Under the pieces are notes generated by a model that worked only from the letters and a program-made list of their open reading frames with translations, did no database searches and was not told the DNA's origin. A program made the position numbers and the translations under genes. From Candidatus Bipolaricaulota bacterium (lineage in GTDB: Bacteria > Bipolaricaulota > Bipolaricaulia > Bipolaricaulales > Bipolaricaulaceae), in NCBI GenBank assembly GCA_938083225.1, contig CALKCH010000016.1, forward strand, positions 1 to 55,351: a stretch of 55,351 nucleotides of DNA, given 5' to 3'. Positions 1-55,351 of this stretch are shown piece after piece. Within the stretch, counting starts at the first letter, position 1; each line of letters opens with the position of its first letter.

Positions 1-1302
1 CGCAAGGCCCCGCCGCTTCACGCCTTCTACCGGGGCAAGGTCAGCGTCACCGCCAAGTGCGCCATCCGCTCCTACGAGGATTTTGCCATCTGGTACACGC
101 CGGGTGTGGCCCAGCCCTGCCGGGAGATCGCCCAAAACCCAGAGAAGGTCTTCGAGTACACGAACAAGGGGAACTTCGTGGCCGTGGTGTCCGACGGCAC
201 CCGCGTGCTGGGCCTGGGCGACATCGGCCCCCTGGCGGCCCTGCCGGTGATGGAGGGAAAGGCCCTCCTTTTCAAGTATTTAGGTGGCGTGGACGCTTTC
301 CCCATCACTATCGACACCAAGGACCCCGAGGAGCTCATCCAAGCCGTGAAGTGGATCGCGCCGGCCTTCGGCGGTATCAACCTCGAGGACATCGCTTCGC
401 CCAAATGCTTTTATGTTCTCGAGCGCCTGAGGGCCGAGCTCGATATCCCCGTTTGGCACGACGACCAGCAGGGGACCGCGGCCATCACCCTGGCGGGTGT
501 GTTAAACGCCCTCAAGGTGGTGGGCAAGGACCCAAAGAGGGTGACTTACACGGTGATCGGCGCTGGTGCCGCGAACATCGCGTTCGTGCGCGTCCTCCTT
601 ACCTACGGCGTTCCCGCAGGCAACGTCATCATGGTGGACTCTAAAGGGATCCTCCATCCGGGCCGCGAGGACCTGGAGGCCCAAAAGCACGAGAACCCCT
701 ATAAGTGGGATTATGCGAACCGCACGAATAAAGAACGTCGCAAGGGCGGGATCCCTGAGGCCCTGGAGGGCGCGGACGTATGCGTGGCGGCGTCCCAGCC
801 GGGGCCGAGTGTGATCAAGCCCGAGTGGATCCGGCGCATGGCCAGAGACGCCATCGTGTTCGCCTGCGCTAACCCCGTTCCGGAGATCTGGCCTTGGGAG
901 GCGAAGGAAGCGGGCGCGCGCATCGTGGGCACCGGCCGCTCCGACTTCCCCAACCAGATCAATAACTCCCTGGGCTTCCCCGGGATTTTCCGGGGCGTTT
1001 TGGACGTGTTCGCCCGCACCATCACCGACGAGATGGCCATCGCCGCTGCCGAGGCCATTGCCAAGACCGCAGAGGAGAAGGGCTTGCGCGAGGATTACGT
1101 CGTTCCCACCATGGAGGAGTGGGAGGTATTCGTGAACGAGGCGGTGGCCGTGGCCAAGAAGGCCATGGAGCAGGGGGTGGCCCGCCGCATCCTCTCTGAG
1201 GGCGAGCTTGTGCGGCAGGCGGAGACCATGATTCGCCGGGCCCATCAAGAAGTGGAGATTCTCATGAAATCTGGGCACATCCCTGCCCCACCGGCCGTGT
1301 AA
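1..1302 (+). CDS. NAD(P)-dependent malic enzyme (5' end cut by window edge)
   Basis: Frame 1 is open from nt 1 (RKAPPLHAFYRGKVSVTAKCAIRSYEDFAIWYTPGVAQPC...) and runs into track ORF 106..1302. Malic-enzyme hallmarks are present: YTPGVA, VVSDGTRVLGLGDIG, FGGINLEDI, VWHDDQQGTAA, VIGAGAANIA. Confidence 0.9.
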   Translation, partial: RKAPPLHAFYRGKVSVTAKCAIRSYEDFAIWYTPGVAQPCREIAQNPEKVFEYTNKGNFVAVVSDGTRVLGLGDIGPLAALPVMEGKALLFKYLGGVDAFPITIDTKDPEELIQAVKWIAPAFGGINLEDIASPKCFYVLERLRAELDIPVWHDDQQGTAAITLAGVLNALKVVGKDPKRVTYTVIGAGAANIAFVRVLLTYGVPAGNVIMVDSKGILHPGREDLEAQKHENPYKWDYANRTNKERRKGGIPEALEGADVCVAASQPGPSVIKPEWIRRMARDAIVFACANPVPEIWPWEAKEAGARIVGTGRSDFPNQINNSLGFPGIFRGVLDVFARTITDEMAIAAAEAIAKTAEEKGLREDYVVPTMEEWEVFVNEAVAVAKKAMEQGVARRILSEGELVRQAETMIRRAHQEVEILMKSGHIPAPPAV

Positions 1303-2562
1303 ATGACCCCTGCTCTTACATCTCTGGCGGTACTCGCGGCCGTGGCCGTTCTTTACGCCACGGAGTTCATCCCTCTGGGTTTGACTGCAGTGATCGGCTG
1401 CGTGCTTATGGTCCTCACCGGCGCGGCTGACTTCGCCACGGCCTTCCGGGGTTTCGCTGACTCCGTGGTGTTCCTCGTGGGCGGAATGATGGTGGTGGGC
1501 GAGGCTTTGTTTGCCACCGGTGCGGCCAAAGACATCGGCGATCGACTGGCCCGCCTGGCCCGAAATCGGGAGCGGGCCCTTCTCTTCCTCGTGATCCTCG
1601 CTTCCGCCGGGCTCTCTGCTTTCCTCAACAACACCGGGACCACGGCCGTATTCATCCCCATCGTGAGCGGTTTGGCCCTGGCCTCGGCCGGAGCGATCCG
1701 TGCTCAGAACATCCTCATGTTCGTGGCCTTCGCCGCCAATACAGGGGGAATGTTGACCCTGGTGGGGTCCACTCCGCCCCTCATCGCCCAGGCCGCCCTC
1801 GAGAACGCCGGCCTTCGACCTTTCGGCTTCTTCGAGTTCGCCCTGATCGGCTTGCCTATCCTTGCGGCCTATTTCGGTTACGTGCTCCTCTTCGCCTATC
1901 CACTTGCTCACCGGCGCTTCTCTCAAGCCCGCAGTGTTCCAGCGTTCAGCGCCAACGCCGATGGCGAAAATCGGGTGAAGAAACTTCTGGCTGTGGGCGT
2001 ACTTCTTCTCTGTGTGGGTCTCTTTGCCACCGAGCCCATTCCTCTAGCTCTCACCGCAGTCTTAGGCGCCGTTTTGGTTCTTCTCTTCCGGTGTGTGGAG
2101 CCAAGGGCCCTTTTTGCCAGATTTGACTGGAACACGATCTTCCTTTTGGCCGGCGCTTTGGGGATGGCCGCGGCCCTAGAAAAAAGCGGGGGCGGAAGGC
2201 TCGTGGCCAACTGGGCTGTGGGCCTGCTGGGCACAGACTTCAGCCCCTGGGTGTTCCTGGCCGTCGTGAGCGGGGTTGGGCTCGTGCTCACCCAGTTCAT
2301 GTCCAACACGGCCACCATGGCCATGCTCACCCCCATCGCCCTTTCCATGTGCCAGGCACTGGAAATTTCTCCCCACCCGGTGTTGATGGCCCTGGCCACC
2401 GTGACTGCCGCGGCCTACGCCACGCCCGTGGGAACTCCCCCCAATTCTCTCGTTCTCGTTGCTGGCTACCGCTTTCGCGACTACCTGGTTTTAGGCGGGT
2501 TATTCAACGTCCTGGTCTTTTCCCTCGTGGTGTTACTTGTTCCTGTGATTTGGCCTTTTTAA
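1303..2562 (+). CDS. SLC13/DASS-type (CitMHS/ArsB-NhaD superfamily) anion permease, possibly dicarboxylate/malate
   Basis: 419-aa polytopic membrane protein. Its ATG directly follows the malic-enzyme TAA. It has an internal two-fold repeat with hairpin-loop motifs FLNNTGTTAVFIPI and FMSNTATMAMLTPI. The substrate is inferred only from the neighbouring gene. Confidence 0.7.
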   Translation: MTPALTSLAVLAAVAVLYATEFIPLGLTAVIGCVLMVLTGAADFATAFRGFADSVVFLVGGMMVVGEALFATGAAKDIGDRLARLARNRERALLFLVILASAGLSAFLNNTGTTAVFIPIVSGLALASAGAIRAQNILMFVAFAANTGGMLTLVGSTPPLIAQAALENAGLRPFGFFEFALIGLPILAAYFGYVLLFAYPLAHRRFSQARSVPAFSANADGENRVKKLLAVGVLLLCVGLFATEPIPLALTAVLGAVLVLLFRCVEPRALFARFDWNTIFLLAGALGMAAALEKSGGGRLVANWAVGLLGTDFSPWVFLAVVSGVGLVLTQFMSNTATMAMLTPIALSMCQALEISPHPVLMALATVTAAAYATPVGTPPNSLVLVAGYRFRDYLVLGGLFNVLVFSLVVLLVPVIWPF

Positions 2563-3335
2563 ACCTCCGCGAGCACGAGGTCCTTGGCCGAGCGCACCTT
2601 GACCTGAGGGGGGAGGAGGGCCACGCGGCGGACCCCTTGGCCGTAAGCTTGGCTTGTGAACAAGGTCAGGCAATGCCCGCCGAACAGGAAAAGGGGGGCA
2701 TCGGGCTGATGAGCCCGCACCAGAGCCCGCAGCCCCAGGCGCTCCATGACCTCCCAAAAATAATCGCGGCCGAAAACCGGCCGGCCCCAAAAACCAGGGT
2801 CCAGCTGATAGCCCGGCCCGTCCGCCCAATCCCCCCACGTCATTTTGCGCCAATTCGCCGAGCCCAAAGCCACCGCCTCGATTTCTTCCACTTCGTCCAC
2901 GTCGGGCAAAACTCCGTGCACAGCCAAAACCCCGGCGGAGTGAACGGCGGCCAACGGCAAACGTATCAAAGTCTCGGCCAGGATCTTCGCCTCTTTGGGG
3001 TCGAGGGATCTCCAAAAATCGGCGGGCGTGAAGGGGGCTACAGCCCAGGCCTCGTGATTCCCCATGAGGAGAAAAATCCGATCGGGATGAGAGATTTTCG
3101 CGCGCATGAGGAGCAGGAGACTCCCCGAGGAGTCGGGACCCCGGTCCACATAATCCCCAAGGAACACGAGGGTGTGGGTCGCGTCGAAATAACGCCGCAG
3201 CACCTCCTCGGTGGCCTCCCGATCGCCGTGGGTGTCGCCTACGAACACGATGGTGTGGTCGGAGGGAAGGCGGATGAGGCGAGGCTCCCTCTCCAAAATC
3301 TTTTGAAATTCGGCCACAACGTTCAGGTCGAGCAC
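2559..3335 (-). CDS. PPP-family (calcineurin-like) Ser/Thr protein phosphatase
   Basis: Motifs FVGDTHGD, GDYVDRG, GNHE and VHG appear in canonical order. The gene starts 9 nt downstream of rsmA on the same strand. Confidence 0.8.
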   Translation of the reverse strand: MLDLNVVAEFQKILEREPRLIRLPSDHTIVFVGDTHGDREATEEVLRRYFDATHTLVFLGDYVDRGPDSSGSLLLLMRAKISHPDRIFLLMGNHEAWAVAPFTPADFWRSLDPKEAKILAETLIRLPLAAVHSAGVLAVHGVLPDVDEVEEIEAVALGSANWRKMTWGDWADGPGYQLDPGFWGRPVFGRDYFWEVMERLGLRALVRAHQPDAPLFLFGGHCLTLFTSQAYGQGVRRVALLPPQVKVRSAKDLVLAEV

Positions 3336-3344
3336 AAGGAAATC

Positions 3345-4181
3345 TTACCGAAGCACGCCGAGGCGGGAGAGAGCCGCTCCCAGCCGCTCTAGCTCCGGGA
3401 AGTCCAGGGCTTCACCGCGTACTTTGGAATCGAGTCCAAGCTCGGCTAAAAGGGCGTCAGCCTGGGCAGGGGGGAGAATGGAGATGAGCACCCGACGCAA
3501 GGTTTTTCTGCGGTGAGAAAAAGCCAGGGCTAAAGTCTTTTCCCACTGCTCATCGGGCAAGGAAACGCGAGGCTGCGGGAGTTTTCGGAGAGAGACTAAG
3601 GCTCCGCCCACCTCAGGGGGAGGGAAAAACGCGGTTTTGGGGATCTTGCGGAGAAGGTCCACGGCGAAGTAGGTGCGCAGGTGAACGCCGAGACGGCCGG
3701 CCTGCGGCCCCGGCGAAGCTACAAGTTTTTCCCCAACCTCCCACTGCACGGTGAGCACGGCCCTGGCCACGTTCTCCCGCTCCCGGATGAGCTTCAGGAG
3801 CAGCTCGCTTGTGATCCCGTAAGGTAAGTTCCCCACCACCAGCAGGCCTTTGCCCAATCCCCCCAAATCCAGGGTCCGGAAGTCTCCGGCTATCACGTGC
3901 ACGTGGCTGAAGGGTTGGACTTGGGCCTGAAGTATAGGGATGAGGCGGGAATCTACCTCCACGGCCCAAAGCTCCCGTACATGGGGAGCCAGGGCTACAG
4001 TGAGGGTGCCGATGCCGGCACCCACCTCCACCACTTTTTCCTCGGCAGGAAGGATGGCTGCCACAATTCGGGCGAGTACGTTGGCGTCGGCGAGGAAATG
4101 TTGGCCCAAGGATTTGCGTAGTGTAACCCCATACGCAGCCAAGAGGCTGCGAATCACCGAGGGCGAGGTCAATTTCTCCAT
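3345..4181 (-). CDS. rsmA: 16S rRNA (adenine1518/1519-N6)-dimethyltransferase RsmA/KsgA
   Basis: LGQHFL, the SAM-binding motif VVEVGAGIGTLT, and the catalytic motif VVGNLPYGITS. Length is 278 aa. Confidence 0.9.
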   Translation of the reverse strand: MEKLTSPSVIRSLLAAYGVTLRKSLGQHFLADANVLARIVAAILPAEEKVVEVGAGIGTLTVALAPHVRELWAVEVDSRLIPILQAQVQPFSHVHVIAGDFRTLDLGGLGKGLLVVGNLPYGITSELLLKLIRERENVARAVLTVQWEVGEKLVASPGPQAGRLGVHLRTYFAVDLLRKIPKTAFFPPPEVGGALVSLRKLPQPRVSLPDEQWEKTLALAFSHRRKTLRRVLISILPPAQADALLAELGLDSKVRGEALDFPELERLGAALSRLGVLR

Positions 4182-4218
4182 GGGCGGAAAGAGGGGCGCG
4201 TTTGGAATCGTCTCGGGA

Positions 4219-4512
4219 TCACCTGTTTTTCTGGGGTTTTAGATCATCGTCCAGAAGGACTCGGCAGCGGGCCTGAACCTGGGCATCGTACGCAGGCTCC
4301 ATGCATTGAAGCTTTTCGAAGGCCAGGCGGGCCCGGGTTTGGGCCGCATTCACGGCCTGCTCCACAGCTGTCGCCAGTTGCGGATAGCCCGCGGCGCGTA
4401 AGCTCTCACTGAGCGCTCGCCAGAAAGCAAGAGGTAGCTCTAACCTCTTCCCGCTCTCTCCCGCCCAGAGCTCCTCGCGACCAGCCTTGAGGACCAACTC
4501 CAACTCGTTCAT
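4219..4512 (-). CDS. hypothetical small protein (97 aa)
   Basis: Open frame with backbone-like high G+C, positioned upstream of rsmA on the same strand. I recognise no motif and see no clear SD sequence before the ATG. Confidence 0.4.
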   Translation of the reverse strand: MNELELVLKAGREELWAGESGKRLELPLAFWRALSESLRAAGYPQLATAVEQAVNAAQTRARLAFEKLQCMEPAYDAQVQARCRVLLDDDLKPQKNR

Positions 4513-4686
4513 GGCAAGGAAAAGCTACCCCGGCGCGTACATAGGCGCAACAGGCTGGGATTTAGCAAGGTTAGCTAGCTGGCCCTGCGGGTGAGTGACG
4601 TCACAGCCAAAACAGCATTTATTCAATTTCAGCACCTTTTCTTGCTTTTAATTCGGTGAGACTTGCCCTCGTCTCTTACCGGTTCC

Positions 4687-5622
4687 TCACCTTACTAGAT
4701 CTAACCCGAAAGATATCCGATGCTGAGATGCGAGGTGAGGATGCATTACCAGCGCGTAGTCAAGTGTAAAGAGACCGAATCTCACCCCGAGACCGAAGCT
4801 TGTCATAAGAGCCCCTTCACCGCGTAGTCCAAATCGGACTGCCAACGCTGAGGCGGGATACCACTCGAGGCCTAACCGCCCCCCCTTACCAGCCGCGAAA
4901 TCCGCTAGCAGGATCCAAGAATCGAGAAGAGTGGCCGAGAGCCCAAACGTAATGGCCAGAGACCAATGTTCCTCATGCCCACTTCTATATTTAGTGGGGA
5001 TCTCCACAACGTTCTCCATGATCATTCCCAGCCCGAAAGCAGTTAGAGGCCCAATTTTAGTTCCCTTGCTCGCAGCTCTATAAAAAAGTGAGAAGTCGAA
5101 GGCCCAACCACTCCCACTACCTGGTTCCAGAGTTCGTACTGTATAGAACTTTGCTTTTATTCCGAACCCAACATCCCGAAGGATGGGAATGCTGTGAAGA
5201 CCTAAATCAGCGAGCGAGACGCCGGCTCCAGCCACCACCGTATAGGTACGGTAAGAGAACGAGCCAGTTACGTTGCCCTGCTCGTCGATCTGGGGAACGT
5301 CTCCAAAGTTAAAGAAATGGAGGCCTAGGCCAAGATGGGGCAAGGTCACAGCTATCTGGCCAGCCAGCCCATACCCAAGCCTCACTTCCCCAGAGGAGAG
5401 AGAGGAGACGCTGGTAAGCCCGGCTAATCCTGCTGGGTTGAAGAAAAGCGCGTTGCTATCGTCTGCAAGACCCACGAATGCTCCGCCCAAAGCCAAAGGT
5501 CGAGCCCCCATGCCCAGGTCCAATACGGCAGCAACGTTGGTGTACGACACCGCAAGGCAAGGAAAAGACAGAGATGAGCCGCCGAGGATCATGATCAACC
5601 ACCAACGTCGTCTCCAAAGCAT
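4687..5622 (-). CDS. PorV/PorQ-like outer-membrane beta-barrel protein
   Basis: A signal-like N-terminus is followed by GMGARPLALGGAFVGLADDSNALFFNPAGLAGL, the opening motif I associate with PorV/PorQ-type barrels. An alternating beta-strand pattern runs throughout. A purine-rich AAGGGGG lies 6 nt before the ATG. The gene starts 11 nt after the stop of the giant gene upstream. It has low G+C like that neighbour. Confidence 0.6.
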   Translation of the reverse strand: MLWRRRWWLIMILGGSSLSFPCLAVSYTNVAAVLDLGMGARPLALGGAFVGLADDSNALFFNPAGLAGLTSVSSLSSGEVRLGYGLAGQIAVTLPHLGLGLHFFNFGDVPQIDEQGNVTGSFSYRTYTVVAGAGVSLADLGLHSIPILRDVGFGIKAKFYTVRTLEPGSGSGWAFDFSLFYRAASKGTKIGPLTAFGLGMIMENVVEIPTKYRSGHEEHWSLAITFGLSATLLDSWILLADFAAGKGGRLGLEWYPASALAVRFGLRGEGALMTSFGLGVRFGLFTLDYALVMHPHLASQHRISFGLDLVR

Positions 5623-5633
5623 TGTCTACCCCC

Positions 5634-8600
5634 TTACCGTTGAATCACCATTTTTCCCTGTCCGATGACCTTGCCGTCGCCAACAAGCACATATATGTAT
5701 GGTCCATTGGCCAGCGGAGTGCCAGTTTGATCCACGGGGCGCCATCGACCAACCGGCGGATAGCGCGTAGCTTTGGGGTCAAGGGATATTTCTGCCACTA
5801 ATCGACCGGTTACGTTGTAGATGAGAAGCTTAGCAGACCTCGTTCCCTCAGGGAGTTGGAACCAGAACACACATCCGTCTTCAGGCACGGGGTTTGGGCC
5901 GTGATTGACCGCAGCCCCGGTCCGAAGGGCTGCGAATATCGCGTGAATCGTATGGTCACTTGTTACGTTGACGAACTTGTAAGTGCCCATACGACCCTTC
6001 ATGACGACCTGGTCAAGCACCGATCTCCCGTCCACGAGTACATCGTGAATCACGTAGCCTTCGTCCGGTGTGATGGTGAACGTTTGATCAGCACCGTGGA
6101 CCACTTTGACCGCTCCCGAAGGGACTATTACCCCACCTTTCCCCGCAGTCGCCGTTATCGTGTGTTGCAGTTCCTCCCCCGTAAACTTGCTGCCGCTCCG
6201 GAGCGTAAGCTCGAACACCCCGTCTCCGTCCTGGTCGACCTCGATTGTGACCCCCCTCTCACCACGAGCAAGAGACTCCCAATCAACCTTATATTGATGG
6301 ATAGCTCCAGCCCTAGTATTGACCTCGCGGCTCTCAAATTGAAGAAAATCATCACCGGTTGCACGAGTTAACACCAAATCGTAGGAACCATCTGAACCCC
6401 CAATAACCACGTATCTGTAGGAAGGATCACGCCCAAAAATGATTACAATTTCATCCAAGTACGCAGAATCAGGAATTTCGTTTCGCACAACACCTTCAAC
6501 CAGTCCAGTAACACGGCCGACCGGATCCCACACTTGAAGTGAAGCGGCGCTCTTGAGCTGAGCGTGAATATACTGACTCAATGTACCAGCAAGAGAAAGA
6601 AGTTCGTCATTTGTCAACGGCTTATAACCACCGGCTTCAAGCGTCTTATCATAGTTCTCCCCATAGTACTCCTTCAGTCTAGGAAGCCACGAGCCCACTT
6701 TAGCCGGATATGTTGGCCCTGTGTTATAGCAGCTGACAGCACCAAGAACGCTGTTAGTCTTATCTAGTCCGTATTGCAAAATCCGAAACGCATCCTTCAC
6801 GTTTGCATAGATGCCTTGCGGAGTGTTCCCGTAGTAATCGTGCTTGTACACCATGTCCGCCACATATGCACCATTGTCGTATGCATGGTAATTTAATAAA
6901 CCGCTTCCCCATCCCTTGTTGCAGCCAGCACACGGGAAGACACCACCATGAATCTGCATGACGCCAACCCCACCACTTTTGAGGTTACCCGCTCGTCCAT
7001 GTTCCTGGTCATAGATACGGTTGTCAAAGCCGTATTGAGCAGCGCCTTCCTGGAGTGCGATGGCCATAATGAGTTCTATTGGAAACTTATTGTCCCTCAG
7101 CTTTTTGAAAGAGTTAGAAGGCTGTCCTTTATGTACACGATCACCGCTACTGTAAAGGGATCGCTCTGCACTCTCGTCAAAGTAGTAATGTAATACCGCG
7201 TTTAGGAAAACTTCACGACGGCGGCTTCGATCTTCTAGGTTCTGAGCTTTGGCAACTAGTTCCCGTTGTTCGATACGCCTCAGTATGTTTTTGTCCACCC
7301 AGCCTGTAAGTTCAGGGGGCCAGGTCGAGTCCCTTACCTCCCACCAGGTCACGCCGTCAGCCGTTCTCATATCATTGTAAGTATCGACGACAAGCATTAC
7401 CCAACCATTAGGGGCAAAAATCATGGCCTGTCTTGGCGATGTGTATTTGTCATAAATCGTTACCCCGGACTCAGTTGAGTGAGCTACCTCCACCCAGAAA
7501 ACTTTTGTAGCTACACGAACAAGCACAAAATTCAAAACGACCGTCTGTCCGGCCTCCACCGTTACCCCAGCCTTTGTCTGTGAAAGGTATCCATCTGCAA
7601 CTGCAGTGATGTTATAGGTGCCGGCCGGGACATTGAACGAAAATTGCCCAGAATCGTCGGTAATCGGACAGTAGGTTAACGGATCAGGTTCCAGCAGAAG
7701 CATCGCCCCACTGACTCCTTTCCCTGTGGAGGCATCAACCACTCGCCCAGTAAGCCGACCTGTCACAGGTGTAGTTCCCCGAAGCTTTACGACATCAAAT
7801 CCCAAGGCCCTTATCCCTGTACCGTCATCTGCAACGTGATTGACGAGCGCGAGAAATCCGCCATCCGCTGTAGGCCCCCCTATTACCACGTTGTATCTGG
7901 CATTCGGCGGATTCCAAGGTTCACAGCGCGTTAGCCATTCCCAAAGAATTGTTCCTTGTGCGTCCGTTTTTATCAGGCATCCAGACCCACATGTACTTAG
8001 CTGGGACTCGACCACCTGCCATACCAACTTTGCGCCGCCAAGAACAAATCCACCATCCTCAGCCTGCATTATGGAAAGAAAAGCATAGCAATACCCTTCA
8101 TGCTGGTTAAAGAAAGATTTTTCCCAAATCACGTTGCCAAGGCTATCCATTCGCAGGAGGAAGGACTCAGTAGCCATTCCCCCTCCATCGCCGAGCCGAT
8201 TAGAGAAAACTGCAGCAATACTCCCACCATCACGCGTCGTCCCCAACGCAGCAGCCCTGATATCACATCTTTTCTCTGGAAAGTACTTTTCCCAAACGAT
8301 CTGTCCCATCGAGTTTATTTTTAACAGATACAACAACTCCCGCCCTTCAGAATGAGTTTTCGCAGCAATGATAAACCCTCCGTCTTTAGCTCTTCGAGCA
8401 GAAAGTGCTTCGGCTACACCTAATCCCGAAAAGGCTCTTTGCCAAATCACCGTTCCCTGCGCATCTGTACCGACTACGAAGATGTTAGAAGAGAAGGGCG
8501 CGCCATACGTCCGAGAATTTCCAATAAGAACGAAGCCACCTCCTGGTCTTTCATCAACATAGATCGGATGATCCTCTTCACTCGTGGAAACGTCAATAAT

Positions 8601-8993
8601 ACGCTGCCACTCTTGGTTACCGCGTTCATCGAGCTTAAGCAAGAAAGCGGATCTTGGTTTCTCAGGAGGGCTTGGAGCGACACCTGTGAGTACGCAGCCG
8701 TCATCAGAGGTGAGGCCGATATACTCTCCCCCTTGATTTGCAAAGGTCCTCTCCCATAGCGTATTCCCGTCTGGGCCGATGGCTAGCAAAAACATCCCCT
8801 GTGCTCGGTTACCTACAATCCGATATGACCCATCTTTCATTTGCTGGTATGACGCAATCAAAGCCGGCTCAGAAAAAACCCTTTGCCACTCTACAGAAGG
8901 AGGCTGCTCCGAAGCAAGGCCACCGGCCGAGGCAATGGCGAACAATAACCCTACAGCTGCCCTTCGAACTTTAGATAGGAAAACTTGGGACAT
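5634..8993 (-). CDS. 1119-aa secreted multidomain protein: beta-propeller repeats, CarboxypepD_reg-like domain, SH3-like plus SLT/lysozyme-like domain, InlB B-repeat-like domain, T9SS/FlgD-Ig-type C-terminal domain
   Basis: I place the start at ATG 8993, because AAGGAGGG lies 8 nt upstream and the track's GTG 9002 falls inside that SD. The signal peptide is MSQVFLSKVRRAAVGLLFAIASAGG. About 7 repeats follow of the form DGGF..(x)..LLK.D..G...W. Next comes TGRLTGRVVDASTGKGVSGA...YNITAVADGY. Then ELIMAIALQEGAAQ...GVGVMQI, which fits an SLT catalytic Glu plus the GLMQ-like motif. Then TITATAGKGGVIVPSGAVKVVHGADQTFTITPDEGYVIHDVLVDG. The C-terminus is GPNPVPEDGCVFWFQLPEGTRSAKLLIYNVTGRLVAEI...GPYIYVLV...KMVIQR. 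Confidence 0.85.
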   Translation of the reverse strand: MSQVFLSKVRRAAVGLLFAIASAGGLASEQPPSVEWQRVFSEPALIASYQQMKDGSYRIVGNRAQGMFLLAIGPDGNTLWERTFANQGGEYIGLTSDDGCVLTGVAPSPPEKPRSAFLLKLDERGNQEWQRIIDVSTSEEDHPIYVDERPGGGFVLIGNSRTYGAPFSSNIFVVGTDAQGTVIWQRAFSGLGVAEALSARRAKDGGFIIAAKTHSEGRELLYLLKINSMGQIVWEKYFPEKRCDIRAAALGTTRDGGSIAAVFSNRLGDGGGMATESFLLRMDSLGNVIWEKSFFNQHEGYCYAFLSIMQAEDGGFVLGGAKLVWQVVESQLSTCGSGCLIKTDAQGTILWEWLTRCEPWNPPNARYNVVIGGPTADGGFLALVNHVADDGTGIRALGFDVVKLRGTTPVTGRLTGRVVDASTGKGVSGAMLLLEPDPLTYCPITDDSGQFSFNVPAGTYNITAVADGYLSQTKAGVTVEAGQTVVLNFVLVRVATKVFWVEVAHSTESGVTIYDKYTSPRQAMIFAPNGWVMLVVDTYNDMRTADGVTWWEVRDSTWPPELTGWVDKNILRRIEQRELVAKAQNLEDRSRRREVFLNAVLHYYFDESAERSLYSSGDRVHKGQPSNSFKKLRDNKFPIELIMAIALQEGAAQYGFDNRIYDQEHGRAGNLKSGGVGVMQIHGGVFPCAGCNKGWGSGLLNYHAYDNGAYVADMVYKHDYYGNTPQGIYANVKDAFRILQYGLDKTNSVLGAVSCYNTGPTYPAKVGSWLPRLKEYYGENYDKTLEAGGYKPLTNDELLSLAGTLSQYIHAQLKSAASLQVWDPVGRVTGLVEGVVRNEIPDSAYLDEIVIIFGRDPSYRYVVIGGSDGSYDLVLTRATGDDFLQFESREVNTRAGAIHQYKVDWESLARGERGVTIEVDQDGDGVFELTLRSGSKFTGEELQHTITATAGKGGVIVPSGAVKVVHGADQTFTITPDEGYVIHDVLVDGRSVLDQVVMKGRMGTYKFVNVTSDHTIHAIFAALRTGAAVNHGPNPVPEDGCVFWFQLPEGTRSAKLLIYNVTGRLVAEISLDPKATRYPPVGRWRPVDQTGTPLANGPYIYVLVGDGKVIGQGKMVIQR

Positions 8994-9350
8994 GTAGATC
9001 ACCCTCCTTTGCGACCAGGGCCGACGTGTGCCGCAATGTGATCAACGAGAGCGCTGACAATACTGCAAGAGCCTAGCACCAACTTGGAACCCGAAGATTT
9101 CTATCCTAGATACGTCAACCGTCTCTTCGGACTCCAGAGGCTCGAACGGAGATATGCCAAGCACCAGCCCGCTCCTTCTTTTGACCTTATACAATATATC
9201 TTTTACTCCTTGCTGTCAAGTTTTGTATGGCATGCCTACCAGAACACAAGGGCCTTTGTCTCACTTATGACAGAGCCAAAAGCTCTTTTCGGCCGAGTTA
9301 AATAACCAACTCAAAAAACACTTATGGCAAAGAAAACCTGGCCAAGGATA

Positions 9351-9378
9351 TGTACAAGCGCCATGAGCCTGGTATAAT
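9351..9378 (+). promoter_or_regulatory. sigma-70-type promoter with extended -10 for the riboswitch-thiamine operon
   Basis: TGTACA (9351-9356), a 16-nt spacer, then TGgTATAAT (-10 hexamer at 9373-9378), located about 10 nt upstream of the riboswitch P1 stem. Confidence 0.5.
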
Positions 9379-9384
9379 GGGTGT

Positions 9385-9550
9385 TGAGGTAACCGGGGGA
9401 GCTCCGAGAGGGGCTGAGAGGAGGTAAAAAGCCTCGACCCCTTGAACCTGATCCGGGTAATGCCGGCGGAGGGAAGGTTACCGCGCTGGCCCCGCTCAGG
9501 TAGGGGCAAACGCTAAGCCCCCTCCCTTGGTTGCCGCCAAGGAGGGGTTT
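9385..9550 (+). promoter_or_regulatory. TPP (THI-box) riboswitch with SD-sequestering expression platform
   Basis: P1 pairs GGTAACC (9388-9394) with GGTTACC (9476-9482). The core is GGGGCTGAGAGG...CCCTTGAACCTGATCCGGGTAATGCCGGCGGAGGGAAG, which matches the THI-element consensus (CUGAGA ... ACCUGAUCCGGGUAAUGCCGGCG.AGGGA). Downstream, CCCCTCCCTTGG (about 9519-9530) can pair with CCAAGGAGGGG (9537-9547), the SD of the first gene. Confidence 0.9.
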
Positions 9551-9554
9551 TCTC

Positions 9555-10184
9555 GTGCCGCGCACGGTGTTGATCCTGGCAGGCGGCGTGGCCTCCCCTG
9601 AGGAGGCTCGCGAGGCTGCTTGTGCCGCGGATTTCGTTCTCGCCGTTGATGGCGGATTCGACCTGGCCCAGAAGGCTGGGTTGACCGTGGACCTCCTCTT
9701 GGGCGACCTGGATTCCCTTTCTTCCCCTCTTCCTCCCACCCTTTCTGTGCGGCGGGTGCCCAGGGAAAAAGACGCCACCGACCTCGAGCTCGCGTTGGAT
9801 CACGCGGTCTCTTTGGGTCCGGAAAAGATCTTGGTCGTGGGAGCTTTTGGTGCCCGCCTCGATCACACCCTGGCCAACGCCAACCTCCTGGAGAAGTATG
9901 ACCTCCCGGTCGTGCTCTTCCACGACCGGGCCCGCGTGTACCTCGTGGTGGACCAGGTGGAGCTCGCAGGTGAACCTGGAGATCTCGTGTCTCTCCTCCC
10001 CCTGACCGCGGAGGTGCGGGGCGTCACCACCTGGGGCCTGCGCTATGCCCTCACCGACGGCGTCCTCCTGCGGGCCTCTACCCGGGGCGTGTCCAACGAA
10101 GTGGTGGCCACGCCGTTCGGCGTCAGCCTGCGCGAGGGAAAGCTCCTCCTCATCCATATGCCCAAAGGAGGTGGGCCATCATGA
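9555..10184 (+). CDS. thiN: thiamine pyrophosphokinase (thiamine diphosphokinase)
   Basis: GTG 9555 lies 7 nt after AAGGAGGGG, and the track start at 9531 would lie in the riboswitch platform. Motifs: ILAGG, AVDGG, GDLDS, KDATD, GAFGARLDH, GLRYAL. Confidence 0.85.
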   Translation: MPRTVLILAGGVASPEEAREAACAADFVLAVDGGFDLAQKAGLTVDLLLGDLDSLSSPLPPTLSVRRVPREKDATDLELALDHAVSLGPEKILVVGAFGARLDHTLANANLLEKYDLPVVLFHDRARVYLVVDQVELAGEPGDLVSLLPLTAEVRGVTTWGLRYALTDGVLLRASTRGVSNEVVATPFGVSLREGKLLLIHMPKGGGPS

Positions 10185-11194
10185 GGAAGTTTTTGGCGGT
10201 GTTGTGGGCAGTCTTTGCTCTGTGGGGAGCGGCTGAGGAACTGGTGGTCTACACCTATGATTCCTTTGTGTCCTGGGGGCCGGCCTTGGCCATCCAGGAG
10301 AAGTTCGAGGCCCTGTTCCCTGGGGTGACCCTTCGCTGGGTGGCGGTGGGCGACTCCTCGGAGATGCTCTCCCGCCTCATCGCCGAGCTCCAGTTGGGCC
10401 TGCCCACTGCTGATGTGTTCCTGGGCCTGGCGGACGTGGAACTCCCTCGCGCTTTAGCCCACAACGTCTTCCAGCCCTACGATCCCCAGCGGATCCCCAA
10501 CCTTGCGGATGTGCCGGCCGAGCTCATCTTCGACCCCACCGGGCACGTCCTCCCCTACGACCACGGCTACGTGACCTTCGTGTACGACTCCGAGCTTTTG
10601 CCCGAGGAGCTCGTGCCCCAAGGCCTGGAGGACCTCTTGCGGCCGGAGCTGCGCGGCAAGATCATCGTCACTGACCCGCGCACCTCTTCTCCAGGCCTTT
10701 CCTTCCTGCTTTGGACGATCGCCCACTTCGGGGAAGGGTGGCCCGATTACTGGCGGAAACTCTTGCCCAACCTGCTGGCCATCACCAAGGGTTGGTCTGA
10801 GGCTTACGACATGTTCCTGGCGGGGGAGGCCCCCATCGTCCTCTCCTACTCCACAGACACAGCTTACTCCTACATCGAATACGGTTCCCTGCGGTATCGG
10901 GCCATCACGCTCGGGGGCGAGGCCTTCCGCCAGGTGGAGGGGATGGGCATCGTGAGGAACACGAAGGAGCTCGAGCTGGCCCACGCCTTCTTGAACCTCG
11001 TCCTTTCCGTAGAGATCCAGGAGCTCATGCCCACCACACAGTGGATGTTCCCGGTGAACGCGCAAGCCAAGCTCCCTCCGGGCTACGAGTACGCGGTGAT
11101 CCCGGAAAAGCCAGTCTTCTTGGAACCGGAGTTGGTGGGCGAAAAGCTCGAGGAGTGGCTGAACCAGTGGCAAAAGCTGTTGATCGGCGGCTGA
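10181..11194 (+). CDS. thiB: thiamine ABC transporter substrate-binding protein
   Basis: ATGA overlap with thiN. Signal peptide MRKFLAVLWAVFALWGA. Type-II periplasmic binding protein of ThiB/TbpA size (337 aa). It lies inside a TPP-riboswitch-controlled operon. Confidence 0.8.
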   Translation: MRKFLAVLWAVFALWGAAEELVVYTYDSFVSWGPALAIQEKFEALFPGVTLRWVAVGDSSEMLSRLIAELQLGLPTADVFLGLADVELPRALAHNVFQPYDPQRIPNLADVPAELIFDPTGHVLPYDHGYVTFVYDSELLPEELVPQGLEDLLRPELRGKIIVTDPRTSSPGLSFLLWTIAHFGEGWPDYWRKLLPNLLAITKGWSEAYDMFLAGEAPIVLSYSTDTAYSYIEYGSLRYRAITLGGEAFRQVEGMGIVRNTKELELAHAFLNLVLSVEIQELMPTTQWMFPVNAQAKLPPGYEYAVIPEKPVFLEPELVGEKLEEWLNQWQKLLIGG

Positions 11195-12855
11195 TCCGGA
11201 GAAGGGGGGCAAGCCTGCTTTGGGCCGGCTTGCCCCTTTTCGTTTTGGCCACGGCCTTCTTTCTTCCCTTGGCCAACGTGCTCCTATTGGGCCTGCGGCT
11301 GGAGGACCAGTGGACCCTGGCCCGGGTGCGCGCGGTCCTCGCTGACCCCTATGTGCGCCACCTCTTCTCCTTCACCGCTTGGCAAGCGTTTCTTTCCACT
11401 CTTCTCAGCTTCGTCCTGGGCTTTCCTTTGGGGTGGTTCCTCACGCGGTACCGTTTCCCGGGAAAGAGCCTGGCCCGGGCTTTCACCCTGGCGCCGTTCG
11501 TGCTCCCGCCCATCACCGTGGCCCTCGGCTTTTTCCTGTTCTTCGGCCACACGGGCTACCTCAACCATGCCCTCCAAAAAATTTTGAGACTCCGGGATCC
11601 GCCGTTGAAGCTGCTTTATTCTCTTTGGGCCATCGTGCTTGCCCATGCCTTTTACAATGCACCTGTGTTTGCCCGCTTCGTCCATGCCGCATGGAGCTCG
11701 CTTGACCCCGCGTTGGAAGAGGCTTGCGCCGTTTTGGGGGTCCGGAGGTTCCGGGCCTTTCTCACCGTGACCCTACCGCTCCTGCTGCCCGCGATCTTCT
11801 CCGCCGCGGCCCTGGTCTTTGTCCTGTGCTTTCTCTCTTTCGCCATCCCCCTGTCGCTGGGCGGGGCCCGCTACGCCACAGTGGAGGTGGGGGTTTATTT
11901 GTACGCGCGGGTGTACGTGGACCTGCCGCGGGCCGCGGCCCTGGGCCTGGTCCAGCTCCTGGTGACCCTGGGTTTGGCCTACCTTTACGTGCGGGGCGGC
12001 GGGCGGTGGTCCGCCCCCCAGGAAAGGCTGCGTCCCCTCCCCACCTTGCCTTTCCCCTCCCGTGCGGCCCATGGGCTTTGGCTCCTTTGGCTTTTGGGAA
12101 GCGCTGTCCTCTTTTTCGGCCCCATCGGTTCCGTGGTCGCCGATTCCTTCACCCGACCTTTGGGCGGCCGCCCCGCGGGCTTGGGCTGGTATCGCTTCAT
12201 CTTTTCCCCCGAGCACAACCCGTTCATCGGCACCTCGCCCTTGGGGAGCGTTCGGGTGAGCTTGGAGGTGGCCGGCTTCTCCACCCTGTTGGCGTTGGCC
12301 TTGGGGCTAGGGGTAAGCGGTGCCTTGCGGGTCCTGCGCTCTAGGGCGCTGGAGGCCCTGCTCATGGCGCCCCTGGCCGTGTCCTCCGTGGTCCTGGGGC
12401 TGGCTCTGCTTCTGGCCTTTCACCGTCCGCCTTTTGTTTATCTCTCCGAGAAGCACGCGCTCATTCTCGCTCATGCTCTTTTGTTCTACCCCTTTGTGGT
12501 GCGGATCGTGCGGCCGATCTGGGAGGGGTTGGCGCCGGGTTGGGTGGAGGCCGCCCGGGTGCTGGGAGCAAGCCGCCTGCGTGCCTTCCTCACCGTGGAG
12601 GCGCCGCTTCTGGCCCAGGCCCTGCTTGTGGCCGGGGCCTTCAGCCTCGCCCTCTCCCTGGGCGAGATGACCGCCGCGGCCATGCTCTCCCGGGGAGAGC
12701 TTGTGACCCTGCCCCTGGCCATCTACCGTTTCCTTTCGGCGCGACGGTTCGGTGCCGCCTCCGCCATGGCCTCCCTCCTCATCCTCATCACCGTGGCCGC
12801 GGTGATCGTTTGGGAATGGCTGGGCGAACGGAGCCTGCGCCATGGCCAAGCTTGA
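11167..12855 (+). CDS. thiP: thiamine ABC transporter permease (two fused TMD halves)
   Basis: About 12 predicted TM segments, with two EAA-like loops ([22 protein letters not shown] and [21 protein letters not shown]). The start is uncertain. I chose GTG 11167 because the track start at 11041 would overlap thiB by about 150 nt. Confidence 0.75.
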
Positions 12856-13873
12856 GGTGGAAAACCTAACGAAGCGCTTTGGCCCCGTGGTGGCCGTGGC
12901 GGGAGTTTCTTTTTCCGTAGACCCCGGGGAAATTCTTGTGCTCCTGGGTCCCTCAGGGTGCGGGAAGACCACGGTTCTTCGGTGCATTGCGGGTTTGGAG
13001 CACCCCGATGCCGGGGATGTACGGTTGGATGGCCGCTCGCTCCTTGGGCTTCCGCCTGAGCGGCGCGGTGTGGGACTGGTGTTCCAGCATTACGCGCTCT
13101 TTCCCCACCTTTCTGTGGCCGCCAACGTGGCCTATGGGCTTCGCCACGGAAGGCTTCGTCTTTCCCGAACGCTGCGGCAAAAGAGGGTGGCGGAGCTTCT
13201 CGCTCTGGTGGGGCTTTCGGGTTATGAGCGGCGCAAGCCCCACGAGCTCTCGGAGGGGCAGAAGCAGCGTGTGGCTCTGGCCCGGGCCCTGGCGGTGGAG
13301 CCCCAGCTGCTTCTCTTGGACGAGCCCCTGTCTGCGTTGGATGCGGCTTTGAGGATGGAGCTACGTCGGGAGCTCCGGCGCATTCTGAAAGAAAGAAACA
13401 CCACCTCTGTGTACGTCACGCACGACCAGACGGAGGCCCTGGCCTTGGCTGATCGGGTGGGGGTGATGCGTGAAGGCAAGCTGGAGCAGGTGGATCGCCC
13501 TGAGGATCTCTATGAGCGGCCGAAGGCCTCGTTTGTGGCGCAATTTTTGGGCCGGGCCAACCTGTGGCCGGCCCGCGTGGTGCGCCTCGAGCCCCCCCGC
13601 GCCTGGGTGGAGGTGGCCGGCGTGACGGTGGAAGCGGAGGTTCTGGCCCCTCCCCAGGGCGAGGAGGCGCTTCTCTTTTTCCGGCCGGAGTGGGTGGAGC
13701 TTGGTCGCGGCCCATTCCGGGCGGAGCTCAGGGAGGCCGAGTACCTGGGCGACCACTGGGAGGCGCGGGGGAGGGTCCAGGGTCTTCCGCTTGTTTTGCA
13801 TACCCCTACCATTCCCGCAAATCCCCTGAATTTCCAGATCAAGCGAGCGTTCCTGCTTCCCACAGGGCACTAG
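12842..13873 (+). CDS. thiQ: ABC transporter ATP-binding protein with C-terminal TOBE-like extension
   Basis: Walker [11 protein letters not shown]-loop, signature [15 protein letters not shown], Walker [13 protein letters not shown], and H-loop VTHDQ. It overlaps the thiP end by 14 nt. Confidence 0.75.
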
Positions 13874-14036
13874 GCGCGGTGCGTGGGGCTGGCCTCCCCC
13901 GGCCGCCTCGTCCCCTCGCGGCTCATGGAAAAGGCGTGCGCGGGTTTTGCAAAAAGCTCGGTGTTCCCAATCTTGCGTTCGAGCCTTTCCTTACACTACA
14001 ATGCTAGAGAAGTGTTGAGCCAGCTGGAGGAGGGGC

Positions 14037-14609
14037 ATGATGTCTTCGAGCGCAGTTTGGTGGTTTATGTTGGTGGGAGCGATGCTCCTCGCGGCTGGGC
14101 TTCGGCCTGTGGTCCCTGAGCCAAGGGTCGTCCAACACGTGGATTTAAAGCGGTACATGGGGAAGTGGTACGCTTTGGCCCACATCCCCAGCTGGTTTGA
14201 GCGGGGCTGCCAAGCGGACACGATGGCGACTTATACCCTGCTTCCGGACGGCGCCATCGAGGTTGTGAACGAGTGCTACGATGCTTCCGGGCATAAAAAG
14301 GTGATCCGCGGCCGGGCCTGGATTCCGGATCCTAAGGAACCAGGAAAGCTCAAGGTGAGCTTCTTCCAGCTCTTCGGGCACTGGTTTTTTGCCGGGAATT
14401 ACTGGATCTTGTCTTTGGGGCCGGATTACTCCTATGCCGTGGTGGGTGAACCGCAACGGAAGTACGGCTGGATTCTGAGCCGCACTCCCAGCCTGTCCGA
14501 TTCGGTCTGGGAAGAAATCAAAGCAGTTCTTAGAGAAAACGGTTACGCCTGGGACAAATTCGTGCTCATTGACCAATCCCCAAACTTAGGGACAGCCCAC
14601 CCGCGTTGA
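14037..14609 (+). CDS. blc: bacterial lipocalin (Blc family)
   Basis: VDLKRYMGKWYALAHIP, then a Lipocalin_2-type pattern ...LKVSFF...NYWILSLGPDYSYAVVGEPQRKYGWILSRTPSLS. GGAGGAGGGG precedes the ATG. The N-terminus is a TM/signal segment without a lipobox Cys. Confidence 0.85.
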   Translation: MMSSSAVWWFMLVGAMLLAAGLRPVVPEPRVVQHVDLKRYMGKWYALAHIPSWFERGCQADTMATYTLLPDGAIEVVNECYDASGHKKVIRGRAWIPDPKEPGKLKVSFFQLFGHWFFAGNYWILSLGPDYSYAVVGEPQRKYGWILSRTPSLSDSVWEEIKAVLRENGYAWDKFVLIDQSPNLGTAHPR

Positions 14610-14627
14610 CCGACTTGGTGATACTGG

Positions 14628-14660
14628 GCCACGGCGGCTCCACCCAGGCGCGTGGTTTTT
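14628..14660 (+). terminator. possible intrinsic terminator of blc
   Basis: CCACG...CGTGG stem (about 14629-14655) followed by TTTTT (14656-14660). The stem is short and the loop long, so this is weak. Confidence 0.3.
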
Positions 14661-15414
14661 GGGGTCTTCTTTCGCCAAGGGAGTCCGTGGGGGCACCGGG
14701 ATACAGGTCTTTCCCCTCGCGGTTTTAGGCCCTTCCCCACCTGGTCCTACGGCGTGGCCTCAACATGCGGGGGACCGCCGCGCTGTTTACGGCCATCCTC
14801 TCGGAGAGGCTGCCTGTTCCCAGCGGCTCCAGCTAAGGGAGGCTCTTAACTAACGCTTCCGAATGGCACTTAGCACATCCCCTTGTTACCGTCCGACTTC
14901 GAACCTGTTTAGCACTCCTGTTGTCGGCGGGTAGTGTCTCGGGAAGTGTGTCTGCGGGGCAGCGTGGTAGCCTTCCCAGAAAAACCAAGATAAGAAAGGA
15001 GGGCCCCTAGCGGACAAAACCCGCGAAGAGATCGCAAAAGGTGGAAGAGCGGATCGGTGTTCCGTGGGAAGGAAGCGGTGGAGAAGCCTCTGTACTTGGC
15101 GCTGAGCAACCTAAACGAAAGGCTAGAAGGGCCTCGCCTACTTGGCCTTGCGGAAGTAGGGATGGGAAGCCACCATGTGGCCCAGACACACTAAACGAGG
15201 CACTATGAACGGAGGTGGGCGAGTAAAGAGAGGAAGTGGACAGAGGTCCAGACACAATCGACGCAGCACTGGAGGTGAAGGGCTTGTAAGGCAGCAGCCA
15301 AATGGCGGCGCTTAGCTGTTGGGAACTATCCGAAGACCATTCCTCAGCAAGCTCACCACGGATTTTACGCCAAATGGTATCTGCGCCCTTTCAAAAAGAA
15401 CAGGTCCAGTTCGC
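14661..15414. other. unassigned gene-free interval (candidate structured non-coding RNA or decayed element)
   Basis: No ORF longer than 93 aa, and none is protein-like. The interval lies between the 3' ends of convergent blc and xth. It contains hairpins, e.g. CCTACTT(10 nt)AAGTAGG at 15137-15160 and GGGAAG(25 nt)CTTCCC at 14941-14977, and degenerate repeats (see findings). Strand is unknown. Confidence 0.3.
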
Positions 15415-16200
15415 CTATAGCTCGAATTCGGCCACAAGGAAAGTATGGTCAGAAGGTTTTTCCGCGCGGCGGGCCTCCCGGTCAATCCAGGCCCGCACGC
15501 TTTTCTCCGCTAAAGGCGGCGTGGCCCAAATGTGGTCCACTCGCCAACCCAGGTTTCGCTCCAAAGCCTTGGGCACACGGTAATCCCAGAATGTGTACTG
15601 GCCGGGCTCGTTTGGATGAAACTTGCGGAATACGTCCACAAAACCCCACCTGCGAATGTCCTCCAACGCCGCCCGTACCTGGGGGTGAAAATCCACATGG
15701 TTTCTTAGTTTGTCGGGGCTGTGCACGTCGATCTCCTCAGGGGCCACGTTGAAATCCCCGCACCAAAGCAAGGGATCCTCTGGGGAGAAACGGCGGGCGA
15801 AGAACCGCTTCAGCCGGGCCAGCCACTCCAACTTGTATTGGAACATGGGGTTGTCCACAGACTGTCCCTGAGGCACATAGGTGTTGACGACGGGTACTCC
15901 GCGCACCCAAAGGAGGATAAGGCGATCTTCATCCGCTGGTCCGCCGTCATCGAGGCCAAAGTGCACATCTTGCGGTTCCGCGGGGGTGGCTACCGCCACC
16001 CCCGCTTGACCCTTGAACCCCCGGAAAACCACGCGGTAACCAGCTTCTTGAAAGCCAAGAACGGGGAACTCTGCGTCCGGAGTTTTCGTCTCCTGCAGGC
16101 ACAGCACATCCGGCTTCTCCCGGGAGAGCCAAGAGAGAACCAAAGGAAGCCGGCTGCGGATGGAATTACAATTGTATGTGGCCACTTTGAACAGGGCCAT
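15415..16200 (-). CDS. xth: exodeoxyribonuclease III
   Basis: The N-terminus KVATYNCNSIRSRL...PDVLCLQETK, then GDFN, and C-terminal SDH are typical of the Xth/EEP family. Length is 261 aa. Confidence 0.9.
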   Translation of the reverse strand: MALFKVATYNCNSIRSRLPLVLSWLSREKPDVLCLQETKTPDAEFPVLGFQEAGYRVVFRGFKGQAGVAVATPAEPQDVHFGLDDGGPADEDRLILLWVRGVPVVNTYVPQGQSVDNPMFQYKLEWLARLKRFFARRFSPEDPLLWCGDFNVAPEEIDVHSPDKLRNHVDFHPQVRAALEDIRRWGFVDVFRKFHPNEPGQYTFWDYRVPKALERNLGWRVDHIWATPPLAEKSVRAWIDREARRAEKPSDHTFLVAEFEL

Positions 16201-16213
16201 AACAGCCTCTTTT

Positions 16214-17023
16214 TTATTTTACCCCCTCAACGAGGTCCTGGTAGAACTCCGGGCGTCGATCCTGCACAAGGTCATTGAGGGGCGTGAGCATTTTGTCCTG
16301 AGCTTTGGTGGGCTCGATTTCCGCTACTCTCGCCTCCTCCGCGCTCTCCGGGGAAGAAGCCAGGAGCTCTCCGGTTGGGGAAACAATTTGGGATAGGCCG
16401 GTAAAGGTGAGGGCTGGTTCCTCTCGGGCTTCTCGGCCCACGCGGTTGGCGGTTACGGCAAACACTCGGTTCTCCAGCGCCCGCACGCGCATGGTGAGCT
16501 GTCCCAAACCGGGAATGACGAGGTTCGCAGGGTGGGTCAGAACGAGGGCCCCCTTTAAGGCTAAGATGCGCGCGGCCTCGGGAAACATGTGGTCATAGCA
16601 AATCATGATTCCCACGGGGACCCCGCGCACCTGTCCCACCGGAAACGGCCGATCCCCAGGAGCAAACCACAACTTTTCCCGGAAGAAAAGGTGCACTTTG
16701 CGGTAGTGAGCCACAAGCCCTTCCGGTCCTATGAGGACTGCACTGTTGTAGAAAACGCTGCCCGCTCGTTCCGCCAAACCCAGGACGAAATAGGCGCCGC
16801 TCTCCTGGGCAAGTTTTTGCATTCTCTTCAGGGATTCCCCTTCTGGGACGGGCTCGGCCAATTCCTCAAGCTCCGTTTTGCTGGTGAACTGGTAACCTGT
16901 GGTGCACAGTTCTGGCAAAACCCAAAGGTCGGCCTTCTTTCCAGCCAAAAGCTTCTCAATTTTGGCCAAGTTTTCCGCTTTTTCTCCGAATTCCGGGGCG
17001 AACTGCACATATCCCACGCGCAT
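16214..17023 (-). CDS. carbon-nitrogen hydrolase (nitrilase superfamily) protein
   Basis: MRVGYVQFAPEFG...LWVLPELCTTGY contains the catalytic Glu. It is followed by HYRKVHLF (Lys) and MICYD (Cys), completing the E-K-C triad. An alternative TTG start at 17059 is possible. Confidence 0.8.
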   Translation of the reverse strand: MRVGYVQFAPEFGEKAENLAKIEKLLAGKKADLWVLPELCTTGYQFTSKTELEELAEPVPEGESLKRMQKLAQESGAYFVLGLAERAGSVFYNSAVLIGPEGLVAHYRKVHLFFREKLWFAPGDRPFPVGQVRGVPVGIMICYDHMFPEAARILALKGALVLTHPANLVIPGLGQLTMRVRALENRVFAVTANRVGREAREEPALTFTGLSQIVSPTGELLASSPESAEEARVAEIEPTKAQDKMLTPLNDLVQDRRPEFYQDLVEGVK

Positions 17024-17102
17024 AGGTTTAAACTTTACCCTCCGGTCGCCCCAGGCCAAGGACAGATGAAACTTTCTTTCCCCGGGGCTAGGATTTTCCC
17101 CG

Positions 17103-17900
17103 ATGCCAGCCAGGGTGGGAGAGGAACGGTTCGCTGAACTAGTGCGGGAGGCTTTGGTGGAGCTTCCCCCAGATTTCCTGGGGTATTTGGAGGGCCTGGA
17201 GGTGCGAGTGGAGGATTATCCGGACGACGAGCTCATGCAGGAGTGGGGGCTGCGGCCCCCAAACTACCCGTTTGGCGTGTACGCGGGCCCTAGCCTCCTT
17301 GAGGCCGATAATCCCCAAGATTTCCCGGGCACGATCGTGCTCTTCCGCCGACCCCTCGAGGAGTGGTGCCAAAGCGAGGAGGAGCTCAGGGATCAGATCC
17401 GTCGTACTGTTTTCCACGAGCTGGCCCATCGCTTTGGTTTTTCCGAAGAAGAAATGCTCGAGGAACTGCGAGGTGGTGCGGGTTTCCCCCTGTCTGAAGA
17501 GGAGGGGAAGCGCGAGGCCCAGCGCTATATGGACCAAGCCCGGCATGATCTCGCCGCCGCAAAACTCCTCCTTACCCAAGGCTTTCCTGATTGGGCTTTG
17601 GAGGCAGCCCTAACCGCAGGCTATCGTGCTCTCCTGGGTTTCCTTGTGGCCAAAGAAGAGGAAGATCCGGAGGTCCTGAGCTCAGAGGACATTTCTAAGC
17701 TTCTTTTCCGCGCGGCCAAACACGACCGACGCTTCGCCCGCGGCCAAGCTCTGGCCCGATTGGACTGGGTGAGCACGGATATGGGCGATCCTGGTGTGGA
17801 ACGTCCTGGCCGGCGAGTGCGCGCCGAGGACGCCATGTTCGCCGCAAGCTTGGTAGAAGAGATTTTGAAGCTCACGGGAGGAGAGGATGGAGCGGTTTGA
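17103..17900 (+). CDS. fusion protein: Zincin_1 (DUF1025-type minimal metallopeptidase) N-domain plus HEPN C-domain
   Basis: The N-terminal half contains FGVYAG...IVLFRRPLE...TVFHELAHRFGFSEEEM (HExxH). The C-terminal half contains AQRYMDQARHDLAAAKLLLTQGFPDWALEAALTAGYRALLGFLV, an HEPN helix-1/2 pattern. Confidence 0.7.
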   Translation: MPARVGEERFAELVREALVELPPDFLGYLEGLEVRVEDYPDDELMQEWGLRPPNYPFGVYAGPSLLEADNPQDFPGTIVLFRRPLEEWCQSEEELRDQIRRTVFHELAHRFGFSEEEMLEELRGGAGFPLSEEEGKREAQRYMDQARHDLAAAKLLLTQGFPDWALEAALTAGYRALLGFLVAKEEEDPEVLSSEDISKLLFRAAKHDRRFARGQALARLDWVSTDMGDPGVERPGRRVRAEDAMFAASLVEEILKLTGGEDGAV

Positions 17901-18447
17901 GGCGGAAGTTTATGGAACACGCCTTGTTTTGTTACGTGGGGACATTACTGTCCAAGAGGTAGAGGCCATTGTAAATGCGGCCAACCCTGACCTCACTCCG
18001 GGCGGCGGGGTTTCGGGAGCCATTCACCGGGCCGGTGGGCCGGTGGTCACCGAGGCGGCGGCCCGCATCCGCCGGGAACGCAGCCGCCTCCCCACCGGTG
18101 AAGCTGTTCTCACTCCTGGAGGAAAGCTCCCCGCGCGGTACGTCATCCACACGGTGGGGCCGATCTGGCGGGGTGGAACCGCCGGAGAAGCGGAGCTTTT
18201 GGCCAAGGCCTACCGGTCCTGTTTGTCTTTGGCTGCGGAGCACGGCATCAGAACCTTGGCCTTTCCCAGCATTTCCACGGGGGCCTACGGCTATCCAGTG
18301 GCCCAGGCCGCGGAGGTGGCCCTGAAGGCTGTACAGGACTTCCTCAAGGAAAATCCAGGGAAGCTCAAGGAAGTGCGGTTCGTGTTGTTCTCCTCTTCGG
18401 ACTTTCAGACGTATCGCGCTGCCTGGGAGCGGGTGAAGGCTCTATAA
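17887..18447 (+). CDS. macrodomain protein (O-acetyl-ADP-ribose deacetylase / ADP-ribose-binding, YmdB-like)
   Basis: GDITVQEVEAIVNAANPDLTPGGGVSGAIHRAGGP and AFPSISTGAYGYP. It overlaps the upstream gene by 14 nt. Confidence 0.85.
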   Translation: MERFEAEVYGTRLVLLRGDITVQEVEAIVNAANPDLTPGGGVSGAIHRAGGPVVTEAAARIRRERSRLPTGEAVLTPGGKLPARYVIHTVGPIWRGGTAGEAELLAKAYRSCLSLAAEHGIRTLAFPSISTGAYGYPVAQAAEVALKAVQDFLKENPGKLKEVRFVLFSSSDFQTYRAAWERVKAL

Positions 18448-18456
18448 TTTGAAATC

Positions 18457-20163
18457 ATGGTCAAGGAGGGGAAGGCCAGAGACACGGTTCTCGTCTTTTT
18501 TCCAGACGGTAGGATTTTGGAAGGGCCGGTGGGCACAAAGCTCGAAGAGTTTGTGGCTGCGGCCTACCCTGATCCTACGGTCCCGGCCGTGGCCGCCCTG
18601 GTGGACGGCGAGCTGCGGGAGCTGGGGGAGCCCCTGCGCCGCGACGCTGAAGTACGCCCGATTTTCCTCACTGACTCCGAGGGCATCCGTATTTACACGC
18701 GTTCCTTGAGTTTCCTCCTGGCGGCGGCCGTGGCCGAACTTTTCCCCACCTCCCGTCTCATCATCGATCACTCCGTACCTTTCGGCGGTTACTACTGCTG
18801 GGTGAGCGGCCGTTCTCCTTTTTCGGGGGAGGAGCTAGCCCGCATTGAGGGGCTCATGCGCACCTGGGTCGAGGAAAACCGGCCCATCGAAAAGCGGATT
18901 TTGCCCGCTTCCGAGGCAGCCCGGATCTTCGCCGAACAGGGACGCCCCCAGAAAGCTGCGCTGTTGAGCGCCCTGAATGCCTCGGCTATCCCTCTCTATC
19001 GGCTGGGTTCTTTCCAGGATCATTTGTTTGGGCCGATGGTTCCTTCCGCCGGCTACCTCCAGTACTTCCGTCTCCATCCCTACCACCAGGGGTTCATCTT
19101 GCAGTTCCCCCGACGGGAGCGGCCCACAGAGCTCGCTCCTGTGGAGGATTACCACGCACTTTGGCAGGTTTTTGAGGAATACGGGCGGTGGTTGGAGCTC
19201 CTTGGGGTCTACGACGTGGTCACGATGAACGAGACCATACGCTCCGGCCGCATTACCGAGATCATCCTTGTTTCTGAAGCTTTGCACGAGCAGCGCATCG
19301 CACAGCTGGCCCAGACCATAGCCCAGCGAAACCCTAAAATTGTTCTTATCGCTGGGCCTTCTTCCTCGGGTAAAACTACGTTCACGAAAAGATTAGCCAT
19401 TCAGCTTTTGTCTTTAGGACTGCGCCCTTATCCCGTGTCCTTGGACGACTACTTTTTGCCCCGGGAGGAGATGGCTCGTCGCGGACTCACGGATTTCGAC
19501 GACATTTCCGCTGTGGACCTCCCCTTTTTCCACCAACAGATGGCCGAGCTCCTTGCTGGCCAAACCGTGACCCTCCCGTATTTCGACTTTCCCACCGGCC
19601 AGCGTAAGCCCGGGCTCACCCTAAAGCTCCACGAAGATGCCCTTCTCTTGGTGGAAGGATTGCACGCCCTGAACCCTGCGGTATTGCCAGAAGACCTCGG
19701 CTCCGAGGTTTTTCGCATCTACGTCTCAGCTCTGACCCAGCTCAACATCGATGATCACGTGCGCATTTCCACCACCGACACGCGTCTCATCCGCCGGATC
19801 GTGCGGGATATCGCCTTCCGTGGCTATTCCGCGGAACAGACCTTGAGCCTTTGGGCGAACGTACGCCGTGGGGAAAAACGTTTCATTTTCCCCTTCCAGG
19901 GGCGGGCAGACGCGATGTTCAACACCGCTTTGGTCTACGAGTGGAACGTGTTGCGCTCCCGGGTCGAGCCCCTTCTTTTGCAGGTGCGTCGCCCTCGACT
20001 GCGCCTGGAGGCGGAAAGGCTTTTGGGGATTGTTCAGCTGTTCACTCCTTATCCCGGGGAGGAGGTGCCGGCCACTTCCATCCTCCGGGAATTCATAGGC
20101 GGAGGAATCCTGGCGGGGTACTACCCAAGCCCGTTTGAGCGGGCCACCTGGAGGCGCACATGA
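18457..20163 (+). CDS. TGS/ThrRS-second-additional-domain plus uridine-kinase-like P-loop nucleoside kinase
   Basis: N-terminal TGS-like segment VLVFFPDGRILEGPVGTKLEEF. Walker A IAGPSSSGKTTFTKRLAIQL and LVEGLHALNP are typical of the Udk/PRK family. Confidence 0.8.
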   Translation: MVKEGKARDTVLVFFPDGRILEGPVGTKLEEFVAAAYPDPTVPAVAALVDGELRELGEPLRRDAEVRPIFLTDSEGIRIYTRSLSFLLAAAVAELFPTSRLIIDHSVPFGGYYCWVSGRSPFSGEELARIEGLMRTWVEENRPIEKRILPASEAARIFAEQGRPQKAALLSALNASAIPLYRLGSFQDHLFGPMVPSAGYLQYFRLHPYHQGFILQFPRRERPTELAPVEDYHALWQVFEEYGRWLELLGVYDVVTMNETIRSGRITEIILVSEALHEQRIAQLAQTIAQRNPKIVLIAGPSSSGKTTFTKRLAIQLLSLGLRPYPVSLDDYFLPREEMARRGLTDFDDISAVDLPFFHQQMAELLAGQTVTLPYFDFPTGQRKPGLTLKLHEDALLLVEGLHALNPAVLPEDLGSEVFRIYVSALTQLNIDDHVRISTTDTRLIRRIVRDIAFRGYSAEQTLSLWANVRRGEKRFIFPFQGRADAMFNTALVYEWNVLRSRVEPLLLQVRRPRLRLEAERLLGIVQLFTPYPGEEVPATSILREFIGGGILAGYYPSPFERATWRRT

Positions 20164-20693
20164 ACGCTTTTTCCCAGAGATTTCGGCGGATCGAACCTTG
20201 GGTAGGGTTTGCCGAAGTACAAAAACAGCTACAGCGCCAGGGTGTGTTTCTGGTGTCCGTGGACGAAAAAGGGCGGCCCAACGCCATGACCATCGGGTGG
20301 GCCCTTTTGGGCACCGCTTGGTACCAGCCGCTTTTACTGGTCTTAGTCAGACCTTCTCGCTATACCCACACCTGTATCCTGCATTCCCGCGAGTTTACGG
20401 TGAACGTGCCGTTCGGGAAGATGGAGAAGGAGTTGGGGTTTTGCGGAGAAAAGTCTGGCCGGGAGGTGGACAAGTTCCAGGAACTTCGATTGCGCTGGGA
20501 AAAAGGCCGAGAGGTTTCTGTTCCAATCCTTACGGATTGCGACCTCATCTACGAATGCCGGCTTGTTTCCCGAGTAGATCTTGTTCCCGACCACATCCTC
20601 CAGGAAGAAGTGCGCGCCCGTTATTACCCGCGGGGCGATCTACACAGCCTGTTTTTCGGGGAAATCAAGGCCGTGTGGAGGGCGCGCCAATAA
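20160..20693 (+). CDS. flavin reductase-like FMN-binding (split-barrel) protein
   Basis: ATGA overlap with the kinase gene. The sequence ...VFLVSVDEKGRPNAMTIGWA...REFTVNVP... is characteristic of Flavin_Reduct domain proteins. Confidence 0.75.
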   Translation: MNAFSQRFRRIEPWVGFAEVQKQLQRQGVFLVSVDEKGRPNAMTIGWALLGTAWYQPLLLVLVRPSRYTHTCILHSREFTVNVPFGKMEKELGFCGEKSGREVDKFQELRLRWEKGREVSVPILTDCDLIYECRLVSRVDLVPDHILQEEVRARYYPRGDLHSLFFGEIKAVWRARQ

Positions 20694-21470
20694 TCGTAGG
20701 GCCTCCACCACCCCCTCTGCAATTTTGAGGGAACGCGTGGAAAGACGAAAAGGGAGAGCGGGGTCAGGGCGAGGGTCGATCTCTACCACCTTCATCCCCG
20801 GCCGCACCTCCACCCCTGAATGCAAAAGGCCCCGGATCACCCCGGATATGGGGGCTTTCAGAACGACCTCCTCAATCTGGGCCACAGGTGTTCCTTCCTC
20901 CACGAGATCCCCGATTTCCCGTAGGGCTTGGAAGACCCCAGCCTGGGGAGCCCGCACCACCCGCTCCGTGGTCAGGCCCTCCACAGCGCAAGGCTGGTGG
21001 GTATGGGGTCGCGGACTTCCCCGCAGGTACACCCGGCCCAGCTCTGCTCCCTCCAAGGTTTCCACGGCCGCATGGCAATCCAAGCCTGCAGTGAATCCCG
21101 GGCCAAGCCCGATCACCACAGGCGCCTCTTCTATCCGCGTCCCCAAATTCCTCTTGGCCATGCGGGCATCCACCAAAACCCCGGGCCTGAGGTCAGCCAG
21201 AGCCTTTCCTTCTGGAGCCAAAATGGCCACGAGGCCCGAAAAGGCCAGCTCGAGCGCTTCCCCCGGGTTTCGGGCCAGCTTGGCCCGTACACCTTGAACT
21301 TCCCATTCCCCCCGGTACACCGCTTCTGCAAAGGAAGCGAACCTTCTCAAAACGGTCGGTTTAGGAAGTTCCACGTACACCAGGGCATAGCCCAGGGCAT
21401 GGAGGAGAATGCCCACGGCGGTGCCCACATCGCCCGCTCCCCGCACAACCACCCGTTTCATTTCTGCCAT
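20640..21470 (-). CDS. YqeB-like (selenium-dependent molybdenum hydroxylase system accessory, XdhC/Rossmann-like) protein
   Basis: I start it at ATG 21470 (MAEMKRVVVRGAGDVGTAVGILLHALGY...), because the longer track ORF runs through the upstream gene. It has a GxGxxG Rossmann motif. Overall similarity to the YqeB family is recalled from memory and not computed. Confidence 0.6.
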   Translation of the reverse strand: MAEMKRVVVRGAGDVGTAVGILLHALGYALVYVELPKPTVLRRFASFAEAVYRGEWEVQGVRAKLARNPGEALELAFSGLVAILAPEGKALADLRPGVLVDARMAKRNLGTRIEEAPVVIGLGPGFTAGLDCHAAVETLEGAELGRVYLRGSPRPHTHQPCAVEGLTTERVVRAPQAGVFQALREIGDLVEEGTPVAQIEEVVLKAPISGVIRGLLHSGVEVRPGMKVVEIDPRPDPALPFRLSTRSLKIAEGVVEALRLLARPPHGLDFPEKQAV

Positions 21471-22786
21471 GGGATGAATTGGCCGCGGCCGGGTTGGGCT
21501 AAAATTTCCCCGTCCCGCAAAACCCAGTCCCCACGGGAAAGCACAGCCACAACTTTTCCTTGGACCCGCCACCCCTGGTAGGGTGAGAAATCGGTATTCA
21601 TGTGAAGTTCCTCCGGGCGGATGGTCCAACGGGCCTGGGGGTCGAAGAGGACGAGATCCGCATCGGCGCCGGGCCTGAGGGCGCCTTTCTTGGGCCAAAG
21701 CCCAAAGGCCCGAGCTGGCCCTTCGCTCAAGTACCAGGCCAAAAGGGGAAGGCCAAGGCGTCCCCTGGCCACTCCCTCAGAGTACAGGAGCGCAAGCAAA
21801 GTCTCCACGCCGGGAAGGCCCGAAGGGAGCCGCGCAGGATCCGTACGGTAGGGTTCCTTCTGAGCGCGCGCGAAGGGGCAATGATCGGTGGCCACGGCAG
21901 TTAGCCAGCGCCGAGCTAACGCCTGCCAGAGGGCTTCCTGGTCCTGAGCGGTGCGCAGGGGAGGGGTTACGGAAAAAAGATGTCCCTCAGGGCGGTTGTA
22001 CACAGACTGATCCAACACGAGGTAATGGGGGCAAGTTTCGCCCATGATTGGTGCGCCTTGGCGACGAGCCCAACGCAAGGCGGCAAGACCCAAGGAGGAA
22101 GAAACGTGTGCGATATAGGTGGGACACCGGGTCTCCTTGGCCAAAGCGCCTACGGCCAAAATGGCTACTTCTTCGCTCAGGGCTGGCCGAGCCCCGGGAA
22201 AGGGCCCAAGCTTGGGCTCCACAAGCTCGTCGCACTCCGCATGGATCATGGCCACGCCTTCGATTTCTCGGACGGTTTCCATGGCCACTTTCAGTGTTCT
22301 TAGATCCGTGCGCCGGCCCGAGTCCCCGTAGGCCAAGTAGAACTTGAATGAGCGCAGGCCCAGCTCTCGGCAAGCTTTGATTTCTTCAACCTGGTTGGGC
22401 GTCCAGCCCACCATCTCTACGTGGAGGGAGAAATCCACGAGGCTGGGCCGGGCTTCGGCCAGGCGGGCTTCCACCGCGGCAGGCAGAGAAAGACCAGCCT
22501 GGCCCACGGTGAAGTCCAGGAAAGTGGTAACGCCCCCAGCCAGAGCAGCCCGGGACCCGCTGAGAAAATCGTCGGCTGAACATGTTCCCGCCACAGGAAG
22601 AGCGAAATGCACGTGGGCATCAATCACTCCGGGCAAAACGAGAAGCCCCGGGGCCTCCACTGTCTCCTTGGCCGAGGCTTTTTTCTTTCCCACTTGAAGG
22701 ATGCGGCCCTCGCGAATGTACACAGAGGCCGGACCAACCCGACGCGAAGTAACTACGGTTCCTCCACGAATGAGTATGGTCTCCAC
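21458..22786 (-). CDS. dihydropyrimidinase/D-hydantoinase-type cyclic amidohydrolase
   Basis: GTG 22786 gives METILIRGGTVV.... Motifs: PGVIDAHVHF (metal His-x-His), SFKFYLAY (carbamylated Lys position), MIHAE. The stop overlaps the yqeB-like start by 13 nt. The N-terminal part of the track ORF (to 23149) is antisense to rlmN. Confidence 0.75.
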   Translation of the reverse strand: METILIRGGTVVTSRRVGPASVYIREGRILQVGKKKASAKETVEAPGLLVLPGVIDAHVHFALPVAGTCSADDFLSGSRAALAGGVTTFLDFTVGQAGLSLPAAVEARLAEARPSLVDFSLHVEMVGWTPNQVEEIKACRELGLRSFKFYLAYGDSGRRTDLRTLKVAMETVREIEGVAMIHAECDELVEPKLGPFPGARPALSEEVAILAVGALAKETRCPTYIAHVSSSLGLAALRWARRQGAPIMGETCPHYLVLDQSVYNRPEGHLFSVTPPLRTAQDQEALWQALARRWLTAVATDHCPFARAQKEPYRTDPARLPSGLPGVETLLALLYSEGVARGRLGLPLLAWYLSEGPARAFGLWPKKGALRPGADADLVLFDPQARWTIRPEELHMNTDFSPYQGWRVQGKVVAVLSRGDWVLRDGEILAQPGRGQFIPWQK

Positions 22787-22826
22787 GATACAAAGTCTAT
22801 TGGTTCTCGCGCCTTTGGGCCAGAGG

Positions 22827-23894
22827 ATGGATAATTTTGGCGTGAACACGCGGCTTTTCTTGGACCTCTCGTACGAGGAGCTCGCCCAAGAGGTGGCTTC
22901 CTTGGGCGAGCCTTCTTTCCGGGCCCAGCAGATTTGGGAGTGGGCCTGGAAGCATTTGGTTTCGGATTTTTCTGCCATGACCAATCTTCGGCGCTCCTTA
23001 CGGGAGGAACTTTCCCACCGTTTTTCCCTAATCCCGTTCGAAGTGGTGGCTAGGGAATGCGACGAAGACGGAACAGAAAAAATTTTGGCCCGGCTCGGCG
23101 ACGGAGCTACGGTGGAAGCCGTGTTCATCCGGGAAGGCCCCCGCCGCACCGTTTGCGTTTCTACTCAAGTGGGCTGCCCTGTAGGCTGTGCCTTTTGTGC
23201 CACGGGCCAAATGGGTTTCGTGAGGAATCTCAGCGCAGGAGAAATCGCTGGCCAGGTTCTGTACTTCGCTCGCGCCCTCAAAGCTCAAGGCGAACGGGTG
23301 AGCCACGTGGTGGTCATGGGCATGGGAGAACCTTTTTTGAATTATGCGGCCACAAGAAAAGCTCTTCTCATCCTCAACGATGCGCACGGGTTCGACCTTG
23401 GTGCACGGCGGATCACGGTGTCCACCATTGGGGTAGTCCCGCGGATCCTGGAGTTCGCCGCAGAGGGTCACCAGTTTAATCTGGCTGTGTCTTTGCACGC
23501 TCCTTATGATTCCCTGCGTGCAAAACTCGTGCCGTTGGCGAAGAAATGGCCCATTGCCCAGGTTCTGTCTGCAGCGGAAGCCTATAGTCTGGCCACCGGC
23601 CGACGGGTGACCTTCGAGTACGTGCTTTTGCGGGGAGTGAACGATGAGCGCAGACACGCCCGGGCTTTGGCTGCCCTTCTCCGGGGAAAATTGGTGCACG
23701 TCAACCTCATCCCGTTTAATCCCGTCCCAGGACTGCCGTTTCAGCCCCCCGATTCCAAAAGTATCGAGCTTTTTCGACAGGAGCTTTTAGCCCAAGGACT
23801 CGATGCCACCGTGCGCCGCTCGCGAGGCGTCCGCATTCAAGCAGGTTGCGGACAACTTAGGACTCGGATGTCCAGGGGTAGTCCGACCTCGTGA
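22827..23894 (+). CDS. rlmN: 23S rRNA/tRNA (adenine-C2)-methyltransferase RlmN (radical SAM)
   Basis: FRAQQIWEWAW, the radical-SAM motif GCPVGCAFCATG, and GMGEP. ATG 22827 is preceded by AGAGG. Confidence 0.9.
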   Translation: MDNFGVNTRLFLDLSYEELAQEVASLGEPSFRAQQIWEWAWKHLVSDFSAMTNLRRSLREELSHRFSLIPFEVVARECDEDGTEKILARLGDGATVEAVFIREGPRRTVCVSTQVGCPVGCAFCATGQMGFVRNLSAGEIAGQVLYFARALKAQGERVSHVVVMGMGEPFLNYAATRKALLILNDAHGFDLGARRITVSTIGVVPRILEFAAEGHQFNLAVSLHAPYDSLRAKLVPLAKKWPIAQVLSAAEAYSLATGRRVTFEYVLLRGVNDERRHARALAALLRGKLVHVNLIPFNPVPGLPFQPPDSKSIELFRQELLAQGLDATVRRSRGVRIQAGCGQLRTRMSRGSPTS

Positions 23895-23930
23895 TTTCAT
23901 TTTTCTCGTTCTCTAGTGAACCCGTCATTT

Positions 23931-23960
23931 TTGACAGAGGGAGCTCTTGCCCAGTATCAT
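23931..23960 (+). promoter_or_regulatory. candidate sigma-70 promoter of the Rrf2 gene
   Basis: TTGACA (23931-23936), an 18-nt spacer, then TATCAT (23955-23960). GAAGGAGGGAAG precedes ATG 23990. Confidence 0.45.
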
Positions 23961-23989
23961 AGGCTAAACTAGGTGTAGAAGGAGGGAAG

Positions 23990-24478
23990 ATGTTGTTGGG
24001 AAGCAGACTAGCTGTGGGGATACGTGCTCTTTATGAGCTTGCACTTTTGCCCGAGCGACGCAGTGCTGTGCGTACGTTGGCGAAAAACTGCGGGGTTACC
24101 GAGTCTTTCCTGCGCCGGATTCTTTTGGACTTGCGGGCCAAGGGGTATCTCGGGGCGCAGAAGGGACGGGTGGGGGGGTTCACCCTGATCAAGGACCCGG
24201 GGACGATAAAGATTGTAGAGCTCGCGAAGATTTTGGAGAAGCAGCCAACTCTGGTTTTGGGCCAAATGCGCCGAGGGCTCCTGATGCTTGATCCCGATTG
24301 CCCTACCTATCCGTTTTGGACCAACGTTGAGGAAAAATTCATGGCTGAGTTAAAGAACCTTACGCTGGCGGACGTGATGGCCATGGCTTCGAAATCCTCA
24401 CAGGGTAAACGCAGCCGGACCAAAACCGCGAAGAAGACGCAGCAGACGGTGCGCAGGAAGACTCGGCGCTCAGGATAG
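23990..24478 (+). CDS. Rrf2-family transcriptional regulator (single Cys in the ligand region, basic C-terminal tail)
   Basis: Winged-helix segment CGVTESFLRRILLDLRAKGYLGAQKGRVGGFTL. The tail is KSSQGKRSRTKTAKKTQQTVRRKTRRSG. Confidence 0.8.
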   Translation: MLLGSRLAVGIRALYELALLPERRSAVRTLAKNCGVTESFLRRILLDLRAKGYLGAQKGRVGGFTLIKDPGTIKIVELAKILEKQPTLVLGQMRRGLLMLDPDCPTYPFWTNVEEKFMAELKNLTLADVMAMASKSSQGKRSRTKTAKKTQQTVRRKTRRSG

Positions 24479-24832
24479 TTTCTGTAAAGCTTTCCGCAGC
24501 GCCCGCAATGGCAAAAGGGCGCAGTTCAAACGCGTCTGAATGACCCCGCCCAGGGCGGAAAGAAGTTCTTTTTCCTCTAAGGTTTGGACCTCAGCCAAAG
24601 ACTTTCCCTGAATCAACTCCGTAAGTAAGGAAGCAGCGGCTTGGGAAATGGCGCAACCTTGGCCGTCAAACCGCACGTCGGTCACCTTTCCCTGAGCTAC
24701 TTTCAGCTCCAGGCGCACGGCATCCCCACAGAGGGGGTTGACTTCCATCCCTACCAGGTCCGGGGCAGCCAACCGCCCTTTGTTGCGGGGATTTTTCCAG
24801 TGGTCAAGGATGATCTCTTCGTAGGGACTCAT
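24470..24832 (-). CDS. sufU: SufU/IscU-like Fe-S cluster assembly scaffold or sulfur-transfer protein
   Basis: MSPYEEIILDHWKNPRNKG, NPLCGD, GQGCAIS, C-terminal NCALLP. The 120-aa form starts at ATG 24832. The longer track ORF is rejected. Confidence 0.85.
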   Translation of the reverse strand: MSPYEEIILDHWKNPRNKGRLAAPDLVGMEVNPLCGDAVRLELKVAQGKVTDVRFDGQGCAISQAAASLLTELIQGKSLAEVQTLEEKELLSALGGVIQTRLNCALLPLRALRKALQKLS

Positions 24833-26049
24833 CGCAGGGCCTCCCAAACGCGGTCCAGGGCCTCCAAGAAGGCCTCCACTTCCTCGCGGGTGTTGTAGAT
24901 ATGGAAAGAGGCCCGGCAAGAGGCAGCAAGACCCAAACGGCGATGGAGGGGCTGAGCGCAATGGTGGCCGGCGCGAATGCAGATCCCTTCCTGGTCCAGA
25001 AGGGTAGCCACATCGTGGGGATGCAATCCTCGCAGATTGAAAGCCACAAGGGCTCCGCGCTCCTCCGCCTTCTTGGGCCCATAAATTTCCACATGCGGAC
25101 GGGATTGCAGCCCCGCGAGGGCCAGGGTGGTGAGCTCTCGGCCGTGAGTTTGGACCACGTCCATCCCGATCCTTTCCAGATACTCCACCGCAGCGGCAAG
25201 CCCAATGGCCTGGGCAATGGGCGGAGTGCCGGCCTCGAACTTGGCCGGGGGATCCGCCCAGGTGGCCCGGTCCAACCACACCTCCCGGATCATTTCTCCT
25301 CCGGTCAAAAAAGGAGGCCACGCCTCAAGCAGCTCACTTTTGGCCCAAAGGACACCGATTCCTGTGGGGCCGAGCATCTTGTGACCGGAGAAGGCCAAAG
25401 CATCACAGCCAAGCTCGGTCACGCGCAGAGACATGTGGGGCGCAGATTGTGCGGCATCCACCACAACCACCGCACCCACCCCATGGGCCTCCTCGACGAT
25501 GTCGGAAATGGGATTCACTGTGCCCAAAACGTTGGACACGTGAGTTACGGCCACCACCTTCGTCCGCGAGGTCAACATTTTGCGGAAGGCCGCGAGGTCC
25601 AAATGGCCTTCTTCGCTGATAGGGATGGCCAGAAGCTCGGCCCTTTTGCGGCGGGCTAGTTCTTGCCAAGGGATGAGGTTCGCGTGGTGCTCCATTTCCG
25701 TGACCAGAATGCGGTCGCCGGGAGAAACCCGGGTTTCTCCCACGGCCCAGGCCGCAAGATTCAAGGCCTCGGTGGTGCCCCGGGTGAACACGACTTCCTC
25801 CGAACGAGCGCCGATGAAGGTGGCCACCCTGCGGCGCGCCGCCTCATACAGCTCCGTGGCCTCATAGGCCAGAAGGTAAATACCCCGCCGCACGTTGGCG
25901 TTCTGCTCCTGGTAAAAGCGGCTCTCCGCCAGAATCACCGAATGCGGCTTTTGACTGGTGGAGGCAGAGTCGAGGTAAATGAGGGGTTTGCCGTTTTCCA
26001 AGCGCTTGAGGACGGGGAAATCCCCACGGATTTGGGCGAGGTCCATCAT
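24829..26049 (-). CDS. sufS: cysteine desulfurase, SufS subfamily
   Basis: IRGDFPVL...IYLDSASTSQKP, SGHKMLGPTGIG (PLP Lys), RAGHHCAQP (catalytic Cys). ATGA overlap with sufU. Confidence 0.9.
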   Translation of the reverse strand: MMDLAQIRGDFPVLKRLENGKPLIYLDSASTSQKPHSVILAESRFYQEQNANVRRGIYLLAYEATELYEAARRRVATFIGARSEEVVFTRGTTEALNLAAWAVGETRVSPGDRILVTEMEHHANLIPWQELARRKRAELLAIPISEEGHLDLAAFRKMLTSRTKVVAVTHVSNVLGTVNPISDIVEEAHGVGAVVVVDAAQSAPHMSLRVTELGCDALAFSGHKMLGPTGIGVLWAKSELLEAWPPFLTGGEMIREVWLDRATWADPPAKFEAGTPPIAQAIGLAAAVEYLERIGMDVVQTHGRELTTLALAGLQSRPHVEIYGPKKAEERGALVAFNLRGLHPHDVATLLDQEGICIRAGHHCAQPLHRRLGLAASCRASFHIYNTREEVEAFLEALDRVWEALR

Positions 26050-27374
26050 GCCACCGCCCTCTCAAAGCTCATCTCCAAAAGGCGGCGCAGCTCCACCGCG
26101 TACTCCAAGGGGATTTCCTTGAGAATAGGGGAGACGAAGCCGTTCACGATGAGGCTTAGGGCCTGGGACTCGTCGAGACCACGGGACATGAGGTAGAAGA
26201 GATGCTCTTGGGAGACGCGGCCCACGGTAGCCTCGTGGCCCAGCTCTACTTCGTCGTTTTCGGCGTTGAGAACAGGGATGGTCTCGGTGCGCGCCTCCGG
26301 GGAAAGGAGAAGGGTGGAGCACTCCACGTGCGCTTTCGCGCCCCGCGCTTCAGGAGCCACATGCACGGTGCCCCGAAACACGCTTTTGGCCCTTCCCTGC
26401 ACCACGGACCGGGACACAAGCCGCGAGGTGGTCTCCGGCGCCCGATGGATGGCCCGGGCCCCAGTGTCCAGCCACATCCCCTCTTGGGCGAAGGTGAACG
26501 AGAGGTTTTCGGTGCTCGCACCTTTTCCCAAGAGCACGGTGGTGGGGTAGAGCATGGTGACCCTACTGCCCAAGGATCCCGAGACCCAGTCCACGCGGGC
26601 TCCGGCGTAAGCCCAGGCCCGCTTGTTGTTGAGGTTGTACACGTTTTTGGCCCAATTCTGGATGGTGGTGAACCGCACCCGAGCCTCTTCCTTGGCATAG
26701 ATCTCCACCATGCCGGAATGGAGGCTCATCTGGCTGTAGCGCGGCGCGGAGCAGCCCTCAATGTAGTGCACGGAGCTTCCCGCTTCGGCGATGATGAGGG
26801 TGTGCTCGAACTGTCCCACCCCCTCCGTCTGCATGCGGTAATAGGCCTGAAGGGGAATTTCTACCTCCACCCCCTCCGGAATCCACACGAACGTCCCTCC
26901 GCTCCACACCGCGCCGTGCAGGGCGGCGAATTTATTGTCCTCCGGAGGGATGATCTTCATGAAGTACTCTTGCACCCAGGGGAATTCCCGCACAGCTTGC
27001 TCCATGCTCGTGAAGATCACGCCTTTGGCCCGCAGGTTAGCTAAAAGGGAACGGTACACCTCCTCAGAGTCCACCTGGGCGCCGAGGCCCGCCAAAACCT
27101 TCTGCTCGGCCTCGGGGAGTCCCAACGCTTGAAAGGTGCGCCGGATCTCCTCGGGCAGGTCCTCCCAGCGCCGCACGGGCTCCACCGGTCGGGCGTAATA
27201 GGTGAGGTCCCCCAGGTCCAACTCCGAAAGGTCCGGACCGAACCTGGGCATGGGGAGTTTTTCGAAGATCTCCAAGCACCTGAGCCTGTGGGCGCGCATC
27301 CACGCCGGCTCGTTCTTTTCCCAGGAGAGCTCTTCCACGAAATCCCTGGACAGTCGTGCCGCTGACACCCTCAT
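26046..27374 (-). CDS. sufB: Fe-S cluster assembly protein SufB
   Basis: ...HTLIIAEAGSSVHYIEGCSAP... followed by the beta-helix C-terminal half. It sits between sufC and sufS with 4-nt overlaps. Confidence 0.85.
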   Translation of the reverse strand: MRVSAARLSRDFVEELSWEKNEPAWMRAHRLRCLEIFEKLPMPRFGPDLSELDLGDLTYYARPVEPVRRWEDLPEEIRRTFQALGLPEAEQKVLAGLGAQVDSEEVYRSLLANLRAKGVIFTSMEQAVREFPWVQEYFMKIIPPEDNKFAALHGAVWSGGTFVWIPEGVEVEIPLQAYYRMQTEGVGQFEHTLIIAEAGSSVHYIEGCSAPRYSQMSLHSGMVEIYAKEEARVRFTTIQNWAKNVYNLNNKRAWAYAGARVDWVSGSLGSRVTMLYPTTVLLGKGASTENLSFTFAQEGMWLDTGARAIHRAPETTSRLVSRSVVQGRAKSVFRGTVHVAPEARGAKAHVECSTLLLSPEARTETIPVLNAENDEVELGHEATVGRVSQEHLFYLMSRGLDESQALSLIVNGFVSPILKEIPLEYAVELRRLLEMSFERAVA

Positions 27375-28093
27375 TTTCGGACCACCTCGAATCCCAGTTC
27401 CCCGATTTTCCAGGCCAGCTCTGAGCCACCCTGCTCCACGATTTTTCCTTGCCAGAGCACGAAGACCCGCGCGGGCGGTACATGCGTGAACACACGGGGA
27501 TAGTGGGTGATGACGAGGACCGCCGTGCCCGTCTCGGCCATTTCGGCGATGACCTCAGCGATGAGGCGCAGGGCGTCCACGTCCACCCCGGAATCCGGCT
27601 CATCCAACAGGGCCACTTTGGGCCGCAGCATGTAAAGCTGCATGAGTTCAGCCCGTTTTTTCTCGCCTCCAGAAAAGCCCAGATTCAGCTCGCGGTCGCG
27701 GAACTCCTCCATGTTCAGCCGCGTCAGGGCCTGAGGGAAGGCTTTTTGAAAGTCACAGAATTTTTGGCCGCGAACGCTGCAAGCCAACCGCAGGAACTCC
27801 CGCAACCTCACCCCCTCCACCTCGGGCGGGTATTGAAACGCCAACAACAGCCCGGCTCTGGCGCGTTCATGGGGAGGCGAACCCAGGAGGTCCTGGCCAT
27901 CCAAGAAAACCTGGCCCCGGGTCACCTCGTACGCCGGATGCCCGGCCAAAGCCAAGGCCAGTGTGCTTTTTCCCGAACCGTTGGGACCCATGAGAGCATG
28001 GACCTGCCCGGGCTCAAGCTCCAGGTCCACCCCCTGGAGCACGGGCTTCCCGGCCACACGCACGTGCAAATCTCGCACTGTCAGGATGGGCAT
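27371..28093 (-). CDS. sufC: Fe-S cluster assembly ATPase SufC
   Basis: Walker A GPNGSGKSTL, GFSGGEKKRAE, LLDEPDSGVD, ITHY. Confidence 0.9.
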   Translation of the reverse strand: MPILTVRDLHVRVAGKPVLQGVDLELEPGQVHALMGPNGSGKSTLALALAGHPAYEVTRGQVFLDGQDLLGSPPHERARAGLLLAFQYPPEVEGVRLREFLRLACSVRGQKFCDFQKAFPQALTRLNMEEFRDRELNLGFSGGEKKRAELMQLYMLRPKVALLDEPDSGVDVDALRLIAEVIAEMAETGTAVLVITHYPRVFTHVPPARVFVLWQGKIVEQGGSELAWKIGELGFEVVRK

Positions 28094-28148
28094 GACCCAA
28101 AATCTTACCTAAAGGTCCGATTCAGTGCAACGTGCTATACTCACGGGT

Positions 28149-29552
28149 ATGGAGCCTGTCATCGGCTTGGAGATCCATGTGCAGCTCAAGACGCGCACCA
28201 AACTCTTCTGCTCTTGCTCTGCGGAGTACTTCGCCGCGCCGCCCAACACCCTCACCTGCCCGGTCTGCTTGGGTTTACCCGGTGCCCTGCCTGTCCTGAA
28301 CAAAGAGGCCGTAGAGCTGGCCCTGCGCGTAGCACTGGCTCTGAATGCTCAGGTGCAGGAAGCCTCCCAATTCGACCGCAAGAACTACTTCTACCCCGAC
28401 CTCCCCAAGGGATACCAGATCACCCAGCGCCAGGTCCCCCTCGCTACGGGGGGAAGCTTCGCGTTCAAGGTGGAGGGAGAGACCAGAACCGTGCGCATTC
28501 GGGAGCTGCACCTGGAGGAAGACGCGGGAAAACTCGTGCACACCGAATCCCGCACCCTGGTGGATTTCAACCGCTGTGGGGCCCCTTTGGTGGAGATTGT
28601 GACCGAGCCGGAAATTCATTCTCCGCGAGAAGCCCGGGAATTTTTGCGAGCCCTGCGCATCTTGCTCCGCCATCTTCGCGTGTCTACGGTGGACATGGAA
28701 AAAGGGGAGCTCCGGTGTGACGCCAACGCGTCCTTGGCTGTGGCTGGGCGGTTGGGAACGAAAACGGAGATCAAAAACTTAAACTCCTTCCGGGCCGTGG
28801 AACATGCTTTGGCTGCAGTCCTGGAATACCAGCGAGAAAAACTTGCCAGCGGAGCAAAAGTGGAGCAGGTGACCTTTGGCTGGGACGAGGGGAAAAACGA
28901 ACTTATTCTTCAGCGCACCAAAGAAGAGGCCCACGACTACCGGTATTTCCCAGACCCCGATCTCGTGCCCCTTGTGGTATCCCCAGAATGGCTGGGGGAG
29001 GTGCGGGCAAAGATGCCGGAGCTCCCTTGGGAGCGGGCGGCCCGCTGGGCTAAGGAATACGGGGTTCCGGAGCGCGAAGCCGAGGCTCTGTTGGCCGAGC
29101 CCGTCCGTGCCGATTTCTTCGAGGAAGTGGCGCGACAGGTTCCCAACCCCCGCGCGGCTGTGGGCTGGGTTCTCTCCGAGCTTTGGCCCTACTGGACCGA
29201 CGAGGAGCCGCCTATTTCCGCTCAGGATTTGGCCCTGATCATCCGCAAAGTGGAAGAGGGAGTTTGCCCACGCCTAAAAGCCAAGAAGATTCTGGAGCAA
29301 GTGGTCACCGGCCGAGGGTCGCTCAGCGCCCTTATCCAGGAGGTGGAGGGCGAAGTGCTGCGGGATGAGCGGGAACTGCAGGCCTTGGTGGCGGAGGTGA
29401 TCGCAGCCCATCCGCAAGCGGTGGCAGACTTTCGGGCCGGTAAAACTCAAGCGCTAGGCTTTCTGGTGGGCCAGGCGATGAAGAAAGCCCAAGGAAAGGC
29501 CGACCCCAAGCGTCTGGCCCAGATCCTCCAGGCCCTGCTCAGCGGAGGATGA
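28149..29552 (+). CDS. gatB: Asp-tRNA(Asn)/Glu-tRNA(Gln) amidotransferase subunit B
   Basis: MEPVIGLEIHVQLKTRTKLFCSC..., DRKNYFYPDLPKGYQITQ, and a C-terminal GatB/YqeY domain. An alternative GTG start at 28125 is possible. Confidence 0.9.
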   Translation: MEPVIGLEIHVQLKTRTKLFCSCSAEYFAAPPNTLTCPVCLGLPGALPVLNKEAVELALRVALALNAQVQEASQFDRKNYFYPDLPKGYQITQRQVPLATGGSFAFKVEGETRTVRIRELHLEEDAGKLVHTESRTLVDFNRCGAPLVEIVTEPEIHSPREAREFLRALRILLRHLRVSTVDMEKGELRCDANASLAVAGRLGTKTEIKNLNSFRAVEHALAAVLEYQREKLASGAKVEQVTFGWDEGKNELILQRTKEEAHDYRYFPDPDLVPLVVSPEWLGEVRAKMPELPWERAARWAKEYGVPEREAEALLAEPVRADFFEEVARQVPNPRAAVGWVLSELWPYWTDEEPPISAQDLALIIRKVEEGVCPRLKAKKILEQVVTGRGSLSALIQEVEGEVLRDERELQALVAEVIAAHPQAVADFRAGKTQALGFLVGQAMKKAQGKADPKRLAQILQALLSGG

Positions 29553-30327
29553 GAAGGTTTTCCGGCTCCGAGAGCTGAATTTCCGGCAACCCCTGGTACA
29601 GGCGGATTTCTCCCAGGGCCCGTACAGTGACACCCTTTAAGTTGGCCCAAAACCGCGTTCCAAAGGCGGCCTCAAACTTGCCCACGAACCTTGCAGGGAT
29701 GTAGAGCGTGAACCTTCCGGGGTCAGGGTACGGTTTGCCAAGATTAAGAAAGACATCGCCAGCTCGGCTCGTGCCCACGCTCACCACTGGCCCTTCCACA
29801 CAAGCGGTCTCTCCCACATGCTTTCCTGCCTCGTTCCAGGAGTAAACCACCGGGCAAACGGGCCTGGGCGTGCTCCAGGGGGCCTGGTCCAAATAGGCCA
29901 AAACTCGATCGTAACGGCTGGCCCCAGGCAAAGGAAGGTGGGAAAAGAGCTCGGTGGCCACGAGGACCGCGTTGGCCATGAGCTTTCTCCCCTGGTCCAG
30001 GTACACGTAGGCCAGAAGCGTTCCTGTCTCATCGCGAACGACCTCGTCCAGTTCGAGGAAGACCTGTTTGCCTTCCACCAGGAGGACATTGAGGTTTCGC
30101 AGAGCTGAGGGGGAAACCCCTGGTGCTGGCTGTACCCCGATGTACCGCACGGTGACCTCACTATTTGTGGTGAGATTCGCGGGCGCTGGGAAGGGCAAAG
30201 CCTCCATGCGCACAACGATCGTGATCCCATCGCTTACTTCTACCACCCGGGCCACAATTTGGGGAGCACCCCAAGCTAGAACGCCAAGGCCTAACGTAAC
30301 CCATACTAGAAGGACCAATTTTCTCAC
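29539..30327 (-). CDS. secreted SNase-fold-like protein with C-terminal OB-like tail (catalytic motifs degenerate)
   Basis: Signal peptide MRKLVLLVWVTLGLGVLAWG. Its layout parallels the 36786..37619 protein (LLAYVYLD.. / VRALGEIRLYQGLPEIQLSEPENL). It has SDGIT instead of DGDT and no APE motif. Confidence 0.55.
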   Translation of the reverse strand: MRKLVLLVWVTLGLGVLAWGAPQIVARVVEVSDGITIVVRMEALPFPAPANLTTNSEVTVRYIGVQPAPGVSPSALRNLNVLLVEGKQVFLELDEVVRDETGTLLAYVYLDQGRKLMANAVLVATELFSHLPLPGASRYDRVLAYLDQAPWSTPRPVCPVVYSWNEAGKHVGETACVEGPVVSVGTSRAGDVFLNLGKPYPDPGRFTLYIPARFVGKFEAAFGTRFWANLKGVTVRALGEIRLYQGLPEIQLSEPENLLILR

Positions 30328-30370
30328 GTCAAAACCTCCTTTAAGTCGATGGTACCAGCTTGTCCCACTT

Positions 30371-31303
30371 CTAGGGAAGAACCGCGGTGGTGTAAAGTTC
30401 GCGTAGGGGCAGGGCCCGAGCGATCATCCCCGTGGCCAGGAGAAACGCCTGCATTTCCTCCCAGCGCCCTTGCTCGTCGTGGCGAAGACCCACAGCGTAC
30501 AGAGGAACTGTCACCGCGAAGCTCCGCCTATTCAGTTCGTCCGCAAGCTCAGGGAAAACCCCGGTGAAGAGAGCAAAACTTTCCTCAGGATGAGCGCGAA
30601 CGTACTCGACCCCTAGCGCGATGGCGCGCAGCACAGCCCTCACCTCCGCTGGCCTTTTCCCAAGGAGCTCAGGATGAACCACAAACACAAGCTCGTAGGT
30701 ATTAGGAACGCCGTAATCTTCCTGGGGGAAGAACACGGGGGTAAAACCTTGGAGTTCAGCGGCCAGAGGCTCGTAGTTTCTGAAGGCGCCGATGGCAGCT
30801 ACGGCTCCGCTGAGAAGAGCGGGAAGAGTACTCATTCCCGTGTAAACGAGCTCGTACTCTCCGGGCCGAAGGCCCACGGAGGCGAGCATGGTCCGCCAGA
30901 GCACCGGCTCCAGTGGCTCCAGAGAGTAGCCGATGCGCTTTCCTTTGAGGTCCGCGAGCTTCTCCACCCCGTGTTCGCGAAGACCGAGCAGGCCACCCAG
31001 GGCTCCGTCGATGAGGGCTCCCACGGCGATGAGGGGCAAGCCCTCATCTTTGGCGAGGAACAGGTTGATCTGGGGAGTGAGCCCCATTTCCCCTGCTTTT
31101 GCCGCCACCAGTTTCGCCGGAGCACTGGGGTCGGACGGCACCACGAGCTCCACCTCCACTCCCTGGTCCCGGAAGAACCCGAGCTCTTGCGCCACATAAA
31201 GGGGCACGTGGTTGGGATTGGGGTAAAAGTCCAGAACGATGCGGAACTCACCGCCCGCGCTCCCCAAACTCGCGACCCATAGCAACACAAAAACCCAGGG
31301 CAT
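30371..31303 (-). CDS. NMT1/THI5-like (NitT/TauT-family) ABC substrate-binding protein
   Basis: FRIVLDFYPNPNHVPLYVAQELGFFRDQGVEVELV is the typical NMT1/THI5-like opening. An N-terminal signal peptide is present. Confidence 0.75.
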   Translation of the reverse strand: MPWVFVLLWVASLGSAGGEFRIVLDFYPNPNHVPLYVAQELGFFRDQGVEVELVVPSDPSAPAKLVAAKAGEMGLTPQINLFLAKDEGLPLIAVGALIDGALGGLLGLREHGVEKLADLKGKRIGYSLEPLEPVLWRTMLASVGLRPGEYELVYTGMSTLPALLSGAVAAIGAFRNYEPLAAELQGFTPVFFPQEDYGVPNTYELVFVVHPELLGKRPAEVRAVLRAIALGVEYVRAHPEESFALFTGVFPELADELNRRSFAVTVPLYAVGLRHDEQGRWEEMQAFLLATGMIARALPLRELYTTAVLP

Positions 31304-31315
31304 AGCCCCAAAATT

Positions 31316-32059
31316 TTACCGTCTTCGCCGGGAGAACAGACGTTCCCCGGCGCTTACGGTCCAGAACAATCCCAGCCCAAGGAGGGTAAGCGCCAGGACC
31401 GCCGCGAACACGCGGTCCAGGCGCAAGCGGGCATTGGCTTGAATCATGAGGTAGCCGAGGCCTCGGCTGGCCCCTACCCATTCGCCCACCGTGGCCCCCA
31501 CAAGGGCCAAGGTGGCTCCCACCCGCAGACCCGAAAAGAAGAACGGGAGCGCTGCTGGAGCGCGCACCATCCGGAAGATCCGCGCCTCGCGCGTTCCCAA
31601 AGCTTGGAAGAATTCCACGAGCTCTGGACCCTGGGAGCGCAGGCCATCCAGGAAGTTGACGGCCACGGGGAAAAACACGAGGAGTGCGGCCACTGCCACT
31701 TTTGGCCAAATCCCAAACCCAAACCAAAGCACAAAAAGCGGGGCTACAGCGAACACAGGGATCACCTGGGAGCCCACGAGGAACGGGATCAAGGCCCGGC
31801 CGATGGGGCGCACGTAGTAAGCAAGCACTGCCACCCCTACGCCCACGATTGCCCCCATTCCCAGTCCCAACGCGACCTCCACCAGTGTGAGGGACGCGTG
31901 GTAGAGGAGAAGAGAAAAATCTCGGACGAAGGTGGAGAAGATCAGGCTAGGTGGGGGGAGGACATAAGTGGGGAGGCGGAGGAGATGAACCGCGCCTTCC
32001 CAAAGAACAAGAAGCATGGCTACCACCAAAAGTGCGGTGGCTTCAGCTTTTCTCGTCAT
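31316..32059 (-). CDS. NitT/TauT-family ABC permease
   Basis: Six TM segments. The start is taken at ATG 32059 (MTRKAEATALLVVAMLL...) and overlaps the ATPase 3' end by 17 nt. Confidence 0.75.
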   Translation of the reverse strand: MTRKAEATALLVVAMLLVLWEGAVHLLRLPTYVLPPPSLIFSTFVRDFSLLLYHASLTLVEVALGLGMGAIVGVGVAVLAYYVRPIGRALIPFLVGSQVIPVFAVAPLFVLWFGFGIWPKVAVAALLVFFPVAVNFLDGLRSQGPELVEFFQALGTREARIFRMVRAPAALPFFFSGLRVGATLALVGATVGEWVGASRGLGYLMIQANARLRLDRVFAAVLALTLLGLGLFWTVSAGERLFSRRRR

Positions 32060-32804
32060 AGTTTTTGGCCGAGGCCAAAGCCCAGAGGGCTTGGGCTCGC
32101 AGCGCTTGCACGGCTGATCCGGATCTCTCGCGTGGTCTGGGCATGGGCACAAGAACGCTCATCGCCACGCGAGCCGGCCGCGGGGTAAGAACAAAGATCC
32201 GATCAGAAAGAAGCACAGCTTCTTCAACATCGTGGGTCACAAGTACCACCGTTTTGCTCAGGTTTTGCCAGACCCGCAATAGCCACTCTTGGAGCTCCGC
32301 GCGGGTCAAGGCGTCCAGCGCGCCCAGGGGCTCGTCCAGAAGGAGAAGGTTGCGGCGGGCGAAAAACGTGCGGAGGAGAGCAATGCGTTGGCGCATGCCT
32401 CCGGAAAGTTCGTGGGGCAAACTTTGGGCAAAGCGCGCCAAGCCAAAGTCAGAAAGCAGCGCCCAGGCTTGCCGTTTAGTTTCCGAATCCACAGGGCCCT
32501 CGGCTTCCCGCGCGGCCATAATATTTCCGAGCGCCGTGCGCCAAGGAAGGAGGGACTCGCCTTGGGGCATGTAGGCCACGCGACCTCGGGGGGATCCCCC
32601 TTCCACCAGAACCGTTCCCGCCTGTGGAGGGAGAAGGCCGGAAGAAACTTTAAGGAATGTGGTTTTCCCACAACCCGATGGCCCCACCACGCTCGCCCAC
32701 TCTCCCTTCTCCACCGCTAGGGAAAAGTCCTCCAAAACAGGGAGGAAACCCTGGGGAGTGGAGAAACCAAAATGGACCCGATTCAATTCCAAGAGAGGGC
32801 TCAC
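32043..32804 (-). CDS. NitT/TauT-family ABC ATP-binding protein
   Basis: GTG 32804 overlaps the tdk stop (GTGA). Walker [10 protein letters not shown], signature LSGGMRQRIALLR, Walker [14 protein letters not shown]-loop VTHD. Confidence 0.8.
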   Translation of the reverse strand: MSPLLELNRVHFGFSTPQGFLPVLEDFSLAVEKGEWASVVGPSGCGKTTFLKVSSGLLPPQAGTVLVEGGSPRGRVAYMPQGESLLPWRTALGNIMAAREAEGPVDSETKRQAWALLSDFGLARFAQSLPHELSGGMRQRIALLRTFFARRNLLLLDEPLGALDALTRAELQEWLLRVWQNLSKTVVLVTHDVEEAVLLSDRIFVLTPRPARVAMSVLVPMPRPRERSGSAVQALRAQALWALASAKNYDEKS

Positions 32805-33376
32805 GGAGAGAAGAAATGTTCGCGGCAGCGTGGTTCGTAAGTTTCCAATCCCCCCACGAGGACTTCGGGGCCGTCCGTTACAGGACGTCCGGAGAGGAGG
32901 CGCTGCGAGCGCGTGGCAGGGTTCCCGCACACGGTGCATACGGCGGAAAGTTTTAAGACCTCATCGGCCAAGGCCAAAAGAACGGGCATGGGCCCGAAGG
33001 GCTCGCCGCGAAAATTCAGATCTAATCCTGCTACAATCACCCGTTTCCCTCGGTGGACCAAAATTTCACAGAGTTCCGGAAAGTCCGGACCGAAGAAATT
33101 GGCCTCGTCAAAAGCCACCACTTCCGCGCTTTCCAGGGCTTCCTTAGGCACATACGTTGCGAAAGTGGCTGCGTGAACGTTAACGGGAAGGATGAAGCAC
33201 GGAAAGCTTCGGCCGTTGTGGGTTACCACGCGATCGTGGGCGTAGCGCGTGTCAAGTTCCGGTTTACAAAGGATCACCGTTTTCCGGGCGATTCTGGCGC
33301 GCTCCAACCGGCGCAAAAGCTCCTCGGTTTTGCCAGCAAACATAGGACCAGTGATAACTTCCAGACGTCCCGGCAT
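32801..33376 (-). CDS. tdk: thymidine kinase
   Basis: MPGRLEVITGPMFAGKTEELLRR, FDEANFF, and the C-terminal zinc ribbon CTVCGNPA...YEPRCREH. Confidence 0.9.
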   Translation of the reverse strand: MPGRLEVITGPMFAGKTEELLRRLERARIARKTVILCKPELDTRYAHDRVVTHNGRSFPCFILPVNVHAATFATYVPKEALESAEVVAFDEANFFGPDFPELCEILVHRGKRVIVAGLDLNFRGEPFGPMPVLLALADEVLKLSAVCTVCGNPATRSQRLLSGRPVTDGPEVLVGGLETYEPRCREHFFSP

Positions 33377-33466
33377 GATCCCGAGGATTGTAGCCAGGCT
33401 AAACACTCAGGCCACTTCGGCAAAGTCTTGTTGAGCTGAGCTCTTTGGAGTAAAGTCCAATGCCCG

Positions 33467-34318
33467 ATGTTCAGCGCTCAGGGGACGGCGATCTATCGCG
33501 TACGCCGCGGGCTCTGGTCGGTTTTGATTTACTCCCTGCTCCTTTTCACCGCGGTGATCATGGCCTTGCCGTTCTTCTGGATGATCACCACCTCCCTCAA
33601 GGATGTCTACCAAGCCCTGCGCCTACCGCCCGTGTGGATCCCAAATCCCCTGCACTGGGAGAACTATGTTTCTGCCTGGAACGCTGCGCCATTCGGTCGC
33701 TACTTCTTCAACTCTTTCCTGATTGCCATCACTACCACCGTCGGTGAAGTGATCACCACCATTTTCGCGGCTTACGCCTTTGCCAAAATGAATTTCTTCG
33801 GGAAAAGCGTGCTGTTTAATCTCTTTTTGGGCACGCTGATGATCCCCGGGCAGATGCTCCTTGTGCCCAGCTTTGTGCTCATCAATCGCCTCGGCGGGTA
33901 TAATACGTATTGGGCATTGATCATCCCCTGGACCGTGTCTGTATTTGGCGTCTTCCTTTTGCGCCAGTTCTTCCGCACAATTCCCGATGAATTCTGGGAT
34001 TCCGCACGGTTGGACGGGTGTTCCCGCATACGCTACGTCTTGCAAATCGCCGTTCCCCAGGCCCGTCCGGGCATTGCCACTGTGGCCCTCTTCAAATTCG
34101 TGGGCTCATGGAACGCGTTCCTGTGGGTCATCATCATGACCGACAGAGTTCAACTACGCACAGTGCCTGTAGGCCTGCGGTACTTCATGCAGGAGTTCAA
34201 CCAGGACTATCATCTGCTTATGGCTGCCGCTACGATGGCCATCGTGCCCATCTTGATCCTCTTCTTCTTCGCCCAAAAACAGTTTATCCAAGGCGTTGCC
34301 CGCACGGGGTTGCGCTGA
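33467..34318 (+). CDS. CUT1-family ABC permease (MalG-like)
   Basis: Six TM segments and the EAA loop DSARLDGCSRIRYVLQIAVPQARPG. Confidence 0.8.
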   Translation: MFSAQGTAIYRVRRGLWSVLIYSLLLFTAVIMALPFFWMITTSLKDVYQALRLPPVWIPNPLHWENYVSAWNAAPFGRYFFNSFLIAITTTVGEVITTIFAAYAFAKMNFFGKSVLFNLFLGTLMIPGQMLLVPSFVLINRLGGYNTYWALIIPWTVSVFGVFLLRQFFRTIPDEFWDSARLDGCSRIRYVLQIAVPQARPGIATVALFKFVGSWNAFLWVIIMTDRVQLRTVPVGLRYFMQEFNQDYHLLMAAATMAIVPILILFFFAQKQFIQGVARTGLR

Positions 34319-34377
34319 GGGGGTGAGAGCAGGGAAAAGAGTGTGTACGGTAGGCCAAAAATAAGGAGGTGGACTCT

Positions 34378-35574
34378 ATGCGGCGGATGCTTGTGGCGTT
34401 GTTGGTTGTGGTCCTAGGACTTGGGGGCTTCGGCCAGGTGACGATCTCCTTCTGGCACGCCATGTCCGGAGCCCTGGGAGAGGCTCTCACCTCTCTGGTG
34501 CAGAAGTTCCAGGCGGAAAACCCTGACGTTGTGGTGGATCTCGTGTACCAAGGTGGCTACAGCGCCCTCCAGCAAAAGCTGATCGCTGCCGTGGCCGCGG
34601 GCCAGCCGCCCACTTTGGCCCAGCAGTACGAAAACTGGACCACCCAGTGGTTGGACGCTCTTGTTGACCTGGACCTCTTCCTCCCCGAAGAGGTGTTGGC
34701 TGATATCCTTCCCCAATTCGAACAAATTTTCGAGGGTCGCATCATCACTGTACCCTTCAACAAGTCCATCCTGGTTCTCTATTATCGGCCAGACTTGATC
34801 CCCAACCCGCCCAAGACCTGGGAGGAGTTCGAGGAGTTGGTGGCCCAAGTCGGCAAGGATGAGGCAAAAGGAGTGTACGGCACGGCTTATCGGCCCCCGA
34901 ACCCCGAGATCTTCCTCACCTTGCTCCATCAGGCTGGGGGGTCCATCCTCTCTGAAGACTGGACGAAAGTGACCCTCAACGATGCGGCGGGCCTGGAGGC
35001 CGCGGAGTTTGCCGCCCGCACCGCTAAGTACGCCCTTGTTCAGAGCGCCTACATTTCTGATGCCGTCCAGAAAGGCATTACTGTCGCCATGTGGATCGAC
35101 ACTTCCGCCGGGTATACCTACAACATGAACGCGGCCAAGACCGCGGGAGTTCCCTTGAGCGTGGCCCCTGTCCCTTGCTACAAGAATTGCGCCTCCATGA
35201 TCCAGGGCACGAACCTGGGCATCTTCTCTGTGAACCAGACCCGCGCCCAGATCGAAGCTGCCGCTCGGCTCATCGCCTTCCTCCTCCGCGAGGACAACAT
35301 CGTGTACTGGGCCCAGAAGACGGGATACCTTCCCGTAACGAAGACCGCGATCTACGGGAAGCTCTGGCAGGACTACATCGCCCAGCGTCCAGAGCATAAG
35401 GTCATGACGGACCAGCTCCTCGCTGGTGGGTTCGGGCAGCTCCTCCACCCCAAGTACATGGACATCCGTAGTTTGCTCATCACCTACTGGGAGCTCCTCC
35501 TCAAGGGAGAGGGCGCACCTAAGAAGATCCTGGACGCGCTGGCGGCGGAGATCGCGAGCGTCATCGGCCAGTGA
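34378..35574 (+). CDS. CUT1-family extracellular solute-binding protein
   Basis: ATG 34378 lies 11 nt after AAGGAGG. Signal peptide MRRMLVALLVVVLGLGGFG. SBP_bac_1-type sequence (ISFWHAMSG...). Confidence 0.8.
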   Translation: MRRMLVALLVVVLGLGGFGQVTISFWHAMSGALGEALTSLVQKFQAENPDVVVDLVYQGGYSALQQKLIAAVAAGQPPTLAQQYENWTTQWLDALVDLDLFLPEEVLADILPQFEQIFEGRIITVPFNKSILVLYYRPDLIPNPPKTWEEFEELVAQVGKDEAKGVYGTAYRPPNPEIFLTLLHQAGGSILSEDWTKVTLNDAAGLEAAEFAARTAKYALVQSAYISDAVQKGITVAMWIDTSAGYTYNMNAAKTAGVPLSVAPVPCYKNCASMIQGTNLGIFSVNQTRAQIEAAARLIAFLLREDNIVYWAQKTGYLPVTKTAIYGKLWQDYIAQRPEHKVMTDQLLAGGFGQLLHPKYMDIRSLLITYWELLLKGEGAPKKILDALAAEIASVIGQ

Positions 35575-35616
35575 CGGAAAAGGGCGGGGGAGGTTTCCCC
35601 TCCCCCGCCTGATTCC

Positions 35617-36789
35617 ATGATAAAACTTCCGTCTCATCTGCGCAGTAGAAGGTTTTGGGGGGAGACTGCGGAGGCTTACCTTTTCCTCCTCCCTACGCTA
35701 GTAGTGTTGGGCGTTTTCACGTTCTATCCCTTTGTGAACGCTTTCGTGTACAGCCTCTACGACATTCGCACCCGCACTGTTCCGGGACCTGTGGTTTACG
35801 TTCTTGAGGAAGGTCTTGATTCGTGGACGAACCTCCTTGCCCGGGGCCGGATCCCCGAGGATCTGGTGGCCCTGTTAGAGAAGCGCGGGGCCAAGCGAGA
35901 GGATCTTTGGGTTCGGCTGCGTCAGAGCGCCCGCTGGGTGTTGAAGGACGAGGGCAATAACCAAGAATACATCCTGATCAAAGAGGGGGACAAGCTCATT
36001 GCGTATCAAGCAACGACTCAATGGGCGTTGGACCCCGTGGGCTGGAGCAACTTTCGCCAAGCCTTTCGGGATCCGGACTTCACAAAGGCCTTGTTCAACA
36101 CCCTGAAATACGTGGGGATAAGCGTTCCCGCAACCCTGTTTTTGGCCTTGCTCCTTGCCACCCTTCTCAACCAAGCTCTGCTGGGGCGGGCCTTCTTTCG
36201 GCTCGTCAATTTTCTTCCTTATATCACCCCGGTTGTGGCCATCACTATGGTTTGGCAGTGGATTTACGATCGGGATCTTGGGCTTTTGAACTACATTGTC
36301 TCCGCCGTGGCCAGGTTATTTGGGACTAAAGCTAGTTTTTTTGACTGGCTCAATGACGCACGCCTTGCCCTGCCGGCCCTCATCATCATGAACGTTTGGC
36401 GGTTTGTGGGGTATCAAGCCCTTATCCTTTTGGCAGGCATGCAGGGCATTGACCGGGAGTACTACGAGGCGGCTCGGGTGGACGGCGCCAGCGGCTGGCA
36501 GGTTTGGCGTCGGATCACCATCCCCCTCCTCAGTCCCCAGATTTTCTTCGTGTTCATCATTTCCATGATCGGCTCGTTCAAAATCTTCGAGGAGGTCTAC
36601 ATCCTCTTCATGGGGCCTGGACCCCAGAAGTCCGCCCTCACCATTGTCTACTACGTGTTCACCAAGGCCTTCGACTCCGGCCATTATGGCCTGGCTTCTG
36701 CGGCCTCGGTGATCCTTTTCGCTATCATCTTTGCTCTCTCCCTCTTCCAACTCACCGTGGTGCAACGCCGCGTGCACTACGAACGATGA
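35617..36789 (+). CDS. CUT1-family ABC permease (MalF-like) with a large extracytoplasmic insert after TM1
   Basis: EAA loop EAARVDGASGWQVWRRITIPLLSP. An insert of about 110 aa (YDIRTRTVPGP...WSNFRQAF) lies between TM1 and TM2. Confidence 0.8.
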   Translation: MIKLPSHLRSRRFWGETAEAYLFLLPTLVVLGVFTFYPFVNAFVYSLYDIRTRTVPGPVVYVLEEGLDSWTNLLARGRIPEDLVALLEKRGAKREDLWVRLRQSARWVLKDEGNNQEYILIKEGDKLIAYQATTQWALDPVGWSNFRQAFRDPDFTKALFNTLKYVGISVPATLFLALLLATLLNQALLGRAFFRLVNFLPYITPVVAITMVWQWIYDRDLGLLNYIVSAVARLFGTKASFFDWLNDARLALPALIIMNVWRFVGYQALILLAGMQGIDREYYEAARVDGASGWQVWRRITIPLLSPQIFFVFIISMIGSFKIFEEVYILFMGPGPQKSALTIVYYVFTKAFDSGHYGLASAASVILFAIIFALSLFQLTVVQRRVHYER

Positions 36790-37619
36790 ACGAGACGAAA
36801 ATGTCGCGAAAAGTTCTGCTTTTGGGTGCTCTTTTCCTGGTCCTCGCTTGGGGCTGGGCTCAGCCCCCGGAGGGCGCTTTTCCTGCGCGCATCATGCGCT
36901 GGCGGGACGGGGATACTGCCGAAATCCGCGTGCTCGGCGATCCGCCCAGTGGCGTAAGCAGGTACGAAACCGTCCGTCTTTTGGGGATCAACGCCCCCGA
37001 GGTGGGCGAACCTTGGTCCGAGGAGGCCACCCGGTTCTTCCGCACCCTCACCATGGGTAAAACCGTGTACGTAGAGCTCAGCCCCTGGGAGCGCCGGGAT
37101 TTACACAGCCGGCTTTTAGCTTACCTTTGGGTGGAGACGGACCGAGGTTGGGTCCTGGTGAACGAGGAACTTTTGCGGCAGGGGCTGGCGCGCCTCCTCG
37201 TCTATTACCCGGAGCGCGAAGCCTACTACTGCCAGTTTTTGCACGCCTCAGTCGAGGCCCAAATGGAGGGCCGCGGGCTTTGGGAAAGCGCCAGCTCTCC
37301 TCTGTCGTTGGAGCAAATCGAGGCCGATCGCGTGCGCTATGTGAACCAGGCGGTCACTGTGGTGCTGGAGGTCTCCCGCGTGGGCCGGGATCAGTTGGGC
37401 TGGTCCCTGTGGGCTAGCAAGAGCAAGTATGGTCTTCGGGTTGTCCTCAAGCCGGAGATGTGCCGAGATTTCTGGAACTTGGAGGCCTTTGACCCCGGGG
37501 CTTGGGTAGGACGCCGGATCTTGATCACGGGGGAGCTGCTGTGGGATAGTCTCCGCGGCGGCCCGCGCATCGAAGTGTGGTTTCCTGAGCAAGTAAGGCT
37601 ATGGGAGGAAGAGCCATGA
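36786..37619 (+). CDS. secreted thermonuclease (SNase) homolog with C-terminal OB-like domain
   Basis: ATGA overlap with the permease gene. Signal peptide MNETKMSRKVLLLGALFLVLAWG. SNase motifs: DGDTAEIRV, VRLLGINAPE, LLAYLWV, GLARLLVYYPE, GRGLW. Confidence 0.8.
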   Translation: MNETKMSRKVLLLGALFLVLAWGWAQPPEGAFPARIMRWRDGDTAEIRVLGDPPSGVSRYETVRLLGINAPEVGEPWSEEATRFFRTLTMGKTVYVELSPWERRDLHSRLLAYLWVETDRGWVLVNEELLRQGLARLLVYYPEREAYYCQFLHASVEAQMEGRGLWESASSPLSLEQIEADRVRYVNQAVTVVLEVSRVGRDQLGWSLWASKSKYGLRVVLKPEMCRDFWNLEAFDPGAWVGRRILITGELLWDSLRGGPRIEVWFPEQVRLWEEEP

Positions 37620-38767
37620 AAGCTTTGGTCCTTGTGCTCCTCTGGGCGTTTTCCCTCTTTGGGACCCCTCTCCTCTACGGGCCCTGGACAGGCGCGCCTG
37701 AAGCCAATGCCATCGCGGTGAGCTGGGCCGCGAGTCCTCCTGCCCCCGCCATCGTGGAATACGCACCCCTCGCGGAGTACCTCCGTTCCTCGAGCTTCAC
37801 CCATCGCGTGAGTTATACCCCAACGACTTCAGACACCAAGGAAATCGTGCACCTTCGCCTCACCGACCTTTCTCCGTCCACCTGGTACGTCTATCGTCTG
37901 GTTTTTGAGGATGGCTCGGAAGGCCCTATCGGCACGTTCCGCACCGTGTCTTTTTCGGGCGAGCCCGTTCTGTTCGGGGTGATCTCCGACACCCAGTGGC
38001 AGTGGACCGGGCCCAATCGCGTGGAACTCGTGGCCTCTGCCATGAGCCTCGATCCGTGGCCGTTCCACTTCGTGTTGCACGCCGGCGACCTGGTGGAAAC
38101 CCCGATTCCCTCTCACTGGGAGTTTTTCTTCCGTTCCGTGGCTCCGATCCTACGCTGGTCTCCCTTCCTCTCGGTTTTGGGCAACCACGAGCGGGATAGC
38201 GTTAGCTACTATCAGCACTTTGCCCTCCCACCAGGTGGAGGAAGACTGGGGAAGCGTTGGTGGGCTTTGCACTATGGCGACGTGGTGGTGGTGGGCTTGG
38301 ACTCCAACGCCCGCTCGCCCCAAGATTACCATGACCAGCTCCAGTGGGCCAAAGAGCATCTCTCCGGGCCCGAGCCCCACAAAATCGTGATTTTCCATCA
38401 TCCCGTGTTCTCCTCAGACGCTACCTACGGTCCAGGGGCTGAGGGGCTCCAAAAACTTTGGCATCCCGTGTTTGCCGAACTGGGGGTAGACCTCGTGTTC
38501 AGCGGCCACGCCCACAATTACGAGCGGATTGAGCGCGACGGGGTCACCTACCTCGTGGTGGGCGGAGGCGGAGCTTATTTGTACTCGCTCTCCCCCACCA
38601 GAGTGGAGGGTTCCCGAGTCGGTGTAGAGGGGTGGCACTTCTACGTGGCTGTGCGCGCCGATGCCCAAGGAATCTCGGTACGAGTTGTAGGAGTCGGGGT
38701 GATAAAAGACCAGGAAGTTATCCCTCAAATCCGCGTTTTGGACGCCTTTTCCCTACCCCGAGATTAA
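37616..38767 (+). CDS. secreted metallophosphoesterase, purple-acid-phosphatase-like
   Basis: ATGA overlap with the nuclease gene and a signal peptide. An N-terminal Fn3-like segment (VSWAASPPAPAIVEY...WYVYRL) is followed by VISDTQ, HAGDLV, GNHE, IFHHP and GHAHNYER. Confidence 0.8.
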   Translation: MKALVLVLLWAFSLFGTPLLYGPWTGAPEANAIAVSWAASPPAPAIVEYAPLAEYLRSSSFTHRVSYTPTTSDTKEIVHLRLTDLSPSTWYVYRLVFEDGSEGPIGTFRTVSFSGEPVLFGVISDTQWQWTGPNRVELVASAMSLDPWPFHFVLHAGDLVETPIPSHWEFFFRSVAPILRWSPFLSVLGNHERDSVSYYQHFALPPGGGRLGKRWWALHYGDVVVVGLDSNARSPQDYHDQLQWAKEHLSGPEPHKIVIFHHPVFSSDATYGPGAEGLQKLWHPVFAELGVDLVFSGHAHNYERIERDGVTYLVVGGGGAYLYSLSPTRVEGSRVGVEGWHFYVAVRADAQGISVRVVGVGVIKDQEVIPQIRVLDAFSLPRD

Positions 38768-38768
38768 T

Positions 38769-38845
38769 TGGTCGGAGCGACCGGATTTGAACCGGTGACC
38801 TCTGGCCCCCCATGCCAGCGCGCTGCCAGGCTGCGCTACGCTCCG
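38769..38845 (-). tRNA. tRNA-Pro (anticodon GGG)
   Basis: The reverse complement folds as CGGAGCG/TA/GCGC-AGCCTGGCA-GCGC/G/CTGGC-ATGGGGG-GCCAG/AGGTC/ACCGG-TTCAAAT-CCGGT/CGCTCCG/A/CCA. All stems are perfect and CCA is encoded. Confidence 0.95.
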
Positions 38846-38959
38846 CCACCCTAATCCTACTGCTTTTCCACTCCTTCGCCAATGTCCCTCTCAGGATTGC
38901 CCCAAAGTTTCTTACCGGCTAAGCCTCTTGTCACTCTCTTCGCGCGTTAAACTACATCT

Positions 38960-39553
38960 ATGCCGCTTTTCACCTTGGGTCATTCCACCCGCAGCCTCCC
39001 TGCGTTCCTGCACCTCTTGAAAACCTATGGAATCGAAACTTTGGTGGATATCCGCTCTTTTCCTTCCTCCAAGCGATTCCCCCATTTCAATGGAGAAGCG
39101 CTGGCCAAGACCCTACCTGCTCAGGGCATCGAGTATGTCTGGCTCGGCAGGGAACTGGGCGGCTATCGAAAAAAGGGCTTGGGCCAAGCTTCCCCAAACA
39201 AAGCCTGGGGTTCCCCGGGATTTCGGAACTACGCGGATCACATGCTCACCGAAGACTTCCAGCGGGGTGTCTCCAAAGTCCTTCGCCTTGCTCAAGAGAA
39301 AAACGTGGCCCTCATGTGTGCGGAGCGACTTTGGTGGCGCTGCCACCGCCGGCTTCTTTCGGATTGGCTTGTGGCCCACGGCCACCGCGTGGTCCACATT
39401 GTGGATCTGGGAGAGACTGTAGAACACCGTCTTTCCCCGTTCGCCCGGGTCGCGGATGGTCGTGTAATCTATCCCAGAGAAGGATTATGGAACCATGGGT
39501 GCGGGAAGGCCTCCTGCAGGAAAAGCTTCCGGGCGGGAAAGCGCGGTGCCTGA
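38960..39553 (+). CDS. DUF488-family protein
   Basis: LFTLGHSTRSLPAFLHLLKTYGIETLVDIRSFPSSKRFPHFN and ALMCAERLWWRCHRRLL are typical DUF488 motifs. The 3' end overlaps the next gene by 67 nt. Confidence 0.75.
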   Translation: MPLFTLGHSTRSLPAFLHLLKTYGIETLVDIRSFPSSKRFPHFNGEALAKTLPAQGIEYVWLGRELGGYRKKGLGQASPNKAWGSPGFRNYADHMLTEDFQRGVSKVLRLAQEKNVALMCAERLWWRCHRRLLSDWLVAHGHRVVHIVDLGETVEHRLSPFARVADGRVIYPREGLWNHGCGKASCRKSFRAGKRGA

Positions 39554-40515
39554 CTTGCGCCCGCCGCTGTGTCCTGGCCCCAGGCCAGCAGGGATTCTGT
39601 AAAACCCGCGAAAACCGCAAGGGCAAGATATTTACCCTCGTCTATGGCCTTCTTTCCGCAATCTCCGTCAACCCCATGGAGAAGAAACCCTTCTATCACT
39701 TTTACCCCGGGAATTTGGCTCTTACCGCGGGCACTTGGTCTTGTAACTTCACTTGTCCCTGGTGCCAGAACTGGGAGATCACGAAGAAACCTCCGGACCC
39801 GGACGCGGGCTGCGGATACGTCTCTCCGGAAGAGTTCGTGCGGTTGGCCCAGGAGCAGGGCTGCCAAGGGGTGAGCTTAAGCTTCAACGAGCCCACCCTC
39901 CTTTTGGAATGGGCGGTAGATCTTTTCCCCTTAGCGCGGCGGGTTGGGCTCCACACCTCCTTCGTCACCAACGGCTATCTGAGCGAAGAGGCTTTGGAGG
40001 CCGTAGTGGCCGCAGGTTTGGACGGGGCCAATGTGGATTGGAAGGGCGGACTAGAAGCCGTGAGAAATTTTTGTAGCGGGGATTCAGAAGTGGTGGTACG
40101 AAACTCTAAGCTCCTTTGGAGCCACGGCGTACACGTGGAAATCACCACCCTGGTCATACCCGGCGTCAATGACAGCCCAGAAGACCTGCGCCTCTTGGCT
40201 ACGCGCATTGTGGAGGAGCTGGGGCCCACCACGCCCTGGCATGTGACCCGGTACTTTCCAGCCTATCGTTTCCGTGCGCCGCCCACGCCCATCTCCACCC
40301 TGGAGATGGCCAAAGACGTAGGGGAAGCCGCAGGGCTTCGCTTCGTTTATGTGGGCAACGTTCCCGGGCATGCCGGGCAAAACACATATTGTCCAGCTTG
40401 CCGCGCTCTCCTCCTCGAACGAGACGGGGTACAGCTGGTGAAGTCTTACCTCCAGGGCCACGTGTGCCCACGCTGCCGGGAACCCATACCCCTTCGGGGG
40501 CAGCCCCGGGTGTGA
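39487..40515 (+). CDS. AmmeMemoRadiSam-system-type radical SAM enzyme
   Basis: ATG 39487 follows GAAGGA. N-terminal KARCLTCARRCVLAPGQQGFC, radical-SAM motif CNFTCPWCQNW, and a C-terminal CPAC...CPRC pair. Confidence 0.8.
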   Translation: MEPWVREGLLQEKLPGGKARCLTCARRCVLAPGQQGFCKTRENRKGKIFTLVYGLLSAISVNPMEKKPFYHFYPGNLALTAGTWSCNFTCPWCQNWEITKKPPDPDAGCGYVSPEEFVRLAQEQGCQGVSLSFNEPTLLLEWAVDLFPLARRVGLHTSFVTNGYLSEEALEAVVAAGLDGANVDWKGGLEAVRNFCSGDSEVVVRNSKLLWSHGVHVEITTLVIPGVNDSPEDLRLLATRIVEELGPTTPWHVTRYFPAYRFRAPPTPISTLEMAKDVGEAAGLRFVYVGNVPGHAGQNTYCPACRALLLERDGVQLVKSYLQGHVCPRCREPIPLRGQPRV

Positions 40516-40565
40516 CAAAAACTCCCTTCCTTTGTAGGGAAGGGAGTTGTGCTAACTCGCCTGCC

Positions 40566-41072
40566 TCAGAAGAAAATGACCCAAACCAGGGCGGCCAATC
40601 CCAGGATGACACCGGTGAGGCCGAGCACCACGCCCAGCTGTGCTTTCTGGGCCACTTCTCCACCCTGCCCCACCGACTGTTGGAGAGCGTTGACCCGTGC
40701 GGACAGGGTGGAGATATCCGCTCGCAGGGTGCTGAGGTCTGAGGAGAGGCTACGCATTTGGTTTTCCAAAGAGGTGAGACGGGGGGTGAGATCAGTAGCT
40801 GCGGAGATTTTGGCCTCGATGTTCTTTATGGCCCGGTCCAGCCAAACCGCGGCATCATAGCGGAGCAGCGGCTGATCGCCCATGAACTGCCCGCTGGCCG
40901 TGGGCACAAGGATCCCCCGCGTGAGCAGGTTTTGCACAGAGGAATAGGCCGGGTGGCTCTTCGGCACGTCAATGAACGAGCCTCCGGTTATACCAGCGTC
41001 GGCCAGGCCAGGGGTAAGTCCCCAAACAGACACTAACCCCAACGCAACCACCGCTAAAAGTAATCTGCGCAT
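40566..41072 (-). CDS. SLH-domain / coiled-coil protein with C-terminal transmembrane anchor
   Basis: A signal peptide is followed by FIDVPKSHPAYSSVQNLLTRGILVP...LLRYDAAVWLDRAI (SLH pattern). A heptad-rich segment comes next (LTSLENQMRSLSSDLSTLRADISTLSARVNALQQSV). The C-terminal TM segment is LGVVLGLTGVILGLAALVWVIFF. Confidence 0.65.
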   Translation of the reverse strand: MRRLLLAVVALGLVSVWGLTPGLADAGITGGSFIDVPKSHPAYSSVQNLLTRGILVPTASGQFMGDQPLLRYDAAVWLDRAIKNIEAKISAATDLTPRLTSLENQMRSLSSDLSTLRADISTLSARVNALQQSVGQGGEVAQKAQLGVVLGLTGVILGLAALVWVIFF

Positions 41073-41203
41073 CGTTCCATCGCCTCCTTAGCTGGACACG
41101 CTTGACCCAAGGGTAGGGACTGAGTTGGAGCGGAAACAAGGAAGCTCGGCCTTAGGGTGAAGGACGCCTGTTCCCTGGGACGGGCCCGCGTGGCCGCGTA
41201 AGC

Positions 41204-41698
41204 CTAGCCCACGGACTGATTCTGAGCGTAGCGAGCTTGAGCGCGGCGGATAAGGTCCCAGGCCTCGATTCTTCCCCGCCAGCCCATGATCTCCGTGGCT
41301 TTCTCCTCCAACGTTTTGTACACGGTGAAGAAGTGCTCGATTTCCAAAAGGAGGTGGCGCGGTAGTCCTCCGAGGTCCTCCACCTCGGCGAACCGGGGAT
41401 CCACCGCAGGCACCGCCAAGATTTTTTGGTCGGGGCCGCGTTCATCCTGCATGTCCAACACTCCTACGGGCCGTATTGGCACGATGCATCCCGGAAAAGT
41501 TGGCTCGTAAGTGACGATGAGGACATCCAGAGCGTCCTCATCCTCCGCCCGGGTGTTGAGGATAAAGCCATAATCCGCGGGATAGTGGAGAGGGGAATAG
41601 AGCACGCGGTCCAGACGTATACGCCGCTGGGTTTTGTCAAACTCGTACTTATTCCGGCTTCCCTTGGGAATTTCCACCAACGCTTCCACCCACTCCAT
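41204..41698 (-). CDS. ppa: inorganic pyrophosphatase (family I)
   Basis: VEIPKGSRNKYEFDK, YPADYGFI, EDEDALDVL, DDKI-like segment. Length is 164 aa. Confidence 0.95.
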   Translation of the reverse strand: MEWVEALVEIPKGSRNKYEFDKTQRRIRLDRVLYSPLHYPADYGFILNTRAEDEDALDVLIVTYEPTFPGCIVPIRPVGVLDMQDERGPDQKILAVPAVDPRFAEVEDLGGLPRHLLLEIEHFFTVYKTLEEKATEIMGWRGRIEAWDLIRRAQARYAQNQSVG

Positions 41699-41958
41699 GG
41701 TGTCCCTCCTTCCCTGCCCATCATGTTAAGCTGGGAAAGGACTGTGGTCAGCTCCTCAATTTTTACGGCGACACTCCATAGAGCTGGCTGCGCTCGCGAA
41801 TCGGTGTCTCCCCAAAGAACTTGCAACGCGCCGGTTCTCCCGGTGGCGAAGGGGAAACTTTGGGCACAAGGGGAAGGTAGCCCATATTACCTGGGGAGAG
41901 GACATTAGCCCTGGCTCCGATCAGACCAGGACCGTAGAGTTTGTGGATGGTGATGAGC

Positions 41959-42708
41959 ATGAGATGGCGCATAGCGCTGGTCCTTTTGGCTTGGGCCACG
42001 GGAGGATTGGCCGAAGTGGTGACCCGCGGGCCAATCCTCATCCATTCCGTGGAAGACCTTCTTGGTCTGGCTTCGGGTTTGGGCACCATAGCTTCACCGT
42101 TCGTCATCGAGGGGCTGCGCGTGGACGCCGAGGGTGAACCCTTTGGCATCCTCATCAGTAACACCAGTGTTCCCCTCATCTTGCGCAACCTCGAGATCTA
42201 CGGAGCTTCTGTAGCAGCGATAAGGCTTCAAAACGTGCAAAACCTGGTGATGGAAAACGTGCTGGTCCGCGGATCGCTCACGGGGATCCTCGTGGGAGGA
42301 AGCAAAAACATTGTGGTGAAAGAAACCCGTGTGGAAAACTGCGCGGACGGGATCCGCCTCATGTTCTCCGCGGAAATTACGCTACACAAGGTGGGCGTAA
42401 GGAAGACAGGGGTGGGAATCTGGCTACAAGGAACTCGCGCTTCCACCATCACGGCCTCGGTGATTGAACTGAACGGACTCGGCCTCCTTTTAGAACTCGA
42501 GAGCACGGGAAACATCGTGTCGAAGAACGCGTTCCTCGGTAATCACGTGCACGCCCAGTCTTGCGGGAAGAACCAGTTCGACGACGGCCAAAACGGCAAT
42601 TTTTGGGAGGGTTTTTCGGCAACGGACAAGGACGGCGATGGCATATTCGACGAGGCTTATCTCATTGGCCCAGATGCAGACCGATTCCCGCTGTGTTCCC
42701 TCCCGTGA
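41959..42708 (+). CDS. secreted right-handed parallel beta-helix repeat (NosD/CASH-like) protein
   Basis: Signal peptide MRWRIALVLLAWATGGLAEV. Repeated ~22-aa units follow (N.xV.xxxV.G...GI.L). The C-terminus contains DKDGDGIFDEAY. The start among several in-frame ATG/GTG codons (41941-41959) is uncertain. Confidence 0.65.
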   Translation: MRWRIALVLLAWATGGLAEVVTRGPILIHSVEDLLGLASGLGTIASPFVIEGLRVDAEGEPFGILISNTSVPLILRNLEIYGASVAAIRLQNVQNLVMENVLVRGSLTGILVGGSKNIVVKETRVENCADGIRLMFSAEITLHKVGVRKTGVGIWLQGTRASTITASVIELNGLGLLLELESTGNIVSKNAFLGNHVHAQSCGKNQFDDGQNGNFWEGFSATDKDGDGIFDEAYLIGPDADRFPLCSLP

Positions 42709-43136
42709 GGGCCGTGGATTTCCCGAGCCCAGGCCCGCAGCACCCACCAGACCAGGACTAGGCCGGCCATCAGAGCCCAAAAATTAAGGGAAAAGCGGAG
42801 GAAAGAGACACAGACGCCGAGGGCTACGCCTGTGCCCACCACTCCGACCGACCACAAAAACCCGTACCCACGAATACGCCAACTCGGATGGTCCCAGGCG
42901 AAGAGGGCCATCCCCAGCACGCCGAGCCCGCCCAAGAGATTCCCACTCCAAGCGCAAAGGACTGCCAGGGCCACTAATCCCAGGAATCCCAAGACCAGGA
43001 AGGCTCTGCGTTTGAGCCAAATCCCGCTGGCCCAAAGGAGGGGCAGGGCCAAGACGGAGGTCCAGACCGGATGAGCCGGCCGACCCTGGCCCAGCCAGCC
43101 CAAGACCAAAGCGAAAAGGAGAACGAGGAGGCTCAT
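42657..43136 (-). CDS. hypothetical integral membrane protein (about 5 TM)
   Basis: ATGA overlap with the DUF58 gene stop. Strongly hydrophobic, with no recognised motif. Confidence 0.5.
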   Translation of the reverse strand: MSLLVLLFALVLGWLGQGRPAHPVWTSVLALPLLWASGIWLKRRAFLVLGFLGLVALAVLCAWSGNLLGGLGVLGMALFAWDHPSWRIRGYGFLWSVGVVGTGVALGVCVSFLRFSLNFWALMAGLVLVWWVLRAWAREIHGPHGREHSGNRSASGPMR

Positions 43137-44398
43137 ACGTACACCCCGGGCCACAGTCTCCGCAAAAGCGAAGCCAGAGGACGCCTAACATCCCATACCA
43201 CCACGAAAACTCTGCCTCGCCGCAGCCGGCGAAGAAGGGTCCAGCGTTCCAGAGCCAGGATTTTCCGAGCCATCTCGGCCTCAGGAGTGTCCTGGAATTC
43301 CCGGAGCTCCAGAGAGCTTAGGTCCGGGAGAATCACGGCCACCCGGTATCCCCGGGCCACAAGTTTTCCCAGTGTCTCCTCGTCGCCAGGAATGAGGGGG
43401 GACACGAAAAGGAGGAGCGAACCCGCGGGCAAAAGCCGGGTGGGAAGGTGGTCCAGTTCCCCGAAGATTTCGGACTCCCCCAGCTCGGCCTTAGCCAATT
43501 CCCGAAGGATTCGTTCCCCGTGGCGCCGGCCGTAGCCCGGGAAGACCCAGTCCAGATAAGCACCGTACTTGAGGAGAGCCACCCGGTGTCCTTGGCGCAG
43601 GTAGAATTGGGCCAGGGCTGCAGCCGCTCGCACCGCATGGTCAAACAGTTCTTTGGCGAAGCCTCGATAAGCGCGCGCCCGCACATCCAGTACCACCGCC
43701 ACCTCCGCCACCCGCTCCTCCTCAAATTCCACCACCACGGGCTCGTCCCTGCGAGCCATGGCCTTCCACGCCAAGCGCCGGATCTCCTCCCCAGGCCGGT
43801 ATTCCCGTACGCCATGGAATTCCAAACCTATTCCGCCTCGGTGGGCGCGGACTGTTCCCGGCATGGCCAGCGTGCGCCGCGCAGGCAATTCCAAACGGGA
43901 GAGATCCTCATACCGGGGAAGAACCCAAATCTCTGAAGGGCACGGGAGTTCTAGCCGCCAAGGGGCCAAACCCAGAGGGTCGCGCACTTCGACCGTCACC
44001 CCCGGGAGCCGATGGACGCCGCGGGCTGGCTGGACTTCATAGGAGATGACCAGGGATTGGCTGGGGCGAAGGGCAGCCGCCGTATGGGGTTGGCCCCTCA
44101 CCACCGCAAATCCCGTATAAGGACCATCACGCACGACTAGATCGAGCTTCCTCTTCCCTTGGTTTTCCACTTCCACTTGGACCTGCACCGAACCGCCCTC
44201 CACCAACCGCCGCGGCTCCACCACACGTCGCACGCGCAAAAGGCCCCGTGGATCTGGGGGAGCGAAAGCCAGCCCTATTGTGAGATGCCAGGCCACCGGG
44301 ATAGCCAAGACCAAAAGAGCCGGGTGCCGCAGGGCTAGACCCGAGCCGAGGAGGAGAAGGAGGACCAAAAATTCCCACGAAGCTTTGGGACTGATCAT
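43133..44398 (-). CDS. DUF58 domain protein (MoxR-associated, vWA-like)
   Basis: ATGA overlap with the moxR stop. N-terminal TM pair. DUF58 core VREYRPGEEIRRLAWKAMARRDEPVVVEFEEER. Confidence 0.75.
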   Translation of the reverse strand: MISPKASWEFLVLLLLLGSGLALRHPALLVLAIPVAWHLTIGLAFAPPDPRGLLRVRRVVEPRRLVEGGSVQVQVEVENQGKRKLDLVVRDGPYTGFAVVRGQPHTAAALRPSQSLVISYEVQPARGVHRLPGVTVEVRDPLGLAPWRLELPCPSEIWVLPRYEDLSRLELPARRTLAMPGTVRAHRGGIGLEFHGVREYRPGEEIRRLAWKAMARRDEPVVVEFEEERVAEVAVVLDVRARAYRGFAKELFDHAVRAAAALAQFYLRQGHRVALLKYGAYLDWVFPGYGRRHGERILRELAKAELGESEIFGELDHLPTRLLPAGSLLLFVSPLIPGDEETLGKLVARGYRVAVILPDLSSLELREFQDTPEAEMARKILALERWTLLRRLRRGRVFVVVWDVRRPLASLLRRLWPGVYV

Positions 44399-45348
44399 GC
44401 CGGGACTTTTGGCACTGGCGTTCGAGCCAGGATTTCCAGCACGATGTCTTCGGTCCGCACGTCCCGCGTCCAAAGTTCCGGGGAGAGGATGAGGCGGTGG
44501 CTTAGGGCCGAAACAGCCACAGTCTTCACATCGTCGGGGGTGACGAAGTCTCGGCCATGCAAAGCGGCCCAGGCCCGGCTCATCCTCAACAGGGCCAGGG
44601 TGCCGCGCGGGCTCGCGCCCAACCCCAGGGCCTCGTGCTTCCGCGTGCGAGCCACGATGTCGGCCATGTACCGGAGGAGGTCGGGATCCACGAACACTTC
44701 CTCTAGGGCAGCCCGCATGGCCAGCACTTCTTCCGGAGAAGAGACGGTGCGCACCGAGACCTCTTCGCTCTTGCGGGAGATACGGCGCCGCAGGATCTCC
44801 ACCTCCTCCGTCGTAGTGGGATAGCCAAAGCGCACCCGCACCAAAAATCGGTCCACCTGGGCCTCGGGAAGGGGGAAAGTTCCCTCGTACTCGATGGGGT
44901 TCTGTGTGGCCAGAACCACAAAGGGTTGGGGGAGAGCATAGGTTGTGCCCTCCACCGTGACCTGGTTTTCCTGCATGGCTTCAAGGAGGGCGGATTGGGT
45001 CTTGGGCGTAGCGCGGTTGATCTCGTCCGCAAGCAGAATTTGGGTGAAGATCGGGCCCGCTTGGAACACGAATTTTCCCTCTTCGCGGCGGAACACATGG
45101 GTTCCCACCACGTCAGCGGGAAGAAGATCCGGAGTGAATTGGATGCGGCGAAATGTGAGCCCAAGCGCCTGAGCCAAACAGCGCGCGGCGAGCGTCTTCG
45201 CTAGCCCTGGATAATCCTCGATGAGCACGTGACCTCCGGCCAGAATGGCCGCGAGAATCAGGGTGAGGGGATCGTGTTTCCCCACGATGACTTTCTCTAC
45301 TTCGGACAGGATTTCTTCCGCCCGCTTTCTCAACTCCGCGATGGTCAA
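44395..45348 (-). CDS. MoxR-family AAA+ ATPase
   Basis: HVLIEDYPGLAKTLAARCLA (Walker A variant), LLADEINRATPKTQSALLEAMQE (Walker B / sensor), and LGASPRG. The TTG start is preceded by GAAGGAGG. Confidence 0.9.
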   Translation of the reverse strand: MTIAELRKRAEEILSEVEKVIVGKHDPLTLILAAILAGGHVLIEDYPGLAKTLAARCLAQALGLTFRRIQFTPDLLPADVVGTHVFRREEGKFVFQAGPIFTQILLADEINRATPKTQSALLEAMQENQVTVEGTTYALPQPFVVLATQNPIEYEGTFPLPEAQVDRFLVRVRFGYPTTTEEVEILRRRISRKSEEVSVRTVSSPEEVLAMRAALEEVFVDPDLLRYMADIVARTRKHEALGLGASPRGTLALLRMSRAWAALHGRDFVTPDDVKTVAVSALSHRLILSPELWTRDVRTEDIVLEILARTPVPKVPA

Positions 45349-45794
45349 AGTGTGCCTCCTTCTGCGTACCGCGTGAGCTCCTCCAGAGCTTCCCTCAAGG
45401 CGGCCAAGAAATCGCCGTGATCTTCGCCGCGCAGGAACCGACCCAGGACGTTATCCCCGGGCCAGCGGCCGCTCCACAGCTCCTGCCACGCCCGCTCGGG
45501 AGGAATGAGTTCCCGTTCAGTGCGGAGAGCTACGAGGATACGGACTAGCCGGTGACGTACTTGGTGGCGCGCCCAGGGAGAATAGCGTGCCCGCCGGAGA
45601 AGAAGCACCAGTTCCCGCGCGGGAAAGGACGGCTCTCTCTTCTTTCTTGGCCGCCCCTCCTCCTTGGGGAGGCGAAAAAGGCGCATGCTCAGGAAAACCA
45701 AAACGAGAACAGCGAAAATCCAGACAAGCCCTTGGGGCAAGGAATCGAGGAAGAGGAAAATGCGCAGGGCCGGATCGACGAAGAAGTCCCGCAC
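45345..45794 (-). CDS. hypothetical membrane-anchored protein
   Basis: One N-terminal TM segment followed by an Arg-rich helical region. TTGA overlap with moxR. Confidence 0.5.
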   Translation of the reverse strand: MRDFFVDPALRIFLFLDSLPQGLVWIFAVLVLVFLSMRLFRLPKEEGRPRKKREPSFPARELVLLLRRARYSPWARHQVRHRLVRILVALRTERELIPPERAWQELWSGRWPGDNVLGRFLRGEDHGDFLAALREALEELTRYAEGGTL

Positions 45795-45867
45795 CAGCTC
45801 AGGAAAATTCAGAAGTAGCGCCAGGAAAAACGCGGCTAGGCTCAGGACGAGAAGAGCTCTTTTGACC

Positions 45868-46695
45868 CTAGGCGTAAGCTTTTTCCAGGGCGGCCAGGGC
45901 CAAAAGGGCCTTTTCTCGACGAGACTCGCTTTCTTTGTGTCCGTAGCGTACCTCCTCGAAAAGCTCGGTTAAAAGCTCGATGGCCTCGTGCTTGAACCCG
46001 AGCCTGGCCAAATTCTCCGCGAACTCCCGGGGGGTAAAACTGGGGCGGTCGGCGGTGCCCGCGCGGGCCGAGAGGATCTCTACCATGCGCATCCACGCCC
46101 AAAGGACCACGTCCAACACAGAAGCTCCCCGTTGGAGCTCGGCAGCTGCTTCCCTGGCGATCTCCTGAATGGCTTTCCTCTTACGTTTTTGGCCCATAAC
46201 ACTGAGGAGGCGGGGGCCTAGCCACAGAGCTAAGGCCAGGCTGGCAGCCACCGCACCGAGATAAACAGCCCAATTCGGCGGCCGGGGAACAATTTCGTTC
46301 TCCTCGTTGGCTTCGCTGGACCCGCTTGCGCCAGGCCGGGCGCCGCTGGGCTCCTCCGGATATAGTGCGGTGAACCTGTGGGCTAAAAGCTGCCAAAGGG
46401 CAAGGATTAAGGCCAAAGACAAAAGGAGACGCAGAAGGTGGCGGCGGAAAGTGCGGGAGAAGAGACAGCCAACCACCACCAACACCAACCCTCCGAAAAG
46501 GACGATGCGGAGAAAATCTACAATCCAGCCTATCGGCACAGGATTTTCCCCGGTGGAAAGGCCGAAGGGAGCGAGGGAGCCCCCGGACGGGAAAGGTCGT
46601 CCGCCGCGGAATGCAGTGCCGCTCAGGCCCCCGGCTAAAAAGGCCAGGACCACCAGCAAGAACCCTCCAAACAGTGCTAGCCGCGTGGTGCGCAT
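45868..46695 (-). CDS. DUF4129-like membrane protein
   Basis: Multiple TM segments. The C-terminus FTPREFAENLARLGFKHEAIELLTELFEEVRYGHKE resembles the DUF4129 signature. The start lies 3 nt after the aspS stop. Confidence 0.6.
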   Translation of the reverse strand: MRTTRLALFGGFLLVVLAFLAGGLSGTAFRGGRPFPSGGSLAPFGLSTGENPVPIGWIVDFLRIVLFGGLVLVVVGCLFSRTFRRHLLRLLLSLALILALWQLLAHRFTALYPEEPSGARPGASGSSEANEENEIVPRPPNWAVYLGAVAASLALALWLGPRLLSVMGQKRKRKAIQEIAREAAAELQRGASVLDVVLWAWMRMVEILSARAGTADRPSFTPREFAENLARLGFKHEAIELLTELFEEVRYGHKESESRREKALLALAALEKAYA

Positions 46696-46698
46696 CGC

Positions 46699-48426
<1,728 letters not shown>

Positions 48427-48466
48427 ACCCGACCTCCTCGAACTCCGCGATTGTACGAGCTTTTTC

Positions 48467-51382
48467 TCAAAGGGGCAGGGCGGCGGGGCAGATGGCGCGA
48501 TAGGCACAGTACCGACAGGAGGCGTACGCGGGTTTGGCCTGAAAATCCTCACGTTGGATCCCATCCGCCGCTTCCTGGATGCATTCCCAGGCCCAGCGCA
48601 GCATTCTGTCCGTGGGCTCAGCCCGTCCCACCACCACCTCTGGGGTTAAAAACCGAAGTTGCAGCTCCGCGGGGCGCTCGCCGTACACCCTTTCGTAGGC
48701 CAGCGCGTAAATGCCCAGCTGCAAAGACTCTTGGGCCCGGCGGTCCGCGGATTCCACCTTGACATCCGAGGTCTTGTAGTCGATGAGAAGAACGCCGTCC
48801 CGGCGGCGATCCACCCGGTCCCAATAACCGATGACTTTGACCCCATTCTCTTCGAAGGCGAAGTACTGTTCCACAAGAGCCGGCCGGCCGCCTTCTTCCT
48901 CCTCGAACTGCAGAAAAAAGCGCAACGCCTCCTCCCCGTGCCGGCGCATCTCCTCCTCGTGGGCTGCGGAAAGGAACCCCTCCGAGCGCCAGGCGCGCTC
49001 GTATACAGACAAAAGCTCAGACAAACTTAAGCTTCTGCCTTGCCGTTTGGCCAAGTGGTAGCTCTGGATGGCCTGGTGAACAGCATGACCCAAGATCACC
49101 GTGGGATGGAGGCGTATGGGAACGCGTAGGACGTGGATGTATTTGTACTTGAGGGGGCAGGTGAGCCAGTCATCCACCTGGCGGAAAGAAAGCTGCAGGG
49201 TTTCCTTACTTTTGGCGGGCAAAACGGGTTCAGGAATTTGCGCCGCGCGACCAATGCGGAAGAGAGCAGGGCTTTCCGGTGCTCGCGGACCAATTTTTTC
49301 TTCGCCCAATGCTTCCACCACGAAGCGGGAGATTTTTGCCGGACGCTTGCGCGGCTCCTCGCCCGGCAGGCGGTAATCGTCGGAGGAGAGAAGGAACAAA
49401 TGGCGTTTGGCTCTGGTCATCCCCACGTAGAAAAGACGCCGCTGCTCTTCCACGTGGGCCACCTCTTTGGGCAGGTCCTCCAGGACCAGCTCAGGAGGAA
49501 GGGAGAAGACTGGGCGCTGGACGCGGCCGGGGAAGAAGTCCTCTACAAGTCCGGTGAGGAAAACCGTGGTGAATTCCCGGCCCTTGGCCTGGTGAAAAGT
49601 CATGACTTGCACAGCTTCCAGCCCCGGAGTGGCCTCGCCCACCATGGGGTTCCAGCCCAGCTCCCGCAGTTCCTCCACGTACCGCACGAACCACGGGACG
49701 CGGTCATAACGGGCCACCTCTTCAAACCGGCGCACCACTTGCTCGAAGAAGGCGGCGATGTTCTCCAAGGCCCGTTGGGACTGGGAAGAAATCTCTTGAG
49801 CTAAATGACTAAGATAACCCGTGCGTTCAGCCAAGAAATGGTAGAGAACCTGGCCCGTGGGGGTACTGCGCGCAAGGCTTTCGCAGTGAGCAAGATCAGC
49901 GAGGGCTCGGCGGGCGGTGGCTAACCCTTCCGGAGAAAGCCCCTCGTTCTCCACGGCCTCCGCGAGGAGAACGCGCAGCGGTCGATGCGTGCGGGAGGAC
50001 GTAGCCACAAGCTGAGCAAGATCAGCACTATCCATACGATAGATGGGCGAACCCAGCAAGTGATACAGGGACTGATCGTCCCGCGGGTCCGCCAGCGCCC
50101 GTAAGAAGGACAAGATGAGCTTGATCTCCTCCTGGTCGAAAAGGCCTGCTCGGTAGCCACCGGCCAGAGTCCAAGGAATCCCGGCTTCACTGAGAGCGCG
50201 CAGGTACGGTTCAGGTCGGTAGCGATTGCGATAAAGCACCGCCATTTCCCCATAAGGGACCCCCTGGGCGTGAAGTTCCTGGGCTTTCTCCGCCACGTAC
50301 GCTGCTTCTTCCGTGACGCTGGGAAAATGCCGATGCACGGGATCCAAGCCCGGACCGAACGGAGAGTGCAACTCCTTCGTGATAGCATGGGGAATATCCC
50401 CCCGAATGGACAGGGCTTCCAGTCGGTAAGCATTTTGACGGATGAGCCGCACCGCACAATCCAAAATCTTTTGGGTGGAGCGGAAGTTTTGTGTTAATAC
50501 CACAACTTTGCTCTGCGGGAAGGCCCGCAAAAAGGCCAACAGATTGTCCCAGGGGACCCCCCGGAAACCATAAATGGCCTGATCGTCGTCGCCCACCACA
50601 GTCACGTTGCCGTGTCCGGCAAGCAAAGTCACCAGGCGCAATTCCGCTCGGCTTGTGTCCTGGAACTCGTCGGCCAGAACGTAGGGGAACCGCTCGTGAT
50701 ATTCGGAAAGAAGGCCAGGATGGGAGCGGAGAAGATCCACGCATTTCAGGATCAGATCCCCGAAGTCGACCAACCCCTCTTGGGCCAAGAGCTCTTGGTA
50801 GGCCCGATAGATTTCCCCCAGCTCGCGGTGCAATTCCCGTTCTTCGGGGGAAAGGGACTGTTCGTGGCTTTCCCACCAGCGCAGGTAATCCTCAGGGGTT
50901 ATGGCCTCGTCCTTGGCCCGCTGGAAGAGGGAGAGCACAGGGGAGAGGAAGGAGAGAGGACGGCGGAGGGCCTGAGGCCGCAGTTTCCGGAGCGGAAGAT
51001 CGGTGAGGTGGTCCAAGAAAAACACGCGTTGGTCCCACTCATCGAGCACGGTGAAATCCGGAGGGAGGCCCGCCAGGGGCGCATTTTCCCGGAGGATCCG
51101 CTCGCACACGGAGTGGTAGGTGGCGACCCAGGCGTCGAGGGCGGCGTAGCGAATCCAGTCAAAGGCGCGGTCGAGCATTTCCTCGGCAGCTTGGTTGGAA
51201 AAGGTGAACACGAGGAGTTGGCTTGGGCGTTGGACGAAGCCCTGGGCGATGAGGTAGGCGATGCGGCGGGTGATCACCGTAGTTTTTCCTGTGCCCACTC
51301 CAGCCAGGACTAAAAGGGGCCCCTGACCATGGGTCACCGCCTCCCTCTGCTCTTCCGTGAGTCCCTGGAGAATTTCCATCAC
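48467..51382 (-). CDS. UvrD/PcrA-type SF1 helicase fused to a C-terminal Cas4/AddB-like PD-(D/E)XK nuclease with Cys cluster
   Basis: LNEEQ-like LTEEQREAV, Walker A AGVGTGKTT, DEFQDT, and QNFRS. The C-terminus has CPLKY..., IDYKTS, QLGIYALAY and CRYCAYRAICP. Confidence 0.85.
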   Translation of the reverse strand: MMEILQGLTEEQREAVTHGQGPLLVLAGVGTGKTTVITRRIAYLIAQGFVQRPSQLLVFTFSNQAAEEMLDRAFDWIRYAALDAWVATYHSVCERILRENAPLAGLPPDFTVLDEWDQRVFFLDHLTDLPLRKLRPQALRRPLSFLSPVLSLFQRAKDEAITPEDYLRWWESHEQSLSPEERELHRELGEIYRAYQELLAQEGLVDFGDLILKCVDLLRSHPGLLSEYHERFPYVLADEFQDTSRAELRLVTLLAGHGNVTVVGDDDQAIYGFRGVPWDNLLAFLRAFPQSKVVVLTQNFRSTQKILDCAVRLIRQNAYRLEALSIRGDIPHAITKELHSPFGPGLDPVHRHFPSVTEEAAYVAEKAQELHAQGVPYGEMAVLYRNRYRPEPYLRALSEAGIPWTLAGGYRAGLFDQEEIKLILSFLRALADPRDDQSLYHLLGSPIYRMDSADLAQLVATSSRTHRPLRVLLAEAVENEGLSPEGLATARRALADLAHCESLARSTPTGQVLYHFLAERTGYLSHLAQEISSQSQRALENIAAFFEQVVRRFEEVARYDRVPWFVRYVEELRELGWNPMVGEATPGLEAVQVMTFHQAKGREFTTVFLTGLVEDFFPGRVQRPVFSLPPELVLEDLPKEVAHVEEQRRLFYVGMTRAKRHLFLLSSDDYRLPGEEPRKRPAKISRFVVEALGEEKIGPRAPESPALFRIGRAAQIPEPVLPAKSKETLQLSFRQVDDWLTCPLKYKYIHVLRVPIRLHPTVILGHAVHQAIQSYHLAKRQGRSLSLSELLSVYERAWRSEGFLSAAHEEEMRRHGEEALRFFLQFEEEEGGRPALVEQYFAFEENGVKVIGYWDRVDRRRDGVLLIDYKTSDVKVESADRRAQESLQLGIYALAYERVYGERPAELQLRFLTPEVVVGRAEPTDRMLRWAWECIQEAADGIQREDFQAKPAYASCRYCAYRAICPAALPL

Positions 51383-51438
51383 CAGAGTTTACCCCCAAGC
51401 TTGGCAAAGGAGGCCGTCCGGATTATGCTTCTTAAAGT

Positions 51439-51870
51439 ATGCAGCCTTTTCAACTTTTTCTCCTGGCGATATTGATCGGGGTGATCGGAGTTCTAGGCTA
51501 CCTCACCGTGACCGACTGTGCCCAAAGCGAATTGGTTACCTTTCAGGGGAGCGTGGTCCAAAAGACCGTGGGCACGGTGGAGAAGGAGCAAACGGTGGTG
51601 GTGGGCGGCTGCCCCCTTTGTCCAGGCTCGAAGCCCGAGACCAAGGTGGTGCGGGTGAACGAGGAGGTTTTCTACCTAGTGGTGGAGTACGAAGAAGGGG
51701 GAGAGAAAAAGACTGAGAGGTTTGCCGTAAGCGAGAAGATTTATCGGGATGCTGAAGTCGGGGAGGCTGTAGAAATTCGGTATTTGCGGGGCAAGACGCG
51801 GGGGACGCGGTGCACCTCGCCGCAGTTGATTTTTCTTGCGGAGGAAGGTGGCATAGGTTCAAGCCAGTAG
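51439..51870 (+). CDS. hypothetical membrane-anchored small protein
   Basis: N-terminal TM segment MQPFQLFLLAILIGVIGVLGYL followed by a soluble beta-rich domain. No motif recognised. Confidence 0.45.
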   Translation: MQPFQLFLLAILIGVIGVLGYLTVTDCAQSELVTFQGSVVQKTVGTVEKEQTVVVGGCPLCPGSKPETKVVRVNEEVFYLVVEYEEGGEKKTERFAVSEKIYRDAEVGEAVEIRYLRGKTRGTRCTSPQLIFLAEEGGIGSSQ

Positions 51871-51888
51871 CTAAGATGCGGGTGAGCT

Positions 51889-51962
51889 GCGCCCGTAGCT
51901 CAGAAGGATAGAGCGGCGGTTTCCTAAACCGCAGGCCGCAGGTTCGAGTCCTGCCGGGCGCA
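51889..51962 (+). tRNA. tRNA-Arg (anticodon CCU)
   Basis: GCGCCCG/TA/GCTC-AGAAGGATA-GAGC/G/GCGGT-TTCCTAA-ACCGC/AGGCC/GCAGG-TTCGAGT-CCTGC/CGGGCGC/A. All stems are perfect. CCA is not encoded. A T-run follows. Confidence 0.95.
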
Positions 51963-52030
51963 GTTTTTCTTTGCCCCTTTACCCAAATTCCACCATAGAG
52001 TATAAAGCCCACCATACAGAGGGAGGAAGA

Positions 52031-52969
52031 ATGTGGGTCTTGCTCCCCGCGCTGTTCATGGGCTGGGCCCTGGGGGCCAACGATGCGGCCAACGTGTGTG
52101 GTCTGGCCGTCACCGTGGGGGCCATTCGCTACCGCACCGCCGTGGCCCTCACCGCCCTGTTCGTAGTGCTCGGCGCCACCCTCGCTGGATCGGCCGGGAT
52201 GACGACCTACGGGGCCCTGGCCGCCCATGGCCTTGCCGGCGCGTTCCTCGTGGCCCTCGCCGCCGGACTCACCGTGACCCTCATGACCTGGCGGGGACTC
52301 CCGGTGTCCACCTCCCAGGCTGCGGTGGGGGCCATCGTGGGCGTGGCCCTGGCCAGCGGAAAGCCTGTGGACTGGAGCACTTTCGGCCGCATCGTGCTCT
52401 CTTGGGTCACCTCCCCGCTGGGCGCCCTCATCATCGCCTACTTTCTGTACCGCTTCCTCACCCCGCTCCTCCAGCGCAAACTGTTTGGGCTCGCGGGCTT
52501 TGACCAGTTCGTGCGCGGAGGGTTGATCTTGATCGGCATTTGGGGAGCTTACGCCTTGGGCGCCAACAATGTGGCCAACGTCACTGGCGTTTTCGTTGGG
52601 GCAAGGGTGCTCTCCCCGATTCTGGCCGGAGTCATCGGAGGGACCAGCATTGCTGTAGGCGTCCTCACGTACTCCCGCCCGGTGATGGAAACCATCGGAC
52701 AAAAGCTTGTGCAGATTGGTACCTGGCCGGCGCTCTTGGCTTTAGCTGCTCAGGCCGCTGTCCTCCAGCTCTTCACAGCCCTAGGGGTGCCAGTGTCCTC
52801 CTCCCAGGCGGTAGTGGGGGCGGTGGTGGGGATCGGCCTGGTGAAAGGGGTGGAGGCGGTGAACCTGCGGCAGGTTTTGGCCATTGTTCTGGGTTGGGTT
52901 TTGACCCCGGTTTTTTCGGGGCTAGTGGGTTTGCTTTTGTGGTTTGGTTTTGGGCGGTTTTTCAGTTGA
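52031..52969 (+). CDS. inorganic phosphate transporter, PiT family
   Basis: ATG 52031 follows GGAGG. The GANDAANV and GANNVANV signature pairs are present. About 10 TM segments. Confidence 0.85.
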   Translation: MWVLLPALFMGWALGANDAANVCGLAVTVGAIRYRTAVALTALFVVLGATLAGSAGMTTYGALAAHGLAGAFLVALAAGLTVTLMTWRGLPVSTSQAAVGAIVGVALASGKPVDWSTFGRIVLSWVTSPLGALIIAYFLYRFLTPLLQRKLFGLAGFDQFVRGGLILIGIWGAYALGANNVANVTGVFVGARVLSPILAGVIGGTSIAVGVLTYSRPVMETIGQKLVQIGTWPALLALAAQAAVLQLFTALGVPVSSSQAVVGAVVGIGLVKGVEAVNLRQVLAIVLGWVLTPVFSGLVGLLLWFGFGRFFS

Positions 52970-52994
52970 GGTTCGGGGAGCAAGGTTCTATACT
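52966..52994 (+). promoter_or_regulatory. candidate promoter for the tRNA-Ser/SRP RNA unit
   Basis: TTGAGG (52966-52971, overlapping the pit stop codon), a 17-nt spacer, then TATACT (52989-52994), located about 10 nt before the tRNA 5' end. Confidence 0.45.
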
Positions 52995-53004
52995 CGTGCC
53001 GGAC

Positions 53005-53095
53005 GGAGGGGTGGGCGAGCGGCCGAAACCACCTGCCTGGAGAGCAGGTGCACCCCAAAAGGGTGCCGCGGGTTCAAATCCCGCCCCCTCCGCCA
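53005..53095 (+). tRNA. tRNA-Ser (anticodon GGA)
   Basis: Acceptor stem GGAGGGG/CCCCTCC, anticodon arm CCTGC-CTGGAGA-GCAGG, long variable arm (TGCACCCCAAAAGGGTGCC), T arm GCGGG-TTCAAAT-CCCGC, discriminator G, and CCA encoded. Confidence 0.95.
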
Positions 53096-53368
53096 GGCCC
53101 GTGCAGGGTGGGGGGGTAGCGGTCCCCTGCATCCAAAACCCGCTACATGTGGAGCCCATGGGCTCCCCGAGAGGCGGGGTGGCGGAAGCGGCCTGGGAGA
53201 GGCGGCGATGACGGCTGAGCCCCCTGCGACGCAGGCCGGTGAACCCCGCCAGGCCCGGAAGGGAGCAACGGTAAGCCGCCCCCTGCGGGTGATAGGGGAG
53301 CGCTTGGTCCGAGCTGGCGGCCCGGGTGCGCCCGGAGGCCTCAGCCCCGACGGGAGTCCGCACGGGCC
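53096..53368 (+). ncRNA. ffs: signal recognition particle RNA, large (Alu-domain-containing, Bacillus-type)
   Basis: The terminal helix pairs GGCCCGTGC (5') with GCACGGGCC (3'). The Alu-domain-like segment GGTAGCGGTCCCCTG resembles B. subtilis scRNA GGUAGCGGUGCCCUG. The domain IV motif CCGCCAGGCCCGGAAGGGAGCAACGGTAAG is present. TTTGTTTTT follows the 3' helix. Confidence 0.85.
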
Positions 53369-53432
53369 GTTTGTTTTTCTCCACCGGCCCTTTACAATAT
53401 AAAGACAAAGAAGTCCAAATTAGGAGGTGCCG

Positions 53433-53870
53433 GTGCGCTTAACCCTTTCCACCAAATATGCCATTTTGGCCCTAGAGGAGCTGGCCCGCCGGGAAAGCCC
53501 TGCTTCTGTCCAGGAACTGGCCTCCGCTGCCGATATCCCCCAGGCCTATCTGGCCAAGCTCGTGTCCCTTTTGGTCCGCATGGGGGTCCTGACCACTCAG
53601 CGCGGCCGCGGCGGCGGCGTGTCTTTGGCTAAGCCCGCGGGTACCGTCTCCTTGAAGGAAATCATCGAAGCTGTCGAAGGCCCCACAGCCCTGCAGGATT
53701 GCCCGTTCGAGCTTTCCCCCTGCGCAGGTGATCCCTGCTGCCCCCTCTATCCTGTTTGGGATCCTCTGCGTGCGCGCATCGTTGGGTTTCTCGCGCAAAC
53801 CAGCTTGGCCGAGGTGGCTCAGCGCACCACCCCGAAAAGGAGGGAGCAGAATGAGCGAGATGCTGAGTAA
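53433..53870 (+). CDS. Rrf2-family regulator with Cys-rich Fe-S ligand region (NsrR/IscR-like)
   Basis: GTG 53433 lies 5 nt after AGGAGG and gives MRLTLSTKYAILALEEL. The cluster region is CPFELSPCAGDPCCPLYPVW. Confidence 0.8.
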   Translation: MRLTLSTKYAILALEELARRESPASVQELASAADIPQAYLAKLVSLLVRMGVLTTQRGRGGGVSLAKPAGTVSLKEIIEAVEGPTALQDCPFELSPCAGDPCCPLYPVWDPLRARIVGFLAQTSLAEVAQRTTPKRREQNERDAE

Positions 53871-55032
53871 CCACAGAAGGGTTGCCCTGAAGGAGATCCT
53901 CCGGCGCCTACACGCCGGTGAACCCCTGGAAGCCCTCCAGGAGGAGTTCCGCCGGGCCGTGGGCAATATCACCCCGCTCGAGATCGCCCAGATCGAGGGA
54001 GAGTTGGTGCAGGAAGGGGTCTCCCCCGAGGAGATCCGCAGGCTCTGCGACCTGCACCTCGCGCTTTTCCGCGAGTCTTTGGAAAAAGAGGAGCCTCTCG
54101 CCCCGGCGTGGCATCCCATCGGGATCCTCATGAGCGAGCACCGCGAGCTTCTCAAGATCGTGGAGCACCTCAACCACGCCGTATCCTCCGGCGATCTCCA
54201 GGCCCTGGAACACATCCGCCAGCACCTACGGGAGTCCGAAAAGCACTACCTGCGGGAGGAGAACGTGCTGTTTCCAGTTTTGGAGAAGCACGGGATTGTG
54301 GAGCCCCCGCGGGTGATGTGGAGCGAGCACCAGGAGATCCGCGCCATCAAAAAGGAGATCCAGACCGCAGAAGGAGCGCGCCTCAGGGAATTGGCCACGA
54401 CTTTGGGGGAGATGCTTGCCCAGCACTTTTTCAAGGAAAATCGCATCCTCTTTCCGGCGGCGTTGCGGGTGGTGCCAGACGAGGAATGGCCCCGCCTGCG
54501 AGCTCAGTTTGATGAGATCGGCTACTGCTGCTTCACTCCCGCGGTGCCGCCCGCTCCCCAGGCCGCCACGCCTGTGGCTCCTGCCCCCGCGCCTTCGGCC
54601 GAAATCCGCCTGCGGTTCCCCACGGGCGAGCTTGCACCCGAGGAACTCGAGGCCATCCTGAACGTCCTTCCTGTGGACATCACCTTCGTGGACAAGGACG
54701 ACACCGTGCGGTACTTCAACGCCTCCAGGGATCGGATTTTTGTGCGCACGCCGGCGGTGCTCGGAAGAAAGGTGCAAAACTGCCATCCCCAAAAGAGCCT
54801 CCCCGTGGTGGAGCGCATCCTCCAGGAGTTCCGGGAGCGAAAGCGGGAGGTGGCGGAGTTCTGGATCCATTATCAAGGCAAGTTCGTGTACATCCGCTAC
54901 TTCCCCGTTTGGGGCCGGAACGGCGAGTACCTGGGAACCCTGGAGGTCACCCAGGACATCACCCGTGTCCGAGAGCTGTCCGGCGAGAAGCGCCTGTTGG
55001 ACGAAGGAGGGCCTGATGGGCCTCACGTATGA
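53851..55032 (+). CDS. DUF438 / hemerythrin-HHE / PAS-domain protein
   Basis: ATG 53851 follows AAGGAGGGAG. DUF438-type N-terminus ...LKEILRRLHAGEPLEALQEEFRRAVGNITPLEIAQIEGELVQEG. Hemerythrin-like HxxxE repeats (MSEHRELL, WSEHQEIR). PAS-like C-terminus (PVDITFVDKDDTVRYFN...). Confidence 0.8.
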   Translation: MSEMLSNHRRVALKEILRRLHAGEPLEALQEEFRRAVGNITPLEIAQIEGELVQEGVSPEEIRRLCDLHLALFRESLEKEEPLAPAWHPIGILMSEHRELLKIVEHLNHAVSSGDLQALEHIRQHLRESEKHYLREENVLFPVLEKHGIVEPPRVMWSEHQEIRAIKKEIQTAEGARLRELATTLGEMLAQHFFKENRILFPAALRVVPDEEWPRLRAQFDEIGYCCFTPAVPPAPQAATPVAPAPAPSAEIRLRFPTGELAPEELEAILNVLPVDITFVDKDDTVRYFNASRDRIFVRTPAVLGRKVQNCHPQKSLPVVERILQEFRERKREVAEFWIHYQGKFVYIRYFPVWGRNGEYLGTLEVTQDITRVRELSGEKRLLDEGGPDGPHV

Positions 55033-55351
55033 GCTTGCCCCGCGGGTTTATTGGGTGGGAGCAAAAGACTGGGCCCGGCGGGTGTTCGACGCTTTGATTC
55101 CGCTTCCTCAGGGCACCTCGTACAACGCTTACCTGGTGGTGGGCGAGAAGGCCACGGCCCTCATCGAAACGGTCAACCCCGGCTTTGAGGAGGATCTTTG
55201 GCAAAAGATCACGGCGATCCTGGACCCCCAAAAGCTCGATTACGTGGTCATGAACCACGCTGAGCCCGATCATGCCGGAGCCATCCCTTGGATCCTGGAC
55301 CGCGTTCCCCAGGCCAAGGTCCTCCTCACCGAAAAGGGCAAGGACATGGCC
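55026..55351 (+). CDS. flavodiiron protein (FprA-type O2/NO reductase), 3' end beyond window
   Basis: ATG 55026 follows GAAGGAGGG. The frame is open to the window end: MGLTYELAPRVYWVGAKDWARRVFDALIPLPQGTSYNAYLVVGEKATALIETV...VMNHAEPDHAG. The last segment is the metallo-beta-lactamase-like diiron motif HxExDH. This ORF is absent from the track because it has no stop in the window. Confidence 0.8.

Follow-up and report, generated by a model that had tools for sequence, protein, structure and literature searches.

How did a block of unusual composition, holding two genes, come to lie between the thiN operon and rsmA of a Bipolaricaulota (Acetothermia) bacterium, and what might this pair of genes do there? 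The block occupies about 4.8 kb of the window, by which we mean the whole stretch of 55,351 nucleotides that was analysed. An earlier note, made from the sequence of the window, had described a low-G+C island at positions 4530-9350, and the G+C content of this segment is 0.512, compared with 0.606 for the remaining window; its hand counts of G+C (29, 24, 22, 42, and 44 of 60) are exact.

Composition, boundaries, and insertion site of the block

Sliding-window G+C, GC3, tetranucleotide, and codon-usage analyses, which had been proposed as a check, were run, and the block deviates significantly in each. In 1-kb windows the mean G+C is 0.513 inside the block (range 0.479-0.560) and 0.605 (SD 0.025) outside, with maximum-likelihood change points at ~4600 and ~9385. 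GC3 is 0.493 (z = -4.5) in the giant cargo gene and 0.542 (z = -3.4) in the PorV-like gene, relative to a background of 0.692±0.044 for 44 ORFs of the window; GC2 of both genes is normal, and the shift is in the synonymous sites. Codon-usage likelihood deviance gives z-scores of -17.3 for the cargo gene and -7.9 for the PorV-like gene (background range -4.3 to +4.2), the tetranucleotide L1 distance is 0.39 for the block and 0.12-0.18 for other scanned windows, and the G+C-normalised tetranucleotide correlation is 0.69 versus 0.85-0.92. The block is the sole codon-usage and tetranucleotide outlier in the 55 kb. Related modules at 13 of 15 other loci also have a G+C content below that of their flanks, by 0.004-0.06, with the difference of 0.10 in the window being the largest; because the module is often low in G+C elsewhere, this class of genes may itself account for some of the deviation.

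Homology to related genomes ends at 4515-4538 and restarts at 9333-9388, and the edges first proposed are therefore correct to within ~50 bp. From tblastn and blastn synteny together with composition, the insert-specific DNA spans ~4.77 kb (4559-9323), and consists of exactly two genes, as the earlier note had it, with a 320-nt leader and a 174-nt trailer. The insert lacks terminal inverted repeats, Pfam and NCBIfam searches of its ORFs identified no integrase or transposase, and the nearest tRNA is at 38.8 kb, so that the absence of mobility genes and of a flanking tRNA noted earlier holds.

The left boundary is formed by orf97 (4219-4512, reverse strand), a small conserved ORF upstream of rsmA without a family match in Pfam or NCBIfam, copies of which adjoin rsmA in L001-L006 and L014 with 57-67% identity. 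The right boundary is the TPP riboswitch of the thiN-thiBPQ operon (9385-9492, forward strand; RF00059, 75 bits), which lies outside the insert and is preceded by a promoter-like consensus match, TGTACA-16-TATAAT, at 9351-9378. Between orf97-rsmA and the thiN operon, which the TPP riboswitch controls, lies a compact spacer with divergent promoters, and the block occupies this spacer. The insert carries a promoter-like site of its own, TTGACA-17-TATTGT (9191-9219, reverse strand), predicted from 10 of 12 matches to consensus and positioned ~190 nt upstream of the cargo start.

A synteny comparison of the thiN-to-rsmA interval, also among the checks proposed earlier, showed that the site is empty in six of the eight informative relatives: in L001, L002, L003, L005, L006, and L014, thiN is followed by ~200 bp and then orf97-rsmA, without an insert. 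The same spot is occupied in L004 by tenA-like, thiD, and thi4 genes and a second riboswitch, and in L173 by a gene for an RCC1-type cargo, a PorV-like gene, and pseudogene debris. With four different states across species, the thiN/orf97 divergent promoter spacer looks like a recombination hotspot, whose contents differ by species.

The earlier note saw no obvious direct repeats, and in this respect has to be amended, as an imperfect repeat does flank the block (9321-9380 and 4509-4570). The copies match at 42 of 62 bases (~68% identity), and the alignment score of 10 compares with -8.9±3.9 in shuffled sequences, none of 2,000 shuffles reaching 10. The copy at 4509-4570 matches a spacer-only profile at 4557-4510 (19.8 bits, E 5.5e-5), and is a further copy of the spacer, adjoining the intact orf97 start. 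The copy at 9321-9380 contains the thiN -10 box and ~50 nt of ancestral spacer, is collinear with the empty site of the relatives, and terminates in a decayed orf97 start, GCCATA; it is covered by a spacer profile match at 9368-9281 (18.9 bits, E 5e-5), and with the spacer-only profile it reaches a marginal 11.4 bits (E 0.026), less than the 12.1 bits of an unrelated promoter region at 28135-28091. From these alignments we identify the flanking repeat as a diverged duplication of the ~50-bp target spacer, and as a consequence of this duplication thiN and orf97 each retain a copy of the promoter spacer.

A recurrent pair of tagged cargo and barrel genes

The cargo gene (5634-9002, reverse strand) is a 1,122-aa ORF from a GTG at 9002, with a more likely start at an ATG at 8993, which has AGGAGG upstream and gives 1,119 aa, the length of the database copy P0001. 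The proposal that this first gene codes for a giant secreted protein is consistent with the sequence, in that its N-terminus, MSQVFLSKVRRAAVGLLFAIASAGGLA/SEQ, has signal-peptide n-, h-, and c-regions as judged by eye and the product is predicted to be Sec-exported. An SBBP-like beta-propeller at aa ~30-400 (the match to NF047494 is weak), with ~110 homologues spanning aa 50-350, is followed by a CarboxypepD_reg Ig-like domain at aa 417-494 (7521-7754, reverse strand; PF13620, E 7e-17, 62 bits, above cut-off). The middle passenger region at aa 497-946 (6165-7514, reverse strand) contains what may be an SH3b-like piece, and also a set of SLT-like motifs, QEG...GVMQI...YNTG, for which the Pfam SLT model gives E 0.023, below cut-off. 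A search of PDB folds with its AF2 model (pLDDT 70) returned no significant match, the best partial ones being SH3b-like cell-wall-binding domains (E 0.02-0.3), and the region is possibly peptidoglycan-binding or -cleaving. A divergent InlB B-repeat-like domain (aa 947-992; 6027-6164, reverse strand) matches PF18998 with E 7.6e-5 and 23.1 bits (cut-off 23.6).

The last 95 aa of the cargo (5637-5921, reverse strand) form a C-terminal domain (CTD) resembling the type A sorting tag of the type IX system (T9SS), based on TIGR04183, FlgD_ig, and the alignment of the tails. TIGR04183 aligns over positions 3-72 of its 72 with E 5e-4 and 19.9 bits (cut-off 23), and FlgD_ig scores 20.7 bits (cut-off 27); the type A model PF18962 does not match the cargo, and the type B model CHU_C/PF13585 gives E 0.13. 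The CTD is the part of the cargo most conserved across modules, with the last 30 aa being 79% identical on average to 20 other modules, and a search of 1.84 billion representatives with the CTD gave 282 matches, nearly all at the extreme C-terminus.

Eleven nucleotides past the cargo stop codon begins a gene (4687-5622, reverse strand) for a 311-aa outer-membrane protein, which combines a 14-stranded barrel with a signal peptide and, in the N-terminal part, a conserved segment G-A-R...NPAGL. Its designation as PorV-like is borne out by NF033709 (PorV_fam; E 2.6e-18), with 66.7 bits (cut-off 90), four other members of the subfamily scoring 56-83 bits; the PorV equivalog NF033710 gives 15.2 bits (cut-off 250), and no PorP/SprF model is among the Pfam and NCBIfam matches. 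The AF2 model (pLDDT 86) has 14 strands, and its best Foldseek matches in the PDB are the PorV chains 8gl6_F (E 1.2e-11, TM 0.68) and 6h3i_F (TM 0.65); sequence identity to solved PorV is ~14%, and a sequence search of the PDB returned nothing.

The content of the block is a recurrent module, in which a gene for a variable exported protein with a conserved type-A-like CTD is followed by a barrel gene. In the subfamily with at least 40% identity, nearly all loci have a large ORF whose end lies 0-64 nt ahead of the PorV-like gene, and all 38 CTDs in the collected loci precede a PorV-like gene, in a set of loci gathered mostly with the PorV-like protein as bait; P0004, whose discovery did not depend on PorV, likewise has a PorV-like gene after it. 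P0007 shares the passenger domain, has a C-terminal transmembrane anchor in place of the CTD, and is not followed by a PorV-like gene. Close homologues (at least 48% identity) with a source name are from Bipolaricaulota/Bipolaricaulaceae, with the exception of one Deltaproteobacteria MAG (51%), and public data hold about 160-280 sequence clusters of this tagged-cargo and barrel kind.

Origin of the block

The most informative comparison is that with L173, which shares a tract of ~1.3 kb (4810-6110, reverse strand), extending from aa ~965 of the cargo to its end and over aa 1 to ~270 of the PorV-like protein, at ~95% identity (92-100% in a 100-nt profile; blastn of the window against L173 gives 91% over 1,592 nt). 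The tract sits inside the island, in its constant 3' part, rather than in the flanks of the island; the passenger, leader, and trailer all differ between the window and L173, and there is a jump in GC3 within the cargo gene at aa ~900. Backbone identity between the window and the L173 species is ~68%, and RsmA is 70% identical between them, compared with 71-75% between the window and the empty-site relatives. It is therefore largely shown that the window and L173 are not sisters in species terms while their tracts are ~95% identical. Third codon positions are 0.88-0.93 identical in the tract and 0.45-0.49 in rsmA/orf97, and because the tract is unsaturated at synonymous sites where the backbone is saturated, the pattern is incompatible with vertical descent. 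On the strength of these nucleotide comparisons, we conclude that the 3' constant part, comprising the InlB-like repeat, CTD, and PorV-like gene, was recently exchanged with another species.

Two readings of the block had been put forward, acquisition of a compact cassette by an unclear route and an ancient island that has not ameliorated. The empty sites, the composition, the ~95% tract shared with a species of ~68% backbone identity, and the flanking spacer repeat all support acquisition; an ancient island is unlikely, because the block is absent from species-level relatives and because, compared with another species, synonymous sites in part of it are close to unsaturated. The pair could nonetheless be native, repeatedly lost in relatives, and low in G+C through a gene-specific constraint such as weak codon selection, and it would fit such a history that the family is widespread across the phylum, that a module also occupies this site in a second species, L173, that modules lie slightly below flank G+C in 13 of 15 other loci, and that direct repeats could mediate deletions. 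We regard it as quite unlikely, given the clean empty site in six of eight informative relatives, a codon-usage z of -17 that is far beyond all else in the window, and the difference of window and L173 in passenger, leader, and trailer, yet with a shared, unsaturated 1.3-kb tract. A chimera of assembly or binning that joined in low-G+C DNA of another organism, which the metagenome-type assembly and the abrupt change in composition might suggest, has a practically negligible probability: L084, a contig assembled from another sample, has the same junctions; over 15 kb its identity to the window is 99.75%, the two differing by 36 substitutions and a single 1-bp indel, and SNPs are about as dense within the block as outside it. 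Native spacer copies are present at both junctions, and in L173 the site holds an insert of a comparable sort.

The block is unlikely to have been inserted by a classical mobile element (IS, composite transposon, integrative element, or prophage) whose genes for mobility later disappeared or reside elsewhere. In L081 and L082 a DDE_Tnp_1 transposase gene precedes the homologous module by ~1 kb, the flanking repeats resemble attL/attR, and there is pseudogene debris in L173. In the insert of the window, however, neither an ORF nor a remnant of a transposase or integrase is present, terminal inverted repeats are absent, and no tRNA is nearby, and the duplication that a transposase makes of its target would be shorter than 50-60 bp and less diverged than 68% identity. 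Plasmid and phage collections gave no match to the PorV-like protein, and IMG/VR gave a single match with 28% identity. That the block is a fragment of a genuine type IX system from a member of the Bacteroidota or another FCB bacterium is very unlikely, even with a Flavobacterium PorV as the best structural match of the barrel and end-to-end alignment of the CTD to the T9SS type A model; named close homologues (40-75% identity) are nearly all from Bipolaricaulota, with one Deltaproteobacteria MAG, the barrel is only remotely similar in sequence to solved PorV and falls far below the equivalog cut-off, and the CTD variant constitutes a tight, separate family of 282 representatives.

Overall, we consider it probable that the block is an acquired mosaic cassette at a hotspot, in which a tag-recognising barrel of the PorV/FadL type would target or anchor its own cargo. 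The donor may have been another, lower-G+C lineage of Bipolaricaulota. The next-closest relative after L173 is L169, a 1.5-kb contig (PorV-like 75% at the amino acid and 74.6% at the nucleotide level) with G+C 0.535 and GC3 0.53-0.55, and one module sits on a contig of G+C 0.465; setting aside the L173 tract and L169, the closest full-length homologues (L081-L083, L090, and L170) are high in G+C. Entry would have been by recombination at the thiN/orf97 hotspot, without an element-encoded integrase or transposase. As mobility genes, a tRNA, and a perfect att site are all absent, we infer the mechanism of insertion from the arrangement of the locus, which looks like the outcome of hotspot recombination rather than of transposition or tRNA-targeted integration.

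Proposed function and relation to known systems

Bipolaricaulota are reported to have no LPS genes and a toga-like outer layer (PMC6092417; bioRxiv 10.1101/2025.11.21.689855), and no recognisable surface adhesins were reported in their genomes earlier (PMC6092417). We propose that the cargo is a Sec-exported protein of ~120 kDa with a beta-propeller, Ig-like domains, and possibly a peptidoglycan-binding or -cleaving region, and that the co-encoded 14-stranded PorV/FadL-type barrel would recognise its CTD, by analogy to the PorV and PorP/SprF barrels that bind CTD cargo in Bacteroidota. The barrel might then target its own cargo to, or hold it at, an outer membrane that is toga-like and lacks LPS, while passengers would be swapped by recombination and the tag and barrel remain together. 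A 14-strand barrel alone cannot pass a folded 120-kDa protein. A bolder and rather doubtful extension is that the pair is a self-contained mobile display or secretion cassette working without a canonical T9SS, with the tag and its private barrel as the unit and passengers plugged in at the constant 3' end. If this is true, the CTD-PorV interaction would be older and more widespread than T9SS itself, and the pair would suggest that CTD-dependent sorting had a minimal ancestral form.

Horizontal transfer and a compositional island are in themselves ordinary textbook matter; the tagged-cargo and PorV-like cassette type is previously undescribed in Bipolaricaulota. The locus records an exchange of genes among species of Bipolaricaulota at a single apparent promoter-spacer hotspot, with defined tract break points, and shows that a phylum outside the usual type IX group holds large predicted exported proteins with a near-invariant tag and barrels of their own. 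Such cassettes are candidates for the missing surface proteome of Bipolaricaulota, and, with only two genes, provide a manageable system in which to ask what a CTD and a barrel of the PorV type can do without the remaining T9SS.

Among known systems, two-partner secretion (type Vb, TpsA/TpsB) is likewise a two-gene unit of a large exoprotein and an outer-membrane beta-barrel, whereas the block has a C-terminal signal and a 14-stranded barrel; Pfam and NCBIfam gave no match to a TPS domain in the cargo or to an Omp85/POTRA barrel. Another parallel is T9SS type A with its PorV shuttle (PorV/LptO in Porphyromonas gingivalis and the SprA complex of Flavobacterium johnsoniae, 6H3I and 8GL6). The block cargo is predicted to be Sec-exported and has a C-terminal Ig-like tag of about 90 aa with the type A motif layout, NP.P...F.F.LP...L.IYN..G.LV...W...G..LANG.Y.Y.L, and it is paired with a 14-stranded barrel of the FadL family that has an NPAGL segment in its N-terminal part and PorV as its best structural match. 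In T9SS one PorV serves many cargos, whereas each block-type cargo gene has its own barrel gene, and both the CTD and the barrel of the block score under the curated cut-offs. The host is also not one of the Bacteroidota/FCB but a member of the Bipolaricaulota with an LPS-less, toga-like envelope, and the A-LPS attachment chemistry of T9SS cannot apply to the block cargo in a host without LPS. None of SprA, PorU, PorZ, and GldKLMN is encoded in the 55-kb window or within 10 kb of the L085 and L088 modules.

In mosaic structure, odd composition, presence or absence at a fixed site, and a cargo that varies by species, the block resembles the integrase-less flexible genomic islands found at hotspots. 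Unlike those exchanged through conserved flanks, it has a copy of the diverged, duplicated target spacer at each end, and its tract of high identity is internal. In gene organisation it resembles the type B pairs (sprB-sprF of F. johnsoniae and PG1035-PorP of P. gingivalis), with a large surface protein and its own 14-stranded FadL-family barrel, but its tag resembles type A, its barrel fits PorV/PorQ models and not PorP/SprF, and its host is outside the FCB. [quoted passage not shown]

Composition and products of the island at 4530-9350

The low-G+C shift described in the earlier note is real, lies at 4530-9350, and is far beyond chance by sliding-window G+C, GC3, codon usage, and tetranucleotides; all five of the note's 60-nt hand counts were exact on recount. 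G+C is 0.512 in the block and 0.606 in the other 50.5 kb of the window; 1-kb windows average 0.513 within the block (range 0.479-0.560) and 0.605 outside it (SD 0.025, lowest 0.540), and a two-boundary likelihood fit of G+C places change points at ~4600 and ~9385. The block holds a giant cargo gene, an ORF of 1122 aa (5634..9002, minus strand), with a GC3 of 0.493 and a 311-aa PorV-like gene (4687..5622, minus strand) with a GC3 of 0.542, compared with 0.692±0.044 (minimum 0.61) for the 44 other ORFs of the window. GC2 of both genes is normal, and the shift resides in synonymous sites. When each gene's synonymous choices are scored against the pooled usage of the remaining genes, the codon-usage z is -17.3 for the cargo gene and -7.9 for the PorV-like gene, with all other ORFs between -4.3 and +4.2. 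The block is also the sole outlier of the window in tetranucleotide L1 distance (0.39 versus 0.12-0.18 elsewhere), and its G+C-normalised tetranucleotide correlation is 0.69, versus 0.85-0.92 elsewhere. We considered 33000-34500, where G+C dips to 0.54-0.555, as a second island, yet its GC3 is normal (0.63-0.74), and the dip thus reflects amino-acid composition; the region spans a small ORF without a family match and a BPD_transp_1 permease gene. GC3 is likewise normal in the window's remaining stretches of mildly reduced G+C.

By eye, the cargo protein begins with a signal-peptide-like sequence, followed by an SBBP-like beta-propeller at aa ~30-400 (a weak NCBIfam match, with about 110 homologues) and a CarboxypepD_reg domain at aa 417-494 (62 bits), the only part of the giant protein matched in a PDB sequence search. 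The region at aa 497-946 is uncertain: it has a weak SLT match (E 0.023) and SH3b-like partial folds that are not significant, its AlphaFold2 model has a pLDDT of 70 and leaves the putative catalytic loop disordered, and a PDB fold search with that model gave no significant match. An SLT/SH3b character is a possibility, judged from the weak Pfam match and motifs seen by eye. Four collected proteins (P0002, P0003, P0004, and P0007) align to aa 497-946 at 31-64% identity. In P0007 (L172:3286-8493; 34% identity), a hydrophobic helix and basic tail, a transmembrane anchor, replace the C-terminal domain, and the same passenger domain is thus used with different anchoring devices. An InlB B-repeat-like domain at aa 947-992 (23.1 bits, just below the cut-off) precedes the last 95 aa, a C-terminal domain (CTD, or tag) that matches TIGR04183 end to end at 19.9 bits (cut-off 23) and FlgD_ig at 20.7 bits.

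Against the NCBIfam model for the PorV/PorQ family, the PorV-like protein scores 66.7 bits (E 2.6e-18). This is short of the curated cut-off, 90 bits, which four other members of the subfamily also fail to reach. A PDB sequence search with the PorV-like protein found no match. Its AlphaFold2 model (47 sequences, pLDDT 86) has 14 beta strands after a conserved N-terminal NPAGL segment, and the best solved-structure matches are PorV chains of Flavobacterium T9SS translocon complexes, 8gl6_F (E 1.2e-11, TM 0.68) and 6h3i_F (TM 0.65), with FadL and TodX next.

The thiN-orf97 site and its junctions

The block is flanked by rsmA (3345..4181, minus strand) and orf97 (4219..4512, minus strand) on one side, and on the other by a TPP riboswitch (9385-9492, plus strand), the thiamine diphosphokinase gene thiN (9531..10184, plus strand), and, 3′ of thiN, thiB, thiP, and thiQ. 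The remainder of the window carries ordinary metabolism and housekeeping genes; a tRNA-Ser(GGA) gene at 53005-53095 (plus strand) is followed by a large bacterial SRP RNA at 53099-53365 (114 bits). Orf97, a conserved ORF of unknown function, has no Pfam or NCBIfam match; in eight related genomes of Bipolaricaulota, it directly precedes rsmA and is kept at 54-67% identity. Within a species-level collection of genomes, every one of the nearest rsmA loci comes from a Candidatus Bipolaricaulota/Acetothermia MAG (71-77% amino acid identity), and we compared synteny by tblastn of the window proteins against related rsmA loci. In six of these (L001, L002, L003, L005, L006, and L014), thiN and orf97 are divergent neighbours separated by ~200 bp that contain only the riboswitch and a ~50-nt promoter spacer, and both island genes are absent from the site by tblastn. 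Nucleotide homology to the empty-site loci ends at 4515-4538 and restarts at 9333-9388. In a seventh locus, L004, this spot is occupied by a cluster of genes for thiamine biosynthesis (tenA-like, thiD, and thi4) together with another copy of the riboswitch; the cluster (L004:6540-9660) is bracketed by two near-identical TPP riboswitches, and recombination between these could have created or deleted it. Over 15 kb, a contig from another sample's assembly, L084, agrees with the window at 99.75% identity and carries the same insert, which excludes an assembly chimera and makes the insert older than the split of these two strains; differences per kb are 1.9 within the insert and 2.7 outside.

A junction profile combining the spacer of the relatives with the initial 45 nt of orf97 matches the window twice, at 4557-4469 (51 bits), abutting orf97, and at 9368-9281 (18.9 bits, E 5e-5), abutting the riboswitch and the thiN -10 box. 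With a spacer-only profile, the copy on the orf97 side (copy B, 4509-4570) scores 19.8 bits (E 5.5e-5) and that on the thiN side (copy A, 9321-9380) 11.4 bits (E 0.026), which is marginal by itself because an unrelated promoter region of the window reaches 12.1 bits. Each copy agrees with the relatives' spacers at 26-37 of ~50 positions, and the relatives agree among themselves at 27-38. The global alignment score of copies A and B is 10 (-8.9±3.9 in shuffles, none of 2000 reaching 10; control maximum of 2 against upstream regions of 35 other genes), and we conclude that the target spacer is present at the two ends of the insert as a diverged direct repeat. This repeat becomes evident only when the relatives' spacer guides the comparison and the delimited copies are aligned globally; a strict local alignment between the two junction regions scores 25, within chance (controls' maximum 27-33). 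Copy A terminates in a decayed orf97 start, GCCATA. The insert has no integrase, transposase, terminal inverted repeats, or tRNA, as the earlier note had seen for all but the inverted repeats; its report of no obvious direct repeats gives way to the diverged spacer repeat, identical at 42 of 62 positions.

The divergent promoters of thiN and orf97 overlap within the target spacer, whose duplication therefore leaves each neighbour a promoter. A thiN promoter-like site, TGTACA-16-TATAAT, lies within copy A at 9351-9378, and the insert contributes a promoter-like site of its own (TTGACA-17-TATTGT, 9219-9191, minus strand). The 320-nt leader has no Rfam match. The island genes are co-oriented with orf97-rsmA, with no terminator-like site in between. 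A spacer-like segment (TTGCAC...GGTA...TTTTGG.CATG, 12 bits) occurs at 28091-28135 (minus strand), between a sufC-like ABC ATPase gene (27371..28093, minus strand) and gatB (28125..29552, plus strand); this likeness probably reflects a shared promoter/RBS layout, not homology. We also considered, on the basis of one 22-nt match (18/22), whether copy B includes a relic of another TPP riboswitch like the duplicate in L004, and rejected the idea: the alignment is unconvincing, and a search of 4450-4760 against Rfam gives no match even at E 10.

Exchange between species and origin of the cassette

A search with the last 95 residues of the cargo against 1.84 billion representative proteins gave as best match P0241, a 1663-aa protein with RCC1 repeats, i.e., a different passenger, whose last ~180 residues are 97-99% identical to the window cargo. 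Its contig, L173, represents the same chromosomal site in another species: positions 1-156 match the thiN start and riboswitch at 81.6% identity, and 7188-8322 match orf97-rsmA at 67.6% nucleotide identity (RsmA 70% and Orf97 54% at the protein level). The L173 insert is ~7 kb long and contains the RCC1 cargo gene, a PorV-like gene, and fragments of a dinB C-terminus and of CarboxypepD_reg. Both fragments lie upstream of the cargo gene, within L173:157-1700, the DinB/IMS_C one fused in frame to the called ORF and the short CarboxypepD_reg-like one at 603-758; this gene debris suggests earlier rounds of turnover at the hotspot.

Window positions 6287-4696 match L173 at 91% identity over 1592 nt. 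Per 100 nt, identity is 92-100% in ~6110-4810, falling to 43-68% upstream and 29-52% downstream, and third codon positions are 0.88-0.93 identical in the tract versus 0.45-0.49 in rsmA/orf97. At the tract's upstream break point, GC3 within the cargo gene jumps from 0.38 (aa 801-900) to 0.65 (aa 901-1000). The tract coincides exactly with the constant 3′ part, running from the InlB-like repeat through the CTD and across most of the PorV-like gene. Judged from these identities, it was recently recombined or transferred between species whose backbones have reached saturation for synonymous change.

Homologues of the PorV-like protein number at least 187 (37-75% identity); where a source is named, those of at least 48% identity are called Bipolaricaulota or Bipolaricaulaceae, save one labelled a Deltaproteobacteria MAG. 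The nearest relative besides L173 is in L169 (75% amino acid and 74.6% nucleotide identity), which is island-like in composition (G+C 0.535, GC3 0.53-0.55); four others at 57-71% identity (L170, L083, L081, and L090) have a G+C of 0.60-0.62. With L169 island-like and modules—a large exported-protein gene and its adjoining PorV-like gene—on contigs whose G+C ranges from 0.465 to 0.65, the donor is likely a lower-G+C lineage inside the phylum. Of the 15 loci whose flanks extend for 2 kb or more, 13 have a module with a lower G+C than the flank, by 0.004-0.06 (0.10 in the window), and part of the window's deviation may therefore typify this class of accessory genes. The closest full-length homologue of the cassette, in L081/L082, lies ~1 kb downstream of a DDE_Tnp_1 (IS4/IS5-type) transposase gene (L081:326-990, L082:272-1057), the sole link to a mobility gene among the loci inspected.

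Acquisition of a compact cassette, as the earlier note proposed, is supported by the composition, the empty sites, the discordant divergence, and the flanking repeats. Synteny from rsmA to thiN agrees: relatives do not all carry the gene pair, the site being empty in six and holding other contents in L004 and L173. The block is very probably a horizontally acquired mosaic cassette. The site occurs in at least four states—empty, thiamine genes, and two different cargo cassettes—and behaves as a hotspot; as to the route, we lean towards entry by recombination there rather than via a lost mobile element. The PorV-like protein has no match in plasmid or phage collections, and its one IMG/VR match (28% identity) is irrelevant. 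Four of the five usual features of genomic islets are present; the fifth, mobility genes or an adjoining tRNA, is absent. As a genomic island the block is ordinary; its moderate interest comes from the cassette content and the documented exchange between species.

Cargo-barrel modules and T9SS

Throughout the subfamily (at least 40% identity), the PorV-like gene begins 0-64 nt after the end of a large ORF (400-1756 aa), with three exceptions among the loci where upstream sequence exists. The passengers vary—SBBP/PKD, PKD with Peptidase_M23, RCC1, LVIVD repeats with Peptidase_C13, Peptidase_C39-like, and others—and in 11 of 20 comparisons have no detectable similarity to that of the window. Mean identity across modules is 79% in the last 30 residues, 62% in the last 90, and 49% in the PorV-like protein. 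Among public representatives, the tag delimits a compact family with 282 members at E≤1e-3, of which 160 reach E≤1e-10, and lies nearly always at the extreme C-terminus. In P0317-P0389, only positions 4-79 of the tag query match, ending ~20 residues before the C-terminus, and these look like a tag variant with a different final strand. A PorV-like gene follows the tag in 38 of 38 occurrences in the collected loci, a count biased because most loci had been retrieved by searching with the PorV-like protein; two proteins found independently agree with it, in that P0004, found via its passenger, has a PorV-like gene 11 nt downstream and the tag-less P0007 has none behind it. Three distinct modules of one metagenome carry different passengers; their PorV-like proteins are 80-87% identical and their tags 92-93%, which fits the presence of several private pairs of cargo and barrel in each population. 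More distant PorV-like genes (27-32% identity; L123, L144, L155, L161, and L167, contig G+C ~0.51 to 0.71, probably from other phyla) lie directly behind ORFs of 1200-2500 aa with classical FlgD_ig/T9SS-like CTDs, so that such pairs may also exist outside Bipolaricaulota. The PorV-like ORF is ~800 aa in L144 and L161.

The PorV of Bacteroidota is a shuttle that binds type A CTDs and takes cargo onwards from the SprA translocon. Barrels of the PorP/SprF type bind type B CTD cargo, whose gene is often their neighbour, and anchor it on the surface (PMC9143113). Bipolaricaulota have no LPS genes and a toga-like outer layer, and a closed Bipolaricaulota genome lacks recognisable adhesins (PMC6092417; bioRxiv 10.1101/2025.11.21.689855). 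Anchoring to anionic LPS cannot apply in these bacteria, and a 14-strand barrel alone cannot carry a 120-kDa passenger across the outer membrane. We propose that the cargo would leave the cytoplasm through Sec, that the co-encoded barrel would recognise its C-terminal tag, and that the barrel, one per cargo, would target or retain the cargo at the outer membrane; we regard this tag-barrel recognition model as about as likely as not.

Some such proteins of Bipolaricaulota MAGs are named 'PorV/PorQ family protein' by NCBI, and their existence is thus already recorded; a literature search for T9SS or PorV with Bipolaricaulota or Acetothermia found no relevant paper among those searched. The window pair resembles T9SS in its barrel fold and tag layout. 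Unlike T9SS components, it scores under the curated thresholds, lies outside the FCB group, and is without an LPS anchor, and modules of this type give each cargo its own barrel. For these reasons we do not file the pair as a T9SS member, and we predict that it works like a CTD/PorV pair; to our knowledge, cargo-by-cargo pairing of barrels is known only from type B CTD/PorP pairs.

Follow-up and report, generated by a model that had tools for sequence, protein, structure and literature searches.

A recurrent gene pair from Bipolaricaulota joining a T9SS type-A-like C-terminal tail to a neighbouring PorV/PorQ-family outer-membrane barrel

The identification of a gene for a large exported protein ending in a T9SS type-A-like tail, followed immediately by a gene for a PorV/PorQ-family outer-membrane barrel, is the principal finding of our analysis of a 55,351-nucleotide contig (the window) from the phylum Bipolaricaulota. 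The tail is a T9SS type-A-like/FlgD-Ig-like beta-sandwich and the barrel is a member of the PorV/PorQ superfamily rather than a FadL transporter; family-level matches and predicted structures bear out both assignments. Together, the cargo and barrel genes form an obligate module in which passenger domains are swapped while tail and barrel co-diverge. Current descriptions limit T9SS to Bacteroidota and their FCB relatives, with one PorV carrier common to all type A tails, and the locus described here departs from both tenets: its type-A-like tail is matched 1:1 with a private barrel of the PorV/PorQ family, and its host belongs to a deep-branching phylum, neighbour to Thermotogota, with an outer membrane reported to lack LPS. 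The pair resembles a one-cargo, one-anchor form of a system that is known solely from Bacteroidota and their relatives, and on balance we favour the view that it is a cognate cargo/anchor module, the barrel serving as a dedicated outer-membrane anchor for the retained tail of its neighbour.

RESULTS

The gene pair and the cargo protein

Both genes lie on the (-) strand, with the barrel gene starting 11 nt downstream of the cargo stop codon (Table 1). An earlier note on this DNA had recognized the pair correctly: the C-terminal residues of the cargo (...GPNPVPEDGCVFWFQLPEGTRSAKLLIYNVTGRLVAEISLDP...LANGPYIYVLVGDGKVIGQGKMVIQR*, with a TAA stop at 5636-5634) are exactly as it quoted them, and the barrel gene does have its own purine-rich ribosome-binding site, in the spacer GGGGGTAGACA (5633-5623). 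Translation of the cargo almost certainly begins at ATG 8993, as this codon is preceded by AAAGGAGGG and the resulting length of 1119 aa is that of the database copy P0121. A promoter and terminator scan of the region gave no more matches than were obtained with shuffled sequence, and found no terminator 3' of the barrel gene.

The cargo begins with a Sec signal peptide, as read from the sequence, followed in order by beta-propeller-like SBBP-type repeats, a CarboxypepD_reg Ig-like domain, an unassigned centre of ~440 aa in which a weak SLT-like motif occurs, an InlB-B-repeat-like domain and the C-terminal sorting/anchor domain. When the PDB was searched by sequence with the cargo and with its ~440-aa centre, the CarboxypepD_reg domain was the sole match. 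The SLT-like (lytic-transglycosylase-like) match is weak (E=0.022), and we therefore claim no activity for the passenger.

Table 1. Features of the cargo and barrel genes, with positions in the window
Feature	Position	Strand	Remarks
PorV/PorQ-family outer-membrane barrel gene, 311 aa	4687..5622	(-)	ATG at 5622; signal peptide, conserved N-terminal plug segment, 14 predicted beta-strands
Barrel N-terminal plug motif NVAAVLDLGMGARPLALGGAFVGLADDSNALFFNPAGLAGLTS	5410..5538	(-)	aa 29-71; most conserved segment of the family, mean column conservation 0.80
Intergenic spacer GGGGGTAGACA, 11 nt	5623..5633	(-)	Purine-rich ribosome-binding site of the barrel gene; sequence reading
Cargo gene	5634..8993	(-)	1119 aa from ATG 8993; longer ORF 5634..9002 opens at GTG 9002
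Cargo C-terminal domain, 95 aa	5637..5921	(-)	T9SS type-A-like beta-sandwich; PNP motif, G-P-Y motif, conserved Lys in GKMVIQR
CarboxypepD_reg Ig-like domain of the cargo passenger	7521..7754	(-)	aa 417-494 (1122-aa numbering); Pfam PF13620, E=7e-17
Ribosome-binding site of the cargo gene, AAAGGAGGG	9002..9010	(-)	Sequence reading
Candidate sigma-70-like promoter, TTGACA-17-TATTGT	9191..9219	(-)	~200 nt upstream of the cargo start; consensus match alone

The C-terminal tail is type-A-like

In HMM searches the last 88 aa of the cargo matched TIGR04183 (E=4e-4) and FlgD_ig (E=2e-4), in agreement with the description of this region in the earlier note as a Por-secretion CTD or FlgD-Ig tail. The TIGR04183 score of the window tail, 20.3 bits, lies just under the curated cutoff of 23 bits, and a Pfam search gave no match to PF18962 in this tail. 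At family level, however, 24 of the 28 close relatives of the tail matched TIGR04183 at E<=0.01 (best 5.7e-10), 15/28 matched the PorU model in its CTD portion and one matched PorZ, and a profile built from the tail family picked up the tails of proteins that NCBI names as Bacteroidota T9SS type A proteins, for example P0184 at 1e-8. The type B CTD model TIGR04131 gave no match to the window tail at E<=1, and CHU_C matched at just E=0.07.

The AF2 model of the tail, for which the alignment was built from database proteins, had a pLDDT of 95, and its best PDB matches were 8glk_D (the CTD of NucA as bound in the T9SS translocon) and 6za2 (the CTD of PorU), with TM scores of 0.55-0.73. The tail is thus predicted to be a beta-sandwich like those of solved CTDs, placed at the extreme C-terminus of a protein with a Sec signal. 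In solved complexes PorV is contacted by one conserved CTD lysine (PMC10994853). K90 of the 95-aa tail (in GKMVIQR) is conserved at >=90%, both within the family and in an alignment with Bacteroidota type A CTD proteins, and its position in the alignment suggests that it may be the equivalent of this residue.

The downstream gene encodes a PorV/PorQ-family barrel

A signal peptide followed by LGMGARPLALGGAFVGLADDSNALFFNPAGLA can be read at the N-terminus of the barrel protein, and the plug motif aligns with PorV residues ~30-66. The protein matched the NCBIfam model PorV_fam (NF033709) at E=2.6e-18 with 66.7 bits, against a curated cutoff of 90 bits; all 48 barrel relatives matched each of the PorV_fam, PorQ and PorV2 models (we found no description of the NCBIfam PorV2 model in the literature), the relative in L014 scored 91.2 bits against the PorV/PorQ family model (cutoff 90), and P0047 carries the NCBI name 'PorV/PorQ family protein'. 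The window barrel is not an ortholog of PorV (NF033710) or PorQ (NF033711), since it scored 15.2 and 46.4 bits against equivalog cutoffs of 250 and 220, respectively.

The AF2 model of the barrel (pLDDT 85) shows 14 strands, with the N-terminal segment forming a plug. The best PDB match was PorV of the F. johnsoniae translocon (8gl6_F; TM 0.70, E=1e-12), whereas matches to TodX, FadL and BamG were significant yet lower (TM 0.5-0.6). A 14-strand FadL-superfamily fold, a conserved N-terminal plug and PorV as the closest structure are found together, and the PorV/PorQ type proposed in the earlier note is borne out; the concern expressed there, that the barrel might prove to be a FadL or other porin unrelated to PorV, is allayed by the PorV/PorQ models being the only family matches. 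A FadL/TodX channel for hydrophobic compounds was considered and rejected, there being no Pfam Toluene_X match at E<=1 and the fold being nearer that of PorV. PorP/SprF (TIGR03519) matched neither window protein at E<=1, nor any of the 48 barrels.

Conservation along the barrel is uneven: the odd-numbered loops, with a value of 0.74, exceed the even turns (0.51) and most of the strands, whose values run from about 0.5 to 0.8 and lie mostly near 0.6. The conserved odd loops include DEQGN (113-117), RSGHEEHW (213-220) and HPHLAS (294-299). As a standard rule, outer-membrane barrels have a periplasmic N-terminus, and applied to the predicted model this rule would make the odd-numbered, conserved loops presumably extracellular.

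Pairing is invariant and tail and barrel co-diverge

The two-gene unit recurs in every relative examined. All 75 metagenomic loci that carry the tail together with >=300 nt of downstream sequence have a barrel gene about 10-100 nt downstream (75/75), and the pairing is likewise present in MAG contexts. The earlier note had thought such a pair unusual. The pairing is real, but for this tail it is the invariant arrangement, and it also extends to more distant relatives in many phyla, among them members of the FCB group (Zixibacteria, Ignavibacteria, Calditrichia, Balneolales and one Cytophagia MAG), whose paired barrels exceed the PorV/PorQ family cutoff with 171-221 bits.

The passengers include PKD, VWA, beta-helix and SBBP propeller types. 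Tail identity followed barrel identity closely (Spearman 0.87; 56 unique pairs), and did so also among 1340 comparisons in which the passengers were unrelated. Median identities were 8% for the passenger, 55% for the tail and 46% for the barrel. Co-divergence of adjacent genes is partly expected through shared inheritance alone. That the pair is a mobile cassette, as had also been suggested, receives moderate support: GC3 of the pair is low, synteny is lacking among its orthologues, and some other copies adjoin IS and toxin-antitoxin genes; the genomic context of the window pair was itself taken from the 99%-identical contig L001.

DISCUSSION

Bipolaricaulota are diderm bacteria with a toga-like outer membrane and an S-layer, which disposes of the worry that the host might have no outer membrane for the barrel to occupy. 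According to the reading we favour, both products, each with an N-terminal signal peptide, would be exported by Sec, and the 311-aa protein would assemble in this membrane as a 14-strand PorV/PorQ-type barrel whose unusually conserved loops on one face would bind the beta-sandwich C-terminal domain of the upstream gene's product. The tail would be retained, without cleavage or transfer to LPS, and would act as a non-covalent tether holding a large multidomain passenger on the outer membrane; covalent A-LPS anchoring is unlikely, as LPS genes are reported to be absent from the closed Acetothermia genome Ran1. The proposed logic would be that of PorZ-PorQ, PorU-PorV and the type B CTD/PorP-SprF pairs, here with a tail that is type-A-like and a barrel private to each cargo. 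We infer the physical binding of tail to barrel, the membrane face involved and the retention of the tail, and likewise that the cargo crosses the outer membrane by way of either an undetected translocon or the pair itself. A passenger of >1000 aa needs an outer-membrane route, and our analysis found none. In the canonical T9SS, SprA rather than PorV is touched by over half of the CTD surface that is buried, and the anchor reading does not account for a counterpart of this contact.

The earlier note's suggestion of a self-contained surface-attachment module is a plausible hypothesis. Its boldest extension is that display is self-sufficient and T9SS-independent, so that nothing beyond a type-A-like tail with its private PorV-family barrel would be required to present giant proteins on the toga-like outer membrane, free of LPS, in Bipolaricaulota and in other non-FCB phyla, the carrier-plus-tag pair being an ancient core around which the Bacteroidota T9SS was later built. 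We put this forward tentatively, as a possibility less probable than the anchor function itself.

The pair might alternatively be an ordinary T9SS cargo with a specialized shuttle, a full T9SS (SprA/Sov, PorK/L/M/N, PorU, PorZ) being encoded elsewhere in the genomes and the private PorV-like carrier docking on the translocon, much as type B CTDs use PorP/SprF. Such a role would suit a tail that retains every hallmark of type A, the PorV-contacting Lys among them, as well as the occurrence of the pairing in FCB-group phyla, a lineage reported to have T9SS, with barrels of 171-221 bits; indeed, cognate shuttles are already known (PMC9143113, PMC12618676). However, reviews place T9SS solely in Bacteroidota or the FCB group (PMC7463736, PMC10202324, PMC12398890), our literature search for Bipolaricaulota or Acetothermia with T9SS or PorV returned incidental co-mentions only, and the model reported in the Ran1 genome study has no adhesins and, Sec apart, no secretion machinery. 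We detected no T9SS core gene among the ORFs scanned across the 55-kb contig, as the earlier note had observed for the neighbourhood, or in the flanks of the other pairs (context up to 10 kb either side). We consider this explanation unlikely.

Two further explanations dispense with a separate translocon, and we regard both as improbable. In the first, the barrel would be translocator as well as anchor, threading or escorting its neighbour during BAM-assisted folding without other machinery, in the manner of a self-contained two-partner secretion system. The N-terminally plugged 14-strand FadL-type barrel is too narrow to let folded passengers of the beta-propeller or beta-helix kind through, and protein translocation is known for no FadL-family protein, PorV and BamG binding their partners through loops; against this must be set the strict 1:1 pairing, the persistence and diversification of the pair in a phylum without a known T9SS, and its behaviour as a portable cassette in varied contexts beside IS and toxin-antitoxin genes. 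Type V, two-partner and autotransporter systems proper were rejected, as no POTRA or Omp85 features were found and the barrel is a separate gene product with 14 strands, not 16 or 12.

In the second, slightly less probable still, the passenger would stay inside the outer membrane with its tail docked on the barrel, and a translocon would no longer be needed. Toga-type envelopes enclose a large periplasmic space that has been proposed as a site of polymer degradation, and the weak lytic-transglycosylase-like motif of the passenger would fit a periplasmic target. Yet the CTD is bound by the extracellular loops of PorV in solved T9SS complexes, the conserved loops of the barrel are the odd-numbered, presumably extracellular ones, and PKD, VWA, beta-helix and SBBP propeller passengers are typical surface or adhesin domains. 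Functionless adjacency of a FadL-like small-molecule channel and a generic Ig-like domain is very improbable, for although FadL/TodX structures are also significant fold matches of the barrel and Ig-like folds are common, it is opposed by the 75/75 pairing, by co-divergence of 0.87 despite swapped passengers, by PorV and T9SS CTDs as the best matches of barrel and tail, by PorV/PorQ models as the sole family matches and by the lack of a Pfam Toluene_X/FadL match.

Our search found no paper describing a cargo-barrel arrangement of this kind, and the pair would be new either way, as a sign of an unrecognized T9SS in Bipolaricaulota or as a tag-plus-barrel pair working without T9SS. In a phylum whose genome surveys had turned up no adhesins, the pairs are the first concrete candidates for proteins associated with the surface or the toga, and they supply a search rule for surface proteomes: a tail ending ...LANGPY.YVL..DGKVIGQGKMVIQR, then a barrel gene. 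As a cultured strain, Bipolaricaulota J31, now exists, these predictions are testable.

Comparison with known systems places the pair among several arrangements. BamG (PDB 9HJM; PMC12578637) is a FadL-like subunit of the Bacteroidota BAM complex whose extracellular loops bind a surface protein. It is a significant fold match to the barrel (rank 5), but with a TM of just 0.48 and no sequence-family match, and it has no CTD-bearing partner. PorV (PDB 6H3I, 8GL6), the shared type A carrier, resembles the barrel in its 14-strand FadL-type fold (TM 0.70) and in the N-terminal motif G.GAR..G.G.A......D......NPA. The barrel differs from PorV in being ~90 residues shorter with short loops, at 15% identity and a PDB profile E-value of just 0.044, and in being encoded 1:1 with a cargo, not once per genome, whereas the type A CTDs of Flavobacterium reportedly have a single PorV in common; no SprA partner is known in Bipolaricaulota. 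In the type B CTD/PorP-SprF pairs, such as SprB-SprF and PG1035-PorP, the cargo gene is linked to that for a private outer-membrane barrel, several pairs occur per genome, and anchorage at the surface by way of the CTD requires this barrel or is mediated by it (PMC9143113, PMC12618676). The window pair shares with these the adjoining private barrel gene, at 11-nt spacing here and in 75/75 loci, but its tail is type A-like, not type B, and its barrel matches PorV/PorQ, not PorP/SprF. The porU and porV genes are themselves adjacent. PorZ-PorQ and PorU-PorV of the Porphyromonas gingivalis attachment complex differ from the window pair in that the cargoes of the present pairs carry a variety of passengers resembling adhesins or enzymes and are not a sortase or its partner, that each cargo has its own barrel and these barrels are not PorV/PorQ orthologs, and that the host belongs to a phylum outside the FCB group with LPS genes reported absent. 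The tail nevertheless resembles PorU, 15/28 tails matching the PorU model in its CTD region and the PorU CTD being a top structural match, and in the attachment complex, as we propose by way of retention for the window pair, a type A-like C-terminal beta-sandwich is kept and held by a 14-strand barrel of the PorV/PorQ family.

Results

All of the sequence elements described in the earlier note (cargo tail, 11-nt spacer, barrel start and barrel motif) were found. The cargo gene and the barrel gene lie on the same (minus) strand, and the GTG from which the cargo frame is open falls within the ribosome-binding site AAAGGAGGG. From the ATG at 8993 the cargo has 1119 aa, the length of its database copy P0121, with a Sec-type signal peptide MSQVFLSKVRRAAVGLLFAIASAGGLA at its N-terminus and LANGPYIYVLVGDGKVIGQGKMVIQR at its C-terminus, followed by a TAA stop and the spacer GGGGGTAGACA. 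The barrel protein carries the motif LGMGARPLALGGAFVGLADDSNALFFNPAGLA.

Features of the contig and their positions
Feature	Position	Strand	Details
Barrel ORF	4687-5622	minus	311 aa from ATG 5622; own signal peptide
Cargo ORF	5634-9002	minus	open from GTG
SLT-like match in cargo	~6700-6800	minus	about aa 735-770; E=0.022, below cutoff
TPP riboswitch	9385-9492	plus	Rfam RF00059, 75 bits, E=5.7e-14
Thiamine pyrophosphokinase gene	9531-10184		
Thiamine-type ABC transporter operon	10181-13873		
168-aa ORF	40566-41072	minus	
Short NosD/beta-helix protein	41941-42708	plus	
NosD/beta-helix gene and DUF58/MoxR/DUF4129 cluster	41941-46695		cluster on minus strand

The claims of a PorV/PorQ-type barrel and of a Por-secretion/FlgD-Ig-like tail were both borne out, so that the interpretation in the earlier note was largely right on homology. 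The window barrel gave no match in Pfam; it matched the NCBIfam PorV/PorQ family model with E=2.6e-18 (66.7 bits, cutoff 90), followed by PorQ (2.8e-12), PorV2 (1.4e-8) and PorV (0.009). The family, PorQ and PorV2 models were matched by 48/48 aligned relatives, one near relative exceeding the family cutoff (91.2 bits) and another being already named ‘PorV/PorQ family protein’ by NCBI. In the AlphaFold2 model (pLDDT 85, pTM 0.78) an N-terminal helical segment precedes 14 strands, and the best PDB match was PorV in the T9SS translocon (8gl6_F, TM 0.70, E=1e-12), ahead of TodX, FadL and the FadL-like BamG (TM about 0.5-0.6); PorV also came first, albeit weakly (E=0.044), when PDB sequences were searched with a profile. 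These results make the barrel a divergent member of the PorV/PorQ superfamily. It is not an ortholog of PorV or PorQ, nor, on family and fold evidence, a FadL-type transporter.

The last 88 aa of the window tail alone matched TIGR04183 (T9SS type A sorting domain; E=4e-4, 20.3 bits, cutoff 23) and Pfam FlgD_ig (E=2e-4). Among non-redundant tails of the same family, TIGR04183 was matched by 24/28 (best 5.7e-10), the C-terminal part of the PorU model by 15/28 and PorZ by 1/28, and a profile made from the family tails detected those of Bacteroidota proteins named ‘T9SS type A sorting domain-containing’ by NCBI. For the 95-aa tail, which AlphaFold2 modelled with confidence (pLDDT 95), the two closest PDB entries were 8glk_D, a substrate C-terminal domain (CTD) bound in the T9SS translocon of F. 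johnsoniae, and 6za2, the PorU CTD, with generic Ig/FN3 folds ranking below. Conserved features, including in alignment with Bacteroidota CTDs, are the PNP and G.Y motifs and the GKMVIQR Lys. In solved translocon complexes PorV is contacted by a single conserved CTD Lys (PMC10994853), to which the GKMVIQR Lys may, by alignment, be equivalent.

All contexts fetched for barrel relatives had a large protein with a near-identical tail directly upstream, its passenger (the remainder of the cargo) varying from DUF7948/SBBP/PKD (1723 aa) to beta-helix/NosD/PKD/PGAP1 (1291 aa) and VWA (1491 aa). When a metagenome collection was scanned with the tail, 80 loci were obtained, and wherever 300 nt or more followed the stop codon (75/75), a barrel gene on that strand began about 10-100 nt downstream. 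Median identity across 56 unique complete pairs was 8 % for passengers, 55 % for tails and 46 % for barrels; tail identity followed barrel identity (Spearman 0.87), and did so too in the 1340 comparisons in which the passengers were unrelated. Tail and barrel thus form a conserved, co-evolving unit in front of which passengers are exchanged. A separate subfamily (loci L156-L169), with tails ending in TDTYTGKGKVFINK and 36 % identical to the window tail, is always paired with barrels that have diverged accordingly (E about 1e-27 vs 1e-130 to 1e-166 in the main group), and exemplifies tail-barrel co-divergence. Contig Ga0307427_1000485 (25 kb; L143 and L145) holds two pairs in tandem within about 8 kb, and five or six different pairs occur in single metagenomes, so that several pairs per genome or population are probable. 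In the window passenger, a centre of ~440 aa is otherwise without assignment and gave no match in a PDB sequence search; the weak SLT (lytic-transglycosylase) match there surrounds the motif GVMQI...CYNTGP.

A barrel scan across a collection with one genome per species revealed more distant relatives (25-33 % identity) in Zixibacteria, Ignavibacteria, Calditrichia, Latescibacteria, Balneolales, Hydrogenedentota, Elusimicrobia, Firestonebacteria, Margulisbacteria and others. In roughly 40/84 loci examined, the gene just upstream encodes a 500-2600-aa protein with a related tail (G.Y.Y...K.[AV]V[IV][KR]*), and the paired barrels of the FCB group score 171-221 bits, above the PorV/PorQ family cutoff and below the PorV and PorQ equivalog cutoffs. 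The arrangement of a cargo with a private barrel is therefore widespread, and a literature search for it found no description; the pair is real, and calling it unusual undersold its generality. KMVIQR-type pairs also occur in MAGs labelled Thermotogota or ‘uncultured Thermotogae’ (L008/L011, L010, L042, L049; barrel identity 37-55 %): either the module reaches into the sister phylum or the bins are Bipolaricaulota under a wrong label. In an Elusimicrobia MAG, one ORF (L065:4578-6401) has the N-terminal motif of PorV/PorQ, a barrel matching the PorP/SprF family and a LysM domain at its C-terminus; the protein encoded before it is at least 1526 aa long and bears a CTD. This hints that the two barrel families are related and that some paired barrels also bind peptidoglycan.

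The idea of a mobile cassette receives moderate support, since GC3 in the pair (4687-8993) is 0.49-0.54 against 0.65-0.8 in neighbouring genes, local GC falls to 50-55 %, the nearest orthologous pair (63 % and 57 % identity) has a non-syntenic setting beside a DDE transposase (DDE_Tnp_1, IS), and other pairs adjoin ParE/RelB and PIN/Phd toxin-antitoxin genes. This suggests an island-like or mobile pair.

Discussion

The window GatB shares 72-82 % identity with proteins that carry the names Candidatus Bipolaricaulaceae, Bipolaricaulota or Acetothermia. The remaining genes are housekeeping (a thiamine operon behind the TPP riboswitch; KsgA, Suf, GatB, AspRS, pyrophosphatase, an AddA-like helicase, MoxR/DUF58 and ABC transporters). 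The riboswitch precedes the thiamine pyrophosphokinase gene and the thiamine-type ABC transporter operon, and is divergent from the cargo gene. DUF58/MoxR/DUF4129 clusters are a common, poorly understood, envelope-associated gene set; here the cluster, whose MoxR is an AAA+ ATPase, adjoins the NosD/beta-helix gene. The 168-aa ORF weakly matches the N-terminal part of NF033921 (‘iron uptake porin’) and NF040788 (S-layer protein), and might encode an envelope protein of SLH type, which would bear on toga tethering.

In Porphyromonas, A-LPS is the acceptor for covalent anchoring. The Ran1 genome, from the same phylum, is without LPS genes, so that this acceptor is probably absent here; it has outer-membrane markers, and no adhesins were found in it (PMC6092417). 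The Thermotoga-type Omp-alpha/Omp-beta tether is present in the phylum (bioRxiv 10.1101/2021.05.31.446380), and the first cultured strain has a toga-like outer membrane and an S-layer (bioRxiv 10.1101/2025.11.21.689855). An outer membrane, the lack of which would have spoken against the earlier note, therefore exists for the barrel.

Column conservation in the barrel was 0.74 in odd-numbered loops, 0.51 in even turns, about 0.5-0.8 (mostly near 0.6) in most strands and 0.80 in the plug segment. By the usual topology rule the odd-numbered loops should face outward. Outer-membrane proteins do not usually conserve their external loops, and such loops would fit a docking surface for the equally conserved tail. 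The most likely mechanism, proposed with moderate confidence, is that the barrel serves its cargo as a private anchor in the outer membrane: it would bind the retained CTD of the neighbouring cargo and so tether the passenger to the toga. T9SS families matched none of the scanned ORFs of the 55-kb contig, as the earlier note had stated for nearby genes; that a T9SS encoded elsewhere in the genome carries this cargo, with its type A-like tail, across the outer membrane seems unlikely. Export by the strictly paired genes alone is quite improbable, and the self-contained surface-attachment module suggested in the earlier note is at best plausible. A periplasmic tether, in which the tail would hold the passenger on the barrel from within, is very unlikely.

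The module should clearly interest those who work on the T9SS or the cell envelope. The proposed private anchor would be a combination of two known patterns, one being PorU-PorV/PorZ-PorQ, in which the CTDs are kept and seated on PorV/PorQ, as we propose for tail and barrel, and the other being the pairs of type B CTD cargo and PorP/SprF barrel. The present arrangement differs from both. The tail is type A-like, whereas in Flavobacterium a single PorV is said to serve the type A tails, and the barrel belongs to the PorV/PorQ rather than the PorP/SprF family. Barrels are strictly provided one per cargo, and the host is outside the FCB group.

What the first reader, a model, noticed from the sequence alone, without database searches (positions are those of the whole stretch)
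5634..8993. 1119-aa secreted protein with an unusual domain chain: propeller, CarboxypepD_reg, SH3-like/SLT muramidase, InlB-B-repeat, sorting tail
Reading the translation, I see a signal peptide followed by about 7 degenerate ~50-aa repeats. Each repeat has a DGGF/DGGS core and an LLK.D..G...W turn, resembling SBBP-type beta-propeller blades. Next is a carboxypeptidase-regulatory-like beta-sandwich (TGRVVDASTGKGVSGA...YNITAVADGY). It is followed by an SH3-like stretch and a lytic-transglycosylase/lysozyme-like core (ELIMAIALQEGAAQ ... GVGVMQI). Two further beta-sandwich regions come next, one resembling a divergent InlB B-repeat. The protein ends in a sorting-type C-terminal domain. A surface-exported peptidoglycan-cleaving enzyme with large binding modules could be an antibacterial or predatory lysin rather than a housekeeping autolysin. 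I do not recognise this combination as a described family.
Basis: partly seen in the sequence, partly recalled or inferred. Interest (0 to 1): 0.65.

Follow-up and report, generated by a model that had tools for sequence, protein, structure and literature searches.

The report
Surface-exported cell-wall-cutting enzyme with partner barrel
A Bipolaricaulota bacterium carries a horizontally acquired two-gene unit: a 1119-residue secreted protein built around a peptidoglycan-binding SH3 domain and a divergent lysozyme-like (lytic transglycosylase) domain, followed by a PorV-like outer-membrane barrel that probably holds its sorting tail. It is an uncatalogued variant of a known enzyme type, not a new kind of system.

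Summary
It has a signal peptide, a 7-repeat SBBP-like propeller and a CarboxypepD_reg domain (Pfam E 7e-17). These are followed by an SH3b-like barrel, a helical GH23/SLT-like domain, a confident beta-sandwich, a weak InlB-B-like domain and a T9SS type-A-like C-terminal domain (CTD).

The proposed catalytic Glu (E649 in ALQEG) is invariant in 145/145 homologue clusters. The other SLT motifs (GxMQ, NIxxG, YNxG) are conserved too. Of 21 homologue fragments, 15 hit Pfam SLT at E <= 1 (best 3e-8).

New points:
- SH3b + SLT + beta-sandwich form a fixed cassette. It is shared by a family of large surface proteins with interchangeable N-terminal modules and C-terminal anchors.
- The next gene encodes a PorV/PorQ-like barrel. 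In 6 metagenomic loci this gene and the CTD travel together and are the best-conserved parts.
- The pair has GC3 of about 0.5 against 0.7-0.8 in its neighbours, which suggests horizontal acquisition.
- The host belongs to Bipolaricaulota, an atypical diderm phylum reported to lack LPS genes.

Most likely this is a surface-displayed muralytic enzyme acting on foreign peptidoglycan. Activity and target are untested. I class it as a new variant of a known kind, of moderate interest.

The parts
8913..8993 (-). Sec-type signal peptide (aa 1-27, predicted cleavage after GLA); no lipobox
   Evidence: Read from the translation; start codon supported by GGAGG at 9007-9003
7779..8897 (-). Seven-repeat SBBP-like beta-propeller (aa 33-405)
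   Evidence: Seven repeats (six ending in a Trp turn) delimited; NCBIfam SBBP lipoprotein E 7e-7; 41-58% identical in L003/L011-L013
7521..7754 (-). CarboxypepD_reg beta-sandwich (aa 414-491)
   Evidence: Pfam PF13620 E 7.1e-17, above cutoff; PDB carboxypeptidase D domain E 0.008
7293..7499 (-). SH3b-like barrel (aa 499-567), probable peptidoglycan-binding module
   Evidence: AF2 strands with pLDDT >90; Foldseek matches to SH3b domains of NlpC2, LytB, lysostaphin/ALE-1 and phage endolysins, prob up to 0.99-1.0; SH3_3 in 13/21 and SH3_4 in 5/21 homologues
6576..7268 (-). Divergent GH23/SLT-type lysozyme-like catalytic domain (aa 576-806), with long insertions between the motifs
   Evidence: All-helical AF2 model; SLT motifs conserved in 146 sequences; Pfam SLT in 15/21 homologues at E <= 1; Foldseek matches to SLT/LT_GEWL, g-type lysozyme and MltF, all weak; sub-threshold PDB sequence hits to EmtA, goose lysozyme and EtgA
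7047..7049 (-). Codon of the predicted catalytic Glu649 (ALQEG)
   Evidence: Codon translates to E; invariant in 145/145 homologues
6174..6575 (-). Conserved beta-sandwich with no library model (aa 807-940), carrying a DxDxDG loop (DQDGDG, aa 920-925); third member of the cassette
   Evidence: pLDDT about 95; about 124-133 of 145 homologues align to this stretch of the query; no Pfam hit in 24 members; occurs alone before a C-terminal TM helix in an archaeal protein
5934..6164 (-). Weak InlB-B-repeat-like Ig-type domain (aa 944-1020)
   Evidence: Pfam Flg_new_2 E 1.5e-4 to 8e-4, below cutoff; pLDDT about 35-65; found only in the closest orthologue, L003/P0001
5637..5897 (-). T9SS type-A-like C-terminal sorting domain (aa 1033-1119), ending GKMVIQR
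   Evidence: TIGR04183 E 0.05 and FlgD_ig E 1e-3 in the query; 5/5 homologue tails hit TIGR04183 over the full model, one above cutoff, and some also hit the CTD part of PorU; top Foldseek hit is PorU 6za2, E 1.9e-6; 58-82% identical across 6 loci
4687..5622 (-). PorV/PorQ-family-like outer-membrane barrel gene (311 aa), 11 nt downstream of the enzyme gene; probable cognate shuttle or anchor
   Evidence: NCBIfam PorV_fam E 2.6e-18, below cutoff; orthologues reach E 1e-22 with full-length coverage; directly downstream of the CTD-bearing homologue in 6 loci
9191..9219 (-). Promoter-like site TTGACA-17-TATTGT about 200 nt upstream of the start codon
   Evidence: Consensus scan only; the number of sites in the region is no higher than in shuffles
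4513..9384 (.). Approximate extent of the low-GC two-gene island
   Evidence: GC 0.47-0.56 inside against 0.60-0.65 outside; GC3 0.49/0.54 against 0.68-0.84 in neighbours; flanking genes are not syntenic in related loci

Best explanation
**What it is.** The gene encodes a Sec-exported, modular peptidoglycan glycosidase. Its working core is a fixed three-part cassette:
- an SH3b-type cell-wall-binding barrel;
- a divergent GH23/SLT-type lysozyme-like domain, with Glu649 as the single acid catalyst;
- a probably Ca-binding beta-sandwich that acts as a surface-proximal pedestal.

In front of the cassette sit a 7-bladed propeller and a CarboxypepD_reg sandwich. These would serve as reach or binding modules.

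**How it is displayed.** Behind the cassette sits a T9SS type-A-like C-terminal domain. I infer that this tail is recognised by the PorV/PorQ-like FadL-type barrel encoded 11 nt downstream. That would carry the enzyme to, or hold it on, the outer ('toga') membrane of its Bipolaricaulota host, facing outward.

**What it does.** Displayed outside its own wall, the enzyme would cut the glycan strands of foreign peptidoglycan. The target could be neighbouring bacteria (antagonism) or dead-cell sacculi (scavenging of muropeptides).

**Origin.** The two genes move together as a horizontally transferred unit.

**Shown versus inferred.** Shown: the domain identities, motif conservation, gene linkage, compositional anomaly and host phylum. 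Inferred: enzymatic activity, lytic transglycosylase versus hydrolase chemistry, binding of the tail to the barrel, surface exposure, and the target.
For: **Catalytic domain.**
- E649 is invariant in 145/145 homologues. The next residue is S or T in 124 (the SLT 'ES' motif).
- G677/M679/Q680 (GxMQ), N731..D734 (NIKDG) and Y756-N757 (YNxG) are conserved.
- Pfam SLT hits 15/21 homologue fragments at E <= 1 (best 3.2e-8), and P0006 scores above the cutoff.
- The AF2 model has pLDDT 91.7 and pTM 0.93.
- Foldseek returns SH3b domains of peptidoglycan hydrolases, and SLT/LT_GEWL, g-type lysozyme and MltF.
- Sub-threshold PDB sequence hits are to EmtA, goose lysozyme and EtgA, all at the Glu-to-GxMQ segment.

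**Peptidoglycan as the substrate.**
- The SH3b domain is a fixed part of the cassette.
- A paralogue in L051 carries a PG_binding_1 domain about 70 residues upstream of the region that aligns to the query's SLT-like domain.
- An M23 peptidase gene lies directly upstream in L011-L013.
- P0008 carries an Amidase_6 domain.

**Export and anchoring.**
- The protein has a signal peptide and a T9SS type-A-like tail.
- The PorV-family barrel gene is directly downstream in the window and in 6 loci.
- The tail (58-82% identity) and the barrel (45-69%) are the best-conserved parts, while the catalytic region drops to about 31%.
- Published precedent exists for cargo genes linked to cognate FadL-type shuttle genes that bind the CTD (PMC12618676, PMC9143113).

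**Outward action and mobility.**
- GC3 is 0.49/0.54 against 0.68-0.84 in neighbours.
- Flanking genes are not syntenic in related loci.
- Relatives carry other surface anchors: C-terminal TM helices, PxKF 'rightmost' domains and a dockerin.

**Host.** GatB is 82% identical to that of a Bipolaricaulaceae MAG. Bipolaricaulota were inferred from a genome to be atypical diderms without LPS genes, and a toga was seen in the first isolate (PMC6092417; bioRxiv 10.1101/2025.11.21.689855).
Against: - No enzymatic or localisation data exist.
- The query's own SLT and CTD hits are below the curated thresholds. The assignments rest on transitive homology and on motifs.
- No Foldseek match of the catalytic model reaches E <= 0.001.
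- The query has Gly instead of the usual Ser/Thr after the catalytic Glu, and Ser instead of the common Asp at position 673. Activity could therefore be altered.
- T9SS is regarded as confined to Bacteroidota and the FCB group (abstracts). Whether this host has a translocon for the tail could not be checked.
- In P. gingivalis, type-A cargo is anchored by linkage to anionic LPS, yet no LPS genes were found in the Ran1 Acetothermia genome.
- A periplasmic role on the host's own wall is not excluded.
Confidence: 0.55

Rival explanations
1. It is a housekeeping or morphogenetic autolysin. The enzyme stays in the periplasm, possibly tethered under the outer membrane through the PorV-like barrel. 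There it remodels the host's own peptidoglycan, for example during growth, division or toga formation.
For: Most characterised family-1 lytic transglycosylases are periplasmic housekeeping enzymes (established knowledge). The catalytic motifs are intact. The host has a peptidoglycan-containing diderm-like envelope with polar outer-membrane extensions (PMC6092417; bioRxiv 10.1101/2025.11.21.689855).
Against: The unit is compositionally foreign (GC3 0.49/0.54 against 0.68-0.84) and its flanks are not syntenic, which is unusual for a core wall enzyme. The T9SS type-A-like tail and PorV-like partner point to the cell surface. The N-terminal modules and anchors vary freely among relatives. It is not a lipoprotein like MltA-E.
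Confidence: 0.2
2. It is a GH23 enzyme for another glycan. The lysozyme-like domain would cleave chitin or another beta-1,4 GlcNAc-containing polymer for nutrition, as the GH23 chitinase of Ralstonia does.
For: The Ralstonia GH23 chitinase (3w6d, 3w6e, 3w6b) appears among the Foldseek PDB matches. Propeller, CarboxypepD_reg and Ig-like modules are common in polysaccharide-degrading surface enzymes.
Against: Those matches are weak (E >= 1.4, prob <= 0.16). The cassette always carries an SH3b domain. Relatives carry or neighbour PG_binding_1, M23 and Amidase_6 modules, all linked to peptidoglycan. The motif set is that of SLT family 1.
Confidence: 0.08
3. It is a non-catalytic surface adhesin or S-layer-associated protein. 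The SLT-like fold would only bind glycan strands, and the protein would mediate attachment to other cells.
For: The protein is large and has many beta-rich binding modules. The query departs from the family consensus next to the catalytic Glu (Gly for Ser/Thr) and at several near-invariant second-shell positions. NCBIfam gives weak S-layer glycoprotein hits over the CarboxypepD_reg region.
Against: The catalytic Glu and all 17 invariant positions of the family alignment are retained in the query. Invariance of the Glu in 145/145 clusters argues for selection on catalysis.
Confidence: 0.1
4. It is a phage-derived lysin: a prophage tail-associated or virion muralytic protein left in the chromosome.
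For: SLT/LT_GEWL and SH3b matches in the viral structure library. A terminase-like gene, a DNA methylase and an aspartyl-protease-like gene lie within about 5 kb of the homologue in L051. The composition is foreign.
Against: No relative was found in 2.9 million viral contigs. There are no phage genes around the window copy. A Sec signal peptide, a T9SS-like tail and an outer-membrane barrel partner are features of cellular secretion.
Confidence: 0.05

Closest known systems
Family-1 lytic transglycosylases / Pfam SLT (PF01464), CAZy GH23 (E. coli Slt70, MltE/EmtA, EtgA; goose-type lysozymes)
   Same: A helical lysozyme-like fold. A single invariant Glu at the end of a helix, usually followed by Ser/Thr. 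The G-x-M-Q, N-I-x-x-G and Y-N-x-G motifs occur in the same order. Several homologues reach Pfam SLT significance.
   Different: The query itself is below the Pfam cutoff (E 0.0085). There are long insertions between the Glu helix and GxMQ and between GxMQ and the NI motif. An extra, strongly conserved YYxNTxQGIYANIKDG block is present. The domain is fused on both sides to an SH3b domain and an unmodelled beta-sandwich. It is not a lipoprotein, and it carries a surface-sorting tail.
SH3b-containing cell-wall hydrolases (lysostaphin/ALE-1, LytB, NlpC/P60 enzymes, phage endolysins)
   Same: An SH3b-type barrel placed next to a muralytic catalytic domain. Foldseek prob is 0.9-1.0 for the barrel.
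   Different: In those enzymes the partner is usually an amidase or peptidase, and the proteins are small. Here the partner is a GH23 glycosidase domain inside an 1119-aa multi-module surface protein.
Type IX secretion cargo with cognate FadL-type shuttle (type-A CTD with PorV; type-B CTD with PorP/SprF-like partners encoded next to the cargo gene)
   Same: A C-terminal beta-sandwich matching the type-A sorting-domain model, and an adjacent gene for a PorV/PorQ-family barrel. Cargo-partner gene linkage follows the pattern described for type-B cargo in Flavobacterium (PMC12618676, PMC9143113).
   Different: The host is a Bipolaricaulota, outside the phyla in which T9SS is described, and no LPS genes were found in the Ran1 Acetothermia genome. 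Here the linkage is between a type-A-like tail and a PorV-like partner, whereas in Bacteroidota one PorV serves all type-A cargo. Both proteins score below the curated cutoffs. No translocon, motor or sortase gene is present in the 55-kb window.
Horizontally transferred antibacterial lysozymes (my own knowledge: GH25 muramidase transfers across domains, Metcalf et al. 2014)
   Same: A muralytic enzyme gene with foreign composition and patchy distribution. Some relatives have archaeal-type C-terminal anchors, though these are only weak hints.
   Different: A different glycosidase family and a much larger architecture. Antibacterial activity is not shown, and archaeal ownership of any SLT-bearing member is not proven.

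Membership tests
SLT / GH23 family-1 lytic transglycosylase domain (PF01464) | Significant match to the family profile | tested here: inconclusive
   The query scores E 0.0085 and 16.1 bits, below the 21.3-bit cutoff, and only over the NI-to-YNxG part. By contrast, 15/21 homologue fragments hit SLT at E <= 1 (best 3.2e-8). P0006 scores 31.5 bits and is homologous to the query at E 1.4e-72.
SLT / GH23 family-1 lytic transglycosylase domain (PF01464) | Catalytic Glu in the 'E-S' motif, conserved across relatives | tested here: met
   E649 is present in 145/145 homologues. The next residue is S in 96 and T in 28; the query has G, as do 4 homologues.
SLT / GH23 family-1 lytic transglycosylase domain (PF01464) | Downstream motifs G-L/I/V-M-Q, N-I-x-x-G and A/x-Y-N-x-G in order | tested here: met
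   G677 is present in 144/145, M679 in 115 and Q680 in 145. N731 is present in 138/143 and D734 in 142. Y756 is present in 131/139 and N757 in 135.
SLT / GH23 family-1 lytic transglycosylase domain (PF01464) | Lysozyme-like alpha-helical fold | tested here: inconclusive
   The model is a confident all-helical domain. Matches to SLT/LT_GEWL proteins, g-type lysozyme, MltF and PRD1 P7 recur, but all have E >= 0.015 and none reaches E <= 0.001.
SLT / GH23 family-1 lytic transglycosylase domain (PF01464) | Cleavage of the MurNAc-GlcNAc bond, forming 1,6-anhydroMurNAc | not testable with these tools
   This needs enzyme assays and muropeptide mass spectrometry.
T9SS type-A cargo (TIGR04183 sorting domain) | C-terminal domain matching the type-A CTD model at the extreme C-terminus | tested here: inconclusive
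   The query scores E 0.05 and 13.6 bits against a cutoff of 23, aligned over model positions 3-72/72. Homologue tails score 15-25 bits and one is above the cutoff. The top structural match is PorU, E 1.9e-6.
T9SS type-A cargo (TIGR04183 sorting domain) | Host encodes the T9SS translocon, motor and attachment complex (SprA/Sov, PorK/L/M/N, PorU/Z) | not tested
   None of these was identified among the window genes scanned.
T9SS type-A cargo (TIGR04183 sorting domain) | Anchoring to anionic LPS after CTD removal | not testable with these tools
   No LPS genes were found in the Acetothermia genome Ran1 (PMC6092417), so this step is unlikely as described for P. gingivalis.
PorV/PorQ family (NF033709) | Match to the family profile above the curated cutoff | tested here: not met
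   The window protein scores E 2.6e-18 and 66.7 bits against a cutoff of 90. Orthologues score 64-81 bits with coverage of positions 3-325/326. It is a clear relative but not a member by NCBI's threshold.
SBBP-type beta-propeller | Seven tandem blades matching the repeat profile | tested here: inconclusive
   Seven sequence repeats were found. The only profile hit is weak, NF047494 at E 7e-7. No Pfam repeat hit was found, and no structure was predicted for this part.
CarboxypepD_reg (PF13620) | Profile match above the gathering score | tested here: met
   E 7.1e-17 and 62 bits against a cutoff of 32.3, covering positions 2-81/82.
Divergent InlB B-repeat (PF18998) | Profile match above the gathering score | tested here: not met
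   19.8-22.1 bits against a cutoff of 23.6, covering only positions 1-47/73. The model confidence is low.

The most novel reading that the evidence does not exclude
The enzyme gene, the PorV-like barrel gene and, in relatives, a third small putative barrel gene may form a portable, self-sufficient surface-display module. It would export and anchor a CTD-tagged cargo without the canonical multi-protein type IX machinery and without LPS. It operates in a deep-branching toga-bearing phylum and spreads by horizontal transfer with a cell-wall-degrading weapon as its payload. In that case T9SS-style CTD/FadL-barrel recognition would be older or more modular than the Bacteroidota system.
Probability: 0.15. 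Interest if true: 0.7.

Novelty: new variant of a known kind. Interest (0 to 1): 0.42.

Why it matters
Three reasons, if the reading is right.

1. It defines an uncatalogued, widespread family: 145 clusters at 50% identity. The members are large surface proteins built on a fixed SH3b + GH23 + beta-sandwich cassette. They come mostly from uncultivated groundwater, sediment and hot-spring organisms. This gives a handle on how such organisms attack or recycle bacterial cell walls.

2. It places a type-IX-style sorting tail, with a dedicated PorV-like partner gene, in Bipolaricaulota. This phylum is deep-branching, bears a toga, and has no LPS genes in its first closed genome. T9SS has not been described there. 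That makes the question of how proteins reach the surface of such envelopes directly testable.

3. A thermophile-derived muralytic domain may have practical use as a lysin.

The enzyme class itself is well known, so the interest is moderate.

Tried and rejected
**Searches that found nothing useful.**
- The word-indexed protein search with the central region and with the 21-sequence profile found nothing. The family was reached only through the exhaustive representative search.
- Exact-sequence look-ups of the window's enzyme and its neighbour found no record.
- Sequence search of the PDB with the whole protein, the catalytic fragment or the profiles gave no significant hit for the central region. 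It returned only sub-threshold GH23 hits mixed with spurious G-alpha hits.
- The viral-contig scan found no relative, so a phage origin was set aside.
- No flanking direct or inverted repeats, integrase or tRNA mark the island borders.
- The promoter and terminator scan was no better than shuffles.
- Literature searches found no description of this cassette, or of T9SS in Bipolaricaulota.

**Analyses that stayed inconclusive.**
- Foldseek on the two-domain model gave no match at E <= 0.001.
It was repeated without them.
- I tried to show that some relatives are archaeal through PGF-/PEF-CTERM models. This gave only weak hits (E 0.18-0.5), so it is reported as a hint only.
- Neighbour genes of the low-GC loci gave bacterial signals, such as a PilM-PilN fusion, but no firm taxonomy.

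**Start codon.** The GTG start at 9002 (1122 aa) was rejected in favour of the ATG at 8993 on Shine-Dalgarno spacing.

Full report
**1. Is it there?**

Yes. A single ORF runs on the minus strand from 8993 to the stop codon at 5634-5636 and encodes 1119 aa. The ORF list extends it to a GTG at 9002. However, a GGAGG at 9007-9003 lies 9 nt before the ATG at 8993 and directly abuts the GTG.

The N-terminus is a typical Sec signal peptide without a lipobox cysteine. The closest relative of the central region scores E 1.8e-121 in an exhaustive search of 1.84 billion representative proteins. This is a real gene.

**2. Domain by domain**

*Residues 33-405.* These hold seven repeats of 44-61 aa. Six end in a G..[ILE]W[EQ][RKW] turn (W80, 129, 184, 234, 290, 351). 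A leading 'VEWQR' (W36) could close the last blade. The only profile support is a weak hit to an SBBP-propeller lipoprotein model (E 7e-7). No structure was predicted for this part.

*Residues 414-491.* This is a clear CarboxypepD_reg domain (E 7e-17).

*Residues 495-815.* The query has no library hit above threshold here. AlphaFold2, run with a 21-sequence alignment, gave a very confident model (pLDDT 91.7, pTM 0.93). It has a small beta-barrel (aa 499-567) followed by an all-helical domain (aa 576-806).

- Foldseek against the PDB and the viral structure library matched the barrel to SH3b cell-wall-binding domains. These included NlpC2, LytB, lysostaphin/ALE-1 and many phage endolysins, at prob 0.9-1.0.
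- It matched the helical part to SLT/LT_GEWL proteins, salmon g-type lysozyme, MltF, PRD1 P7 and a GH23 chitinase.
- None of these matches reached E <= 0.001.

*Residues 807-940.* This is a very confident beta-sandwich (pLDDT about 95). It carries a DxDxDG loop (DQDGDG, aa 920-925). No Pfam model matches it in any of 24 family members.

*Residues 944-1025.* This stretch gives a sub-threshold InlB-B-repeat hit and a low-confidence model.

*Residues 1033-1119.* These match the T9SS type-A sorting-domain model weakly in the query (E 0.05).

- The tails of five homologues all hit that model end to end, and one scores above the curated cutoff. Three of them also hit the CTD part of the PorU model.
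- The best structural match of the C-terminal model is P. gingivalis PorU (E 1.9e-6). That alignment spans several Ig-like domains and is not specific to the tail.

**3. Is the centre lysozyme-like, and is the Glu conserved?**

The exhaustive search gave 145 representative clusters. In a MAFFT alignment of all of them:

- The Glu of ALQEG (E649) is present in 145/145.
- The next residue is Ser in 96 and Thr in 28. This is the 'ES' motif of family-1 lytic transglycosylases. The query and its two closest relatives have Gly.
- Next come N658 (144/145), G677-x-M679-Q680 (Q in 145/145), a strongly conserved YYxNTxQGIYANIKDG block containing the SLT 'N-I-x-x-G' motif, and Y756-N757 (YNxG).

Scanning 21 homologue fragments individually against Pfam gave SLT in 15 at E <= 1 (best 3.2e-8). 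It also gave SH3_3 in 13, SH3_4 in 5 and Lysozyme_like in 3. One full-length homologue (P0006) passes the SLT gathering score, and it aligns to the query over aa 497-941 at E 1.4e-72.

Profile searches of PDB sequences gave only sub-threshold hits. The non-spurious ones were all GH23 enzymes aligned at the Glu-to-GxMQ segment: EmtA/MltE, goose and black-swan lysozymes, and EtgA.

Together this establishes a divergent GH23/SLT-type domain with its catalytic residue under strong constraint.

**4. What the family looks like**

Coverage of the query by its relatives shows that the shared unit is aa 495-942, that is SH3b + SLT-like + beta-sandwich. Everything else is interchangeable.

- N-terminal parts include WD40 or PD40 propellers, NosD/beta-helix, LRR, Amidase_6 and VWA/Y_Y_Y.
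- In one paralogue (L051), a PG_binding_1 domain lies about 70 residues upstream of the region that aligns to the query's SLT-like domain.
- C-terminal ends include TM helices with basic tails (11/145), a 'PxKF/rightmost' domain (NF038114, E 5e-16), a dockerin, or the T9SS-like tail (4/145).
- The beta-sandwich also occurs on its own, just before the C-terminal TM helix of an 866-aa protein. That protein is on a Ca. Methanodesulfokora contig and has no SH3/SLT part. This suggests a surface-proximal pedestal role for the sandwich.

Relatives come from 61 metagenomic contigs, and none from viral contigs. Many have low GC and come from the 0.1-um fraction of Hainich groundwater, judging by the contig names. 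One has a fused PilM-PilN neighbour. Their taxonomy was not resolved.

**5. Surroundings**

*The neighbour gene.* Eleven bases downstream lies a 311-aa protein with a signal peptide. It matches the PorV/PorQ family (E 2.6e-18, below NCBI's cutoff).

*Linkage.* In six metagenomic loci (L003, L011, L012, L013, L015, L051) a homologue bearing the same tail is followed directly by an orthologue of this barrel.

*Conservation.* In those loci the tail (58-82% identity) and the barrel (45-69%) are the best-conserved parts. The catalytic region falls to about 31%.

*Synteny.* The flanking genes of the window (rsmA, a 97-aa ORF, and thiamine genes behind a TPP riboswitch) are not found in those loci.

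*Composition.* The two genes have GC3 of 0.49 and 0.54, against 0.68-0.84 for their neighbours. The low-GC stretch spans roughly 4.5-9.4 kb. This looks like a horizontally acquired two-gene unit. No repeats or integrase mark its borders.

*Related loci.* In L011-L013 an M23 peptidase gene lies directly upstream. In L003, L011 and L013 an about 220-aa putative small barrel (ending ...RF, with no Pfam hit) directly follows the PorV-like gene; in L015 homologues lie nearby, one immediately after it and one about 2.2 kb downstream. This third gene is absent from the window.

**6. Host**

GatB from the window is 82% identical to that of a Bipolaricaulaceae MAG. All of the close named hits are Bipolaricaulota or Acetothermia.

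The first closed genome of this phylum suggested an atypical, possibly simple diderm envelope with no LPS genes (PMC6092417). The first isolate shows an outer membrane extended into a toga with an S-layer (bioRxiv 10.1101/2025.11.21.689855).

T9SS is described as specific to Bacteroidota and the FCB group (abstracts). I found no paper linking it to Bipolaricaulota.

**7. Most likely mechanism**

*Shown:*
- a secreted protein;
- an SH3b domain next to a GH23 domain with an invariant Glu;
- a type-A-like tail;
- a linked PorV-like barrel.

*Inferred:*
- After Sec export, the tail is bound by the cognate FadL-type barrel. This follows the way PorV binds type-A tails, and the way PorP/SprF-like proteins, encoded next to their cargo, bind type-B tails (PMC12618676, PMC9143113).
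- The enzyme ends up on the outer face of the toga membrane.
- There the SH3b domain holds peptidoglycan, and Glu649 cleaves the glycan strand.

Because the enzyme would be outside the cell's own wall, its substrate would be foreign. It could be living neighbours or necromass.

I cannot tell lytic transglycosylase from hydrolase chemistry. I also cannot tell whether the host has a translocon for the tail. I put 0.55 on the full reading, and about 0.8 on the narrower statement 'secreted peptidoglycan-cleaving GH23 enzyme'.

**8. Comparison and novelty**

It works like a family-1 lytic transglycosylase or g-type lysozyme joined to an SH3b targeting domain, and like a T9SS cargo with a private shuttle.

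As for membership, the motif tests for SLT are met. The query's own profile scores for SLT, the type-A CTD and PorV_fam are all below the curated cutoffs, and the rest of a T9SS is untested.

What is not in the libraries searched:
- the fixed cassette with its unmodelled beta-sandwich;
- the size and spread of the family;
- the tail-plus-barrel pairing in an LPS-lacking phylum outside the FCB group.

I rate it a new variant of a known kind, with interest 0.42.

The most novel reading not excluded is a portable, minimal CTD/barrel display module that works without canonical T9SS. I give it probability about 0.15.

Noticed in passing
L011 7024-7689; L013 6920-7585; L003 3777-4610; L015 5605-6345 and 3235-4173: A third conserved gene follows the PorV-like gene in related loci. 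It encodes an about 220-aa protein with a signal peptide, ending ...Y[IL]RF. It may be a small outer-membrane barrel, but it has no Pfam hit. It is absent from the window.
   Followed up: partly
L011 688-2247; L013 651-2189; L012 66-1595: A 512-519-aa protein with a Peptidase_M23 domain lies directly upstream of the SLT-cassette gene. This suggests a small cell-wall-degrading gene cluster in those organisms.
   Followed up: partly
L001 7928-10528 (Ca. Methanodesulfokora washburnensis contig): An archaeal 866-aa surface protein carries only the family's beta-sandwich (profile E 2.6e-57), immediately before a C-terminal TM helix. It has no SH3 or SLT part. A cassette-bearing fragment (L004) comes from the same hot-spring metagenome and has similar GC.
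   Followed up: partly
window 9385-9492 (+): A TPP riboswitch (75 bits) precedes thiamine pyrophosphokinase and a solute-binding/permease/ATPase uptake operon at 9531-13873. It is divergent from the enzyme gene.
   Followed up: no
window 53005-53365 and 51889-51962 (+), 38772-38845 (-): A bacterial large-type SRP RNA lies next to a tRNA, and there are two further tRNAs. The window is an ordinary chromosomal region with housekeeping genes (GatB, AspRS, SufB, an AddA-like helicase-nuclease).
   Followed up: no
P0020, P0046 and many other family members (C-termini): Many low-GC family members end in the NCBIfam 'PxKF/rightmost' domain (NF038114, E 5e-16). Others end in TM helices preceded by PGF- or PEF-like motifs. 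These are weak hints of archaeosortase-type signals.
   Followed up: partly
L051 11801-16365: Within about 5 kb of the cassette homologue and its barrel gene lie a retroviral-type aspartyl-protease-like ORF, a terminase large-subunit-like gene and a DNA methylase. This may be a mobile-element neighbourhood.
   Followed up: no
window 4219-4512 (-): A 97-aa ORF lies between the PorV-like gene and rsmA. It has host-like GC (0.605), no family hit, and no counterpart in the related loci.
   Followed up: partly

Follow-up and report, generated by a model that had tools for sequence, protein, structure and literature searches.

A gene-free interval between convergent blc and xth genes in a Candidatus Bipolaricaulota bacterium is probably an inert spacer centred on an IS256-family remnant

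The window analysed was the whole 55,351-nucleotide stretch of contig CALKCH010000016.1 (assembly GCA_938083225.1, Candidatus Bipolaricaulota bacterium), positions 1 to 55,351 of the forward strand. The gap between blc and xth in this window is, judged from sequence comparison, very probably a non-functional leftover at a rearrangement junction, centred on a dead IS256-family remnant, and not a novel RNA. The result is mainly a negative one, as the ORF-free gap is accounted for by a dead mobile element and is therefore to be struck from the list of candidate novel RNAs. A sequence-only reading had proposed one or more undescribed structured non-coding RNAs in the gap, with a decayed element as the fallback. 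Rfam searches, fold stability, conservation and covariation were all negative for the RNA. The fallback held for the central ~340 nt, comprising the IS256 remnant and a second right end.

The interval between blc and xth

The left flank is blc (14037-14609, + strand), an ORF of the lipocalin family (PF08212) and the last gene of a thiamine uptake operon controlled by a TPP riboswitch. The right flank is xth (15415-16200, - strand), an ORF of the exonuclease III family (PF03372). As the sequence-only reading had stated, the two genes are convergent and enclose a gene-free interval, with 14610-15414 being exactly 805 nt of non-coding DNA. Its statement that all six frames are broken into ORFs of 93 aa or less agreed with the ORF list, which holds none longer inside the gap. 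The gap was also said to stand out in a packed window and it is the largest ORF-poor stretch there. Positions 14610-15006 (397 nt) form the longest run in the window lacking a stop-free frame of at least 100 aa, compared to 269 nt for the runner-up, which lies at the TPP riboswitch. A comparable ORF-poor stretch downstream of xth was found in none of 19 related loci.

Codon usage was scored as log-odds with the long genes of the 55-kb window as the training set. The score was zero or below across the gap on both strands, compared to +0.2 to +0.3 in the flanking blc and xth. Codon-position GC periodicity in the gap was only faint. No Pfam matches were obtained with its six frames. The gap was also left without a gene call in L001, which was assembled independently from a strain 99.7% identical to this one. 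An 87-aa frame at 14590-14850, the longest without a stop in the left part, was searched with phmmer against 1.84 billion representatives and gave two hits, P0241 and P0242. Both were judged artefacts, being tandem-repeat proteins whose scores were summed over 9 and 4 repeats. Tandem repeats were limited to a single weak 12-nt array of 2.2 copies, and the 55-kb window yielded no families of CRISPR-like repeats. No switch in strand bias or GC skew was seen at the interval, and a replication origin or terminus was dropped on that ground.

A number of other features were observed in the window. The TPP riboswitch (9385-9492, 75 bits) precedes the operon at 9531-14609, which encodes a thiamine pyrophosphokinase, a substrate-binding protein, a permease, an ABC ATPase and, last, the lipocalin Blc. 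A link between the lipocalin and thiamine is suggested because the operon gene order, blc included, is conserved in a related locus (L082, 598-5564), and the lipocalin may be functionally part of the thiamine-uptake unit. The G+C content falls to ~50% at 5001-9000, the remainder of the window being at ~60%. The gene at 5634-9002 (- strand, 1122 aa) has a codon-usage score of 0.04 per codon compared to ~0.2 elsewhere and may be horizontally acquired. A tRNA at 53005-53092 is followed 6 nt downstream by a large-type SRP RNA (53099-53365, 114 bits).

An IS256-family remnant in the centre of the interval

The gap was compared to 81 xth loci by blastn and tblastx and matched only the near-identical strain L001. 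Plasmid and phage blastn searches returned nothing, as did scans of viral contigs. JGI metagenomes were scanned with the stop-masked translations of the gap frames, as a multi-pattern degenerate DNA search. The + frame pseudo-protein found zero relatives and the - frame found one contig, L085. This contig aligned to window positions 14940-15055 in a block with 46 of 48 nucleotides identical and a second block of 20 nt, with the remainder of the interval unalignable. L085 and the window do not share an intact ORF because of a stop codon and a 19-21-nt indel. A six-frame translation of the shared core was searched against a protein collection to catch spurious ORFs on homologous DNA and gave P0121, whose contig (L086) matches 14933-15055 at 87%. 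Downstream of the match both L086 and L085 carry frameshifted IS256-type transposase motifs (MYLEEHPxKxNGYYTRD, LVGPxEDLRVPRVREGEF, ILALYAAGVSTRAIS and YYAVFLDGIFLSVR). The transposase frame reconstructed from them retrieved 150 PF00872 proteins with E-values down to 8e-53, many of them labelled as Bipolaricaulota transposases. Through these proteins three further loci were obtained, L087, L088 and L089. The homologous DNA in four other contigs corresponds to the two ends of IS256-family insertion sequences. In everything searched the homologues in the gap were limited to 14927-15228, with none elsewhere in it. The gap thus holds a frameshifted remnant of a known gene, visible only via relatives from metagenomes. 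Such remnants can escape HMM and Rfam searches and were revealed solely by comparison with metagenome-derived relatives.

The remnant is an internally deleted, MITE-like element of 274 nt on the + strand (14932-15205), delimited by alignments to L085-L089 and by its terminal inverted repeats. At the left end (window 14927/14940-15055) the nucleotide identity was 87% to L086, 85% to L087, 83% to L089, 77% to L088 and 73% to L085. In L087, L088 and L089 this match adjoins the transposase start upstream and runs into the gene. At the right end (window 15057/15070-15207/15228) the identity was 72% to L087 and 67% to L088. The partner sequence is 1281/1290-1439 in L087 and the end of the second transposase ORF in L088.

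The left terminal inverted repeat (IRL, TAGTGTCTCGGGAAGTGTGTCTGCGGGGCAGCGTGGTAGCCTTCCCA) occupies 14932-14978 on the + strand and the right one (IRR), which ends in ...GAGGCACTA, occupies 15159-15205. Both were defined by homology to the other copies and by shuffling. The IRL matches the reverse complement of 15159-15205 in ~36 of 47 columns with a score of 44, which was reached by none of 2000 shuffles. Homology to L086, L088 and L089 starts at 14932, and the inverted repeats begin and end where the similarity to other copies does (TAGTG...CACTA). L088 has the identical type of repeat at both of its ends.

A ribosome-binding site (GAAAGGAGGG) and the remnant of transposase codons 1-17 were located at 14994-15055 (+ strand) by alignment with L087 and L088. 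The protein start in these two loci is GGAGGGAAGGCCACC-ATG-(C/T)GG-(G/A)AC-AAA-ACC-CGC-GA(A/G)-GA(G/A)-AT..., giving the N-terminus M-R/W-D/N-K-T-R-E-E-..., and this ATG is the start of P0122/P0126. The 48-nt conserved core, the block with 46 nucleotides shared with L085, represents the first 17 transposase codons because it aligns with that gene start. The remnant codons correspond to M-R-D-K-T-R-E-E-I-L-K-E-V-E-E-R-I. The start codon itself is lost, the ATG position of L087 and L088 being TAG in the window (15008-15010), and the frame is shifted by deletions of 1-2 nt 3' of it.

The last 45 transposase codons remain at 15057-15194 (+ strand), including the original stop codon TAA at 15192-15194, as seen by BLASTP and nucleotide alignment. 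The ORF at 15057-15194 (MFRGKEAVEKPLYLALSNLNERLEGPRLLGLAEVGMGSHHVAQTH) and the C-terminal 45 residues of the L088 transposase are identical at 24 of 45 positions (53%, E = 4e-13 by BLASTP). It shares its stop codon with L088 ORF2 and the match is end to end. The 5' alignment to L087 stops at 15055 and the 3' alignment (L087 1281/1290) begins at 15061/15070, placing the internal deletion junction at 15056-15060 (+ strand). The deletion took out ~970 nt, corresponding to L087 positions 313 to about 1280, and all three catalytic regions are gone from the window copy. The remnant at 14932-15205 cannot produce a transposase. It could be moved only with the enzyme of a full-length relative, and nothing indicates movement.

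A second right-end copy lies at 15222-15271 (+ strand) in direct orientation to the first and is more decayed. It was recognised as direct repeat D1 and by local alignment to 15151-15215, with a score of 34 that none of 2000 shuffles reached. The sequence ACACAATCGACGC within it resembles ACACAATGAACGC, the consensus of the L087 and L088 right ends.

Membership of the IS256 family, whose elements encode a DDE transposase matching Pfam PF00872 (Transposase_mut) and NCBIfam NF033543, was assessed with HMMs. The NF033543 equivalog model (cut-off 150 bits) was passed by P0122 with 155 bits and by L088 ORF1 with 195 bits, and L088 ORF2 covers the remaining part of the model. PF00872 was recorded for all top relatives of the reconstructed transposase. 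The window fragments alone passed no transposase HMM. They have no Pfam match because only 17 N-terminal and 45 C-terminal codons survive, and the family therefore rests on nucleotide homology to loci with passing genes. On that homology the remnant is classed as an IS256-family member by descent, as a pseudogene, and not via an intact gene. IS256-family members are described to generate target-site duplications of 8-9 bp (PMC3189936). No 8-9-bp duplication was present at the remnant, the sequences flanking the IS being GTCGGCGGG (left) and TGAACGGAG (right), and it was likewise absent at L088. The absence fits old insertions or later rearrangement.

The copies in related contigs were located at L086 5123-5638, L087 189-1439, L088 453-1700 and L089 2855-3849. 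The reference copies L086, L087 and L088 are themselves frameshifted or interrupted by a stop codon, and the recovered relatives did not include an intact copy with demonstrable activity. Their lesions represent decay and not recoding, because L088 has an in-frame TAA where L087 and L086 have frameshifts. A programmed frameshift in the transposase, suggested by the shortness of the close database relatives, was rejected, as the lesions differ between copies. All 120 database relatives listed (P0122-P0240) are of 209 aa or less. Three of the IS-bearing contigs end inside or beside the element. The transposase clade looks widely decayed in Bipolaricaulota and looks to break assemblies. The clade, placed by PF00872 and NF033543, represents a putatively uncatalogued IS256-family clade of Candidatus Bipolaricaulota from which only disabled copies were recovered.

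L085 also has a gene-free gap between convergent genes (421-912, ~490 nt), and this gap holds a truncated copy of the same IS. The copy is on the - strand and retains the left repeat and ~30 N-terminal codons, extending as far as the NGYYTRD motif. In these genomes, long gaps between convergent genes may frequently represent accumulations of dead IS copies.

Synteny and the flanking DNA

The closest Xth relatives were all in Candidatus Bipolaricaulota (Acetothermia) MAGs. In relatives with 87-90% identical Xth, cnh-xth was kept and was followed by an overlapping 87-aa gene and trmB. These relatives had no blc and no match to the interval. L082 contains the same thiamine operon (TPK, SBP, permease, ABC) with a Blc 76% identical to that of the window, followed by a Spherulin4 gene with no similarity to the interval. 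The interval is absent both beside xth and beside blc in related Bipolaricaulota, so the proposed RNA found no support in conservation. The interval is lineage-specific and exactly at a synteny breakpoint, because xth and blc of the relatives have other neighbours. A conserved small ORF convergent with xth and overlapping its 3' end was observed at L002 5778-6536 and L004 5778-6041, both on the - strand. It is 87 aa in L004 (...WWRRRHRDWYKVRTSDGRIFELYFHRGPGRRYWVLLREL) and 252 aa as listed in L002, and is absent from the window.

The following history is proposed. An IS256-family element, with at least one further copy or fragment, would have landed between two blocks of genes or brought them together. 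One or more insertions, probably with IS-associated recombination, would have placed the thiamine-operon/blc block next to the cnh-xth block. The element would afterwards have been hit by internal deletion and point decay, and what is left over would be an inert spacer. The position of the remnant exactly at the synteny breakpoint fits IS-associated genome rearrangement in an uncultured phylum, and we infer that the IS was the cause of the rearrangement.

On either side of the IS-derived sequence the gap consists of non-coding DNA. The left stretch (14610-14931, 322 nt) gave no Pfam match, and it had no homologue among 89 loci (blastn and tblastx), plasmids and phages, or in JGI metagenome pattern scans. 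The right stretch (15272-15393, ~120 nt) overlaps the most strain-variable part of the gap and had no homologue by blastn or tblastx in the loci or by metagenome pattern scans. Both flanks are presumably neutral DNA. For these ~440 nt (14610-14931 and 15272-15393) the term junk is an argument from absence because their origin is undetectable.

Two candidate terminators were noted at the gene ends. Just 3' of blc (~14626-14660), a weak hairpin precedes a T5 run and may be the blc terminator, with a fold z-score of +0.43 that is not significant. Directly after the xth stop codon (15394-15414, - strand), a second weak hairpin is joined to a U5 run and may be the xth terminator, with a z-score of -0.36 that is likewise not significant.

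The window and L001 differ at 43 positions over 12.8 kb. Seven differences are in the gap and six of these seven lie at 15240-15354, a 115-nt stretch to the right of the IS remnant. The divergence was 0.87% in the gap compared to 0.30% outside, on small numbers, as expected for unconstrained DNA. The sole difference in 14610-14931 was one indel. This near-identity is uninformative on constraint because the strains are 99.7% identical overall.

The two flanking stretches could instead be former neighbours of blc or xth, such as the Spherulin4 gene, the 87-aa gene or trmB, decayed beyond recognition. In favour of this origin, the relatives have such genes at the corresponding positions and the interval is a synteny breakpoint. 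We consider it unlikely. A tblastn search with trmB gave two weak segments (15102-15227 and 15308-15457, joint E 0.33), but these are not significant, their strand is not that of a gene decayed in place, and the first is in IS-derived sequence. Neither Spherulin4 nor the 87-aa protein had a match in the gap, and with ROK included no tblastn search was significant. The lack of Pfam matches and of a codon-usage signal and the faint codon-position GC periodicity described above also argue against decayed genes.

Mobility, RNA structure and comparison with known systems

MITEs are described as IS derivatives of <300 bp that arose by internal deletion and carry terminal inverted repeats (PMC3189936). 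The 274-nt element fits this published description, having both repeats, no transposase and an internal deletion, and Bipolaricaulota metagenomes commonly contain related IS copies. It could on these grounds be a live MITE, moved in trans by full-length IS256 copies and maybe serving as a 3'-UTR regulatory hairpin of blc or xth. This is very unlikely. There is one copy in the 55-kb window and no second copy of the short form was found there or among the 89 loci. The same deletion was not found in the JGI metagenome and viral scans, which covered exact patterns, or in the recovered loci; the metagenome pattern scans for other copies returned only L085, a differently truncated remnant. The target-site duplication is missing, the repeats are only ~72-77% complementary, and the recovered relatives are broken too. 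The window element looks like a one-off deletion derivative and not a member of an amplified family. It is labelled MITE-like with no MITE family claimed because it is single-copy as far as searched.

The presence of one or more novel structured non-coding RNAs in the interval, or in part of it, is highly improbable. In their favour are the length of the ORF-free gap, given how compact the genome is, the local hairpins of the interval and the single indel between its left part and L001. The last of these carries no weight given the overall identity of the two strains. Rfam cmscan assigned no family to the gap at gathering thresholds or at E <= 10. The only gap matches at E <= 10 were ROSE_2 (19 bits, in 15394-15414) and mir-1822 (18 bits), both far under their gathering scores and regarded as noise. 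Elsewhere in the window Rfam 15 recovered the SRP RNA, the TPP riboswitch and three tRNAs. ARAGORN found neither tRNA nor tmRNA in the gap. A scan of 14000-16000 for sigma-70-type promoters returned 0 sites, a result of little weight in this phylum.

The minimum free energy of the whole interval was compared to dinucleotide shuffles and gave z-scores of -0.98 on the + strand and +0.05 on the - strand. The local helices listed in the sequence-only reading do exist, but at these values they are not more than expected by chance. The helix at 14941-14977 forms a hairpin (z = -3.05) that lies within the left inverted repeat of the IS. The 7-bp stem at 15137-15160 falls in the C-terminal transposase remnant, and neither L087 nor L088 conserves it. 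Helices outside those explained by the IS are attributed to chance at 58-65% G+C because the z-scores are near those of shuffles. In 120-nt windows 2 of 42 tests reached z < -2.7, namely 15111-15230 on the + strand (z = -2.9) and 15271-15390 on the - strand (z = -2.7). The first of these is in sequence derived from the transposase and IRR. The sole strong fold signal was that of 14932-15205 folded alone (z = -4.8), which reflects pairing of the two terminal repeats with each other as a long stem.

Covariation was examined in the left-repeat hairpin, the sole conserved one, using six copies. None of the 12 pairs was compensatory and five had a breaking substitution, which is against the RNA proposal. 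The pattern fits DNA-level conservation of a putative transposase-binding end and not a selected RNA structure. Each conserved nucleotide block in the interval was accounted for by IS ends or transposase codons, and the interval is missing from the closest relatives at both flanks. An intrinsic terminator considered at 15020-15038 (- strand) was really transposase codons 4-12 on the + strand. A tRNA fragment or attachment site at the conserved block was ruled out by the ATG and the transposase context. More improbable still is that 14610-14931 or the IS-remnant hairpin is a lineage-specific small RNA or a 3'-UTR regulator of blc or xth, as a domesticated IS fragment, and nothing supports it.

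Compared to the large structured non-coding RNAs (OLE, GOLLD, ROOL, HEARO, raiA, RNase P, tmRNA and 6S) the gap has only ORF-free length and hairpins in common. Their Rfam models had no match to it at E <= 10. Unlike them the gap contains no tmRNA or tRNA, shows no covariation and is conserved solely in IS-derived segments.

The remnant resembles a MITE in being 274 nt long, non-coding, bounded by terminal inverted repeats, derived from an IS by internal deletion and able to fold into a long hairpin. It is unlike a MITE in being single-copy as far as searched, in lacking a target duplication and in having degenerate repeats.

The closest likeness in sequence is to the IS256 family, with 77-87% nucleotide identity at the left end and 67-72% at the right end to elements with model-passing transposases. 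Unlike IS256 elements the window copy is without ~970 nt, a start codon and a target duplication. IS256 elements are ~1.2-1.5 kb and L088 (453-1700, ~1.25 kb) is of the usual length, making the 274-nt window copy a deletion derivative. As in members of the IS256 family, the terminal inverted repeats of this copy are long and imperfect, and the right one overlaps the end of the transposase gene. The gap belongs to a known and ordinary class of feature, here in a phylum that has been little studied.
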